Made by a program: the position numbers and the translations under genes. Positions 1 to 64,000 of a stretch of DNA of 64,000 nucleotides are shown in pieces. The notes under the pieces were generated by a model that was given only the letters and a program-made list of their open reading frames with translations, was not told the origin of the DNA and ran no database searches. Position 1 is the stretch's first letter; every line of letters starts with the position of its first letter. Source of the stretch: Rhodospirillales bacterium (GTDB taxonomy: Bacteria > Pseudomonadota > Alphaproteobacteria > Bin95); NCBI GenBank assembly GCA_038143065.1, contig JAYQLI010000042.1:1-64000 (forward strand), given 5' to 3'.

Positions 1-370
1 AAGTTACGTATTGCTCGCCAGACCGGAGAGCAGTTTTACCAACTCCGCCAAACAGAGCTTTTCAAGACCACTATGATCATCATCCAGGTAAAGACGATAG
101 GATAAAAAATTTCGTATAGAAAATCGCCGCACGGCCAGGTCCGGCATATCCAAAAGGGTGCGCCAGAATCTGATCATCCCAGCCCGGAATTGAAGGTGTC
201 GAATTTACCATTTCCAACCAAAACCAAAAGCAATGCCAGACAATAGATCAGTTTGGACGATCCAAGGCTCGGGGAATGGCTGTCTGGATTGGAAGTCAAA
301 GTATAACCGCCTTAAATGTGTCTGGGTGTTTGCTTGGATGCAAGCTCGACCTGCATCCAAACTTTGATCT
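1..370 (-). CDS. TRAP transporter fused permease, N-terminal part (runs off the window)
   Basis: Hydrophobic minus-strand translation (..MVNSTPSIPGWDD..FYPIVFTWMMIIVVLKSS..) directly downstream of the TAXI gene; frameshifted. Confidence 0.55.
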
Positions 371-1444
371 TTACTTACAGTGCACACTCCGGAAGTGCGT
401 AGCCAGCTTCCTGCCAGGCGCGTGCTGCACCGGCATGGTACTCTTACGGGATTGGGGCCGCACATGCCCGGATCCACGGGCACCCAAGGCCTCTAGTCCA
501 ATATTCCGTGCGTAGGGTGCTTTGCCATATATCGCATCGAGTGTTTCAATATGTGCCTTCGTCAGATCATAAGCCAAATCATTGCTCATCGAGGCATTGA
601 CACAATTGCCGCCGACAGAGCCTCGTGTTCGGAATGTGTCATCTTCGGACACAATGGCTCGCATTCTCACCAAGAGTTTGCATTTGAGAGAGTGGCAAGC
701 GTGAAGGGTGCAGACCTCGGGCGCTTCCTTACACGCGCGCTGCATGGCTTCACTCTCAGCCACATCGCCTTCGGAATGGGACCAGAAGGTCATTTTTTCC
801 AGCTGAAAGCGCTTGAAGCGGACGATCCCGGGCGGCACAAATTCGGGCAAGACAGCGGCGTCTGATGTTCCCTTCTGTGATGGTTGTTGCCATCTGGGAC
901 CAATCACTTTGGATCCCACTCGTAGCCCTTGCCCTCTTCCATGCCTGTGATGACCTGGATCAAACCACGCGCCTCTGCTGTCGCACCGCCCCCGTGGCGG
1001 TCCATTCAAAATACGCCGGCCTTCCAAATCGTCCCAGCCCTGAATTCCAACAGTATCATAGGCATAGAGCAGATAGGCGCCAAAAGAATAAGGATATAAA
1101 ATACGCAGATTTGAGGCCAGTTCAGCCCTTTTTCCGCGCCCATGGCCGCGTAAGGGCCAACACCTTTAGACATCAGAAAGGGGAGAACGAAAGGGCATAT
1201 GCCAATATCTGCCTTACCTTCAGCCACCGCCAACGTGGCGTTTGCGCCTGTTTGACCCGAGAGAGTGATTTTGAATATCCGCTATGCCACGCGCTGCGGC
1301 GACTTCAGCCAAATGCGCATGATCGTCAGATGCACGGCAACTCCAGGGGCTGAAGTATGTGCCGTGAGATCTCTTCTTTGGATAAAGCGGGCACAGCCAG
1401 AGCAACGTACCACTAGTAAAAATAGTAAATAAAGTCGTCCTCAT
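371..1444 (-). CDS. TAXI-family TRAP solute-binding protein
   Basis: Signal-peptide-like start MRTTLFTIFTSG; C-terminal MSNDLAYDLTKAHIETLD..KAPYA and H.GAARAWQEAG, typical of TAXI; split over several ORFs. Confidence 0.7.
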
Positions 1445-1497
1445 TTATATTTCCTCCTTGTTTCAGTTGGTATCTAGGTACCAGTCTATTTGGGTCT

Positions 1498-2872
1498 TCA
1501 GTCGTGTTTGATGGATTTGTCAAAATATGGAACCGGTGAAATCTTTGGCGCGGATGCCAACAACCTCATGCTCCTCAACGGTTCGGCGTTTCGAGCTCGG
1601 TTCACTCCCACAATAGCGTGACTTCCCGCCCCATCACAGCCTGCTCTGGCGCGATTAAAGCTGTCGAAAGCACCGCGCCTGCATTGGATGAGTAGGAAGA
1701 CCATTGAGAATGCCAATTGAGATCCATTCAGCTGAACTTCATCATATTCAAAGGTCGCATACATCGGTACAGGTAGAGAAATGAACTTTGGTCCGCGGAG
1801 TTTCTTGTCCCCACAGCGCGGCGCATCACATCGAACACATCCTGATTGTTCCATTCTAGGGTGACTTTAACCCGGTGCGGGTCATCCTTGCGTGATACCA
1901 GGGCCTCGCGCCCCAAGAAATCATGACCGAGATGGACCATCTTGCCATAGCCAAGCTCATTAGGCTCAACGATAATCAGACACGTTGTTCGAATGGAAGC
2001 TCTGCTCAAGGAGGCTGCACCGAAAGATTTTTCTGGCAACCATTCGCGAAACGCTTCATCTCATCGCCGCAATACACTGGTGGGAATGGGCGCGGCATCC
2101 AGCCGGATTCTGTGCGGCAGTTGGGTAGGTGGAGGCGCCAGCTTTGCGTAAATCATAGGCAAGACCAGCCTGCTCCACCTTTTCACGGACAGCTTGCTGT
2201 GCATCCCAAGGCCCATAAATTTCGAACCCTGACGCCCGGCCACCGTGCCGGAGCGCGCGCACCGTATGTCCAGCTTATTTTGACCTTCCGATGTGGAAGA
2301 ATTTAATGTCTGGCAACGGACCTTCGACCACCCTTTGAGCAACGGCAAGGCGTTTGGCCCTGTAACTGAAACCGAACACGTCGCGGCTCGGGCGTGGCAC
2401 GATCATATTTTCGTTGCGTGTCACCCTCAATACGAAGTTGCGATTGTTCTGCATTATATTGCAGCCAATTGTACCACGTGGTGGGCCAACAAACCGCAAA
2501 AAATCATCGGATCTGCAAAATACAATTGCATCTGAGATCAAGTTTCAGACTGGTCGACCATGACCATTGCTTGGCCCGCATCGCATGCAAATCACCCAGC
2601 TTATCGGTTGCAAAATAACTGATAAATTTCAGCACATCCGCACCCCGCAAATGGAGCTCGGTCATATGATAAGATTGAAACCAAATAGAACGACCGATTG
2701 GTGCCAAGCCCGTTGCTCATCGCGCCAATTGGTAAATTCAGGAGGAATTCCAGGAAAGATAACATGCCCTAAACTGAACTGCGTAGCATTTGCAAAACGC
2801 CGCCAGCCTCTACCAATTTTTTCTTCAAGCTTCTATTTTTCATAGCATTTTGAGTATGGATTTGAATTCCAT
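1498..2872 (-). CDS. Aminomethyltransferase-family THF-dependent O-demethylase (LigM/DesA-like)
   Basis: PPEFTNWRDEQRAW, QSYHMTELHLRG, ELGYGKMVHLGHDFLGREAL and VTLEWN motifs across frameshifted ORFs. Confidence 0.8.
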
Positions 2873-3780
2873 TGTAATGGCTTCGCGCCACGATGATAGG
2901 GTATGACTGAAATGTTCTTGCCAATTTCAATTGTCATTAGATCTTCGGCCACGAGAACCGTCCCATCGAATTCTGCAGCGATCTCCGCCATCACCTGTCC
3001 AATCAAAGTACAGGATGGGGCGGAGCAGCACGAGACGAGTGTGAGCATCGCCAGTTTAGGGCGGGTTTGCGCAAAAACGCGCCCCACGTCTTGAGGCGTT
3101 GCGTGGTGGTCGATGGCAATTTTTATTTCCGGGGTTGGCTTCAAAGGTCGCCATGTCGCAGTTAAGACCATGAATAAAAACGTCCGCTTCCTGTGCTTGA
3201 GCTATCAAGTTTTCATTATATCGCGTGTCATGACTGTGGACAAAGATACGACCACAATATTCGACCCTAAACGCATAGGCGGCGAATGAATTCTCCATGA
3301 TCAACTTCAATGGCAATTATCTTCTGAACATTACGATCGAAGCACAACTCCTCCGAATAGAGGTGGGGAATAATTCGCGGCTGTGCTCAGGATCAATTTA
3401 CGATCGGCGACCCCGATGTCACGATCTGACGCGTGACCAACCACGATCCCTTCTTCGGCGATATCGTTCACTCCTGGCGGCCCATAGACATGTAAAGGAC
3501 CACCTCGATTGGCAAAGGGTTGTTGATGGTGCCAGTCATCAATAAATCAAAGAGGCCAGAATACCGATCGGAATGGCAAGGGAGAGAATTACCGTATCCG
3601 TACATCCGAGCGAAAACCCCGCTTGAGACATGCGAATGACCGTCCCACGGCCGCAATCAATCAGACCTTTCATGACCAGCTTCAGATCATAGTGCAAGCG
3701 GCGCCAAAAGCCTGTATATCAGGATTTGGGATCCCCGTACCAAGAAGCGTTATTCGCAATGTATCTGTTTTCGCGTTCAT
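2870..3780 (-). CDS. MBL-fold metallo-hydrolase (RNase Z / AtsA arylsulfatase-like)
   Basis: N-terminal LRITLLGTGIPNP; AYAFRVEY..FVHSHDT; HHATPQDVGRVF..PKLAMLT; F.GTVLVAEDLMTI. Confidence 0.75.
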
Positions 3781-3870
3781 GAAATTTCTCACCCTTAAGT
3801 AAAGCTTGTGAGAAATTTGATATGATGAAAATCAAAATTTAGACCGATCCATAAAAAAATGATATAACTT

Positions 3871-4781
3871 ATGAACCCGAAATATCTCGCACAGCTCGCA
3901 ACGATTGTAGAACTCGGCTCGGTGACAAAAGCCGCGCAAAGCTGAATACAACCCAACCCATTGCCGCACAATTAAGTTGGATCGAGGATCGCGGGCGCCC
4001 GGATCCTACGGCGGGCGTCACGGCGTTACGGCAACTTCCCGAAATCGTCTTCGCTGGCAGAAAGTCAGGGCGAGAGATATTGCGCAGGTCTCACGAGGCC
4101 GAAACAGCCATACGAGAGTGGAGATGGACAAGTTGGCGAAATTAGGATCGGTGTCGGCCCGATGCTTGCCGCAACATTGATGGGGGGATTTTTTTCTCCG
4201 AATGGTTTTGCACCACCCAATTATGGAATTAAAAATCGTTCATGAATATGCTGCACGTTTGGTTGAAAGAGGATTGCATCAAGGTCAACTCGATGTTGCA
4301 ATTATTCCATATGATCTGAACCGAGGTGAAGACCAATTGGTGCGTGAAAAATTATTTCAGGACCAGTTGGCCGTATTCGTTGGCGGAAATGATCCATTGG
4401 CCAATGAAAAAAATGTCGTGCCTCAAAGGTTGGTACACCATAAATGGATCTCGGTCGGTGAAATCTCTGGTCTGTTTTGACATCACCTGCGACACGCTCA
4501 ACCATCTCGGTTTGTCGGATGTGATGCCAACTCTGGAAAACACTGGAGATGTGACCATGACGTTCAGATTCTGAATCAACCCGGTCCTGCAGCGTTTTGC
4601 CATCCCGCATTTTAGGTGGGATTCAGCCCTGCTACAACATCGCACCGGTCGACCTAAACGCGTTGATTTGCTCGCGCGTAATTTTGGCCTTTGGACCACG
4701 AGTTCAAGCAGAGACCTTCTAGAAACCATAGATTTCTCGCATCGCTTAAATATTTACCTTGCCGGAAAAGGATTGAAATAG
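3871..4781 (+). CDS. LysR-family transcriptional regulator
   Basis: MNPKYLAQLATIVELGSVTKAA HTH; substrate domain GQLDVAII..LFQDQLAVFV; divergent from the catabolic operon. Confidence 0.8.
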
Positions 4782-4864
4782 TGTGAGCAGCCCAGAGCGA
4801 GATAGTGGTCAAAATAGGCCACCCATTTTAGCGGGCGACTTTATCGGCTATAGTCCTGAGGAAG

Positions 4865-4993
4865 GGTGCCATCAGACAAATGAGAACTCGCATCGGATTG
4901 CTATCGCAGCCTGAGCCTACGCGCTCAATAATTAGCGCCACTGTTAGACCGCGGTTCGATTGAGCTTGGAAATTGTCCGTTAGTAGAAGTGGC
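4865..4993 (-). mobile_element. IS6-family remnant (terminal IR plus transposase 3' end)
   Basis: GGTGCCATCAGACAAATGAGAACTCGCATCGG matches the IS6 ends at 8133, 13046 and 20313. Confidence 0.7.
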
Positions 4994-5241
4994 TTTCATT
5001 TAGGCTGTATGGCGCAATCTAACCTCCCACACCCAGCCTGCGTAGCGCCTTCAGTGAACCACAGTGGCACCAGCAGGCAAACAGCCGCGTAACCACGCAA
5101 AACCGCACATGTTTGCAACGACAGCGCAGGCGTGCGTGGGCGCTGGCGGAAATAGCGGGTATGGTCAACCAAAGGGGGACGCGGGGGCGAACCATTAATA
5201 ATAATTAACACGTTGATATTTAATATATTTGTGATGGATTG

Positions 5242-5257
5242 TGGTGCCCCCACACGG
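5242..5257 (-). other. Putative att core: 3' end of a tRNA (probably Thr)
   Basis: Minus strand reads CCGTGTGGGGGCACCA (T-stem/acceptor/CCA-like) in AT-rich DNA, with direct repeats AAAGCGGTCC at 5317 and 5331; the Thr identity is from recalled alphaproteobacterial tRNAs. Confidence 0.5.
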
Positions 5258-5363
5258 CAAAAAATTATGTAAAATAAAACATAAAATCAATTACTTAAGT
5301 TGTTAAAATTTTTCAGAAAGCGGTCCCTAAAAAGCGGTCCTCGTCAAACTGGATGCATCGTTT

Positions 5364-5945
5364 TCAGGGCAACATTCTTCCAAGTCTACGCTTAAAGCGC
5401 TTATGCTTTGGCAAGTACCACAAAACCAATCCACTAAAGCCAAATATAATTAGCGCTATTGCCGTAATGTCCGCCAAAACCGTGCCGATACTCCATCCCA
5501 GCCAACCTGTGCGGTGAAACACGCCGAACACATAGCCCCAGTATATCTTTCTATTTTCAAGCGTACCGTCTGGGGCAAACATTTTATTCTGCAAACGTGA
5601 TTTCACATAATAATGGCCGGTATCAGGTACAACAATGATAGAACCGGCCTCACGTTCAAATTCGATCACATCGTAACCATGATAGGTCGTACGTGAAACC
5701 GATTTCATTTTACGATCGGACCAATATCGACGAGCGATTTCTGCGGCGTCCTCTGCCGACAATGGCTTGCTTAGCTTGACGTAATCAGAGGTGTTTTCTT
5801 GGTAACTCTGCAAGGGCAAAATTTTTTCAATTATTCCAGGATGATTTAGATAGAAACCAGTCAAGCCGAAAAGTATTACCCAAGGAAGAGCGATTACCCC
5901 AAACCACGAGTGCAGCGTCCTCGTATATTTTAAGAAATATGCCAT
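5364..5945 (-). CDS. PepSY-associated TM helix domain protein
   Basis: RTLHSWFGVIALPWVILFGLTGFYLNH; ..FHRTGWLG..; SGLVLW. Confidence 0.8.
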   Translation of the reverse strand: MAYFLKYTRTLHSWFGVIALPWVILFGLTGFYLNHPGIIEKILPLQSYQENTSDYVKLSKPLSAEDAAEIARRYWSDRKMKSVSRTTYHGYDVIEFEREAGSIIVVPDTGHYYVKSRLQNKMFAPDGTLENRKIYWGYVFGVFHRTGWLGWSIGTVLADITAIALIIFGFSGLVLWYLPKHKRFKRRLGRMLP

Positions 5946-5952
5946 GATCAAT

Positions 5953-6679
5953 TCACCTTGTCTTTTCTTTTTCTGAAAATTCTGGACCAATCAGAAAATC
6001 GTTTAACGTTTGTGCTGCTTTGTAAATTGGGATCTTGTCAGGCCTATAATCACGCTTGATTTGCCAAATATGGTCTAGCAAAATTCTATGTCCGAATGGT
6101 GCGATCGAGAAAACACCAGATTTTGAATACGCAATTCCATTGCCTGCGAAAAAACTGTCTGGATCAGAAGCCTGGCCGTCTAATCCAAAACTGGTCTTCT
6201 CAATCTTAAGGGCAGACCCAGACAAACAAACTCGGCAGTCTTGGGCAACCAAATCAGCAAATCGTCGGCTAGCACTTGATCGCCGCTACATGCCTTTGAT
6301 AAATTAAAGTGGATTTTCCCTGATTTTTCTGGGCAACGATAAGGTGCGCTTCGCCTTTGTTTTCGTAGGCCGCACAATGAATCAGTCTAGCATTGCGATA
6401 TTTCCTGAGCACAATATAGGCCAAATTCACCAAGAATTCGTTCAATCCGTCTATGACTTCATCGTATTGTTCTGGTTGTGACAGCACGACAGAGTCAATT
6501 GAATAGCCTCCATTTGTGAAAGCAACAGCCAACTGGGCGTTATAATTTGCGTCAGCTTTCGAAATTGACCATCCGTTCAAAACGACGTGCAAAATCGCTG
6601 CAAAATATTTGGGGCAACGGGCATAGATTGTATGCCCATCGCCACTTAGCGCCCATGTCTCTTGTGTGTGATCGACCAT
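5953..6679 (-). CDS. HPr kinase-like (HprK-related) P-loop kinase
   Basis: Merged ORFs give LIHCAA..AQKNQGKST (Walker A)..QVLADD..GLPLRLR, the H/Walker A/DD order of HPrK-like kinases. Confidence 0.7.
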
Positions 6680-6682
6680 GAC

Positions 6683-6956
6683 CTAGCGCCATTCACCGCC
6701 TTTAATTTTGCAATATTGGCGGTTGGAGTTACCTCATTTGAAGCAACCTTTACACTACGACACAACAGGGTTGGGCTAGCTTTTTGTTCCTGTAATCTCG
6801 AACAGTGCGCCGTCCCAATTGATCCTTTTATAACCGTTTGGCCTGGTATCAAGCGCTTCAAACAACATTGGAGCGTCATCTCTTGTATAGGTTTTTCATA
6901 TTGCAGGCAGATAACGAGGCTACAAACAAGGTAAGAAGTAACAATTTTCTTTTCAT
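6683..6956 (-). CDS. Small lipoprotein (surface-antigen-like, Cys pair)
   Basis: MKRKLLLLTLFVASLSAC lipobox; C-terminus LCRSVKV..NRQYCKIKGGEWR*; frameshifted. Confidence 0.6.
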
Positions 6957-7414
6957 TAGTTGAAGCCCGCAAAACATCATCGAGGTCAGAATCGCTCACG
7001 CTCGATAGGCCATCTGAAGTTTCGTTCCGACAAGTTTTCTGTCCATTTGCATCTGTCGCGCAGTAAACACTTGCGCCAGATCCATTGCGGTTTGCTCCGC
7101 TGAGCTGGAGTCGTTCCGCTTGCTCCGCTGGAGTCGTTCCGGCTTGCCCCACTGAATGTTCCGGCTTGCTCCCACGCTGGAGTCGTTCCGGCTTGCTCCG
7201 CTGACGTTCCGGCGACCTCGTTCCGGCTCGACAAACCGGTGTCGAGCGTTGCGACTTGCACCAGAAATCGTTACGACTTGCACCGCCACTACTAGCAACG
7301 AACAGCCGTACCCATTAATGCCAATGTACTTGTTGCTGCAGATGCTAGAACGAGCTGCAAAATTTTTTCTTTCGTAGCAGGATCTTCCAAATTTGGTTTT
7401 TCCTGGCTATTCAA
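6956..7414 (-). CDS. Exported Ser/Gly-rich protein with tandem GASRNDSS repeats
   Basis: Leader KILQLVLASAATSTLALMGTAV, about 9 GASRN(DSS) units, then YCATDANGQKTC and an acidic tail; synonymous codon differences between units. Confidence 0.6.
7069..7285 (-). repeat. 24-nt coding tandem repeat (GGAGCAAGCCGGAACGACTCCAGC), about 9 degenerate units
   Basis: Repeated units are directly visible in the sequence. Confidence 0.8.
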
Positions 7415-7538
7415 TTTGCACACGGACTAGGCTTAGACTATTGAACTTTGATTATATACGGCCACAAATAAGGGTTTTATAACCATGGTTATATAGATTA
7501 ACCTGACTGATTTTTAGTAATATGAGAGAAATAAAGGT

Positions 7539-8064
7539 ATGAATATGGTTAGCCAAGCACAAATTAATTTGGTCTTATTAGTGAAAGCTGTTGCGTTTCT
7601 GTTCTTTCTTTTGATATTATTTTTGTTAGAGACCACATGTTAGAAGCAGTGATGTACGAAACCTTTGGTTTCACACATCTGCTATTTGAAGGTTTCGCTG
7701 TGGTAGCGATTGGTACGGGTATTTGGCTAACTTTTCAGTATCAGTCTGTTTTGAAAGAACAGCTAACAGTGCAGAACAGAACCTTTACTATTTAAGAAAT
7801 GATTTCGACAGTTTGTTGAAGAAAAATTTGAATCTTGGGGCTTTACTTATGCTGAACGAGAAATTGCAATTCTCGTATTACGAGGGTTTCACAAATGCAC
7901 AGATAGCAGAACTACGTGAAACGAAGGTAGGTACAGTGAAAGTACAACTACGTTTGATCCAGAAGACAAATTCTGCTTCTCGTACTGATTTCATGGCTGT
8001 ATTCATGGATGAGTTTTTTAGACTTTGCAGCAGAGAGCCAATAAGAATGGACGGAAATGGTTGA
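7539..8064 (+). CDS. LuxR-type HTH regulator with N-terminal TM helices
   Basis: Two hydrophobic N-terminal segments; C-terminal GFTNAQIAELRETKVGTVKVQL. Confidence 0.7.
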
Positions 8065-8132
8065 TTGGTCATGGGCTTCACACTTACGCCAGGCCCCATG
8101 AGGGGCTGAGCCTGTGTTTTGGGTGTAGAGCT

Positions 8133-8558
8133 GGTGCTGTCAGACGAATGAGAACTCGCATCAGATTGCTAGCGCAGCCTGAACCTATGCGCTCAAAAGT
8201 TGGCTCCACTCAGCAAGAGCGGCGCTTCGATTGATCTTGAAATTGTCGCGTGATAGAGATGGCGTTCCTCGATTTAAATGGCCGTGGAACGAAGAGTGGA
8301 ATTCGCAGCGAATTTATCCAGATATCGGACCAAATCTGTTCCACCAAACCGCACCGTTTCGTGGCTGATCTCAATGCCTCGTTCGTGCATAAGTTCTTCC
8401 AAGTTACGGAGTGAGAGCGGAAAACGAACGTACAGCATCACAGCCAGGCGGATGACCTCAGCTCATGTTTTAAAGTACCTGAATGGGGAGTGTTTTGTCA
8501 TACGGAGAGGCTACGAGACCACCCTGCCCGTCTCAAGCTCGTTTTGTCTGACAGTGCC
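8133..8558 (-). mobile_element. Internally deleted IS6-family element (both IRs, 426 bp)
   Basis: IRs GGTGCTGTCAGAC..GTCTGACAGTGCC; transposase start MTKHSPFRYFKT..LAVMLYVRFPLSLRN joined to its 3' end. Confidence 0.8.
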
Positions 8559-8791
8559 GGCGGTCGAACTCAAAAATGCTGCATTCGATCTAAAGGCGGC
8601 AGAGAGCCCAATGTGACCGATGCTGCGGAGTGCAGGAATGTCCCGGTTTCGGGGAGTTGACAAGATTGCTCGGAAATTCCGGCCCACAGCTGCCATTCAT
8701 CGCGTCCTAGTTGGCGCAGCGCAACTTCACAAGACAAGCCATTCATGCATCCCACAGCATTCGACGATGGACACAATGCGTTGCATCAAAG

Positions 8792-10333
8792 CTATGGCGG
8801 CGCAGCTCTGTATGCGATCAGCGTTTTGGATGCGATATCGCGGGTCGGAAAGGCGGCAAAGTAATGCGCAGCACTCGCATTTGGCTTGCTCTGGCGGACC
8901 TTCTGTCGCCAGCGTGCGGCTGTCTCGTGACGCTCTGCCAGCCCATTTGCAACCATTGCTACCATGGCGATCAGGTAGTGTGCACCAGGCGTGGCGGCCG
9001 CCCGATCGCCCCAGCGGGCGGCGGCGGCATAGTCGCCGGACTGGATGAACATTTGCGACCGGACCCCATGCATGCCGTATAGCAATGGGTCCAGCGGGCT
9101 AAGCTGCAATGCTGTATCCAGATGGACCTCAGTCGCGGCCAAGTTTCCGATCAGCATCGACGTCATGGCTGAAGAATAAAATCCCTGCGCGTAGTTGGGT
9201 TCAGCGTGGTGGCCTGGTCAAGCCATTCCGCAGCTGGCGTCAAGGTCATGGGTCAGACCATTGCGAACGGCCCATGGTGAAATTGGCAAAAGGATCCAGC
9301 GAGTCCAATTCCTGAACCCTCTTTTCGGTATTGAGAGCTGCGCGCAAGCCGCTTCTTTTCACATCGGGCCCAAGATGAAGAAACGCCTCAAGAAAACTTG
9401 TGAAGGAAAAGACCCGCATGCGCGCGCGCAAATGCGGGTCCAGCATGACTGCCCGTTGAAGAGGCCCTTTGCCCGTTGATTGTCGGTGGTGGAAAGCGGA
9501 TAAAGGTGTTGCAGCCCCAGATGATAAATGGTCCAGGCATCCAGCGTCTCGATCGCGGCCATTTGTGCGCTGCGGGCCTCGTTCAGAGGAATGTAAACAT
9601 CCAGCGCCGTGACAAGACGTGCGACGATGCGGTTGCGAAGATCGTCGATTGCATCAAGCGGAGCCCCTGGCCGATCAACCCCAGATCACCCCGTTGGTGC
9701 TGGCGTCAGAAAGTTCGAGCGTGACGGCCAGCCCACTTAAATTCGCTTCGATGATCCCGAAAGGATATAGCGGGCACCAAGTGCGGTTGCGACAAGGTCG
9801 AGGTCCGGGTCGGGTTTGCGGAACCGGGAATGACGACCCACGCGCGATCACCGCCAGCCAGCGAAGACGCGACAACGCCTGAATGATCTCATACGGGATT
9901 GCATTCGCAAGGATGGCAAGCTCCGGCGTCATCGCCAATGGTCGAAACGGCAAACGGCAATCGAGGGCCTTCCTGTTAACCGACTGTTCCGGGTGGCCGT
10001 TGCTGCGGCGGCTTGTGCAGGAGCGGCTTCTACAACCTCCGCCACGAAACGAAAGCCTCTTCCATGCACTGTCCGGATTGTCGTTCGATGATGGCCATCG
10101 TCGCCCACTGCCAGGCGCGCCGACCTGATGCGGCCTGAAATGCTGGCGTCCGACACACTCTGCCCGTGCCAGGACCTTTTCGACGATCTCGTCCTTAGTG
10201 ACCATTCTGTCGTGATGACGTACAAGGAGACAAATAAGCGCAAGAACCTGCGGCTCCAGCCGCACCAACTCGCTGCCGCAGGATAACTCAAATCGTTCGG
10301 GGTCAAGTCGGAAGTTTTAAAAATCCACGCCAT
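8792..10333 (-). CDS. CadC-like winged-helix regulator with TolB-like and TPR domains
   Basis: LEPQVLALICLLVRHHDRMVTKDEIVE, IRTVHGRGFRFV, EIIQALSRLRWLAVIARGSSF, ALQLSPLDP. Confidence 0.8.
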
Positions 10334-10489
10334 AGAAAGTTGTACCGCAAAATTTAAATGTTATGATACCCTATAAATGCAGCCTTCTGATGAAATCTTC
10401 AGAACTCCTTCACATACCCCGGCGAAAAGCGCGAAATTGGGAAAGTTCAGGGCATTGGGCCTTGCTAATCCGATACTGTGGGGGAGCCG

Positions 10490-11571
10490 ACACGCGAACG
10501 CCAAGACCATACGCGCAAACCGGGACGCGGGATGCTGTACAACAGCATTCTGGATACAGTTGGTGATACGCCAGTCGTACGGATCAACAATCTCGCACCG
10601 AATGGGGTGGCCGGGTTTACGTAAAAGCGAAGAATCGTTTAATCCGGGCTGCGTCAATCAAGGATCGGCTGGCGTTGAACATCATTGAAGCGGCAGAGCG
10701 CGACGGCACCCTGAAGCCTGGGCAAACTGTGGTGGGGAGTATGACCAGCGGCAACACTGGCATCGGGCTCGCGATGGTTTGCGCGCAAAAAGCATCCATT
10801 GCTGTGAGCAATGGCCGACAGCTTTTCGGTCGAGCGGCGCCGACTGATGCGGATGCTGGGCGCAAAGGTGGTGCTAACCCCGCGCGCGCAGAAAGGTACG
10901 GGGGCATGTACATGTTGCAGTCGAACTGGCTGCGCGCATGGCTGGTTTCTGGCCCGCCAGTTTGAAACCTCGGCGAATGCGGACATCCATGAATCCACCA
11001 CGGCGCGTGAGATCATCGGCGACTTTGCGGGAGACCGGCCGACTATGTGGGTGTCTGGCTGCGGCACCGGCGGAACGGTTACCGGCCAGCAAAGGTGTCC
11101 TACGCAAAGAGCGGCCAGAGACGCGGATCGTCCTGACTGAACCTGCAAACGCTCAACTGGTCGGCAGCGGCATTGCGCAACCGCGCAGCGCGGATGGTAC
11201 CTACTGCGGGTCACCCAAGCTTTGAGCCGCATCCGATCCAGGGATGGACACCTGATTTCATTCCGAACGTTTTGCAAGAGTGTTAGACAGTGGCGGCTAT
11301 GATGGAGTTGATTCGGTTCCTGGTGCTGACGGCAATGCTTGGGCCAAAAGTTGGCGCAACGCGAGGGGATTTTGACCGGCATTTCAGGCGGTGCAACTGT
11401 CGCTGTGGCGATGGGGATTGCCGAACGTGCAAAGCCCGGGTCGGTGATCTCGCAATGTTATTGATACTGGCGAAAGATACCTGACAACCCCACTTTTGCC
11501 GACATTCCCGAAGACATGGATGCGGATGAGGCTGCGCTGTCGCAATCGACCCCGGATATCAGATGGGCTGA
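10490..11571 (+). CDS. cysK: PLP-dependent cysteine synthase family protein
   Basis: [63 protein letters not shown]; start approximate. Confidence 0.8.
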
Positions 11572-11603
11572 CCCCAGAAAACAAACAGCAATAGGGAGAA
11601 CAA

Positions 11604-11729
11604 GATGAGCAAGCAGGGTATCGCTGGCGCAGAAAAAGCTCGACTCGGGCGATTGGGGCGAGACCCGCGTTCTGGCGCATCGGATGGTCGATGACGCGTT
11701 CGATCACAACAAGACCAAAATCAACTTGA
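11604..11729 (+). pseudogene. N-terminal fragment of a group II PLP-dependent decarboxylase
   Basis: LDSGDWGETRVLAHRMVDDAFDH after a GGGAG RBS, then an abrupt switch to AT-rich DNA. Confidence 0.5.
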
Positions 11730-11740
11730 ATTGAGAAATA

Positions 11741-12029
11741 ATGCAAAAACTATTCATTATTAGGTTCAAACCTAAGCCTGAATGTTTTGATGAATTTGTC
11801 GCTAGTATCACCGCATTTAATGGAAGTAAGCACTGCATTTTCCATCTTATGCAATCAGGAGATGAGCTTCATGCAATTGTGATAAGAAATTCGGAAATAC
11901 TTACTCAAGATGCGGCTGACGGTGTAAGTTGGCTGGATGGTCAACGGCATCTTCTGCAAGAGTTTGATGCGGATCAACCAACACACCATAGCTTTAAGCG
12001 GTGACCTAATTCATAGCACCATCGAATAA
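11741..12029 (+). CDS. Small hypothetical protein (dimeric alpha/beta barrel-like)
   Basis: IIRFKPKPECFDEF..WLDGQRHLLQEF; 3' frameshift. Confidence 0.55.
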
Positions 12030-12085
12030 CAGTTTTTGCAGCCTTCCGCTGACTTAATTTTGGTGCCACGAAATGGAGAACTATA

Positions 12086-12340
12086 ATGATCTTTACGATT
12101 ACAATGACACACGACTATTCAACTTGCCAAACCCATGATCCTGAAAGAGGGCCGCTGTGGAAAAATACGCTCAGAAGTTTACCAGACCACGGGCTTAAGA
12201 TTCACGCAAATTACGTAAACAGACTTGGAGCATAAGGGTTATATGGTTGTTGAAGCAGATAGTTTTGAACAAATTGATGCTGCTTTGATCCAGTTTTAGA
12301 GATGGGTCACTTTGAAGTAACGCCAGTTATGCAGCGTTAA
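12086..12340 (+). CDS. Small protein, DUF3303-like
   Basis: RBS GGAGA; MIFTITMTHDYSTC..HKGYMVVEADSFEQI..GHFEVTPV. Confidence 0.5.
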
Positions 12341-12448
12341 CTACGTTGGAGTCAACCGAAATGCTTCACTGCTTAAAGCGATACGCCAGCTTATCTTTTT
12401 GGTTGCTTATCGTGCTGAGACACAAAATAATTAAGGGATATTAAAATA

Positions 12449-12733
12449 ATGACCTATGCTCGGATAAACACAATCACGTTTGCTTCAGAAGCGGCCGCAG
12501 ACGAACTTCAAGCTAATTACGCATCGACAGCGCCTGCAGGGTTTCCTGAAGCTCTATTATTAGTTTCAGTAAGAACTGGCCCACTAACTGCTTCGTTAAC
12601 ATCAATTTATGAAGACAAAGCTGCCTTTGATCGATCAGCTGAAGAACGCACGAAGCGCATGGCAGCCAATGGACATTTGATGGATGGCGTTATTGTTGAA
12701 GAAGGTGAAGTAACATTATTTCACGTAAAATAA
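12449..12733 (+). CDS. Small ABM/barrel-like hypothetical protein
   Basis: Intact 94 aa ORF MTYARINTITF..SIYEDKAAFDRS..EGEV. Confidence 0.6.
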   Translation: MTYARINTITFASEAAADELQANYASTAPAGFPEALLLVSVRTGPLTASLTSIYEDKAAFDRSAEERTKRMAANGHLMDGVIVEEGEVTLFHVK

Positions 12734-13045
12734 GTCTCCAGAATATACTGTTTGCTCTTTTGGCGGATCATGGGTGTCAAAAGAAAATATTGTGGAGAGG
12801 GGCGTGCTTCTCCGCCGGATAATGCGGTTAAATTGGACCGACTGAAGAGAAGCCTTGATATTAATATCGAAACAGCCAGTGCCTACTAGTTTAACCCATA
12901 TTGAGAAATCGAATGTCAGTAATAAAGCGATTAAACGTCAATAAGTTTACGTCAGAAGAAGATAATGATGCTTTTGAGCAGCCTCATCTGACTGGGCCAT
13001 GTTAATTGTTAGTGCATGATTGGCCTCTGATCCAGTGGTATGATG

Positions 13046-13167
13046 GGTGCTGTCAGACGAATGAGAACTCGCATCGGATCACTGGCGTAGCCTGAATCTA
13101 TGCGCTCAATAGTTGGCGCCACTCAGCAAGAGCAGCGGTTCGATTGAGCTTGAAATTGTCTCGTGAG
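13046..13167 (-). mobile_element. IS6-family end remnant, cut by IS21
   Basis: GGTGCTGTCAGACGAATGAGAACTCGCATCGG end sequence. Confidence 0.75.
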
Positions 13168-13271
13168 TGTTGAATGTCACTGAGAACTGACCCGGTAGCC
13201 CCATAAATTGTCACTGAGAATTGACCCATGTGAACACATGGCCCTGACGTTTTTGTTCAGGGAGATTTGGA

Positions 13272-14809
13272 GTGATCGACATGGGATTTTTGAGTGTCAT
13301 ACGACGCTGGGCATTGCGTGACAAAATGCCAATACGTGAGATTGCGCGCCGCACCGGGCTGTCTCGCAACACCATCAAAAAGTATCTTCGTGAGGATTCT
13401 GTAGAGCCACGGTTTAATACGCCACGTAGGCCGAGCAAGTTGGATCCTTACGCGGATCGTTTGTCAGCATGGCTTTTGGCGCAGACGCGGAAGTCTCGCA
13501 AAGAGCGGCGCAATGTTAAGCTGATGTATGAGGACTTAGTTAAGCTGGGCTACGATGGGTCCTATGAGCGGGTCGCAGCCTTTGCGCGCGCGTGGCGTGC
13601 TGATCGGCATCGTGCAGAGCAAACTACGGGGCGCGGCACATTTGTACCGTTGGTGTTCCAACCCGGAGAAGCGTTCCAGTTTGATTGGAGCGAAGACTGG
13701 GCCACGATTGGTGGTGAACGCATCAAGCTGCAAGTTGCACACAGCAAGCTGTCGCACAGCCGTGCCTTCATTGTCCGGGCCTATCCTTTGCAGACGCATG
13801 AGATGTTGTTTGATGCCCACTGGCATGCCTTCCGTGTGTTCGGCGGCATTCCAGGGCGTGGCATCTATGACAATATGAAGACTGCGGTAGACCGTGTTGG
13901 TCGTGGCAAGCAGCGCTATATCAACGCACGCTTCAAAGCTATGGCCAGCCATTACGTCTTTGAGCCTGAGTTCTGCAATCCAGCAGCAGGGTGGGAGAAG
14001 GGTCAGGTTGAGAAGAACGTCCGGATGCGCGGAACCGCCTTTGGCAAGTTATGCCTGTCTTCAAGGATCTGGGTGAACTGAACCAATGGCTTGAGGATCG
14101 CTGCATCGCGCTTTGGTCAGAGACGGCGCATCGAGAGTTGTCTGGTTCTATCGCTGACGCTTGGGAGGCTGAGAAGCCTGTGCTGATGGTTCTACCTCCA
14201 GCCTTTGACGGGTTTGTCGAACATAGCAAGCGTGTGTCACCGACCTGCCTGATTACCTTTGAACGCAACCGTTATAGCGTGCCGGCCAGCTTTGCGAACC
14301 GCCCAGTCAGTCTTCGTGTTTACCCGGACCGGTTGGTTATTGTTGCGGAGGGACAGACTGTCTGCACGCATGATCGCATCGTCGATCGGTCCCACCGCAA
14401 GCCTGGCAAAGTCATCTATGATTGGCGCCATTATCTGGCGGTCATCCAACGCAAACCGGGGGCATTACGCAATGGTGCGCCGTTTACAGAGATGCCCGAC
14501 ATCTTCCGTCGGCTGCAAGATCACATGCTCCGTAAGGAAGGCGGTGACCGGGAAATGGTCGACATCCTGTCCTTGGTTCTACACCACGACGAAAGCGCCG
14601 TTCTGCGTGCAGTCGAACTGGCGCTGGAAGCTGGGGTCCCAACCAAGACGCACATCCTGAACCTGCTGCACAGGCTAATTGATCCAAAGCAGACAGATCA
14701 TCCAGAGATCGATCCACCAGATGCCCTCGCATTGGAAGCCGCCCCAAAGGCAAATGTGGATCGCTACGACGACCTGAGACAGACAGGAGGAAAGCGCAAT
14801 GCGTCATGA
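13272..14809 (+). CDS. istA: IS21 transposase IstA
   Basis: [23 protein letters not shown]; one frameshift near 14020. Confidence 0.92.
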
Positions 14810-15589
14810 TCCAGCAGGAGCTTCCATCGTCATCATGCTGCGCAGTCTCAAACTGCATGGCATGGCGCATGCGGTCGATGATCTGGTCGCACAAGGTGCG
14901 CCCGCGTTTGAGGCCGCCACCCCCATGTTGTCTCAACTGCTCAAGGCGGAAATGGCAGAACGAGAAGTGCGATCAATTGCCTATCACACGAAGGTGGCGC
15001 GCTTCCCATCCTACAAGGACCTTGCAGGCTTTGACTTCGCATCAAGCGATATCAACGAGGCCACTGTACGGCAGCTTCATCATGGTGAGTTCATAGAGAA
15101 TGCAGAAAACGTTGTTCTGATTGGGGGCCCCGGCACCGGCAAAGCCACGTCGCCACAGCTATCGGTGTCCAAGCCATCGAACATCACAGACGCAAGGTGC
15201 GCTTTTACTCGACCGTCGAACTGGTCAACGCATTGAGCAGGAAAAGGCCCTTGGGAAGGCCGGGAAGATGGCTGAAATGCTCACAAAGATCGACTTGGTC
15301 ATTCTTGATGAACTCGGCTACCTGCCGTTCAGCCCGTCCGGTGGCGCTGCTGCTGTTCCACCTTCTCAGCAAACTCTATGAGCGCACCAGTGTCATCATC
15401 ACGACCAACCTAAGCTTCAGTGAATGGGCGCAGGTCTTCGGTGATGCAAAGATGACAACAGCTCTGCTCGACCGGCTCACGCACCGCTGCCACATCTTAG
15501 AGACCGGCAACGACAGCTATCGCTTCAAAGCCAGCTCAGAGACCGCAAAGAAAAACACAAAGGAGGCAACCACATTGACCAAAGCATAG
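14799..15589 (+). CDS. istB: IS21 helper ATPase IstB
   Basis: [34 protein letters not shown]. Confidence 0.92.
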
Positions 15590-15661
15590 CCGCCGATACA
15601 TAACTAAGAGCGGGTCAAATCTCGGTGACAATACCGGGTCAGTTCTCAATGACATTCAACA

Positions 15662-16219
15662 CTTTGATCAGTTTAGTGGTGCCCACGGCATACGGATAGT
15701 TGTGACAACGACACGTAGCGGAGCTGCCACAATCACTCTTTGCGCAGTGATCAATTCTCCTGAATCCAGACGTATGTTTATGCACTCTTGTCCTTCTTCA
15801 CAAAGCTCAGAAACTACAGCACCCGTGCGTATGTTGCTCGAGCCAAGCCGCTCAGCAAGAGTATCTATCAAAGTCGTTGATCCACCAACGATACGAACCA
15901 TTCCATCTTGTCCAGGCAGCGGTTGATAGAACGGTTCTGGCCCATAGCCTGTGATTACTGCGTTACCTTCGTTAAATTGATCAAACGTCTTGATATCAAG
16001 CTTACTCAGCCAACGAGCCACAACGGGTTGATATTTTGGCCAGACCCAAGTTGGGCCTAGATCAGCAACGGCTTGAGTGCTGGCACCATCACGTACTGAG
16101 CGGATGCGACCTCCTATTTGTGCATCTGCTTCCAGCACCTGCACGCTGATGCCCGCTTCTTGCAATGTTACGGCTGCGGTAAGTCCGGAAAGGCCAGCAC
16201 CAATAATAACTACATCCAT
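15662..16219 (-). pseudogene. Flavin monoamine oxidase family, truncated by IS21
   Basis: VVIIGAGLSGL..EA..GGR..DLGPTWVW; only about 185 aa before the IS end. Confidence 0.75.
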
Positions 16220-16344
16220 ATTATAACCTTAATGATGGTTACTGAAACATAGTCAGTTTTCATAACGAGGTACATAGATGTGAACTCTAAGAAGTTGAGT
16301 GAAGCGGCGCAGCGCTTTAAGCATTGGCCCCTGCATAAAGCTGC

Positions 16345-17918
16345 CTAAACACACAGAATAGCAGTAAGCCCTCGTTCTGACAGCTTGCCCTCTTCAACCA
16401 GCTCAAGCGCCTTGATGCGTATGTCTGGCGCAACACTGTAGGCGTCTTGATGTGTGCCGATTACTGCAAGGGCGGACTTTTCTGATAAAGACCCCCTGCT
16501 GAGCATTTCCAGTGCCTTCAGGCTGGCTTGCGCGTTCTTGACGTTTTCCTCATCGCTTGTAGCCTCACTGCGCTTTGAGCCAGACTTGGCTTCAGCTGTA
16601 ACTTTTGGTTCGTTGGGAAGCTTTTCTTCAATCTCCACATCATCAATTGCGCGCTGCAAATCTTCATCTGTGATGGCAAAACCGTTGGAAAGATCAGCGG
16701 TGAAGTCTTTATGAGGGGTGTCATACTCTTTTACCTGTGAGCATCTCTTTCTTCAGGCGCGGCGTGAGATGACTGTAATGCCGCTCAATCATCAAAATAG
16801 ACGTGCCCATTTGAACAGCCAGAGTATGGACGTCCATCCCATCATTAAGCAGTGAGAACGTCGCATAAGTATGGCGCAAGCTATAAAGCGTGCGATCTTG
16901 GCCCGTGCGAGGACAGGTCAGCAGCCCAGTGTCTTTCATAAATATCTTGAACGTCTGACGCAGGTTTGCGCTGGCTGTGCCATCAGGAAGTCTAAACACA
17001 GGCACATCTAGTTTTGATTTGATCAACTGCTCAAAGCTCATATCAGTTATATCAGGGCATCTACTTTGAATGCGCTTGAGATAGTTTATGGTACCTGCCC
17101 TACATATGATATCACGGCGTCCTGTTTTACCCGTTACGCTCATCTCAAGGTATTTGAGACCCTTGTCTTCAAATAGACTGATATGCTTCCAGCATAGGTT
17201 CTCTGCTTCTGTGCCATGCCGCATGCCTGTGTTGGCAAGAATGAGAATGTAGTCACGCAGCAGATGCCGCATATCGCGAGATTTGCCCTCTCGCCCTGCA
17301 TCAATCCAGCTAGGTAGCTTGCGTATAAGCGTTGCATACTCTTCACGGGTAAAGTCAGGGCGGCGCACACTATCCGACCCTTGTTTACCAACACAGGCAC
17401 TTGTGACTTGTTCATGTATCCACGGGCAACAGCTTCATCAAATATTCTGTTTAACGCAGAGTTATGTGTGTTGAGCGTGGACGACCTTGGCTCTCGTCCC
17501 ATCTTTGCCTCACGCCAGCGTGCAAACTTTTGCAGCATCTCATAATCAATACTGGTCACAAAAATATCACCAAAAAACGGAACTAGGTACTTATCAATTA
17601 CGATTATATAGTCACGAAAGCTCTTCTTACCCACGCCATTGTCTAGCTGCTGCTTCATGGTGGCACGGGCACAACGCAGCCACATCTGCAAAGCGTTTGG
17701 AGATCACGGGCAGCCCGTTCTTTTGCCTAAATCTATAGTCTAAATAGATCTCACGCGCCGCTGCCACAGCATCATTTAAAATGCGTTTCTTTGAACTCAC
17801 ACGAACCTGTCGTCCGTCCAATGTAAATGCAGCTTGCCAGACTTTGCTGTGCTTGCGTTTAAAAAGACGAACCTCACCATCCATCAACGTGGGGGTGTAT
17901 TTGGATTCAATTTAGGCA
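16345..17918 (-). CDS. Tyrosine integrase
   Basis: ILANTGMRHGTE, RTLYSLRHTYAT, MGTSILMIERHY; N-terminal arm-binding-like region; adjacent to the tRNA-Met att. Confidence 0.9.
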
Positions 17919-18050
17919 CTATCAACACCGTGTTTAACACTCAGATTCTGCACTAGAAAAAGTCAGAAAGCTAGAAAAAACTGTGCTAGAGGTGTGCTAC
18001 GCACAATGTGCGTCAACCGAAAAGTTAAGTTACTGATTATATTGAAAGTT

Positions 18051-18094
18051 TGGTAGCGGCACAGGGACTTGAACCCCGACACGCGGATTATGAT
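18051..18094 (-). other. att site: 3' half of tRNA-Met(CAT)
   Basis: Minus strand ATCATAATCCGCGTGTCGGGGTTCAAGTCCCTGTGCCGCTACCA (anticodon loop to CCA); 5' half absent; arm-like repeats ATGCGCTAA at 18151 and 18163, TGTGCTA at 17982 and 17993. Confidence 0.8.
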
Positions 18095-18496
18095 GAAATG
18101 CGGCATAATTTAAACACTTTAAAACATATGGTTATAACTGAATTATCATGATGCGCTAATAAATGCGCTAAACTCTAACTCACAGACTGCAGAAACTCCC
18201 TGTTTAACACATATATTTTGCCTCAAAATCTGTGCGGCGTCCAGCAGAACATGTTGTGATAAGTACCCATAAAGTCGCCCTGCCCGCTTCAAGCAGGTTT
18301 AATTTGATAGTGCCCTCAAATCTCTTTGCCCAAAATTACCACTTGTATAGTTTTCTTTTTTTCCACTTTGTTTGTGACGGAGGCATTGGCATCGATGTTT
18401 ACAACTTTGAATTCACCGAACGCGAACTGAACCCGGAAAAGTTTCCATAATCGTAGCAAGTTAATCATCTTACACTGCATGACCGGACAGTAGATA

Positions 18497-19400
18497 ATGC
18501 CAACATTCACTTCGAAAATTAGAAAAATGCCCAAAAAAAGCTTGATGGGTATTTTGTATTTTGCGGCAGGCATGTTCTTGTTTGCTGCTGTGGATACCAT
18601 GGCCAAAGTTCTTACTGAAAGTTTTCACCCTCTCCAAGTCGCATGGTCAAGGCAATTAGGCCTGTTTATGGAATTATAATTTTATTAGTAATTAAAGGCA
18701 CAGTCATACTAAAGACCGATCACTTTTATCTACAGGTTTTGCGAGGCTGTTTAGCAGCAGCTTCAGCCCTAATGTTTATATTTGCAATATCAGTGGTGCC
18801 TGTTGCTGATGCAGTGGCAGTAAGCTTTGTAGCACCCTTTTGTTACAATTTTTGGGCGCTGGTTCTGAGAGAACGCGTGGGTGTTCGAAGATGGACTGCA
18901 ATCGCCATCGGCTTTTTGCGTGTTTGATAATTATCGACCTGGTTTTAGTTCATTTGAACCAGCAGTACTTTTGGTTGTGATCGCAGCGCTTGCTTATGCA
19001 TTTCGCCAAATAGTATCGCGCATTTTGAGCGGTTCCGATCTCACAATGACAACAGTTGCGTATACAGGGCTGACCGCGAGCATTTTTTTATCCATTCCAC
19101 TTCCACTAGTGTGGCGCACACCGGTTGGAAGTAACGAATTTATATTGATTGGAGCGTTGGCGACACCTGGCAGCCCATAGCTGAAATATTGGTTATTAAA
19201 GCCCTCGAATTAACGCAAACTGTAGTGCTAGCACCGATCCATTATACATTATTAATTTGGGGTACCACCTACGGCTGGATAGTCTTTGGTCAGTTTCCTG
19301 ATAAATGGACTTGGTTTGGTTCCAATAATTTTGCAACCGGGTTATGTGGTGTTGCGAGAATGGAGTAAGAAAAAAAATCAACACTGACTTCTTTCCTCGC
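18497..19400 (+). CDS. DMT/EamA-family transporter
   Basis: DTMAK..HPLQVAWSR, PVADAVAVSFVAP, LRERVGVRRW, APIHYTLLIW. Confidence 0.8.
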
Positions 19401-19424
19401 TCCACCGCTCTACTTTGGCATCCA

Positions 19425-19614
19425 GCCAATACCACGTTCGTGCAGAAGATCTTCCACGTTACGGAGTAAGACCGGCAACCGAGCATAAAGCATCACCGCC
19501 AGACGGATGATCTCTGGACCTCATTTCAAAGTACCAAATGGGGGAGTGTGTTGTCATACGAAGAGGCTACGAAACCGCCCTGTACGGCTCTAATTAGTTT
19601 CTTCTGACAGTACC
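19425..19614 (-). mobile_element. IS6-family remnant (transposase 5' end plus IR)
   Basis: MTTHSPIWYF..IIRLAVML; ends TCTGACAGTACC. Confidence 0.7.
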
Positions 19615-19623
19615 CCTATTGGT

Positions 19624-20233
19624 TTAAGCCGTGAAACTTTCGTACAAGGCGTCTTTTCCGGTTTTGAAAGAAAGCGATAAAATTTCAAGGCCAACTAGTG
19701 GCGAGAAGTGCACAAGGCTGGGGCTATACCGCCCCAATCATGCAAAGCAGCCCAATGGATAAGCGTCAAAACGGCCGCGCCGTAAACAGCTTTTTGAAGC
19801 ATCTTCCCATTTGCGTCCTAATTTGCTCACCCACCGTCTCTGTCGATGTTACTGCAAGTGGCACAAATATTAGGAAAGCTAACCACCCGGTCCAAATGTA
19901 AAGCTTTGATATTTCGCTACCGGAAAATGCTACAGATCCTTCATCAACAAGATAAAGAACAGTGTGAAGCAGCGCGTAAAAGCAGCAACAACCCCAAATA
20001 ACGCCGCCACTTCATTAGCCATCTTGGCAAACAGCTTTTCTAAACAACATCATTAACGGTGTAATCATCATCGTAATCATAAAACGTGCCGCAAATTCTC
20101 CTGATGAATGTAGTGCATGTTTGCACGGAACCTGGATCACCTGTTGTCAGTCCAGTGATCAAGATGGCAGGCAGGCTAAGCACTAGCCAGAATGTAAAGA
20201 AGTGGCTCCAGATTGACTTTAATTTTGGAACGT
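19624..20233 (-). CDS. Ferric reductase-like transmembrane (MsrQ-like) protein
   Basis: SGEFAARF..ITPL, LHTVLYL, PLAVTS..LGRKW..LQKAVY..LIHW. Confidence 0.7.
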
Positions 20234-20312
20234 TAAATTCTCCTATTGTTGATGGTTAAACGTATGAGCAGATGGTTTCCGTCATTTGGTATGCAAAAAT
20301 AATTACTGCGAC

Positions 20313-21125
20313 GGTGCTGTCAGACGAATGAGAACTCGCATCGGATTGCTGGCGACGCTTTAATCTATGCGCAGCACAAAGGCGCCACTCAGTAAGAGCG
20401 GCGGTTCGCGTTTGAGTTTTGAAATTGTTTCATGAGTAGAGGTGGCGCTCTGATTGAAATGGTTGTGGACTGAAGAGTGGATTGAGGCGAACTTTTGCAG
20501 ACATCGAGTCTGTCGGAAGCGGAGCATGGCGCGTTCTCGTCGCCGAAACGGGTGAGAATTCTCCGCCCTATTATTCACACCAGCGGCGTTTTTTGCCGAT
20601 CCGCGTTGCCAATGTTTTCGACATTGCAGCGCCATAGGAACGTAGTTTGTCCGTCACAAACATTTTTGGTACGCCATAGCGCTTCATTGCATTTTTTTGA
20701 GGAATTTCAATGCGCTTTGCGATCTCGGCGCTTTGTTCTATAACTTTTAAGCACCTCACCTTCGTGATCAACGGCTCGCCAGAGATAATACGTCATCCGT
20801 TGATTTTCACGAAAACCTCATCCAGGTGCCACTGCCAGTTCGAATATGCATCGACTAACTCGGTTTCTTCGTATTTCAGCAGCAAACATCGGACCAAATC
20901 TGTTCCACCAAAACCGAACTGTTTCATGGCTGATCTTGATGCCACGTTCGTGCAAAAGATCTTCAACGTTACGAATTGAGAGCGGAAACCGAACATAAAG
21001 CATCACCGCCAGGCGGATGATCTCAGGCTCGTTTTAAAAAAGTACCTGAATGGAGAGTGTTTTGTCATTTGCGGATGCTACAAATACACCCTGCACGGCT
21101 CAATTTGGTTTTGTTTGACAATACC
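20313..21125 (-). mobile_element. IS6-family element, near full length
   Basis: IRs GGTGCTGTCAGAC / TTTGACAATACC; transposase LYVRFPLSIRNVEDLL, WHLDEVFVKING, TDKLRSY, NNRAENSH. Confidence 0.9.
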
Positions 21126-21134
21126 GGGAAAATT

Positions 21135-22950
21135 GATGAACTTGTTGAAATAAATAACCAACTACGCGAAGAAATAAAAATGATACAGGAAAAGTAATTC
21201 TCCAAGATGTAATACTCCAAGATAATTATATGAAAATAATTACTGATAAAGGTAATTTCAAATCGGCAGTTTCTGATGAAGATACTGAAAGATTAGCATT
21301 AAAAATGGCAAATTGTTGGTGAAAATGTCGAAAGTATCTTTTTTGTCAGCGGAACAAGCATATGATGGTGAATTTCAAGATATTAAAAAAATCAAGAAAC
21401 CTCAGTAAATTCTGTTACCATTGCAGCAGAGTTTTGCTAGTAAAGCTCACAAAAAATATTTGGCCCACCAGGAACTGGAAAAACAACAAAACTGATAAGT
21501 TATGTTAAAGATGCTGTAAATAGAGGAGTAGAACCTAATAATATTGCCTTTATCTCTTTTTCAAATGGTGCTGCCACAGTTGCAAAAAAACGAGTTGTCG
21601 AGGCACTGCCTGATTATGGTACAATTGAATTTCAAATTTTTCTACAATGCATTCATTAGCTACGCGTATAGGTAGTGAAAGCGGTAAGAAGCTTATGGTA
21701 GGAGAGCATTTCCTTGCATTTGATAGCAGCATAGAATGTTGGAAGAATGGACGGAATTGGGAAATCCACTTGGTGCTGTCGAGCGATACAAACATCCAAT
21801 TTTGGATATATAATTTAGCTGTAGCTGAGCAAAGATCTGTAGATTACTCAAAAATACAGCTCCCAGGAATTCAGTTAGATTTATTAAGGAGAAGTCTTGT
21901 TAAGCGTTTTCCAAATCTTTCAGGTCAAAAGTTTGAAGAATACTGCAAGGCATATTTGAATGAATTTATTGCATTTAAGAATACAAGGCGTCTGGTCTTT
22001 TGATGATGTTATAGAAAAAGTTGCATCTGATATGTTCCCAAAAAGTTAATACCTACTTTTTGAACTCTTAATGGTGTTGAGCTCAGGACTTATCAAAACC
22101 ATTTATGGAAACTTGCAGAATGAAACTTATTGAGGCGGCAAAAACATCATATATTGCAGGTGATGAAGTGATGCAGCAATTATGATGGGAATTGTCACTA
22201 ACCCTCTTTCATTTACTTAAATTACCAAACTTCAGAACAAGATATGCCATTAATTAATTCATATAGAATTCCAAAATTACTAAGAAATTATGTTGATGCA
22301 GGTATAATGCCAGAATTGGAAAAACTACCAAACAAGTGGGGTGTTACTTAGGAGCCAAATAAAAAAAATTGGAAATTTAAACTCCGCATATCAAAAAGCA
22401 GAAAATAAATGAAAAAGGAGAAAGTTTTGAGATTCAAATTCCTTATTCTCCCAGCGAATTAATAAATATTATTCATAAAGAATATTTTCAAATCACTGAC
22501 AGAATAAATAGTGATAATGATCAAATTAATATTCTTCATAAAAATGTATTACGTTTCAATGTTCAGATTGGTTGATAATGGCCCCAACTAAAGGAACGGG
22601 ACAAAAGCTTTCAGATGCTTTAAGAGAATCCGAAATACCTCATTATTATAGAAATAAACCGGTTTTAGGTGCAGCAAAGAAAAAAACTCTCATTAGGAGT
22701 GCAAACTGTTCTTATGTCCAAGGAGATGGAAGCAAAAAAATTCTGCAATTGTAGTCCAATCGTATGGCGATGTGGTTATGCTAGCCAAGGCCAAGACTTT
22801 CATACGTAGCTGCGACGCGCGCATCTGATTCCTGTTATCCAAATATTTGTATGCCAGGTCTTTTGGGTGAAATGGAAGAATCAAAAAACGGTTTTCTTTC
22901 GTATATGTGCCAGAAATATCAAAGATGTTCCCACTAAGTTTGCCCTCTTA
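21135..22950 (+). CDS. UvrD/Rep-like SF1 helicase (very AT-rich)
   Basis: IFGPPGTGKTT, STMHSLA, EAQDL, YIAGD, NSYRIP, YVAATRA; heavily frameshifted, start uncertain. Confidence 0.7.
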
Positions 22951-23139
22951 GATAATGTTTTAATACATCTTTGTCTGCCATAGTTTTAGCTTTGTCATCT
23001 CATAGAGACAAACTATAACACTCTAAGTATTGGAGAAGTAAGTAAGAAAGAATTCATCCCTGACTATGAGAACTCTAAGTGGTTAAAACATCATGGAAGT
23101 TCATTGCTTATCTAACAATCAGAGCATACAATACATTAC

Positions 23140-23238
23140 CTGCCGCTGCCTGAATCTATGCGCTTAATAATTTGCGCCACTCAGCAAGAGCAGCAGGCTC
23201 CGGTTCAACTTGAAATTGAGGCGTGAGTAGAGGTGGCG
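23140..23238 (-). mobile_element. IS6-family transposase 3' remnant
   Basis: GCCTGAATCTATGCGCT..GCGCCACTCAGCAAGAGCAGC matches the 13046 copy. Confidence 0.6.
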
Positions 23239-23597
23239 GTTTACGCCTCACACAGCCAACCTAACCCCACACCTAACCTGTGCAGTGCCATGAACGAACT
23301 CTAGCGGCGTCGGCACAAACAGCCGCGTAATCGTGTGCCAAAAGCAAACTTGTGGGCAGCGATGCGATAGCGGCACCCAGACCTGATCATGTCGGTCACC
23401 ATATTTTCTGCACAACAAATCCCCAGCATTTTGCATGAAAACCTCAAATTTAATGCGAAAGCCTGTAGCAAAAGCTATTACTGGGATGCAGCCAGATCCT
23501 GTCGGCAGAACACGTCGAGCAGCCTCCCTCGACAATGTTCACAAATCCCCGGTGGTGCGTATCCCTCGTCACCATCGGGGCAACCAGGAGATATGAA

Positions 23598-23864
23598 ATG
23601 AGCAAGGCAAAACATAATCCAAACCACAACACTCATAAAAAAAGGCACACTTGTAGAACCGAAATAACCTTTCCAGCAAATACCAGAACCTTCACACCGA
23701 ATGATGCTTTTTTAAATCATCAACGAATGACCGCTATCAGAATGGGGGTCGCCAGCTTCCTAGCGCTAACCTTGTTTACAATAATAATTACCCTGCCAGC
23801 ATCAGACGCATACGAAAGCACTAACGACTTTGTTCTGGATCAAATACTTTTCCGCCTGGATTAA
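23598..23864 (+). CDS. Small hypothetical protein with one TM helix
   Basis: AGGAG RBS; hydrophobic C-terminal segment. Confidence 0.4.
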   Translation: MSKAKHNPNHNTHKKRHTCRTEITFPANTRTFTPNDAFLNHQRMTAIRMGVASFLALTLFTIIITLPASDAYESTNDFVLDQILFRLD

Positions 23865-23988
23865 GGTAAGCATTCAAGCAAAGTTCTTAGTATAAGAATG
23901 ACACCTGTTGGATTTAATCAATTAACGTGCTTTTGTAATCCAGAACATAGGTAATCAGACCGCTAATCACTGCAAAATAGGAAATATT

Positions 23989-26900
23989 ATGGACCAAATA
24001 TTTAGATGTTTAATCCTCGTGGTTTCGCTGATGCTTCCTTCATTATTGCATTCTGAAAGCTTTGGTCGACACGTTTCAATTGAAAATATTGAAGTAAATT
24101 CTTCGACCACGATACCTGCTGGCTCAACTGTAAATTTCTTGGGCACCATTAATGTCTCACAGTCAGTTTTCCCCAAGCGGTAAGCTGGCAACATTTACTT
24201 TCGAAGACCGCATTTTTAATGCCGATGCAGCACTTTTCTATCAACCAACAAAAACTCATCCTTTACGACATCCGCCCGAGGCTTAGATGCGGGAACCACG
24301 CTTCCATATGCACAACCATGACTACTCAAAGTAATGGAAATAGCCTGACCTTCGCCAACGGAAATTATCAAAGGTATTGTTGAAGTCAAAGCAAATAATA
24401 ACATCGTTGATGGCTATACAGTTACACAACCAGAAGACATTTTTTCCTGGCAAGACAGTCAGAGTGAATTTTGCATCAATGGTTTAGACCACTCGACATT
24501 GTACCAAATCACGTTGCTGTCAGGTCTCGAAGCTAAGCGACAATCATACTCGGTTACTTTGGATCAGCCTATTTCCTTTCAAGTGAAAACGCCAAGCATG
24601 AGCCCCAAACCAACCGTTGATGGCTCTAAAACCATTCTTACCAATGCCGAGAATGCCGTTATCCCTTTAGAATACGTTAATGTTAATGAAATCGAAATAT
24701 CGTTGCACAGAGTGGATCTGGCTTCACTGACTTCGTACAGTTCCATTTTCAATGTTTTGGACAGTTACGATGTTAGTAGGCTCAGCAATTACTGGGGAGA
24801 CGTTCTCACTAAAAAGACTATAAAACTTGATAGTACACTCGACAAAAAACAAAGCATCAATCTAAACTTTTCTAATCTGATAAGCGCCAATGAGCGAGGT
24901 GTATTTGTTGCAACATTCACATCACCAGACATTGAAATTCGTTCCTACCAAAATCAACCAACACAATGGTTCTCGATTTCAGATATCTCGGTGCAAGTAT
25001 TTAGTGGACTCAATAAGACTGACATCCTTCTTAAAAGTTTTGAAAATACCAATCCGATTGATGGCGCCACCGTTGAAATTATTGCTGGTAATAACCGAGA
25101 ACTCTTCAAAGGAACGTCTGACTAATGGTGGTAGATTAAGCGTATCCAACAATTTGCTCGCTGGATCAGGCGGATTTAAACCTGAATTTCTTGTCGTCAG
25201 TTCTGACAAATTCGGGACCAGTATCTTGCAAGTGCCCGATCTTAAGCAAAAGCCTAGGTTCCTTCGTGGTGGCGAAATAAAACAAAATCTCGAAGACGTT
25301 TATGTAACAACCGACCGTGAAATTTATCGATCTGGCGAAACGGTTTCCGTTTTCGGTGTAGTTCGGGAGTTAGACCTCGATGTTATTGGAAGTGATGAAC
25401 TTTATATTCACTTGGTAGATCGCAACGGCAATCAAATTAAAAAAGGCAAACCTGGAATTAGATAATTATGGGGCTTTTGAAACAGATCTCGAACTTGGTC
25501 AAAGCTTCAGGCTTGGACAGTATACTATCCAAATTAGAAGTGTAGATGACTTTATTCTTGCCAACCATGTTATCAGACTTGAAGATTTTGTTCCCTTAAC
25601 TATCGAGCCTAAATTACAAACCAACAATGAAATTTGGTCACTGAACAGTACTCAAAAAATTCAATTATCTGGGGATTACTACTCTGGGAGTGCTACGGGA
25701 GGGATGAAGGCACAAATCTCGACCTATGTTAAAACGACCGACAACATAGGCGTGCCAGAATTAGAAGATTTTGTGTTTGGCAATGTCGGTAGTTCAACCA
25801 CAGCGGCGTTAAACGAATTTCAGTCTGAGCTAGACATGGAAGGCCAAATGGCTGCAACACTTCTAACCGACTTTGATACAGATCCGTCCTCGTCTATACG
25901 AAGTCTCAATTGATGGCACCGTTTTTGACGTTGGCGGTAGAGCAAACACGGCTCGGCTAAATATCCCACTTGATACAATAAGCAGCTACGTCGGCATCAG
26001 AAAAGACTTTGAAACGTACATTGATGAGGCTCTACCCCATCGTTTACGATTGCAAACGTAACTCGAGCAGGTCAACCTCTCGACTTTGATAACGTGTCTT
26101 ATAGCGTCCGCAAAATTTATTATGACTACAATTGGTACTACAACAGCGGTTGGCGCTGGAACAGGGTGCGAGTAGATACTGAGGTCATAGAGGCCGGTAT
26201 CGTTTCTGGCAAACAACTGACTGTAAAGAACTCCTCAATTGGGGACGTTAAGAAATTACCGTATCCAACGAAGCCGGGTTCAAAACAGTAAGTGAATTCT
26301 TTTCTGGTTGGGGAGCCGATGCTAAACCAGCCTCGGAGCCGGAAGAACTCTCTCTGTCTTACACAAACGGGATCTTAAGAGGTAATGCAGGATATTCTGG
26401 AACTTTGTCTGTGTTGGTCGCTGATCAAGATATTGTCTCTCTGGAAACCGTGTCCGTGGTCAAAGGTGACTTCGAGGTGGAGATACCCCTACCCAAATAT
26501 AACTGAGCCCGGGGCACACCTCTTTAGCTTCTTTGGTGCGTCCTATAGAAAAGGTTCTGAACATTTACCGCAAATCTCCATAGGCAAAACTTGGGTCTCA
26601 AACGGGTCTGAGCGCAATATGAGCCTGAAAATTAATTCTCTAGTCGATGTTAATAGCGCTACGCCGATAACAGTTGCCTTGGACACAAAATCAAAATCTG
26701 GGACAGCTAAAATATTTGTAATTGATGAAGGCATCCACGCTTTAACCGGTTACCAAAACAAAAACTTGAAAGACCACTTTTTGAGTGAGCGAGCGTTAAA
26801 TTTTGGGATATTCACAAATTTTGGGCAACTCATCTCACAAAATTCAGATCTTTCTACGCTCCGAGTTGGCGGTGATGGAGATATGTTATCCGCCGCTGCC

Positions 26901-29000
26901 GCTGCTGATAAATCTGAATTCTTCAAGACAGTAACATACGCAAGTCCCCTGCTCGATATCCAAAACGGACAAGCAGAATTTACCTTCCCGCCAACAATTG
27001 AATGGGAGGGTAAGCTAAGGGTTGTGGCTTTTAGCATCGATGATAGAGGCTTTGGATCCAGAAGAATTTATGACAGTTCAAGATCCAGTCAGTATCGATG
27101 TATCGATGCCTAGATTTGTAACTCCAATTGATAATGTTGTGGCAAAAAACTCAATGTCAGATGGAATGAATTCAAAGGTCCAATTGAGTTTAACAACACG
27201 GGTTTTAGATATAGAAACAACCTCTATAATTTCGCAACCCGAGACCAACTCATACAAACTGGAGCTTCCTATTTCAGCGAAAGGCTTAGGCAGAGTTCAA
27301 TCAGTGTCGCAGTAATGGCGGGCGGTCAGGAATACACCAGAAACTACAGTATCGTTTCTCGTTCAAGTTCGTACCCAGTTACCGAGATATCATCCACAAA
27401 ATTAGAGAAGAAAAATTGGCTTGGCCTTGGCAGTGTGCAAGTGCAACCATATCAGTCTTCATTGATAGATTTGGATGAACCTGGAAATGAGTACTCTGTT
27501 AGTCTGACCTCATCGCTAGGCATGAACCTCCAACAAGTCGTAGTTGACCTTGATCGCTACCCATATGGGTGCGTTGAGCAAGTATCTTCGAAAACAAGAG
27601 GCCTGATAGCCTTATCTCAGGTTCGCGGCATTACTGAAGAAACGACCAAAAAAAATCCAAATTGGCATTGATAACTTAATTGCAAAAGCAAAAAATTATC
27701 TGGCGCTTTTGGCTATTGGGGATCGCAATTCAGCCGTGTACGAAAGATTTCAACCGTATGCTGTCGATACACTCAAAAACGTTGCCTTTTGCGAATGATA
27801 AGGAAAAGGTAAGGACCGCGATTAAAAACGGTTTGGAATATCTATACCGAACAAGCTTCGGGACGCCGAGACTAAATTGTACAGTTATGGTCTGCTCGCG
27901 AAAGCAGGTTACGAAGTTACTTCGAGAGCGAGGTATTCAATCGATCAAGAACTAAAAATGATGTTTTCCAGTATGTGATGCCACCCAAAGACGCGGCAAC
28001 GTATATTGATGATTTAGTGCTATCTTACTGGGTTGCTGCTAATTTGAATGACACAAAAAGAATGCTTCAAATTTCTTGATAGTGCTCGATTTTCACTAGG
28101 ACAAATCACTTCGCAAGAGCCCAGCACTGCAACTAATTTCAGGAGCATGGATTTCGACAACGAAACCGCAGGTTTCGATTTATGGGTAAATCTTCGCTGC
28201 GCTATGCCCATTTATTGACGGACTTGTCAGCCGACCAATTGGCTCCTGTGTTCGAAACCATTATTGAAAATACGCATGAATATTTGGTTCAGCGACAGTA
28301 CAGATCGACGCACACAAATGCTAAACTAGTCACTTTGCAAAAGCATAAGGAGCGCTCACTTTCGGGCACCGTAGTCAGTTTAGATGGCGTTAAATACGAG
28401 TTAGATGAAACTGGTTCACTGCCAATTAGTTTGAAACAACTCGCTGACGGTTTTAAAATTTCTCACAATGCGTCTTCGGCACTTTATTTGAATGTAAAGT
28501 CGACAGGGAAACGGCGGGAATAAAAGCGCAGGATAATGGCTATCAGGTTCAAAAATGGTGGTATGATAGAAATGGTGATTACGTTGATCTCACATCAGGC
28601 GTTCTACCGGCCAAACAGGGCGATTTGTATACGGTTGTCATTTCGATTGATCGAACAAAAAGTGGTCATGGATCAGATCTTTTACTAACAGATCTTCTGC
28701 CAGCCGGATTTGAAATTGAAAAAGCTGTTTTAGCAGATCCAAAAAGTAGATGGGGTATTGTCAGCAACACTTGATTTCGAACAGGGCAAAAAAGCTTTTT
28801 ATACCGCCGAAATGGATGATCGTTTCATTGCTCATTTTCAGTCTCGTTGGTATGGAGGTTCCTTTGCCTACATTCGCTACACTGTACGAGCCGCGTATGA
28901 AACGAATGCAATTATTCCAGATGCAGTTGTCGAAGAGATGTATGCACCAGAGGTCAATGGTCGATCTGAAATTACAGAAAGCATTGTTTCCTCTAGATGA
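23989..29000 (+). CDS. Bacterial alpha-2-macroglobulin (YfhM-like)
   Basis: YVTTDREIYRSGETV (MG2), EDFVP, IDEGIHALT, thioester RYPYGCVEQ, DLLPAGFEIE, EEMYAP; followed by pbpC. Confidence 0.9.
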
Positions 29001-30973
29001 TCGGAAGGCGAATAATATACGCCGCTATGCTCGTAGCAACGGCAAGTTTGGGAGGCTTGGGTTTCTATATTCTACAACCTCCTGAAGTGGGGCGATTGAG
29101 CGAAACCTCCCAAGTCATCCGATCTGAAGCTGGCGAGATCATGAACCTGCGATTAACTTCAAAAGGGTTTTGGCGGGAAAAGGTATTCTTATCGGAATTA
29201 GATCCAAATTTGATAAAGACCCTAATTGCCTATGAGGATCAACGGTATTGGAAACATCATGGTGTTGATCCACTAGCGTTAGTTCGAGCCATCTTTGACT
29301 ATATCAAAAGTGGAGACATATCTTCAGGAGCCTCGACCTTAACTATGCAAACTGTTCGCCTAATGGATCCTAATTTAGCGAGGGAGGACATTTACAACTA
29401 AGCTGCGACAAATGCTTGCTGCAATTAGACTGGATGCGCACTGGAGCAAGGAAGCCATTCTTGAAGCCTACTTCACGCTTGCGCCCTATGGTGGCAATAT
29501 TGAGGGCGTTAGCGCAGCGTCTGAGGCCTGGTTTCAAAAGCCTCCCAAAGATCTAAGACTTAACGAAATTGCTTTGCTGGTAGCGCTTCCACAATCTCCC
29601 GAACGCAGACGTCCAGATAGACATCCTGACAATGCTTGGCAGCTAAAATCGGTGTTCTAAAAAAAGTTCAAGGGCGGTTGAGTATAGATGATGGTGCATT
29701 AAACGAAGCTTTAATGGAACAGTTGCCAGCTCGATTAGTTAAGCCAAAATCATACGCACCTCATCTCGCTGACCGTCTTGCTGGGTCCACACTACCGGGA
29801 AATAAAACGACAATAAACGAAGAGTGGCAAAAACAAGTTCAAAACATTGTAGAAGCAAAAATCCAGAATTTTCCCGCCCCTATACAAGCTGCTGCCCTTA
29901 TTGTTGAAAGACGAACAGGCAACGTCAAAGCATACGTAGGCTCAAGCGAATATAGATCCAAAGAACGGAAGGGCGCCAATAATTTCTTTTGACCGCTGTG
30001 CGTAGTCCTGGCTCAACTTTGAAACCCTTGATATACGGTAAGGCGCTTCAGCGAAATTTGATAGAATTTAATGAAGTGTTCAACGACGCTAATTTTTACC
30101 GTGGCGGATATAATCCGACTAACTTTTAACAATACCTACTCTGGAAAAGTGACATTGAAAGAAGCTTTGTTAAGTCTTTAAATATCCCAGCGTTAATTAC
30201 TTTAGAAAAACTCAACCCACGCATTTTTTGAAGCTGAACTTAAAAATCTAATCAACTTACCTTTCTTCTCAGATAAGGAAGCAGGATTGAGCTTTGGCTG
30301 TTGGCGGATTTTATTTAAATGCCGAACAGCTTACTGAGCCTATACTTAATGGCAATTGACCCCATGATGAGAGGAGACATTTCGTTCATTTCCGGCCAAA
30401 GTCAAAAAGCGGTGCCAAAGATGCTAGCTTTTTAAATAATCAGGCAGCAGACCAAATAGTGCATCTTTTGATACAAAACCTCCCCAATGGAGAGCGGGTT
30501 GCGTTTAAGACGGGAACATCTTTTGCTAGGCATGATGCATGGAGCATTCAGATCTTTAAATCCCACATAGTTATTTCATGGTTTGGAACCCAGATAACCA
30601 GCCAACCGAAATATTGACAGGTAGGGATGCCGCCTTCCACTTTCAAACGAAATTGGCTTAGCGCTCGCCCTCAAAGCACCAGAAATACCAAAAATCCAAA
30701 TTTCAAATGAGGCTTCTCTGACCGAAGAAGGCATCGTCTGTACAACACTGATTGATTATCCAGGAGAATGGTGCATGGATCAAATCAGATAATGCTGTAA
30801 TTCGAGGATAGGCTCGCAAACTGCAGACTGGTATTTGAATGCCAAAAAATTTGACCCGTCGCAAAAGAAAGTTCAGCTATTAGAACCTGGTATCCAAAGA
30901 TTAACTGCTAAATCTTTCTGAATGCTCACAAACAAACGAGTTTTTTTGTGGAATTCAGACGGAAGCAAATTAA
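28997..30973 (+). CDS. pbpC: Penicillin-binding protein 1C
   Basis: YEDQRYWKHHGVDP, SGASTLTMQ, APYGGNIEG, SPGSTLKP, AFKTGTS; ATGA overlap with the A2M gene. Confidence 0.9.
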
Positions 30974-32373
30974 TGGATCAATCTTCTAAAACGAAGTTTG
31001 TATTTTACGATCTCGAGACAACGGGCATCTCACCAGCTTTTTGATCAGCCCCTTCAATTCGCTGCAATTGTGACTGATCTTGAACTAAACGAAATCGAAC
31101 GCGTCGATATCCGCTGCCAGTTATCTCCGCATATACTGCCCTCCCCAAAGGCTTTAGCAGTCACAGGGGTAAGGCCAAGCCAATTGAAAATAATAATCTT
31201 CCAAGTGCATTTGAGTTTGCGCAAACCATTCAGAAATTTACGAAACAATGGGCACTGCAATTTGGATTGGCTACAATTCCATTGCATTTGATGAAGCTAT
31301 GTTGCGGCAAATGTTTTACCAAAACCTTCAACCAAATATTTTTGCGACGCAGTTTCACGACAATACCAGATTGGATGTCATGAAAATGATCTTCGCCGTG
31401 CATGCTGAAGCGCCAGAAGTGTTAAAGTGGCCGATAAACGACAAAGGCAAAGTGAGCTTCAAATTGGATCAACTTGCGCCCTTGAATGGGTTTCACGCTC
31501 ATAATGCGCACGACGCCCTTGGAGATGTGGAGGCAACGATTTTCATTGTTGATAAAATAAAGACCCAAAAACCGGATCTTTATCAAAAGATGTTTGAGGC
31601 ACGTGACAAAGAGCACAATTTGCAGATTTTAAAGAGCTTTAAACCAGTAGATGTAACGCTGCGTTTTGGGGGCAATGCTCCCAAGACATATACCGGGTGT
31701 CTTTGCGGACTACCTAATAACAACAAAAATATGGTTGGTTTTTTCGACCTTAATCAATCAGATCCAATGGAACTCATTCACGGAACTGAGCAAGACATAA
31801 TAGAAGCAATGACAAAAGCCCACAACGGATAAGATCTTTAAGGCTAAATCAGGGGACACTATTAGACCCGCTTCCGCCGAAAACTTTGAATGGGAACACA
31901 TCTGTGCTGTTATCGAAAGTAATGAAGCTTTTCAGGCGATGGTATCTAAATGTCTGGAAAACAAATACTCTGATGCGGAAGACATAAGATCTACTGGTTG
32001 AAGAAAAGATCTTCGCTGGTTTCTATTCCTATCAAGATAAAGAACTGCTTCAGAAATTCCAAACAAGCAATTGGACGGAACGTTTAGCCCTTCTGGGCGA
32101 GGTTCGAGACGAACGCATCCAGCAACTGGGTCGCAGATTAGTAGCATTTAATGCAAGACATCTCTTGATGATAAATATCAAAATGTCGTGCAAGAATACC
32201 TAGCCGATAAATGGTCTGCGGGTGAAGCTGATGTTAGATGGGCAACAATAGCATCCGTACACGCACAGCTCAGTGAGTTGGGAAAAGAAGGCTTTGATGA
32301 AAGCTTGCTTGAAGAAATGAGGACATTCTACCGAAATCGGATAAAGGCTCAGGGATGTTCAGTCGACTTTTAA
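30973..32373 (+). CDS. sbcB: Exodeoxyribonuclease I-like (DEDD) exonuclease
   Basis: FYDLETTG..FDQPLQFAA, GYNSIAFD, AHDALGDVEAT. Confidence 0.8.
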
Positions 32374-32904
32374 TATTCGTCACAGTCACTTTACTGGCTG
32401 CGAGGTACAGCTTTCAGCGACCAAATTCCCAAATATGATAGAGATCTATTTGGTGGCTGGTCTGACACAGACCGTGACTGCCAAAATATGCGGCACGAAC
32501 TTCTCCAAGACCTTTCAACAGCTACCTTAGGTTTTTCACAAAACACCTGCAGAGTTACCCGAGGTAGATGGCTTGATCCCTATACGGACAAAATATTCTA
32601 TGAGAGCCGTTTGCTAGATATCGATCACTTGTTCCCCTAAAATACAGCTGGGACCGAGGCGCGCATTCTTGGACTTCAAAAGCGTCGACAATTTTCAAAT
32701 GATCCAATCAATCTGTTTGCAGTTAAAAAAAGTGTAAACCGCCAGAAATCCGCATATGGACCAGTTGAATGGCTGCCACCAAATATAAAGTTTCGATGCC
32801 AATATATAGTAAGGTTCCAGAGGGTGGTTAAATTATATGGTCTCAATCAAAGTGCCGCTGAACTTCAATTGATAAATCAAGCTCAGCAGCAATATTGCGA
32901 GTGA
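32355..32904 (+). CDS. Exported HNH endonuclease (DUF1524-like)
   Basis: Signal-like N-terminus; WSDTDRDCQNMRHE, WLDPYT, DIDH, NLFAV..VNRQKS..P.EWLP. Confidence 0.8.
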
Positions 32905-33108
32905 TTAGATGACCATAAACAAAGCCATGAAGACAAACTGCATCAACTGATCAAAAGGGTTAACGGTGACTGTGTCTGGAGGCAGGAGATACCACCTCAA
33001 TAGTTTCAAGAACCGTTTTGTCGGTTCAATCAGTTCTTCAGGCATTCCCCCTGCAGTAACTGACATCGCCATTAAACTGATTAAAGCGGCGGTTATTAGA
33101 TTTTTCAT
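32905..33108 (-). CDS. Small exported protein (signal peptide plus hydrophobic C-terminus)
   Basis: MKNLITAALISLMAMSVTAGGMPEELIEP; GGAG RBS. Confidence 0.6.
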   Translation of the reverse strand: MKNLITAALISLMAMSVTAGGMPEELIEPTKRFLKLLRWYLLPPDTVTVNPFDQLMQFVFMALFMVI

Positions 33109-33111
33109 TTA

Positions 33112-33240
33112 GGTCTCCGAGTAGGTCGCTCAAAATCTCTCTGGCGATGAGCGACCTGTATCAATCGCCAGAGAGAAGGTTTGAGACTGGCTCTGGATGA
33201 AACCAGCCTTTAAGCGGTCGCTTTCCTCGGCCGCTTAATG
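33112..33240 (-). ncRNA. Candidate structured 5' leader or sRNA (three hairpins plus pseudoknot)
   Basis: Stems 33210-33238, 33184-33209 and 33136-33176; 33148-33157 is perfectly complementary to 33123-33132. Confidence 0.45.
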
Positions 33241-33901
33241 CGCTTTTGGCGAACTAAAATGCAGAGATGATGCTGAAATTATGCAAAATTGAAGGTAAAA
33301 TGTGCAGTAAATGATGGGTTGGACATTTTTTATGCAGCAAAAATTTGCCCAGTTTCAAGCACAGCATTAATATCTTTGTAAATTAGCCAAAAGTATCATA
33401 TCAATACTTACAAGGCGGGCTAAAACACCGTCGAAACGAGCAGCAATCGACCCTAAGGCTTTCTTTTTCTCCCGGGAAGCCTTTGTTTTTGATAATAAGC
33501 TTGTTGGCGGTTTTCATAAAAAATAAAAAGAACATCAGTACAAAACTATTTGTGGCGAAAATTGATTTTCAATCAACGTAACAATGTTCGGAATAAATAC
33601 ATCATATTATTAATTGCGTTTATCCAGATTTTACTTTCGTCAGTGGTCGTAAAACAGGTAAATGCCTAACGCCGATGCAAAAGCGATAATTTCTATGGCC
33701 GTAAATACCTGAAATATAATCATCTGTTTATCCTTCCAAAAAAATTTCTTTGGTTTGAATATCCAGTAGAGTTGCAGCTAATATATCTCTTGTTTGCAAA
33801 TTAAATGATAGTTTGTGCAGTTTTGGTGCAGTTTGCCTGAAAGGCTTTGTGCTTATTTTAGGGCTATGCCAGTCTTCACGAAACTAAGATGGGTGATCAC
33901 A

Positions 33902-34588
33902 ATGGCGACAATAATTATCGTAGATGACGAAGAAGAGATACTAGACCCGCTTGAAGAAATGCTCAGCTCTGAGGGTTATAACGTCAAAGCGTTTTCATCG
34001 AGCGTTAAAGCAGAAGCCCATCTTCTTGAACATAAGGCTGACTTAGCAATCTTCGACATAAAGATGCCAGAGCTAGACGGCTTTCTCTTCTGAAATCAGT
34101 CCGATTAAATTCACCTAATTTACCCATCATTTTCTTATCATCAAAAGCTGACGAGCAAGATCAGATCATTGGCTTCACTTTAGGTGCAGACGATTATGTC
34201 ACCAAACCGTTCAGCAAACACCTATTACTTATGCGAGTTTCAGCTGTTCTGAGGCGACACCAAAATGAAAACGTTTCGAACGAAGCTGATTTGGTAACCA
34301 CCGGACCCCTTATAATTGATCAAGATCGCCACCTAGTAACCTGGAATGGGGAAGCCGTTGGTCTTACCGTAACGGAATGTTTGCTTTTGCTATCTTTATC
34401 ACAACGTCCAGGATCAGTGAAAAGTCGTAACCAGCTAATGGACGCGGCCTATCGTGAGGCTATCTATGTAAGCGATCGTACAATAGATAGTCACATTCGC
34501 AACATTCGCCAAAAAACTCAAAGTAGTCGATCCAAAATGTGACATCATTACGACTGTCCATGGCTTGGGCTACAAATTGAACACCTAA
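33902..34588 (+). CDS. OmpR-family response regulator (ChvI-like)
   Basis: IIIVDDE, FDIKMPELDG, GADDYVTKPF, VKSRNQLMDAAY..DRTIDSHI. Confidence 0.85.
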
Positions 34589-34589
34589 A

Positions 34590-35998
34590 ATGTTTTTAAA
34601 AGGTATCCTTTCAAAAATCTTAAGCCTCATGGTTTTGTTTAACCTTGCTCTATGGGCTTTTATCTTTTTCACAGATGATGCGTCCATCAGAGAAATAAAT
34701 GCCAAACGGAACCAGCTTTTCGAACGTTCTAGCCTCTTTGTAAAAATGGTGGAGCCAATTTTTGAAACTAAAGATTTAAACCCATTTGCACGGCAACTGG
34801 CTATTGAAGAAATATTTGGAGACCCGCGTATTGTTGGGAGCAAAAAACCTAATTATTACCGAATTTCTGGCAAAACCTAGTGATAGCAAAGCAACCATTT
34901 ATTTTGACGGTGGTAACAGACGTGTCCCTCAGCCTATCCAGGTTAGAAAGTTACAAGACACAGAAAACGCCTTTAAACCGTCTAAGAAGAGATTTGACCC
35001 TTCGAAAAACTTTTTTGTTTTTTATAAAAACTTTTTTGATTTGAAGATTGTCACCGATCCGTTTGTTGAACGGTATGCTGCATTTACAATTCAGTTTCAG
35101 CTACTGAACCCAGAGACAGATTTATACAAACTCACCTATCTACAGCCGATCAAAGCAGCCGGTGAAACTGTTGCAATATTACGTTTATCAGATGAATATT
35201 ACTTGTGAGAAGCATATTTTGGGAGCCAACAAATCCCGCTTAGTTGTTCTTTCAGGCCTCTCTCTCATCACTATTTTCTTTGGTTTGTGGTTAGCGATTT
35301 CAATTGCTATGCCTATTCGTCGCTTGTCACGAAAACTAAATAGAAAAATTAATGGATACTGTTGTCGAACAGTTAGGCTCTTTTCGTATTGATAAATTTG
35401 AAAACCGTAAGGACGAAGTCGGCCTTCTATGGCAACTTAACCAGCCTTCACGATCAAATTATTCAGCTATTTAACGATAAAGAGCGTTTTGCTGCAGACG
35501 TGTCCCATGAGTTAAAAACCCTATAGCATCGATCATCGCAAACTCTGACAACGCCATCATTAAAGCCGAAAACTCGACAAGTGACATTGCCGCTTTTAAA
35601 GCTATTAGAAAGCAAGCAATACGTATGAACAAGCTAATCTCGGAAATATCTGAAGCAGCCATTGTCGATTACGATTTAGTAGCAGCTAAGCGTGAAAAAT
35701 TTGATCTTTCAGAAACTTTAGAAAATCTTGTTCAGTTTTTTGAAGATCAAAACTCAAATATCTCAATAATCTCTGACATTCAGAAAACGTAATGTTTCTT
35801 GGTTTGCCAGACCGAATAGCACGTGTCTTTATAAACTTGATTGAGAATGCGGTTAGCTTCGCAGGTGAAAACGGCCAGGTAAGCGTCACACTAAAGAAAA
35901 GTTGGCGACATGGAATTATTATTACTATTGAGGACAGTGGGCCTGGGGTGGCATTCTTGAATTGTAAAACCGACTGGTTTCGCGTCTCATCTGCATGA
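34590..35998 (+). CDS. Sensor histidine kinase (ChvG-like), apparently C-terminally truncated
   Basis: Two TMs, HAMP (RKDEVG), FAADVSHELK, NLIENAVSF, EDSGPGV; no F or G2 box follows. Confidence 0.8.
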
Positions 35999-36049
35999 AC
36001 GGTGAAGTCAAAAAGCACTTATCTTGGCACCGAAATGATATTTGAAAAG

Positions 36050-36587
36050 TGAATTCACTTGAGCACTTGGTAAGTTCTGGAACTCGATCCTCGTTGGGCA
36101 CTATCGCATTTTGGTCAAAATTCCTTACCGAGCTGCGGCGGCGTCCTCACGATTGATACCAGAAAGCACAAGAAATGACTCTTCCCCAGGCCATTTCCCA
36201 TCAGGATCACGTCCAATACCCTCAATGAATTTGTATTTTTCTGAGAAATTGGATCTTTCAGTGCGCATGTTTGGCGATTGTTCGCCGAACTTAGACGGTG
36301 TCTTACCAAGCGGATTCCAACAGTTATGTAAGATGACACTTTACAGTTGCTGCTGCTTATAAAGTTCTGAAAGTTCCCGTGAATAACGGCCAATTTTGAG
36401 CCTCAAAGGTAGGATCTGTGTTAACCTGAAAATCTGTAGCGATGTATGCTTTGATCAACTCTTCATCAACTGAACTTACATAAGTCTCTGAAGATTTTCT
36501 CGACTTCCAAAACCGCGCAAACCACTGGATTAAAACACATAAAGTCAAACTTCTCATCGTAATAAGTATGTTGTTAAGAAGTCGCAT
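36050..36587 (-). CDS. DUF3293-like protein
   Basis: ELIKAY..T.F, IT.WNPLG, GIGRDPDGKWPGEESFLV, F.QNAI. Confidence 0.6.
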
Positions 36588-37289
36588 GTGACTCCATCTT
36601 CTATAGTCAGAGAAAAGTCAGCCAACTATTCTACCGCTGATACATATACCGTGAATATATTCAAATAGACCATAATTTGTAGAGCCTTTGCTGATAACTA
36701 GATAGATATCATCCATCGATTTTGGCGCTTGATCTAGCTCAACCGCAATCACAGCTTGGAAGCCACCTTTTTCCAAGAAAATTGAACTAAATCCATTTGT
36801 AGAGCTTAATTCATTTTTGACACCAGCTATATATTGATCAATCTTTTCCTAATTTTTGACGTATTTGCTGAATCGTTTGTTGTGGAAGCGTTAGCCCTGG
36901 AGGAGAGTTTAGTCTCGACTAGGTGCTTCCAATTCATAGTGTAATTCAATCTTAAGGAGAATTGCTCTAAAGTATTTTCTTCGTCGAGGAACGTCCACTC
37001 AAGACCATCTGCTTCAGTTTCTATTGAAAGCGTCCAGTCATCTTCTTCAAGGTATGAATTGATAGTTCGAATATTCTTCGGAAATCCTCTACCCTAAAAG
37101 CTTTCAAGGCCTGATCATACAAAAGGATTTCAACCTTTGAAGCTTGCTGCTTGGAATAGGACCCAGCCTTGCCAAATGTGACCTGCGGCTGGAAGTAAGA
37201 GATAAAGTACCGGTCATGACGACGCCCCTTCTACAGAAACTAACAATTTACGTTATTTAGGATACTGTTCTAATTACGGAAACTTTCCA

Positions 37290-37950
37290 AGACTTACGTT
37301 ACGCAGTGTTTTTCCAACGCCGCTGAGACTTCTGCCTTACTGATCGAATGACGTCCTCAAAATCGCTATTGGTTTTATATCTTTCAAAGTCTCTCCCATT
37401 TGAGGAAGATTGACCATTGTTATACAAATTTGCGAACGTGCCAAACTATCAGAAACTCTTTCTGACTTCCATTAAGAAGTTCTATTGATGGGCAGTCTAT
37501 TTAAACGATTATAGATCTTATACATTTTCTAGGTTCTGATAATGGAAAAGGCCTTTGATTTCCTTCTGAGTGAAACTGTATTTTCCTATTCCTAAACTCT
37601 TTGATTTTCGGTTTGAGTGACCTTCTCCCAATTCAATTAAACGATCAGATTGTTTCTGTTCCACTATCCGTTTTACGTCTTTTATTATTGTGGAAACGTT
37701 TTCGTTTAGTGGAATACTTAGGGTTATTGTTTTTGTGAGTTAGAGATCTTTGAAACCTCTTTCACCATCACTTCTTCAAACAGATATTTGTGATTTTTTC
37801 CGCAATCATCAAACTTAATGTTTCGTAACGTTTCCCCACTCTTCATAGAAGTCTTTTGATTGTTTGCAGGTTCTCAGAATATTGCAGATCTGAATGACAA
37901 ATCTGAAGACACTCAAACCACAATCTAATGTGTTGTTTTTTCGATCTCAT
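37290..37950 (-). CDS. Hypothetical island protein
   Basis: MRSKKQHIRLWFECL..FYEEWGNV..FDD..LFEE reading across frameshifts. Confidence 0.45.
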
Positions 37951-38462
37951 CGAAATGTTGATTATTACCAGGGGGACATTACTGTCTCACTTCTACTGTC
38001 CTAAATTATGGTCTGTCATTTTCATTTATATTCATATTATCAAACAAAAAGCCTTTTGTTTGGCTTTAAAACAAATCCTAAGAAGGGATCCAGGAATGTC
38101 TAAATCTACAGATAAACAAATCTCAATAATGATAAACAGATGGGTTTTTGACCCATTCAAGAAATTGACTTAAAGAACTTAGAAAGGAGTCAGTTCAAGA
38201 ATGAATCTAAAAGAACTGGTATGACATTAATCAAATGAAACTACCTTTTGGTATCGTGCGTTGTACTCCTCACCGACTGCTTAAAAAGTGGTTAGGTATG
38301 AATCTCCTGTCAGTAATGAATGTGGGTTTGAATGCCATTCAGCATCAAAAATCTTTAGATTTTTTCTTTAACAGTTGTTTCCACATCTCACACATCGATG
38401 AAAAAGACTAAATATAGTTGATTACGGATTTTTCACTGCGGGTGAAAAATCTGAACATCTAA

Positions 38463-39661
38463 TTACATCGGAGGAATTGATAGATGATAAATTTCTCGTT
38501 TCTCTAATAAGGTTTCAGGAACAGGCGGTCGCATACCAAGCGCGTGGTGTGGCCTGATGTGATTGTATTCTTTAGGCCAGATGTTGATCGCCACCTGGGC
38601 CTGTTTGACGCTGTGGAACCACTCGGTATTTAGGAGCTCTTGACGCAAGATACCGTTGAAGCGTTCGTTATAGCCATTCTCCCAAGGGCTACCTGGATAG
38701 ATTTGGATCGGCCTTGCGCCGACCTTTCTTAGCCAATCCTGAAGGTGCTGAGCAACGAACTCCCCGCCATTATCAGAACGGATAAATTCGGGTTTCCCGT
38801 GTTTCATCAGCAGGCGGCGCATCACTTCCAAAACATCGTCGGAACCCATCTTGTCTCGCACCTCAACGCAAAGCGCCTGGCGGGTATATTCATCCAGGAC
38901 AGTCAGCATCTTGTAGCTGCGCCCGTTACTCAGCCTGTCATGTACAAAATCCATGGCCCAAACGTGGTTTGGATGTGTCGGGCGTAAACGAATGACCGAG
39001 CTATCTTTGTGATAAAGCCGCCGTCGCTTTTTGTGCCGCTCAGGCAGTTTTAGCCCCTCTTCGCGCCATAAGCGCTCGACTTTCTTGTGATTGACGTTCC
39101 AGCCCTCGATCCGCAACAGTTCAGTGACTTTACGATACCCGTATCGTCCATACCGCTTGGCATAGTGGATCATGGCGAGACGCAAGGCATCATCATCTTG
39201 AACCTTGGTTTTATAATGCAGGCTGGAGCGCGACACTCCAAGCACCGCACAGGTGCGCCGTTCTGATGTATCCAGTTTCTGACGGGTGTGGATCACGGCC
39301 TGACGCACCCCATCAACTGTCAGGCCTTCGGCTTTAAATAATCGAGGCTCTCCTTCAAGATCAGCTTGTCGAGCTGAAGGTCCGCAACGATTTTCTTAAG
39401 CCTCTCATTTTCCTTCTTCAATGCTCTCATCTGTGAAAGTTGAGGCCGGCCAAGGCCACCAAACTTCTTACGCCAGTAATAATACGTCTTGTCCGAAATC
39501 CCCGCTTTGCGACATGCGCTCACGACGTCCAAACCATCGTGCAAATGAACATCAATCTCGCGCAATATCTTCAGTGCGTCCTCATCCGAATACCGTTTCC
39601 GTGCCATTCTTTGCAACTCCATTGGTCAACAAATACTGGCACAGTTTTAGGGGCCAAGACA
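38463..39661 (-). mobile_element. IS3-family element (orfA 39320-39607, orfB 38463-39308)
   Basis: IRL TGTCTTGGCCCCTAAAACTGTGCCA; DDE motifs WAMDF, SDNGGEF, NERFN; right IR not seen. Confidence 0.9.
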
Positions 39662-39828
39662 TTGAATCAGAGATAGTCTTGAAAACTCCAAAGAATTTTT
39701 CAATGGAATTCTCAATTCTTCAGTAAATCACAGACTGATTGGGACAGTAGTGGATCGTTCTACTGTCCTAAATTTATCTCCCTAAAATATTAAATTGTAA
39801 ATACGAAATCAAACAGAAGGACTAAAAA

Positions 39829-40136
39829 ATGAGCGAGTTTAACCAGCCACATCCGATACTCCAAATCAGTCAATTTTGTCTAAAATAGAAAATATCTTGG
39901 TTCTAAACCAGATAGTTTTTGAAAATTTCACAGATCTGATTGATCTCTTAAATGATACATTTAGAGATTTCACTTTAGAGGAAATTATTCCATTTCATGT
40001 AGACGACAGAGATGCATTTGAAAATTTTTCACAGACTCTACAGTATGGCTTTGAAGATGAGTTATATGAAATACTAAATGAGTTTGAAGTTTTCAAAGAG
40101 GAATTTTTGAGGGATTTTGAGTTGAAAAATGTCTGA
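39829..40136 (+). CDS. Acidic hypothetical protein
   Basis: AAGGA RBS then a D/E-rich ORF. Confidence 0.45.
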
Positions 40137-40270
40137 ATGAAGACAGTTTTGTTGAGTGGGTATCCGAGTTGGTGGACGACTGTTTTATTCAAACCTTACG
40201 AACGAGCAAGAATTCCGAAAAGCGCTAAGCTAAATTTCTCACATTCAACAGTCCAGTCAGATGAGATTTA

Positions 40271-40852
40271 CTACCTCATTTTGGCTCTCACTATCACTTT
40301 CAATATATCGCTGTAGTTTGAAGCGATGAATGGCCAACCATCATCTGAATCCTCTAATGACCCACCCACAACAGAGATCTTCTTTGATGTTTCCGTTATG
40401 AAAGTTCTTCGACCACTGTGCGATGAGCATCCAATCAAACCTAATCTGTCATACCAACGTTGAAACATATTAACGATTGCTTGTGGAGCTAGTGCTCTTT
40501 TGAGCGTTCGGTTCGAATGATTGATGATGTTGACGGATTAAAAATTTTGGAGTTTGATGCTCTTTTCCAACAATTTAATTAAGTTAAGCTTCAGGTCTTT
40601 GTTCAGTGGAACCACCTGCCCCATTCCCTTTGGATGATGATTAGGAAGGTTTAGATAATCACCAACTGATCCGTCAGAATTCATCACCATTGCCCATTTG
40701 AGGTGAGCTATCTCTTTAGCTCGCAATCCAGCTTTAACGGAAAAGTAGAAGATTGTTTGATCTCTGAGACCATATCGGTTGGTTAGAAGGTACTCGCTTA
40801 TCATTTTGACCTGAACACGGCTTAGTGTCTTTGCTTGTTTCCCAAGACCCAT
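40271..40852 (-). CDS. Small (~195 aa) catalytic-domain-only tyrosine recombinase
   Basis: GLRAKE (R), SHSGRR (HxxR), VGHSSLQT..RY (H/Y); GAGGA RBS. Confidence 0.85.
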
Positions 40853-40966
40853 ATTTGATCCTCAACTGATTATGTTTGATTGATAATCAGACAATCCAGC
40901 ATCAGTTAATTTGAGACAACGTTAGGATAGATAAATAAGTTAAATGATATATCAATAGGTTAAATG

Positions 40967-41001
40967 AACTGATGATAGAAAATGTAATTCTATAATCAGT
41001 C
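40967..41001 (+). other. Palindromic site S1 (loxP-like)
   Basis: AACTGATGATAGAAAATGTAATTCTATAATCAGTC. Confidence 0.65.
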
Positions 41002-41769
41002 TTGCTTCGAAAAGTCGTTTGTTCACGGCTTCGATTATATCAACACCGAATTCATCTGCATGCTGGCGTATCACTTGTTCGTAAGAAATGTCTAAACTGT
41101 CAAATTCTTCTAGATGTTTAAAACCCAACGTTTCTGGTTTCCGAACTAAATTTTCTAAAAATGTTTTAACAGTTAGCTCTTCAACCGCACGTCTCGTGTA
41201 TCTAGCGTAGGTCTTTTCTTATTCTTTACAGTTAGAAATTGTTTAAATGCCACTTGTTTCCAAAATGAATATTCGATGGCGTTTCCGCATTCATCGAACG
41301 ACAAAATAGTTCTCTTTCTTTTCGTCAATTCGACCACCAGTTCTTCGGATATTTTTATGCCACTTCCTATATGCATCAATTTGTTTAAGTTCTTTAAAGT
41401 TACGTATCTGTTTAATTGGATCAACTTCGACCATAATTAATGCCTCAAGCTAGCTTTCACCTTAAAGATGACTGAGGCTCCTCAGACAGCAAGTAGGCTC
41501 ATGCTGAAAGTTCTGCACTCCTCGTAATCCGCCTGATATGTGCTCTATCTTTATAGAATGGCATTATTCCGGAGCAGTTCAGCTTAATTTATGGAATGTC
41601 GGATATCTTAAATTAGTTTATTGAAAAATTTTGCATCGGTAAATTAGATATTGGTTTAAACAGCTGTTTTTAAAATAGCCTACCGGTACCTGATCTAGTT
41701 TTTTTCTGACCAGACACAAGCTAATTGGTTATAAGTTCGCTCATCAGCTGGTGAATGGTTCAGGTATAA

Positions 41770-42765
41770 TCTGAACAGATGCTAAAAATTAAACCGTTTT
41801 CCAAAATACTCGTTTTGAAACTTAGCCCATTCTTGATAAATCAGGCTGCTTGGTACTGGATCCATATCTAACGAAAGGAACTGGCTCATTCCCACTATAC
41901 TTACAATAGATTGGCTGGTTTGATTTTTTACATTTTACAATACAAATGGTCTTATCAACAATCTCAAGAAAATGTATCTACTAAGCTGGCTGCTGTTGTG
42001 CCACAATTCATTAATTTGGTTCATGATCAAAAGTGAGTATTTATCTCTGTCTTTAAAATCATCACTTTTAATTCCCACGATCTCTTTATCTTGATCTCTT
42101 ACACCAATAATGAGATCGCCTGAATTTGTATTCAAAAACCCACATACTTCTTTAATTGCCGCCCGCCTTAATTCCTTTGAAATTTGTCCTGTTCACACAT
42201 CCCGAGAAAACGATTGCTTAAATTCTGTGGTCTCGGATTCTTCCGAGGTCTAGGTAATGCTTTATTTCAAGAGGCCGACAAAGCTTTCGGTACGCATTAG
42301 TCGCTCTACCCTGCGTACCATCATTGAAAGGATTTAATTTTCATCATTTTTTATTTTTAGCCGTTCTATTGTTCAGCATTAATTGCAAACGTAATGGAAC
42401 GAGTTAATTTATGTCCGATTAGCTGTTGGAACGTTATAGCTCCTTCAATAGAACCAGAAAGTTCAGCTAGATGTTTAGAGTCTTGCAATTCACCAGAAAC
42501 ATTAAAATGATATTCATGCTCAAGATCACGCCCAGGCTGACCATCTCGATCAATTGAGAAACTTAAACTCTGCTCCGATAGTTTCCTTCAAAACTGACTG
42601 CAAATTAGGGCTCAAATATACAACCCTGCTTTCGCCTTCTTCTGCTCTTCAAATTCAATGAAAGCTTCTAAATGATCACAGAGCAAAACCCAAGGGACGC
42701 TGTCCACAAAACGGGCATAATGGAAGGACATCATTAAATGGGGCTAAATTTACAACATTACTCAT
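41770..42765 (-). CDS. AlbA_2/Schlafen-domain protein with N-terminal CPFCG motif
   Basis: ESETTEFKQSF..KEVCGFLNTNSGDLIIGVRD..IVGI. Confidence 0.7.
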
Positions 42766-42802
42766 CGATAGCATCCAATTTAAGCCTGTTCCCAATTTTG
42801 CG

Positions 42803-43106
42803 CTAAAAGACCCTATATCTCAATAATAAATCATCTTCAAAACAACTAAATGACAAAATGAGGTGCATTGATGACATTATAGGGGAACTATAATCGATTG
42901 ACCACGACATTCGCTTTTTGTCCAACTGTTTAAGATCTTGATTTAGTTCCGCGCACTTTCTAAGTTTTTTGTGTGAGCCACAGATACAAGCTTTATCAAG
43001 GAAACTTTGAGGCATCGCACCACCAGCATCTTTTTCGTATTATTTTTCTTAAAATGTTTAGATTGTTGGCAGTGTGATTATTAAGTTCTTCATTTTTCGC
43101 AACCAT
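42803..43106 (-). CDS. Small protein with SEC-C-like motif
   Basis: CICGSHKKLRKC. Confidence 0.35.
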
Positions 43107-43677
43107 TAATAAAATCGCTTTTCTAATAATATCCTCATGTTTTTTATATATCAAAGAATACGGTTCTAAATTTGAGTAGGGACGGCCCCAGGACCAAATT
43201 TAACGATCCCATCCAACTCAAGAAAGAATTCCAATTCATATCGGTCGATTCCTGCAATTTTTTTGATCTCAAATTGAGTATTGTTCAGGAATGGAAAAGA
43301 ATTTGGATGAATGAATTCGCTTAATAAATCATAAAATTCTTCAGACCTTCTACATTGCGCTCAAGTTTCTTTTAATTTGGTCAAAATATTTGAGTTAGAC
43401 AACATACCGTCTCTATCACGTACTGCCTGACCACCAGCTAATTTTCCGTGGATCTAAGCTTGATGGCAGTACCATGGGCATCTTTGGATCATAAAAAGAA
43501 TTTAATGTTCCTAATCCAAACCATATCCTCCAAGTTAGAGGATTCTTCACACATTTCGTCTCATATTCCGTTAAAGTGCTTAATTTTTTCAGAACCATCA
43601 TTGAATGCCGCTACGGTCTCTAACAGATTGAGTATGAAAATATAAAGATTTATGTTCCAAATTTTCAAATGAACTCA

Positions 43678-43905
43678 TTATTTGAACAAAGGGGCATCCT
43701 TTACATCTAAGCACATCGTATAATTGAACGCTTCGATTATACGAATACATGAAAAAATAGGACCTTGTGGTTCGATATATATGTAATTTCTTTTGCTCAA
43801 TAGAGAGGCAGACTTTGGTGGCTCTGTGTACGCCTTAGGTAAGTGGAGATTACTAGGCTTTAACCTACACAGTCGCTCTAATCTTTTTACCTCTAGTTCA
43901 AACAT
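43678..43905 (-). CDS. Hypothetical protein
   Basis: ORF only; no recognisable motif. Confidence 0.3.
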   Translation of the reverse strand: MFELEVKRLERLCRLKPSNLHLPKAYTEPPKSASLLSKRNYIYIEPQGPIFSCIRIIEAFNYTMCLDVKDAPLFK

Positions 43906-43956
43906 TTCATCAAACCCAAAACCTCTTAATTGGACAAAACTTACTGTATCAAGGCC

Positions 43957-43990
43957 AACTGACCATAGAAATTATATTCTATAATCAGTC
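43957..43990 (+). other. Palindromic site S2 (loxP-like)
   Basis: AACTGACCATAGAAATTATATTCTATAATCAGTC, 3 bp beyond the hsdR stop. Confidence 0.65.
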
Positions 43991-43993
43991 ATA

Positions 43994-46900
43994 TTATGCG
44001 GCCATTCAAACTCAGATACCACTTCCTGCCTGCCTTAAGACCATCTCAACTGCATCTTAGCCTTATCAGGGGGATATTGATATCTTCTCAGAAGGGTTCT
44101 GATCAAGACACGCAGTTTAGCCCGCACACTATCACGTACAGCCCAATCCACAGTAAGATTATCTCGTAGCTTGGCAGCTATCTCTCTGGCCATCTCGACA
44201 AGGACTTCTTCCCCATGACTTCTTGGGCAGACTCATTTTTGGCTAGAGCATCATAGAATGCTTCTTCCTCATCATTCATATTGTGACTTTCACGCCTACA
44301 AGATCCTCTTGAAATTGTTTAGCCATAGCGATGAGTTCCTCAATAACCTGCGCAGCCTCAATAGCCCTGTTGGCATACTTGCCTAGAGATGCCTGAAGCA
44401 AGTCACTGAATTTTCGTTGCTTAACCACGTTGGTTCTAAACTTAGACTTAACCTCGTCTTTTATAAGCCTCTGCAACAGTTCAACAGCGAGGTTCTTATG
44501 GGGCATCTTCATGACCTCAGATAAAAACTCATCAGACAAGATAGAGATATCAGGGTTTCAAGGCCCCAAGCTTGAAAATATCTGATACGCCTTCACCTAC
44601 TACGGCTTGAGAAACAAGTTGGCGTAACTCATAGTTCACATCCTTTTTAGGTCTATCCTCCATCGCTTCCTTTAATCAGCGGCGCTCTAACTGCCTGATG
44701 GAATGCAACTTCTGGCGATAACTCTAGTGCTTCATCCAATGTACCACACAGAGCAAAGGCCTTTGGTCATTTTGCAGCACAGTATCTGCATACCGGCGTT
44801 TACCGTCATCCTGCGCTAGTACACAGTCCATGCATTCAGGTATCAGTGTAAGGGCTTTTGTTTTGAATTCGCTCCAATCAACCGTGTGGAGAAAGTCTCC
44901 GGCAATCTGGATCTTTTCTTTAAGGATGCGCAGGGCTTCACTAGAGTCGATAGTGGGGCGTCCTTTACCCTTGGCGGCGCTATAGGTTGCGAGTGCTTCT
45001 TTTAGCTGCGGTGCAATGCCGATGTAATCTACAGACCAAGCCCCAGGTTTATTTTTAAACACTCGGTTAACACGAGCAATTGCCTGTGCCAGGTTGGCCC
45101 CCTGCATCGGTTTGTCGATATACATTGTTGACAGGCAAGGAGCATCAAATCCGGTCAGCCCATATCTCTGACAATTACTATTTTAAGCGCATCATCAGGA
45201 TCTTTTACCCGCTTTTCCAAATCCTTCTTCTGCGACTTATTAGTATGGTGCGGCTGGAATAGGCCTTATCTGAAGCAGAGGCTGTCATTACTACTTTGAC
45301 TGTACCGCCCATGTGATCATCTGAATGCCAATCAGGTCGAAGTTTAATAATTTGATCGTAGAGACGCACACAAATGTCACGGGACATTGCCACAACCATA
45401 GCTTTACCAGGCTGCGTTTGGCTTCTGGTTTCGTAGTGCTGGATTAGATCTTCGGCTATCTCCTGCAAGCGAGCCTCAGTGCCAACTATCGCCTCTAATG
45501 CCGACCATTGCGACTTAGCTTTCTCTTTATCACGATCATCCTCCACCTCATCATCGAGCAGTTCTTCTACTTCTGCATCGATTTGGCAAAGCGTCTTGTT
45601 TTGAGGTTGATCTTGGCTAATCGGGACTCGTAGTAGATCGGCACTGTGGCCCCATCATCCACCGCTGCTGAATGTCATAGATCGACACATAATTACCGAA
45701 TACAGATTGGGTATCTCGGTCATCTTGCGATATCGGAGTGCCGGTAAAGGCTAGGAACGTAGCATTCGGTAAAGCATCTCTTAGCGATTTAGCTAGTCCA
45801 TATTTAATTGTTCCAGTTTGACCGTCGATCTTAGCTTTTAAAGCCATACTGCGTGCGATGTGCCTCATCTGCAATAACCACGACATTGTGGCGATCGATA
45901 GCACTGGGAACCTATCTTCATCTGCATCAAGTCCGAACTTTTGTATGGTTGTGAAGATTATGCCACCAGACGGCCGGTTCATCAGATGCTCTCGGAGTTC
46001 CGCCCTCGAGTTAGCCTGCTTTGGTGTTTCACCCAACAGTTCGCCAGCGCCAGCAAATACGCCGAACAGTTGCCCATCAAGATCTGACGATCTGTAACCA
46101 TTACCAATGTGGGGGTTTTCTAGGCGAGGCTCTGCTATCAAGCGTCCTGCAAGGCATGCCATTTCAATGCTCTTGCCCGCTCCCTGCGTGTGCCAGACAA
46201 CGCCACCTTTTTGGAGCCCTCTATGCCAGATGCTGTAACAACGCTCTCCACAGCAGCCTGTACGGCGTGGAACTGATGATAGCCTGCGATCTTTTTGATA
46301 ACCGTCTTATCGTCCTCAAACAGGCAGAAATACCGCAGATAGCTAAGGAACACCTCCTTGTTAAAGAGGCCCTTGATAAGGGTTTCCAGTTCACGGTGTT
46401 GTCCTAATGGATCCACTTCAACGCCGTCGATGGTTCGCCAGCGCATAAAGCGTTCTTCATTAGCGGAGAGTGATCTAATCGGGCAAATATACCGTCAGAT
46501 ATCACCATGCAGGTGTTGTAGTTAAACAGGTCTGGAATGTCGTTCTTGTAGGTCTGTAGTTAGTTATAGGCCGCCCAAATATCAGCTTGTTCGTCTGCGG
46601 CATTCTTCAGTTCCAGAACTGATAGAGGCAAGCCATTTACAAAGACTAAGACGTCAGGCCTACGGTTATGCTTCTGACCATGTATTGTGAACTGGTTGAC
46701 CACCAGCCATTCGTTATTGTCAGGATTGTCGAAATCGATGACTTTTAGCTGCTTACCAATCTCCTGATCACCCTCGTGATAGGTCACCTTAACGCCTTTG
46801 GTCAGCCACGAATGAACCTGTCGGTTGGCAGACATCAGGGCTGGAATGTTGGGTTAGTAAGCTGAGAAAGTGCTGTGGTAATCGCTGTTTGAGGAATATC

Positions 46901-47081
46901 AGGATTGATGCGAGTAAGAGCGGATAGCAGCCGATCTTTCAGTACAACCGATACATAATCAGACCGTTCAGGTGTTTCACCATCAGGGTGCGATATCGTA
47001 GCCACAGATATAATCGTAACCAAGGTCTTTGAACCATTCGATACTTTGCAGTTCAACTTGGTCTTCGGTTACCAAAGCCAT
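43994..47081 (-). CDS. hsdR: Type I restriction enzyme R subunit
   Basis: [57 protein letters not shown]. Confidence 0.92.
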
Positions 47082-48330
47082 CAGATACCAGCCTCTTCAA
47101 GGAACTTCTCTGCATCAGGTATGCGGAGTTCACTGAGATGAGTTTGGAAGCAGTGTGTCTCTGAGTTTGGATAATACTTCAATTTCTGCCGCTGCAGTTA
47201 ATATGCAAGTCTATGATAGGATTTATAATCTCTGTCCAAATTTCTGTTTTAGGTCAGAAGCAGGCATTACGACTTTTATGCTTTTAATACTGCTCGCTGA
47301 AACATTCCCTTGAGCGGAACCAGTGCCAAAGGTTTTCAACTTCTTTTTTAAAACTTGCCCGTCTTCATACAACTTCACCATGAATGCGTAATCGCTCGTT
47401 GCGTGGGCAACAAGCCTACCGACCCGCTGGTTGAGGTAAGGCAACTCAACAACCTTTGGGAACCAATAGCCCTACTTCTCCAAGATCCGGTCAACCAATA
47501 AGCGTCCCCAGATGATAAACGAAACCTTTGAATTTCAGAAATCGTCATGACTATCTACTTGACTGGACGAAAAACATCTACCAACATAGGTTTGACATTC
47601 CCTATCCTAACAACAGGACTCCTTCTTCGCACCAGTCTTTGCTCTTGAAAGCATAGCCATTCTGAATATCGGCAAGTTTGAAGGTAGATAAAGTCCACCC
47701 ATTCGGTATCTCCCCAATCTCCGAGATCACCAACTCATCAGGGAACAGATCACTGATTTCGGCGGAAGACCTGTGGGCGACCCTCTGCCTTTGCTCGTAC
47801 AGGATCAAAGTCCACAAACCATGACTTAAAAGATCGTCTTGGCGATCTCTCTCAAGGGTTTGGTTCATCTTTTGGTTGAGTTCGATTTTATCGTCTAGCG
47901 TGCCGAGGATGTGGGCGATTGCTTTTGGTCAGCAAAACTTCGTTCGGGTACTTCAAGAGATTTAAGACTTGTTTGATTGATCAGGGGTGCCGGAACCACC
48001 TCTCAACGAATGCAAATCCTTCGTCAACAATAAGTAGTAACAATAGCGAGCATCAGCACCAGTCTTTGCATTGCCTTTGATTGCATCTAACCCAACACTG
48101 CTCTGAACTGTAATGCACATCGAACACAGTAAGACCCAACACGACCTATTATTATAGTTTCAGCAGGATTACTGAATTCATCGCAGTGACCAATAACTCC
48201 GTTGGAACCAAACACATTGAACGTTCCATGCCTTCATCAGCAGGGCGTTTTTCCGTTTTCAAAGATAAGGTAAGTATCTATAGAATAATTGCACTAAAGA
48301 TCCTCAAACGTACAAGATAGATTTGAAACA
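47081..48330 (-). CDS. hsdS: Type I R-M specificity subunit
   Basis: [51 protein letters not shown]; start approximate. Confidence 0.85.
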
Positions 48331-49825
48331 ATTTTTTGGTCTAATTCAGAAGACGCATCCTGCAAGAATGCAGTGACTTCTGTTAAATTTTTTATCGTTT
48401 TCGTAAACGTTTCTGGATGTTTCGTTTGTTCCCCACATACCTTCCCGGCGTCAGGACAAAACCATTCTTCTCGATCTCTTCAAGACGCTGACTTGCAATC
48501 CCCGCAACGTCCTCGTAACCTTCACCGGTTTTCCACGACTGAACCGTCTGATGGATCTTTGCGATGTCCTTGTTTGTGAACACTCTAAGAACCCGGCTCT
48601 GCATAGTTCCCAACTGTCGAGCATCGATAAACAACGTTCTCACCTCGACGATCCTGCCCATGATCTTGTCGTTTGTGAAAAACCAAAGACAGACTGGAAT
48701 CTGTGTATTGAGAAACAACTGACCGGTAATGCGACCATAACCTCGACCACGTCACCTCGCACCATCGCATTGCCTCTGTATCTGTCTTCACCGCCAGTGT
48801 TGGAACTCATCGAACCATTAGCCAGTACAACCCCTGCCTGACCGGGACAACTTCCACAACATGTGTTGTAGCCAAGCATAGTTGGTATTGCCTACAGGGG
48901 CCTACCAAACTTCCAGCGGGTCACTCTCGTACTCTCCTCCCCAGTCTGAAATGTTGAACGAGTGGATTAGCCATGATGTAATCAAACTTCAGATCTGGGA
49001 ATTGATCTCGTCCAAAGGTATCACCAGGCTCTTTCCGAGATCAGCAGCAAACCACGAAATGCCAAGTTTCATTGCTGCTAATCGCCATGTAGTGGGATTA
49101 CTTTCCTGCCCATAGGATGGAGACATCATCCACACGACCGCCATGTGCCTTTACGAATTCTTCACTCTGAACAAACATGCCTCCTGAACCACAGCAGGGA
49201 CTTGGTAGACACGGCCTGAGTTAGGAGAAAGGACAGCAACAAGGGTCTTCACGACATGAGTTGGCGTGTAGAACTGACTGCCTTCTTGCCTTCTGCAGAA
49301 GCAAATTGGCCAATGAAGTATTCGTTACTTCGCCCAGAAGATCGGAGGATCCGTATTTATCAGCAAACCCAATTGTAGAGATGAGATCGATGAGTTCACC
49401 TAGAACACCCTGACCAAGCTGCGCACGACCGAACCGTTTGTCTAACTTACCTCGCAAAGAGGTGTTCTCGTTCTCAATAGCGGTCATAGCTGCATCAACA
49501 AGCGAGCCAATGTCTGGTTGCTTAGCTTTTGCCCTTAACGCCTCCCAGCGAGCTTCCAGGAACCCAGAATACGTTGTCTTGAACATAATAGTCTCGTTCT
49601 TCTAGTTCCTCCTGGTACTCGGAAGGGTCCTCACTGATGAACAATTCAGAGGCTGGATTTGAAACAGATTGTCTTATCTTTTCCTGCTGCTTAACAAAAG
49701 TATCAGATATATATTTGAGGAATATGAGGCCTAGACGATATGCTTGTATTCGGCAGCATCCATCTTTGAGCCTGGTGCTTGTCAGCAGTTTTCCATAGGG
49801 TTTGTTTGAAATCTTGTTGGGACAT
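48320..49825 (-). CDS. hsdM: Type I R-M methyltransferase
   Basis: LWKTADK, LGLIFLKYISD, CCGSGGMF, GQESNPTTWRLA, VLANGSMSS, LTPGRYVG. Confidence 0.9.
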
Positions 49826-49839
49826 AAAATTGCCGCTCC

Positions 49840-49873
49840 GACTGATTATAGTTTTTACAAACATTAGTCAGTT
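49840..49873 (-). other. Palindromic site S3 (inverted relative to S1/S2)
   Basis: GACTGATTATAGTTTTTACAAACATTAGTCAGTT, abutting the hsdM RBS. Confidence 0.65.
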
Positions 49874-50117
49874 CCGACACATTTGCAATCACGCAACATC
49901 TCAAAAATTAGGCATCCCAGCACAGTTCACTTCATCGACTTCCAACCTCTTAAGCAAAACAGTATCTGAAGAACCCACACCAAATTCTCAAGCCGTTAAT
50001 GTATGATATAAGCTTATTCTGGTTGAGCGACCACAGTAATAATTAAAGGATCCCAGTGTGCTGTGATCCAATCTGCAGCAGTATTAAAACTGATTTGGGT
50101 GGCTAAGGAGACTATGC

Positions 50118-50620
50118 TCAGCGAAGCTCAAAGCAGGTAGAATTAACCCAATCAATCGAGGACGCCAAATCGTTCTTTGTCCTCTTCTTTAAACAATATT
50201 CCAGCCAACCAACTATTCTTTGAAGATTGTCTGGTATTTCAAAATGCAATTCGCTGTAACCAAACTTTGTTTTCTGCCAACATGATTTAACCATATGCAT
50301 AAAGTTCAGTTCAATATCGTCAGGCTTTTCCATGATGATATGCAAATGATGTCGGTGCGTATGATCACATTCTCTAACGACAAACATAGATGCTTGGCAT
50401 CCTATCGATAGCAGCAACATCGTTTGTCCAACAGAGATTTCAGAGCTAAATGTCTTTACTGCTTGGAAGCTGGCTTGCTCCATTTTTGAATGAAGCCCCG
50501 ATCAACAGCGGCACGTACGCCAAACAATTGTTATGGGAAAAGCGCAGTGAGTTTGAAATCAGGAAAAAGCGACCAAGCACGTGCTACGATATGGGCAGAT
50601 AATGGTGGTGCCATTTCGAA
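50118..50620 (-). CDS. Small HUH endonuclease-like (Rep/relaxase-type) protein
   Basis: RHHLHII (HUH) and LEYCLK (YxxK); start uncertain. Confidence 0.55.
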
Positions 50621-50995
50621 ACAAACATCAAAGCACAGCAGATAGTAAAATGACTTTGAATGAATAACTGCTGAATACGGATAAGAGCACCTTTCTGAAG
50701 TACCAAAGAGCTCAAGGCTCCATGCCATCACCGAAGAAAATCTCTCAATCAGATCATTCATTGGATCTAGCAGCTCACCAGGACGCAATTACTTGCTAAA
50801 TAGGACCAATTTTTGGCACTTTGTATCAGAGAAATAACGCCATTTATCGATCTCATACACCATAAAATTATAGCTGCACTTTAACATCTTCGCTGTTTAC
50901 ATAGGCAGCTAGATTATCCATTGCCTCACCAAGAAACTATCAAGAGAGCACCATGAGAATAGGCTGTGTGAATTTTTCAAGCTGACCCAACTAAT

Positions 50996-52186
50996 TCACT
51001 CCCCTAAACTTGTAGGTTCTTCGCTATCTCTTTGGAGATGGTAAGAATCGACATAGAACCGTTCAATCTGATCACCAGACGTCTGGGCATTCTTCGCAAG
51101 GTTAAAGATATTCACCTTTCCCTCACTGTTAATGATCCTCATGCAAATTGCAGTGTGACGCAAGGAATACAGTGTATGAGTTTTGCCCGTCGGGGTATCT
51201 GTTTGTAGTTTCTCCATACCTCAGAACCTCTGTGAAACAGCCGCTGGATCATACCTGAAGCAGTAGTTCGGTTCTGTATTGGGGGTAGAAAATGTAATCC
51301 CTGGGTTTTGCATTCGGTAACGCTTCAAAATACGCTCGTAGACGGACACGGCAGCCGGCATAGTGTTAGCACTTCTAAACCCGTTTTACCGTCTCTAACG
51401 GTGACTATGAGTTGCCTGGGATCATCTGCAACCGTCACATCGCTATGTTTGATCGCATAAAGCTCTGATGAGATGGGTCTGACGAAGATGCGTCAGAAAT
51501 AGGATCATATCATAGAATTCATCGGTGACGGCAAAACCCCGGACACTTACCTCCTCTACTGCTTTCTTAATCGCCGCTAAAAAGCTTTTGGTAATTATCT
51601 TCCTCTTTTGCCACCAGTGGATGGAACCGAAAGAAAGGTCTTGGGTTGTCTTTGGATTTCACCTCGTGGAGTTTGCGGTACGACCTCAACAACACCCTTC
51701 ATCTCTGGCGATCTTCATTACATTCCGAAACGCAGCCATAAGTGTGTTCTTTGTTGAAGCAGCCAAACTTGGACGACGCTTAGTGAGATCAGCAATATAT
51801 TCTGATATGTGGGTGCGGATCTGCCTTACATCCCGATCACCAAAACCGAAGAAGACCCCAATCTTCATTTTGAACAGCCCAATGTAATGCTTTGATGTAA
51901 CCTTGGCTCCGCTCACCTGTTTGGTGCTGTAACCGAGATCTATGAAAAGCTTAGAGCGAAATGACTGGCTTGCATGTATTCACGTTCAACGGGCTTTTCT
52001 GACTTGAGCAGAGATAGGCAATTCTTGACAACCTCCCTCGCCCGTATTACCGTATCTTCACCAGTTGACTTAACCAGGTATTTTTTGGTTTTCTTGTCCC
52101 AAGCACGAACATACCACTTGGTCGACCGTTCGACACGAACAGGGATAAGCCTTGTAAAGCTTTATAGTTGAAGGTGCTTTAGACAT
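50996..52186 (-). CDS. Tyrosine integrase adjacent to the tRNA-Asn att
   Basis: FVRP..SELY, HTLYSLRHTAI, LAKNAQTS..IERFY. Confidence 0.85.
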
Positions 52187-52267
52187 TATCGAGATCCAAA
52201 ATCAAAGTTATAAACCCTAGTTATAAACTACTTGATAACCTATTGATACCAATAAATGCCAAGATAC

Positions 52268-52310
52268 CTGTTAATCAATTGGTCGTAGGTTCGATCCCCA
52301 CCGCCGGAGC
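52268..52310 (+). other. att site: 3' half of tRNA-Asn(GTT)
   Basis: CTGTTAATCAATTGGTCGTAGGTTCGATCCCCACCGCCGGAGC; no 5' half; arm-like repeats AGTTATAAAC at 52206 and 52219. Confidence 0.8.
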
Positions 52311-52505
52311 TAATTTCCCAAGTAAATCAAAGATTTACGAGACACCTCAGCGAGGTGGCTCAGGGGATGTTCGGCATTAGTAAGCGCATAGTAAGCAGTT
52401 TGAAGCTGTTTTCTCGACCTTCCCATGCCCCAGACACGTATTCGGCGCTGTTGACAGGTGGGTGCATGAAGCAGAAAGTTGCCACAAAGTGAGCAGCAGT
52501 TGGCA

Positions 52506-52860
52506 ATGTCAGATAGAATAAAGAAATTTTCAGAGGAACTGGATGAGCTTATCAAAGAAGGTGAGTTCGGCTATGGCAATCGAATACGACTGCGAACCAG
52601 AGCAGTTTCGTCGGGGTTACATCAAGGTATTTGAAGATGATGACGAGAAACCAGAAGCCTTTATAAAGAAGCTTCCCAGTTTCGGCTCAGATTATCAAAA
52701 ATGGTATTCGAAAGCTAAAGCACTAGTAAAACAGGTTCTTCCAGATCGACTGGCGGACCTGACGTATCACTACGAATTTCCCAGAGTTCGCAAGGTCACT
52801 GATTTTCAGAACTATATGATACGCGACTACTCTTAAAGGGTTGATGGTAACACGCTACAG
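52506..52860 (+). CDS. Hypothetical protein (possibly truncated)
   Basis: YQKWYSKAKALVKQVLPDRL ORF. Confidence 0.4.
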
Positions 52861-52980
52861 TGGCTCTGAGGTTGTCGCAGACGGCTCTACCCACGGGGCG
52901 CCATCACTTGCGTGTATTCAAAATTGATTGTATATCTTAAAATGAATTAGGTCTTCTAAAGGGTCGATTTAAGGATAAGT

Positions 52981-54585
52981 ATGTTGAAAAACGTTCCTTT
53001 CAGCAGTTTCCTTAGTATACATCGGCTTTTCCTTCATATTTCACCAAGCTCCACTAGTAAGCTGGCTCAATAGGTTTACTGATTTTTCCACAATCTCGGG
53101 TTTGTCTGCCTTACTTTTATCGAATTGCTCAGCTTTTTACTCGGGTTTACTCTTAACTCCTTTCTTTATTATTTCCATTAAACTGGGGAAATTGATTGCT
53201 GTTATTTTATTGATACTGAATGCCACTGCATTGTTTTTGATGACAAGTCTTGGTGTTGTCATGACCAAGGCCGTTATCGCCAGCTCATTTTTTTACCGAT
53301 TACTCGGAAGCTTCAGGTTTTCTGAACGGTGACTATATGCTGCATCTGGTTCTTTTGGGCATTTTACCTTCTATCGTGGTTGTTCTGGTGCCCATTGCAC
53401 CTGTCAAGAGACGTATCTTGTGCCTCTATCCTATTTTGTCAGTCGCACTCATCTTCACGGCGACAAGTCTAGCCCCAAATTTGACAAGCTGGCTTCAATG
53501 CAAATGGAGCTCAACTGGCAGTTTGTTATTGCCATGGTCGTATATTGGCAAAACCATAAACTACGTAAGAGATTTGAGAAGTGGATACTATGGTCGGTAT
53601 TTTGGCGCGTTTGCTCAATTGCCAAATGGCGTCATCGCCGATGATACGCCGGGGTTGGTTGTCCTGGTTATAGGGGAATCCTCGCGAGGCGCCAGTTACA
53701 GCTATTATGGATATGAGCGCGCAGTAAACACAGCAACGCAAAACATGGGCTATGTCGCTTTGCCAATTAGCACAGCCTGCGCCACCAGCACTATGATTAC
53801 AACCGGCTGCATTCTTTCGCCCCACGGTCGAGACGACTGGGAAAAAGAGCCAGTGGAACCTTTGCCCTCATATTTGCATCGTTTAGGTATAAAGACCTTT
53901 GTACGAACCAATAATACGGAAATGCCGCGACTGAAGGTTGGAGATTACAAGACGACAGAAGGGCTGGCAGAGATGTGCGAAACGGATTATTGCAAAGCCT
54001 ATAACGCAAGAAGCTGTGAGAACCAGCTTTGCCAGGAACGCTATTTTGATAACATGTTACTGGCAAACATGGATCCCATTTTAGACTTGGCGCAGCAAGA
54101 AAAAGTTTTGTTGCTGCATTTGCGCGGGAAGTCATGGCCCAAATTATGCAGACAGATCACCAAAAGAGTTTCGTCCTTTCACGCCAGCATGTGATGATCA
54201 TAACAAAATGCAGCCTTGAAACGCTGGCAAATAGCTACGACAATTCGACGGCCTTCACTGATCAAATTTTAGCAAATCTGGCCAAGACAATCGCCCAAAG
54301 GCAAAATTTAAATGCAGCCGTTCTTTACCTATCAGATCATGGACAGTCCTTGGGAGAAGACGGCCTTTACATGCACGGTTTGCCATCGATGAAGCTCCAA
54401 TTGAGCAATTGGAAATTCCGTTTCTGCTCTGGACATCCGAAACGCTCAAAAAGACCTATGACATCTCTCAGGTTGTAAATACGAATGTGGCCGCACAGGA
54501 TGCCATCTTCCATTCGGTCCTTGGCCTATTGAATGTCATAGATGGCCCCTATGACCCGCAGCGCGATATCTTCCAGGTGCGGTAG
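52981..54585 (+). CDS. eptA: Phosphoethanolamine transferase (EptA family)
   Basis: TM N-terminus; VLVIGESSR, CATST, YDNS..TD, YLSDHGQSLGE.GLYMHG. Confidence 0.85.
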
Positions 54586-54599
54586 ACTGTCGTAGCACC

Positions 54600-54745
54600 T
54601 CTGACCTGCCCAACCAAACATGGTCGATGGACTTCATGGCCGATCGTTTTGTAATCCAGCCAAAAACCTTTGGGGTTGAGCGTGGAATTTTGTAGCCTCT
54701 TATTTGACCCGCGTGCTCACGGCCATCAGCAATGGGCGAGGCAGG
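54600..54745 (+). mobile_element. IS3-family transposase fragment
   Basis: PNQTWSMDFMADR. Confidence 0.5.
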
Positions 54746-55487
54746 GGCAGATGAAGCAAGTGCTGCCGTGGTATTTAGGCAAGGCCAGGTTAAGATTTGG
54801 AGAAGGAAATGTATAAATCTATTTACCGTATTTTACTGACATCAGGGCTCTAAGTGCCTGCATGCAGCAAGTTGGCTGCAAGTCGGCTGAAGATCTGGGC
54901 TCGTAAGTGTCCGACCATACCCACAACCCAATGGTGTTTGCCAAATTTTGGGTGGAAAAGCCCTGCAACAGTGGATTATTTGGATCATTTCAGCTATCTT
55001 ACTGGGCTGTCCTGACGCGACCTCGGTGCGATTAAGGATCGCAAGACCGAAGGGGCAAAGATTGTGGGCAAGGTTAATAGCTGGACGCTTCTTCAACTGC
55101 CAGAACAGCAAAACTAATCAGATACTGAGGACTGTCGCCCTGGAAAGTTGGAGCCAATTCGGGTCAGCAAAGCAACATGCGCCCACGTTCTCACGCAAAT
55201 TCATAGTGGAATATCCCCTGCGAGTGGTCCGCGCGTGGGGCAGTTGTTTCAAATGTTTGGAGGATCTGCCCAGGCTTTCCTGATGGCGGCCTTGCCCCGG
55301 GGGCGATGCCGCCTCTCATGACACATGATGTTGACCACCTATGGGTATGACAGCGCCGGCCTGGGCGGGCGCATCTATGCGCAGTGTAATCGCTGAAGCA
55401 CCAGAGCATCATGCATTAAGTCATTTGCAACCCAAGGTGATGGGTGATAGAGGTCGACTCTCACAACTGAACCCGACGGAGCGCCTG

Positions 55488-57041
55488 TGACGACACCCAA
55501 TGAAAATGACATCATCGATCTTTCGGATCGGCGGCGGCATCAGCGGCTGCGGTATCGCGCGCGATGCGGCCGGGCGCGCTTGCGTGTTGAGCTTCTGCAG
55601 AAATGAACGACTTGCCGCGGCAACCTCATCGCTTCAACCAAATTGTTTCACGGTGGCCTGCGATATCTTGAATATTGCAGAACTGCGACTGGTGCGCGAG
55701 GCGCTGGTGGAGCGTGAATCCTCGTTCAAACCATGCCTATTTCTTGGCCCATGCGCTTTGTGCTCTATCACAAAGACATGATTTGCGGAGCAACACACCG
55801 ACGTCAAACTTCTCCAACGCCCTATGCCCTGGATGAAGGGCGTCCAACTGGCTCATTCGCCTCGGGCTGTTCCTATACGACAGGCTTGGTGGAAGAAAAA
55901 TATTGCCGCCAACACGGGCGATTGATTTGCGCCATGGTCAGAAGGCGCGCCTTTGAAAGACCGTTTTACAAAAACAGAATATTCTGATTACAGGTCGAGG
56001 ACAGCCGTTTGTTGTATTAAATGCCTGCGATGCAGCAGCGCGCGGCGCGCATCACCACCGAACCAAAGTCACGATGGCCCAAGTGGTGGACGGCATTTGG
56101 CACGTAGACGCTGCAAAACCGACATAGCGCCGCGATTGTGCAGGCGCAGGTTTTTGGTCAACGCCGGAGACCCTGGGTTGAAAACCTTAATTTCGCAACA
56201 CCACCCTGAACACCAAGAAGGGTGCGTTTGGTGCCAGGCAGCCATCATAAATCCGACTTTACGATCATGACAAATGCTGTTTTTTCCAAGGAAGATGGTC
56301 GGATCATTTTCACAATTCCCTGAAACTGATTTCACCTTTGATTGGCACAACGGATATTGATCATCCAGATCTTGTGGAAAAACCGGTCTGTAGCCCCGAA
56401 GAGCAAAGACTATTTGCAGCTTGCCTCAACCTATCTCAAAAACAGCCGTCACCGCTGAAGACGTGGTGGCCACCTACTCGGAGTGCGACCGCTCTACAAC
56501 GATGCGGCCAGCTCCCGCGATTGCAGCCGCCATCGAGACTGGTTATAAAGCTCGACAAAACTGCCGGAGCGCAATGTTAAACGTCTTTGGCGGGGGAGGA
56601 AAATTCCGACCTACACCAAACTGGCAGAACAGGCCTTGCAGCAGATTTCAGACGACACCCCGCAGATAGGGCAAGCTTGGACCCGCAGGGGATAGTCTGC
56701 CCGGCGCAATTTTCCATGGGCGGGTGGATGATCTCATCCAGCAGCTGATCAAAAAATTCCCTTTTTGACGACGCCTTGGGCGAGAGCGATTAGTCAAAGC
56801 CTATGGGAAGGACTTTTGATGTCTTGGGCGCAGCCACCGTTTCCACAGACTTGGGGAAGATTTTTGGGCCAGTTTGACGGCGCGCCAGTTGGCTGGTTGA
56901 TGGACAATGAATTTCAACAGACCGCCGAAGACGTGATCTGGCACCACCAGTAAGTTAGGCTGGCTCACCGATGCGCAGATTGAGAGGTTGCAGAACTGGA
57001 TGCAGCGCCGATTGGGCGCGCGTGGACCTAGCAACCAGTAA
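55488..57041 (+). CDS. glpD: FAD-dependent glycerol-3-phosphate dehydrogenase
   Basis: GGGISGCGIARDAAGR, KLFHGGLRYLE, IGTTD, LNVFGG, TAEDVIW. Confidence 0.85.
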
Positions 57042-57179
57042 GTTTGCGCGGCCAATCGCAGGGCCGTAAGCCCCTGCAAACATACACTTTTGATTTAATG
57101 TGCAAAGCAAGCAATTGTTCAACGCAGTATTGAGCACGGCCCTTGTGTTTTGTGGGGTGATATATCATTTTAGATTTAC

Positions 57180-57814
57180 TGATTAAGACTCAACTCATTT
57201 CACTGCTCGTGTTCCTATGCAGCTGGACCTATATCGCTGCCGATCAGGTTGTGGATTTTCTGACGGTTGGCGTGAGCAGCGTTTTTCATTATTTTCTAGC
57301 AATGAATTTGAACCAAGCGGCGAAACCCTGGTATCGGTTCGATGGGACCGTCTCAATGTTCTGGAGCCGCCTACCAGCCAGGCTCTGAAGTAGCGTAATC
57401 AGCGCGTTGGGATTGGGAGGTCACGTCATCCGTGCCGCCCACAGGACCTGACACTCAAAGGCGGTGATGATCGAAATTTGTCAGTTTATTTTGTGTTCAT
57501 GCCGGAGGCCTCAATACCAGCGGCAAATGCAAAACTCAGATTTACTTGGCGATGACAGCGCCCGCATATTGATGTATGTTTGGGGGGGCAATCACATGCG
57601 CGGAGACATATTGCCAGCGCCCTATCTAAATGAGCTCGGCAGAATCATTTTGCGACCTGCCAGCACCGGCAGGCGGCGAACGGGTCAACCTAAGAACCGA
57701 TTTCAACGCGCTTTGGCACAGACAACACGTCTCGTCGGCATTGCCATTTCAGCCGACAGTGATGACACCGATACACAGATCAGGGCAGGCGTCTCAATCG
57801 GATCAAGAACTTAG
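57180..57814 (+). CDS. DUF3047-like protein
   Basis: LMYVWGG..PY..ILRP, ERVNL..DF, LVGIAISADSDDT. Confidence 0.6.
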
Positions 57815-57886
57815 CGCGTTGAACCTACCGATCCCACCGCGCCGCGTGCTCGTGCGACATAGGGCAGGCGAGCTCATGGGCGGAGA

Positions 57887-59070
57887 TTAGCCTGGATGAT
57901 TTTTGTGCCAAAAACTCTTTCATGCGCGTCAGCGCACGGGTGATGTTTTCCTGACTATTGGCATAGGAAATACGAATGTACCCTCCCCAGCGTGCCGGAA
58001 ATCCGGGCTCCCACAATCGTGGCCACACCCGTTTGCTCAGCAGCTCGCTGGGCCAACGTTTAGCTTTCCAGCCGGTTTGGAGACATTGGAAAGGCATAAG
58101 GCGCCCTTCGGCGTGATGCAAGAGACCCCGGGGATGTCATTGAGCAGCGTGACCACCGATTTGCGCCGCGCGTCGAACTGCGCCACCATCTCCAACTGCG
58201 GTTTGCGGACCATCAACGCCTCCAATGCTGCATATTGCGCAGGCGCATTGACGCAAGACCAGGCATTCACCGCCAATTTTCGGGCCATATTGTACGCAAT
58301 CGATCCGGCCAAATCGAATAGCCCACCTGCCACAGCCTGTCATCGCATAGGTTCTTGACCAGCCATTGAGCACAATCAAACGGTCGCGAATTTCGGGGTA
58401 GGTCAATAGCTGACATGCTGCTCCCCATCATAGAGCATTTGGTCATAAATTTCGTCAGACAGGATCGCCACATCTGGATAATCCGCAAGACCGCCACCAA
58501 TTTATCGTTTCCGCCTTCAGGGTGATGCCGCCGCAAGGATTGGCCGGGGAGTTTAGAATGATCAACCGTGTGTTGGGATAATCACTAACAGTTTGTAATG
58601 TCTCTCCGCGGAAAACGCAAAGCCATTCTCCTCTCGGATCGGAATGGCAACGGGAGTTGCTCCGGTATACTCAATCATCGAACGATAGATTGGGAAGCCC
58701 GGATCAGGATACCCAATATATCCCCACCAGCTTCGCCAAACATCAAGATCGCGGTGAACATCGTCACCTTACCCCGGCACGACCAGCACATTGGCCGGGC
58801 TGACCTCAGTGTTATATCGGCGGTGCAAATCCAGTATGACTGACCGCCAGCGCAGCGGCAAAATTCCAGTCGCATCCGTGTAGCCATGATGCCCATCGCG
58901 CAGGAACTTTAACCGCCGCTTCAACGATATTTTCAGGCGTCAGGAAATAAGGTTGACCGATCCCAAGGTTGATGACATCCATGCCACCGCGGCCAAACCC
59001 CCCGCGCGACCCAAGACGGCAAACGCATTTTCTTCACCAATTCGAGTCGAAATTTGAAAACTGTCTTCAT
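57887..59070 (-). CDS. PLP-dependent aminotransferase class I/II
   Basis: IGEENAFAVL, INLGIGQP, ILNSPANP, LSDEIY, LNGWS, YIRISYAN. Confidence 0.85.
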
Positions 59071-59282
59071 GTTGAACCCTTTGTGCCTCTTGGTGTGATA
59101 TACGGGCGGACCGCTTTACCGGCAAGGATGCGATTGCAACGGGTAAAATGTCCAGCTCTAGTGATCTATTTATGCGCAAACGAGCGCAGCTTATGTTTGC
59201 AAAATGCCTCTGGTGCAACGTGCGCAGAGATGGTCGCCCGTGGTTTTCGCCGCAGCCCGAGACCCAAGGCCCGCAAACTCTT

Positions 59283-60725
59283 TCAGGATCCTGCGGCGCT
59301 CGGCCAGCGCGGCGACCAGCACCGGAGGTCAAACCCGAACCACCGGGATAGCCGGCGAAAAACACTGCCCCAAAATTTCCGCCGCAGGCAAACAACCCTG
59401 ATATGATCGCCGCCGCCTGTCAGCACCCTGCCCTCCCGCATCCACCTTTAAAACCGCCATAGGTGAATGTGATGCCGCCGTGACCGGATAAGCGTAGAAA
59501 GGGGCCTTGATGTGGTTTGTGCCCAATTTGATTTCGGAGGGTTCAGGCTGACTGTCGCCTTTCCATCAAAACTGTGGGATCAAAACCCGTCGTTTGATCA
59601 CCCAGCCCGCGTTATAGCGCGCTAAGGTTTCATTGCAACCGCCTGATCCACACCGCTCATGCGCGATCAGATCCTCCAGCCGATCTGCTTTGACAAAAAT
59701 GCGCATCTTGAAACGGTACTCATCATAGAGCAAGTCATAGGTTTTGGTTGTCAAAGACCTGCTGCGCAAATTGGCCGGGCTGTTCTAGATCAGCTTGCGC
59801 CATATTGCGCATAGGTGTAATTGCGAAATCGGCGCTCTCTATCCACAAAGCGCGCGCCATGGGCGATTGAGCATGACCCGAGAAAGTAGGAAATCTTGCG
59901 ATAATTCTTGCGCTCTCCCGGCGGTAAATCGAGATTGCCAAAATCGGCCATATGCAGATCCATCGGCGTTGCGTGACAGCCCGAGGCGCCTATCACTTGC
60001 CGCAAGCTCAGCAAGAGAAGACCATCGCTGGTATTATGCGGTGTCCCGCGCACCTTAGCCGCCCAATTCTCTCCCATATGCTTGACCCGCAGCGCGCCAT
60101 TGGCCTCAAAGCCGCCACAGGCCAGATAACGGCGTCCGCAAGCAGCCGTTTCTTGCCCAATCTGCACGCCACCAGACGCCCCGCGTCAGTGACCAAACCG
60201 GTGACCGTAACTGTTGTACCGGACCGTTCCCCCGGAGCCGCTCAACTGCCGCCAGTTCCATATCAAAAAGCGCCAACACCTTCATTCTCTGCCGCCAGTT
60301 AAACCGCCCCAAAAAGACTTGACGGCCATCTTTTTCGAAACTCTGCGGCTGTAGATGGGTTTCAAATTTCACACCATGCGAGGCCAACCAGCGCAGTGTT
60401 CCCGGACTGATAAAACCAGCGCCTCCTGCTCTTCGACAAAGGCCGCCCATCATTGAACCCCAGCAGGTCATTGGCAAATTTTTCTGTCGTAGCTGCCGAA
60501 ATCTGCCCTCTTCACCCGCGGATCTCTGATGGTTGCGCGGCTGGCGCAATAGATCGTCAGCGCCACCATAGGCAAAAACGCATCGCCCCTGCTGCTGTGT
60601 ATTTTGTATTGCCACCTGACAAGGATTATCAACCTTTTCAATAGTAACACGAGCACCGCTTCAAAGCGGCGAGTTGCACAAAGGCGGCTTTTTCCAGTTC
60701 CAACAACGATGACAGATTTTGACAT
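59283..60725 (-). CDS. tcuA: FAD-dependent tricarballylate dehydrogenase-like
   Basis: LACGGFEAN, KVRGTPHNT, GCHATPMDL, FRNYTYAQYG, YPGGSGLTSG. Confidence 0.75.
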
Positions 60726-60783
60726 TGGCTTTCCCATTTGATGAAGTATTGTATCCGGTGGATACAATTTAGGCCTCTTTAAA

Positions 60784-61418
60784 ATGACCAAAACAGAATT
60801 GCAAGACATGTCCCAAGGAGAAGCTGCCTATTATCGGCTTTACCAGGCCATACGCTCCGGCGTTCCGCCCCGGCGACAGATTGCGCGAGATTGGAGGTGG
60901 CCAAGAGGTTGAACCTGTCTCTGCCGTACGTAAAGCCCTGCGCAAGCTCGAAAGCGACGGGATTGTCAGACATCGCCCCCGTTTTAGGAGCCGTGATCCG
61001 CACCTTGACCCCCTCCGAAGTTGTTGAACTTTACGAGTACGGCTTCGTTCTTGAGCACTTACGGCAGCACACGATGGCTGCAAAACATGCCAATGATGCT
61101 GGTTCGGCCTGCTCAATGACATAAATGATCAAATTGCAGCGCTCGGCGATGACACGCAACAGGCTGCGGCCTTAAATCAAGATTTCCACCACCGCGTTTA
61201 TCGGCGGTCGTAACTTCGTTTGGCCTCGGCCCGGGGCTCAACAATGCACTCATACTGCTGGGGCCTACCAACACGGATGATAAACTGCATAAAAACTGCG
61301 AGCGCGCAACTTTGCTCGGATCATGAAGGCGATCGCGGGCGATCAAACAGCAGCTGGCGATGCGGCCGGGGCCCGTTGCAAACCTCTTTGCTACGAGCTC
61401 AAGGAGCTGGTGAAATGA
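60784..61418 (+). CDS. GntR/FCD-family regulator
   Basis: PGDRLREIG..VREALRKLESDG, LNQDFH. Confidence 0.7.
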
Positions 61419-62447
61419 ACGCTGCCGTCTCTATATATGGTCGCGGGTCGGCGTCTTGCGTTCGTGCCATCTGCCGCTACCTTAGCTCTGGGACCAATCT
61501 TTTCTTAGCAGTTACCGCCTGCTCGCGTCACCAGCCGCGTGGATTAAAGTGATCAATGAGGCTATGCGCAGTATTCTCGGCGTGGCCGTGGGCGCTACAT
61601 TTCCCTGTCGCTGCTGGTCTCCCTGGGCGTATTGTGCTGTATGTTGATCCCGGTGATGACCACTTGCATTGGGACTCGTTGGCGTTTTCCCGCTGGCGTC
61701 ATGGAGTTTGATTTTTGCCGCAGCTATTGTTCCACCAACCCATTCCGGGATATGTCGTTTGGCGAAGAAGGCGCGAGCGGCAATCTGCGCACCTCCGCGC
61801 CAAATCCACGCCGCGCGGAGTCTTGTCATCGTCAGCGGTACCACGCTTTTCTGACCTGGATTTGGAACACCAGATCTAACCACTTCCCCGGGCGCTCCAG
61901 CCGCCAGCATTGCGCTCTCACGGCTTGGGTGGATGATTTTCTGCAGGCTGGTTGGCGCAGCTGGCAAAACGTGCCTGCGGCATGTTTGAACCTCAAATCA
62001 TGGAACCTTGCGCTGGCTACGCTTTCTTGTCCCTTACAGGCGTACTACAACACCGCCCTCCGTCAGAAGCATCTGGGCTGCACAATTTTTATCGGAATGA
62101 GCGTCCGGGTTGCAAATACGCCAGCGTCACCATAGCCGAAATCAGGGCAGGATGTGACGAGTAGCTGGACTTGATTTTATGCGCTGTTACTCACAAAACA
62201 TCATCGCCGAAGTGATCCGCCTAGCAGGGTGGCGCCTGGTAAAGCCGTTCTTTGCCTTCGCACCGGGCGGACAAGCGGAATTGACCGTGCTTACGCTCGT
62301 GTTGGGCCAGATATGGCCTTTGTGGTGGCCCATCATGTCTTGCAGAATATTTATCGTCATTCTGGGTGCGCCGCTCTTGCCCGCCTTTTCCGCGAAAACT
62401 GGCGATCAAAAGCCCTAAGCAAACCCTCTGACTTCTCTCATTTCTAA
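61415..62447 (+). CDS. AbrB-family membrane protein
   Basis: ILGVAVGATF, AFAPGGQAEL, FVVAHHV.RIFIVILGAP. Confidence 0.7.
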
Positions 62448-62512
62448 ACAGAAATGAGGGCCACGCCCGCCAGGACACGCGTCACCGGTAGGCTTCTGGA
62501 TTGATCATGTGA

Positions 62513-63471
62513 CTAGGTGCGCCTGCCACGGCTGGGTGGTTTGATCAAAAATATCCGAAAGTACATGTCAAACTCATCCTCAGTCACAAAGCCAATATGA
62601 GGCGTGGCCAGGCCGACCCAGGTGTCTAACGAGAGTATATTTCTGCGATCAAGCGGCTCGTGATCGAACACATCCACAGCGGCAGCCCTTCGCAATCTCC
62701 ACTCAAGCCGCCGAGACCACGAGGCGGAGCGGCGAACGTGTTCACGAATAAAGCGCGTGGCAGCAGTGCAGGTGCACTCGGCGGTGATCAAACCCGGGTC
62801 GCTGAATTCAACCGAACATGGAAAGCTGACGATATCGGATTATACTGCGCAAAGGCCTCAGGAGACAGCGACGGTTTTCACCCGCGGCGGCGCTGCGTGC
62901 GCGCCTGCCTCTGATCCCCACACCATTGCACATTGAGCCCCAGCGCTTTGGCATAGCCCGCAACCGCGCCTGCAATGCGCCCTTATCCATAAAGCCCCAA
63001 TGTTCTGCCAGCGCGAGGGTCTGCCGACCCCCGTTGCCAGCCTGACCCGCTTGCGATTGAGGTCACTTGTCGCGGGATTTGCCGATACTTCGCCGGCCAA
63101 AATCAACGCCAGGGTGGTGACTCTGCGGCGCGCACAGTGACGCGTATCTGAAAGCGCTATTTGAGCAAAGCAGAATCACCATGGGCCGTTACAGGCCGGC
63201 CACATCAACATGCGGGTAGACACTGCGCTTCGTGGAGATGAGGTTTGAGATTTGGCAGGCCCGCCAACAATAGCTCGACGCCCCAACCTTGGTGCGCTCA
63301 CGAAGAGGCACCAAAGCCTCTGCCTCTTGCCAATCGCTTGCGGCCCAGTTTGACGGGATCAGGCTCGCGAGTCCGTCCAGACCGGTAACCTCGTGGTCGG
63401 CCAATTTTTGCAAAGCTCGGTAAGCTGCGCAGGGGGTGTCGAGACCAATCATCAAGAATATGAACCTTCAT
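62513..63471 (-). CDS. D-2-hydroxyacid dehydrogenase family protein
   Basis: MKVHILDDW, LRERT, AAVDVFDHEP, ATPHIGFVT. Confidence 0.75.
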
Positions 63472-63513
63472 CGCCCCTACTCGCCCCCTTCTGTAAACGC
63501 GGTTAATGACCAG

Positions 63514-64000
63514 CTAAATTGAACTTGGAATAAACACCTCTCCCTCCTCCAATTTTTCCGAGCGGTGCGTATGAGACACACCGATTTTATTTCAGAAACC
63601 TGTGTCGCCGTATCGGCATAATCAACCACCACTTCAATCTTGCCCGAGGCATGTTCCGAAATGGCATTGGCCGGGGTCTCATTTGAGTTGTGCCAGCCGC
63701 TGCCCTCTGCAATCGTCCCCGGGGGTCCAGCACACAAGACGCGAGGCATTGTGCGCCCGTGACAGCCATGGAAGGATGCGCCACTCCGGAGCATGAAATA
63801 GCGGGTCACCAATTGTACCTGACAGCAACGAGGGCCAACAGAGCCAAATTTTGGCGTCACCGATTTTGTGACATCCCCCATCCTCAAAGCCCCCGCCTTT
63901 TGCCATGAAGCTTCCATCTGATCAAAAAAAATGCACCGATTTCATCCAGCTCAGCGGCCGTTTCATAGCCGTCAGCCCAAAGCTCTCCCGGCCTTTGCAA
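63514..64000 (-). CDS. PrpF-family isomerase (4-oxalomesaconate tautomerase-like), C-terminal part
   Basis: GDVTKSVTPKF, TRYFM, HPSMAVTGA.CLAS, EHASG, IRTARK. Confidence 0.75.

Follow-up and report, generated by a model that had tools for sequence, protein, structure and literature searches.

The window, the whole stretch of 64,000 nucleotides that we analyzed from a Rhodospirillales bacterium, encodes a small tyrosine recombinase beside a palindromic site (S1). Three related sites (S4, S2, and S3) and a restriction-modification operon (hsdMSR) lie beyond S1. The features are:

38006-39737, minus strand: IS3-family element (rve, rve_3, HTH_21), downstream of the recombinase
40257-40852, minus strand: small tyrosine recombinase (PF00589); family length about 199 amino acids, catalytic core only
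40866-40908, minus strand: proximal operator-like region, with inverted half-sites and a further half-site near the ribosome binding site (RBS)
40967-41001, plus strand: S1, putative cognate core site; 12-nt inverted arms and a 10-11-nt center; matrix rank 1
41002-42865, minus strand: cargo block A (GC ~37%), with a small gene and a Schlafen/AlbA_2 fragment
42866-42899, plus strand: S4, a degenerate fourth candidate site; matrix rank 4
42900-43956, minus strand: cargo block B, with short ORF pieces
43957-43990, plus strand: S2, which abuts or overlaps the 3' end of hsdR; matrix rank 2
43991-47068, minus strand: hsdR, in at least 10 frame pieces (HSDR_N, SWI2_SNF2, T1R_D3-like, T1RH-like_C)
47100-48290, minus strand: probable hsdS, fragmented (weak Methylase_S)
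48300-49825, minus strand: hsdM, fragmented (HsdM_N and N6_Mtase); ATG at 49823-49825
49840-49873, minus strand: S3, directly upstream of the hsdM RBS; matrix rank 3
49874-49945, no strand assigned: 72-bp segment that separates S3 from the conserved flank (from alignment)
49946-50545, minus strand: flank F, with small genes that include a weakly Rep-like ORF

None of the window's genes of this system is intact as assembled. Relative to intact homologs, the recombinase has an in-frame TAA at 40538-40540 and seven private 1-2-bp indels; alignment to two related contigs, L064 and L127, places its true stop at 40257-40259. hsdM, hsdS, and hsdR are in more than 20 pieces. These frameshifts are most likely assembly errors. 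Because the genes are fragmented as assembled, the hsdR stop lies either 3 bp before S2 or within S2, depending on the frame. An earlier, sequence-only reading had proposed that S2 and S3 bracket hsdMSR almost exactly. The S3 boundary holds (S3 ends 14 nt from the hsdM ATG at 49825, with a GGAG immediately adjoining the site), while its placement of S2 3 bp past the hsdR stop depends on the frame.

Pfam confirms that reading's hsdM, hsdR, and Schlafen-type gene (PF04326 on 41938-42192). The support for hsdS is weak: the Methylase_S match at 47178-47501 scores 19.4 bits, under the cutoff of 22, and has three stops inside, and the position between hsdM and hsdR fits. The small gene in cargo block A (~41005-41440) is homologous to a site-adjoining 148-aa ORF in loci L113 and L066. 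The ORF pieces of cargo block B matched no Pfam families. Flank F has a tblastx match to positions 7157-7630 of locus L015 (PF23343, 26.6 bits vs a cutoff of 27.8). On the other side, the IS3 element has an intact transposase (281 aa, 38463-39308) and is missing at the same place in L132 and L133, which share both flanks. The IS3 element bounds the recombination system and is no part of it.

S1, S2, and S3 read exactly as the sequence-only reading had quoted them, as palindromes with a shared 12-bp arm. Their geometry is 12+10+12 (or 14+6+14), not 13+8+13 as it had proposed. The 35-bp length of S1 may include one homopolymer error. S3 has one perfect arm (CTATAATCAGTC) and one degenerate arm. 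The 12-mer CTATAATCAGTC occurs three times in the whole 4,633,825-bp assembly, where ~0.55 copies are expected by chance, and all three copies are here. The similarity among S1-S3 is confined to about 34 bp, and their flanks are unalike. When 68 distinct sites, all from other genomes, were used to train a weight matrix, S1 (47.9 bits), S2 (35.7 bits), and S3 (13.5 bits) took ranks 1-3 among 9,264,166 scored positions in the assembly. The scan also gave a new candidate, S4 (11.5 bits; rank 4 of 9.26 million positions), between S1 and S2.

Between the inner edge of S1 and the recombinase ATG (40852) there are 114 bp, close to the earlier estimate of ~115 bp. S1, S4, and S2 share one orientation, and S3 is inverted relative to all three. 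This is unlike an integron-style array and counts against the explanation that we favor below. The central spacers of S1 (TTACATT), S4, S2 (TATAAT), and S3 all differ, which also counts against it: classical Cre/Flp/lambda-type enzymes require identical spacers. The GC content steps from ~36% to ~46% at S2.

The recombinase belongs to a very large and apparently undescribed family of catalytic-core-only tyrosine recombinases of ~199 amino acids (the sequence-only reading correctly described a minimal enzyme, which it put at ~195 amino acids). Among 8,000 scored sequences, 7,964 were homologs of the window recombinase at E ≤ 1e-3, the best being 79% identical. R44, H145, R148, H175, and Y184 are invariant in 44 family sequences, and K75 is at least 90% conserved; this conservation argues strongly that the family is catalytically competent. 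The AlphaFold 2 model (pLDDT 86.2) has the fold of a tyrosine recombinase catalytic core. Its Foldseek matches were Xer, Cre, lambda Int, and IntI, all via their catalytic domains (TM 0.72 for the lambda Int core), and the family profile aligns to residues 109-283 only of XerD. The best NCBIfam matches, XerC and XerD, score 54-58 bits, far under the equivalog cutoffs of ~330, and the integron integrase model scores 17.2 bits against a cutoff of 265. Distant members of the family are present in phiCbK-like Caulobacter phages, which are lytic. Without a core-binding domain, the recombinase may need a partner protein; we found no conserved neighbor gene that could act as a partner at homologous loci.

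The recombinase and its own 34-bp palindromic site are found together in thousands of bacteria. The same palindrome recurs at a constant distance upstream of homologs across many phyla. In most homologous loci, a 12+10+12 palindrome has its outer edge ~141-149 bp from the start codon; for the consensus palindrome, this distance is 137-149 bp in 23 of 41 genome loci. A site scan gave 34 matches, vs 1 in shuffled sequence. In 80 metagenome loci, we found 44 good sites, 24 of which adjoin a recombinase. In five whole genomes (4.3-8.8 Mb), the reversed-pattern control gave no matches, and the recombinase-adjacent site was the sole site in three. Copies on a P. salmonis plasmid and viral relatives keep both the distal and the proximal palindromes with different half-sites, and half-sites co-vary with the recombinase protein. 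The fixed offset and this co-variation uphold the earlier proposal that the sites belong to the adjacent recombinase. We infer that the recombinase binds and cuts the predicted sites.

The proximal palindrome of the window consists of inverted half-sites CTGATTAT-N9-ATAATCAG (40866-40890), just upstream of the recombinase RBS (40860-40863), with an additional half-site, AACTGATGCTGG, at 40897-40908. A related palindrome precedes the RBS in most homologous loci and is also present on the P. salmonis plasmid. These proximal half-sites probably autoregulate the recombinase gene. Could all of the sites be operators or promoters, as the sequence-only reading had offered as its alternative? The protein would then be a repressor that retains a recombinase fold, and the sites would regulate genes such as hsdM. 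The TATAAT within the arm, the position of S3 beside the hsdM RBS, and the overlap of the proximal half-sites with the recombinase promoter/RBS region in most loci are consistent with this. But 44 diverse members all retain the catalytic residues, including the tyrosine nucleophile; orphan sites are found where genes converge (L071/L138) or at the 3' ends of genes (S1, S2, and L091); and homology breakpoints coincide with sites. Regulation fits the separate proximal palindrome only, and we consider it very improbable as a general explanation.

To locate breaks in homology, we considered the internal ends of HSPs at 85% identity or above between related loci. Of 112 such breakpoints, 27 were at a site in both loci, although near-site sequence makes up just 0.57%. 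The pairs with breakpoints at sites include L047/L129 (100% identical) and L079/L114 (99.6%). In 44 of 83 locus pairs, homology begins at the site's outer edge (-6 to +3 bp) and ends at the recombinase stop. In distant pairs, such ends could simply be where a functional unit under selection stops, and only the high-identity pairs argue for rearrangement. L009 and L010 have unlike cargo between the same two sites. L117 and L128 have one flank and the site in common, followed by the recombinase in one and by unrelated DNA in the other.

At the window itself, homology to three marine contigs (L064, L089, and L127) stops at the outer edge of S1, at 41002-41008; the recombinase and site are 86.6% identical to those of L064. 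These contigs are "empty": flank F directly abuts the recombinase-adjacent site. A read-derived contig from run X7 is also empty and joins 41002 to 49946. Therefore, the window holds an insertion of 8.9 kb, comprising two cargo blocks and hsdMSR. As had been predicted, relatives carry other cargo, or no cargo, at this junction, with homology breaking at the sites. The locus is also mosaic, in that the flank with cargo block A resembles L066 and L113, with unbroken 74% homology through the recombinase, site, and cargo. The far junction lies 72 bp beyond S3 and has no site (only ACTG resembles the start of an arm), so simple site-by-site integration does not explain the whole 8.9 kb.

We found weak read joints and no firm excision or inversion product. 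One joint, from 42885 to 43978, begins in the center of S4; for the joints into S2 and S4, the sides were only 25 nt or of unstated length and came from other organisms' contigs. Another reading is an operon-scale inversion switch, in which S2 and S3 would let the recombinase flip hsdMSR away from a promoter outside S3, giving phase-variable restriction as with FimB/FimE. S2 and S3 form an inverted pair whose identical 12-nt arms both point toward the operon, and S3 separates the 72-bp segment upstream from the hsdM RBS. The family matches FimB/FimE in size and single-domain layout and aligns end to end, and in L129 the recombinase and three genes lie between two inverted sites that match exactly (32/32). 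We nevertheless consider a switch improbable. The spacers of S2 and S3 are unrelated, none of the read joints listed changes strand, and the TATAAT of S3 could itself be a promoter that moves with the operon. Also, the sequence relationship to FimB/FimE is not significant (BLASTP E = 2.4; hhalign probability 5.6%).

Genes near the module include glmS and ones for a primase-helicase, a repressor resembling Arc/CopG, and a large integrase of the serine or tyrosine type. The elements that carry the module have replication genes of their own, as well as a large integrase distinct from the recombinase. The recombinase gene is in 148 plasmid records, and the module is found on plasmids with ParA/ParB. 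One site per recombinase is the usual state, and arrays occur in a minority of loci. On the P. salmonis plasmid, each type-1 copy has a single distal site, and there are no orphan sites. This raises the question of whether the module is a pure multimer-resolution (res/lox) system that captures no cargo, with S2, S3, S4, and the other orphans as inert relics of past cointegrates or decayed copies. The dominance of the single-site state, the carriers, the unlike spacers within one array, and the degeneracy of S3 and S4 all fit. Against this, some orphans are perfect (0 mismatches) and, like the exact inverted copies in L129, look unlike decay. (Seven orphans are flanked on each side by 450 bp or more.) Furthermore, the two sites that L009 and L010 share enclose different cargo in each, ORFs terminate right at the outer arm or within it, as cassette ORFs do, and even locus pairs of 93-100% identity show an excess of breakpoints at sites. 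Pure resolution seems somewhat unlikely.

Alternatively, the protein could be an atypical relaxase that nicks the palindrome as an oriT and mobilizes the element. As described in PMC6414798, MpsA of SGI1 and TcpM of pCW3 are proposed YR-like relaxases with an inverted-repeat-containing oriT near the gene. The usual single site per element and the presence of the module inside integrative elements without obvious transfer genes are compatible with this. On the other hand, a symmetric two-arm core with a 10-nt center is the geometry of a tyrosine recombinase dimer substrate, orphan and paired sites are located at cargo boundaries, no MpsB-like conserved partner gene was found, and distant members occur in lytic phages. 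The site is AT-rich, whereas the oriT of SGI1 is GC-rich (PMC6414798). We give this reading very little credence.

We favor the explanation, with a probability of about 0.6, that this is a lox/res-like recombination module carried by integrative plasmid-like elements and doubling as a junction for cargo exchange. The ~735-bp module would comprise the ~199-aa recombinase, the 34-bp site (two 12-nt inverted arms and an asymmetric 10-nt center, with its inner edge ~115 bp upstream of the gene), and the proximal half-sites at the promoter/RBS. It would ride on integrative plasmid-like mobile elements and plasmids, and by default it would probably recombine two site copies, resolving multimers or cointegrates. 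Because any DNA with a compatible site could recombine there, the site would also be a point of cargo swap, gain, or loss. In the window, S1 would be the crossover site of this self-contained Cre/lox-like module, and 8.9 kb would have accumulated at it, split by S4, S2, and S3 into cargo A (Schlafen-like), cargo B, and hsdMSR. S4, S2, and S3 presumably arose by recombination and remain substrates. The extra site copies would lie at the borders of inserted blocks of genes, among them an entire restriction-modification operon. A recombinase-driven platform for capture, excision, or inversion, as had been proposed, is partly supported, and its excision and inversion arms have no firm product. The claim that it is a defense-island platform is not supported: the cargo at other loci is mostly ORFs of no known family (along with DUF6994, HD_4, YkuD, DUF6641, and IS elements), and the recombinase has no match in PADLOC.

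Among known systems, XerC/XerD with dif is the closest in sequence and structure (NCBIfam XerC/XerD; XerD and XerA in the PDB). Here, a single small recombinase of the module's own, instead of a host pair, is physically linked to one site, and the dif arms are unrelated to those of the window sites. In the pdif ("dif") modules of Acinetobacter plasmids, short palindromic sites also delimit exchangeable gene modules. Some pdif modules are flanked by inverted sites. FimB/FimE are likewise catalytic-domain-only proteins of ~200 amino acids (23% identity over 151 columns, end to end), but there is no short invertible promoter element with 9-bp flanking repeats here.

As in integrons (IntI, attI, attC), the site is upstream of the recombinase gene and points away from it, the cargo between sites largely has no known function, ORFs stop close against the next site, and direct-site arrays sometimes occur (L039, L040). 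Unlike integrons, most loci lack an array, the cargo includes entire operons that have their own signals, one site (S3) is inverted, and the sites are short double-strand palindromes instead of folded attC hairpins. In TnpI/IRS (Tn4430 and Tn5401), a core inverted repeat and accessory half-sites that overlap the promoter provide both resolution and autoregulation, and the recombinase gene here is similarly preceded by a core inverted repeat and promoter half-sites. TnpI is longer and is part of a Tn3-family transposon with TnpA; no Tn3-family-type transposase was linked to the module at homologous loci.

The module also resembles Cre/loxP of phage P1 (and Flp/FRT), with a single recombinase and a ~34-bp site in which an asymmetric center separates two inverted arms. 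As with Cre, the site is near the recombinase gene on a plasmid-like replicon, and the fold matches the catalytic domain of Cre. The differences are that this enzyme has 199 amino acids and no N-terminal core-binding domain (Cre chains have 313-332 residues), that the site is 12+10+12 instead of 13+8+13, and that there are extra proximal half-sites at the promoter. As with Cre/loxP, dimer resolution is a likely role, and the arrangement of the sites would determine whether deletion, inversion, or integration results.

The three 34-bp palindromic sites that the sequence-only reading had quoted (S1, S2, and S3) are present as written, and a matrix built from other genomes both recovers them and adds a fourth, S4. 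The 12-mer common to S1-S3 occurs exactly three times in the 4.63-Mb assembly (~0.55 expected by chance), always within this 9 kb. The likeness of the sites is limited to ~34 bp, and the DNA that flanks them is unrelated. We built a weight matrix from 68 distinct sites of other genomes, using the arms only, symmetrized. Across 9,264,166 scored positions of the assembly, S1, S2, and S3 rank 1, 2, and 3. Rank 4 is S4, which lies between S1 and S2 and is oriented like them.

Features of the window around the sites, in order
38006-39737, IS3-family element downstream of the recombinase, with an intact 281-aa transposase at 38463-39308
40257-40852, minus strand, small tyrosine recombinase
40967-41001, S1
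41002-42865, cargo A (Schlafen/AlbA_2 fragment, GC ~37%)
42866-42899, S4
42900-43956, cargo B
43957-43990, S2
between S2 and S3, hsdR-hsdS-hsdM (GC ~46%)
49840-49873, S3, inverted relative to S1, S4, and S2
after S3, 72 bp
49946-50545, flank

The site is tied to the recombinase gene across many lineages. We compared 41 loci from species-representative genomes (SAR116, Rhodobacteraceae, Brevundimonas, Bradyrhizobium, Sphingomonadales, Opitutae, Methylococcaceae, Chthonomonas, and others). The 200 bp 5' of the gene contains a distal palindrome, which is the candidate crossover site, and a second palindrome that ends at the ribosome-binding site. By a consensus scan, which gave 34 matches in all versus 1 in shuffled sequence, 23 of the 41 loci have the distal site. 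Its outer edge is 146-149 bp from the ATG in 21 of these, 137 bp in locus L032, and 117 bp in L048. Further loci have diverged half-site palindromes (by eye), and four (L033, L034, L041, and L049) have none at that place. Counts of the site pattern in five whole genomes are 1, 1, 1, 5, and 3, versus 0 for a reversed control pattern. The 12-nt arms are 84-99% conserved, except at the outermost and 8th positions (57-61%), and they surround a poorly conserved 10-nt center, or the site can be read as 14+6+14. The central spacers of S1, S4, S2, and S3 differ from one another, and recombinase-adjacent spacers across genomes have a loose T-K-A-C-Y-C polarity.

A P. salmonis plasmid with four copies of the gene keeps the two-palindrome architecture with other half-site sequences, as do viral relatives with 39% identity or more, so that protein and site co-vary. 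Three different half-site types are found across the recombinase lineages. The most distant viral relatives give a weak signal, with 10 or more of the 12 arm positions matched in 11/33 loci versus 4/33 in shuffled sequence.

Homology between loci changes at the sites. Among 83 pairs of loci with homology over the gene, the homology starts -6 to +3 bp from the outer edge of the site in 44; it extends further in 2 (-54 and -19), and it begins only within the promoter or gene in 37. Most of these homologies stop at the recombinase stop codon. Together, the two limits imply a conserved unit of ~735 bp. Homology that ends at the site edge could merely mark the limit of a selected unit, so we compared close pairs. 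When all loci were compared with one another at 85% identity or above, 27 of 112 internal breakpoints were at a site in both loci, while just 0.57% of the sequence is within 25 bp of a site. Examples are L047/L129 (100% over 334 bp), L079/L114 (99.6%), and L020/L038 (94.7% over 3.3 kb). L117, L118, and L124 each have one flank and the site in common with L128 and differ on the other side. L009 and L010 have site 1, the gene, and site 2 in common, with different cargo in between.

Sites also occur away from the gene. Among the at least 80 metagenome loci listed, a scan found 44 good sites, 24 adjacent to a recombinase and 20 not; 7 of the 20 are true orphans, with at least 450 bp on each side. 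Orphan sites lie between convergent genes or after gene ends, and in error-free contigs the upstream ORF terminates right at the outer arm or within it. A single site is the usual state of a locus, and arrays are in the minority; in L039 and L040 the sites are in direct orientation. Only L129 has an exact pair: inverted sites at 3690-3721 and 7507-7538, identical at 32/32 positions, surround the recombinase and three genes without a family. This segment is a candidate invertible or transposon-like unit. In sum, these are sites of the recombinase, and they mark cargo boundaries; the sequence-only reading was right in what it observed and partly right in what it inferred.

Many short-read metagenome contigs, among them L061, L090, L102, L112, L114, L137, and L079, have an end within 40-200 bp of a site. 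Such ends are expected if assemblies break where the population holds several arrangements.

The window itself differs from its relatives at the site. In three empty marine contigs (L064, L089, and L127), whose recombinase and site are 83-87% identical to the window's, the flank at 49946-50545 adjoins the site directly; a contig from run X7 has the same empty joint (41002 to 49946). Relative to the empty contigs, the window has 8.94 kb extra between S1 and the flank, which runs from cargo A through S4, cargo B, S2, the hsd genes, and S3 to the 72 bp. In L066 and L113, the recombinase, site, and cargo A are continuous with the window as one block at 74%, whereas L064 is 86.6% identical in the module and its homology then breaks at the site. 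This incongruence argues for exchange at the site. At the far junction, the flank is followed by ACTG and then by 72 unrelated bases before S3, and there is no site. We rejected a transposon reading of the 8.9-kb block, as terminal inverted repeats are absent from its ends (by eye) and there is only a possible 4-5-nt repeat (ACTG). Near 37.2 kb, downstream of the recombinase, we found no convincing counterpart in the window to the closing site of L133. Two read joints, 41513->43965 (side 25, runs X2 and X3) and 42885->43978 (run X2), are hints only. No near-identical DNA was found in plasmids or E. coli. Among 41 relatives, weak matches (65-91% identity) in 7 genomes, including this one, are nearly all within the hsd genes.

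Other mobile DNA lies close by. L132 and L133 share the downstream flank without the IS3-family element at that place, so the element is a private insertion of the window; the other copies in the assembly reach only 73-75% identity. A TniA-like transposase (rve and Mu-transpos_C_2) and the next gene, at 13272-15540, have 68-77% DNA identity to genes that follow the small recombinase within a few kb in L033, L039, and L049. Tn5053-type elements target resolution sites. A gap-rich repeat family of ~0.4-0.8 kb (85-93% identical) is present on this contig (C42), at 8148-8558 and 20313-21126 of the window and at 77875-78282, 89518-90340, and 91692-92509, and on contig C28.

The Type I restriction-modification genes are frameshifted as assembled, with hsdM, hsdS, and hsdR split into more than 20 pieces. 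HsdM (HsdM_N and N6_Mtase) and HsdR (HSDR_N, SF2 ATPase, and C-terminal domain) matched on fragments. HsdS gave a weak Methylase_S match at 47178-47501 (19.4 bits versus a cut-off of 22, with 3 stops inside), and two other pieces had no Pfam match.

This damage is not confined to the hsd genes. No ORF in the whole window exceeds 285 aa, and an alternative genetic code (table 4) does not give back long frames. Stop-to-stop frames of at least 300 aa number 6.4 per 100 kb on C42 versus 40.2 on the 2.86-Mb main contig; the range for the small contigs checked (C42, C12, C33, and C38) is 6-25 versus 40. C42 and the main contig have no near-identical repeats in common, and the contamination of the bin is given as 5.5%. 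The small contigs look indel-rich or of different origin. The recombinase gene of the window is interrupted by an in-frame TAA, and a frameshift deprives it of the catalytic C-terminus. It has 7 private 1-2-bp indels, several beside homopolymers, versus 0, 0, 1, and 1 in four short-read homologs; many of its substitutions relative to these appear, uncounted, to be at third codon positions. Logan contigs drawn from four metagenome runs, marine or seawater, span almost all of the stretch at 85-99% identity; the runs contain at most 13% of its words. In the closest pieces, gaps are about as common as substitutions (6 substitutions and 11 gaps in 351 bp, 10 and 11 in 529 bp, and 2 and 3 in 215 bp), and identical 1-bp indels separate the window from all four runs at 40498, 44211, 44659, 47774, and 49942. 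The private and recurrent indels indicate assembly error rather than decay; the case is strong but not final, as the Logan contigs are from other strains. The genes of the window are probably intact in the organism, and apparent pseudogenes on this indel-rich contig should not be taken at face value.

The recombinase gene of the window was read through its stop (written as X) to give the query P0001. Its sole Pfam domain is PF00589 (28.6 bits for this damaged copy). Of 8,000 scored candidates, 7,964 are homologs with E <= 0.001, and the top 120 have lengths of 183-205 aa and identities of 67-79%. The family keeps the catalytic R-K-H-R-H/W pentad and the Tyr nucleophile: an alignment of 44 members shows no variation at R44, H145, R148, H175, or Y184 and at least 90% conservation at K75. 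As assembled, the window copy has its H175/Y184 segment out of frame. Intact members (family length 199 aa) align to the C-terminal catalytic domain of Xer proteins alone, with the profile covering only XerD 109-283, and the N-terminal core-binding domain (C-clamp) is absent. An AlphaFold model has pLDDT 86.2 and pTM 0.85; it replaced an earlier model from a 9-sequence alignment (pLDDT 41.6), which we set aside. Foldseek gave 75 PDB matches with E <= 0.001, including Xer, Cre, lambda Int, IntI, and Tn1549 Int, via their catalytic domains. The best size fit is the isolated catalytic core of lambda integrase (1ae9, TMt 0.72, rmsd 2.6); TM-scores normalized to full-length targets are 0.39-0.52 versus 0.72 for this core. 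Intact members match "integrase" families in PHROGs, and no PADLOC family matched the recombinase (P0004). Judging from these residues and the modeled fold, the small recombinase is a tyrosine recombinase that is catalytically complete yet has no core-binding domain, and we predict that it is active. More distant paralogs with 32-43% identity lie elsewhere in the assembly (C35:187462-187914, C8:10392-10951, C33:85015-85565, and C47:41471-41722); one of them, on the main contig, is open over 199 aa.

The neighbors of the recombinase are variable but typical of integrative, replicating elements. They include a second tyrosine integrase of ~430 aa in 12 loci and large serine recombinases in 5; in L014, L016, and L017, a primase-helicase lies immediately upstream of the site. 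An Arc/CopG-like repressor, TniA-like transposases, and glmS (as a flank) also occur. Neighbor clusters with the size of restriction-modification subunits proved to be GlmS, primase-helicase, and large serine recombinases. No partner gene is conserved at a fixed position in the 41 loci. The cargo is not defense-specific across loci, and the module is general and widespread rather than a device of defense islands.

On plasmids, the gene occurs in 148 records, of which 144 are from P. salmonis. In the 54-kb plasmid NZ_CP061195.1 (L180), a block of HicB-HicA, site, recombinase, and an MBL-fold gene is present three times, in two orientations (9666-11573, 14086-15992, and 25514-27421), and a fourth recombinase of another specificity type (33541-34131) is near ParA/ParB. 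Phages of 205-322 kb (phiCbK-like phages of Caulobacter, and Brevundimonas phages) encode relatives of the same size with 33-35% identity, annotated as integrase or putative tyrosine recombinase, and Ruegeria phages are also among the phage records with relatives. PhiCbK is lytic, so an integrase role for the phage relatives seems unlikely; a role in concatemer resolution or inversion is conceivable. Given the separate integrases nearby and the occurrence on plasmids and in distant phages, the small recombinase is not the integrase of its element. The available portions of PMC9618062 and of the tycheposon preprint describe marine integrative elements with such backbones. Neither these portions nor the literature searched mentions the small recombinase or its site, although the supplements (VEIME/tycheposon gene tables) might list such genes.

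The most economical role for the small recombinase is multimer or cointegrate resolution, in which it would join two copies of its site as in lox or res systems. Cargo exchange at the site would be a consequence of this recombination, and it may be a function that is exploited. The module would then be a simple tyrosine recombinase with a lox-like site, general, widespread, and apparently new to the literature, with S2, S3, and S4 as predicted substrates. Several features sit poorly with this picture: the far junction lacks a site, S3 is inverted, the spacers of the four sites differ, L129 alone has an exact pair, and arrays are in the minority. A broader reading, to which we give roughly one chance in five, is that this is an apparently undescribed and widespread family of single-domain 199-aa recombinases, each lineage with a co-evolved ~34-bp site, that forms an integron-like but double-strand, lox-type cassette platform in marine integrative elements and plasmids. 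It would capture, excise, and invert site-bounded blocks up to whole operons, and here it would flip or shed a Type I restriction-modification system.

If this broader reading were true, the family would amount to a natural collection of minimal recombinase/site pairs that are Cre-like and orthogonal. Should the family be active as predicted, no self-sufficient pairing of recombinase and site in the Cre/lox class would be smaller. It occurs in thousands of genomes, and the drift of its specificity between lineages would offer compact, possibly orthogonal tools for genome engineering. Beside integrons and pdif modules, it would give mobile elements a third way to make genes or operons exchangeable through short sites; its carriers here, marine integrative elements, are abundant, and little is understood of how their cargo turns over. 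How a tyrosine recombinase that lacks a core-binding domain grips DNA and brings it into synapsis is a further question that the family poses.

Measured against named systems, the recombinase scores far below the cut-offs for XerC and XerD (57.8 versus 335 for TIGR02224 and 53.9 versus 330 for TIGR02225) and for the integron integrase IntI (17.2 bits versus 265 for TIGR02249). Integrons have an array of attC sites in one orientation after attI; here S1, S4, and S2 share an orientation and S3 is inverted, sites are direct in L039 and L040, and most loci have just one. According to PMC6414798, the tyrosine recombinase-like relaxases MpsA/TcpM have a linked MpsB-like partner gene and a GC-rich oriT, whereas our 41 loci have no conserved neighbor and an AT-rich site. 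FimB and FimE have the same size and layout as the small recombinase but no significant sequence relation to it (BLASTP E = 2.4; hhalign E = 0.0069, probability 5.6%). Simple recombinases such as Cre and Xer have the N-terminal core-binding domain that the small recombinase lacks, and their sites consist of inverted arms around a 6-8-bp crossover region; the candidate site here reads as 12+10+12 or 14+6+14.
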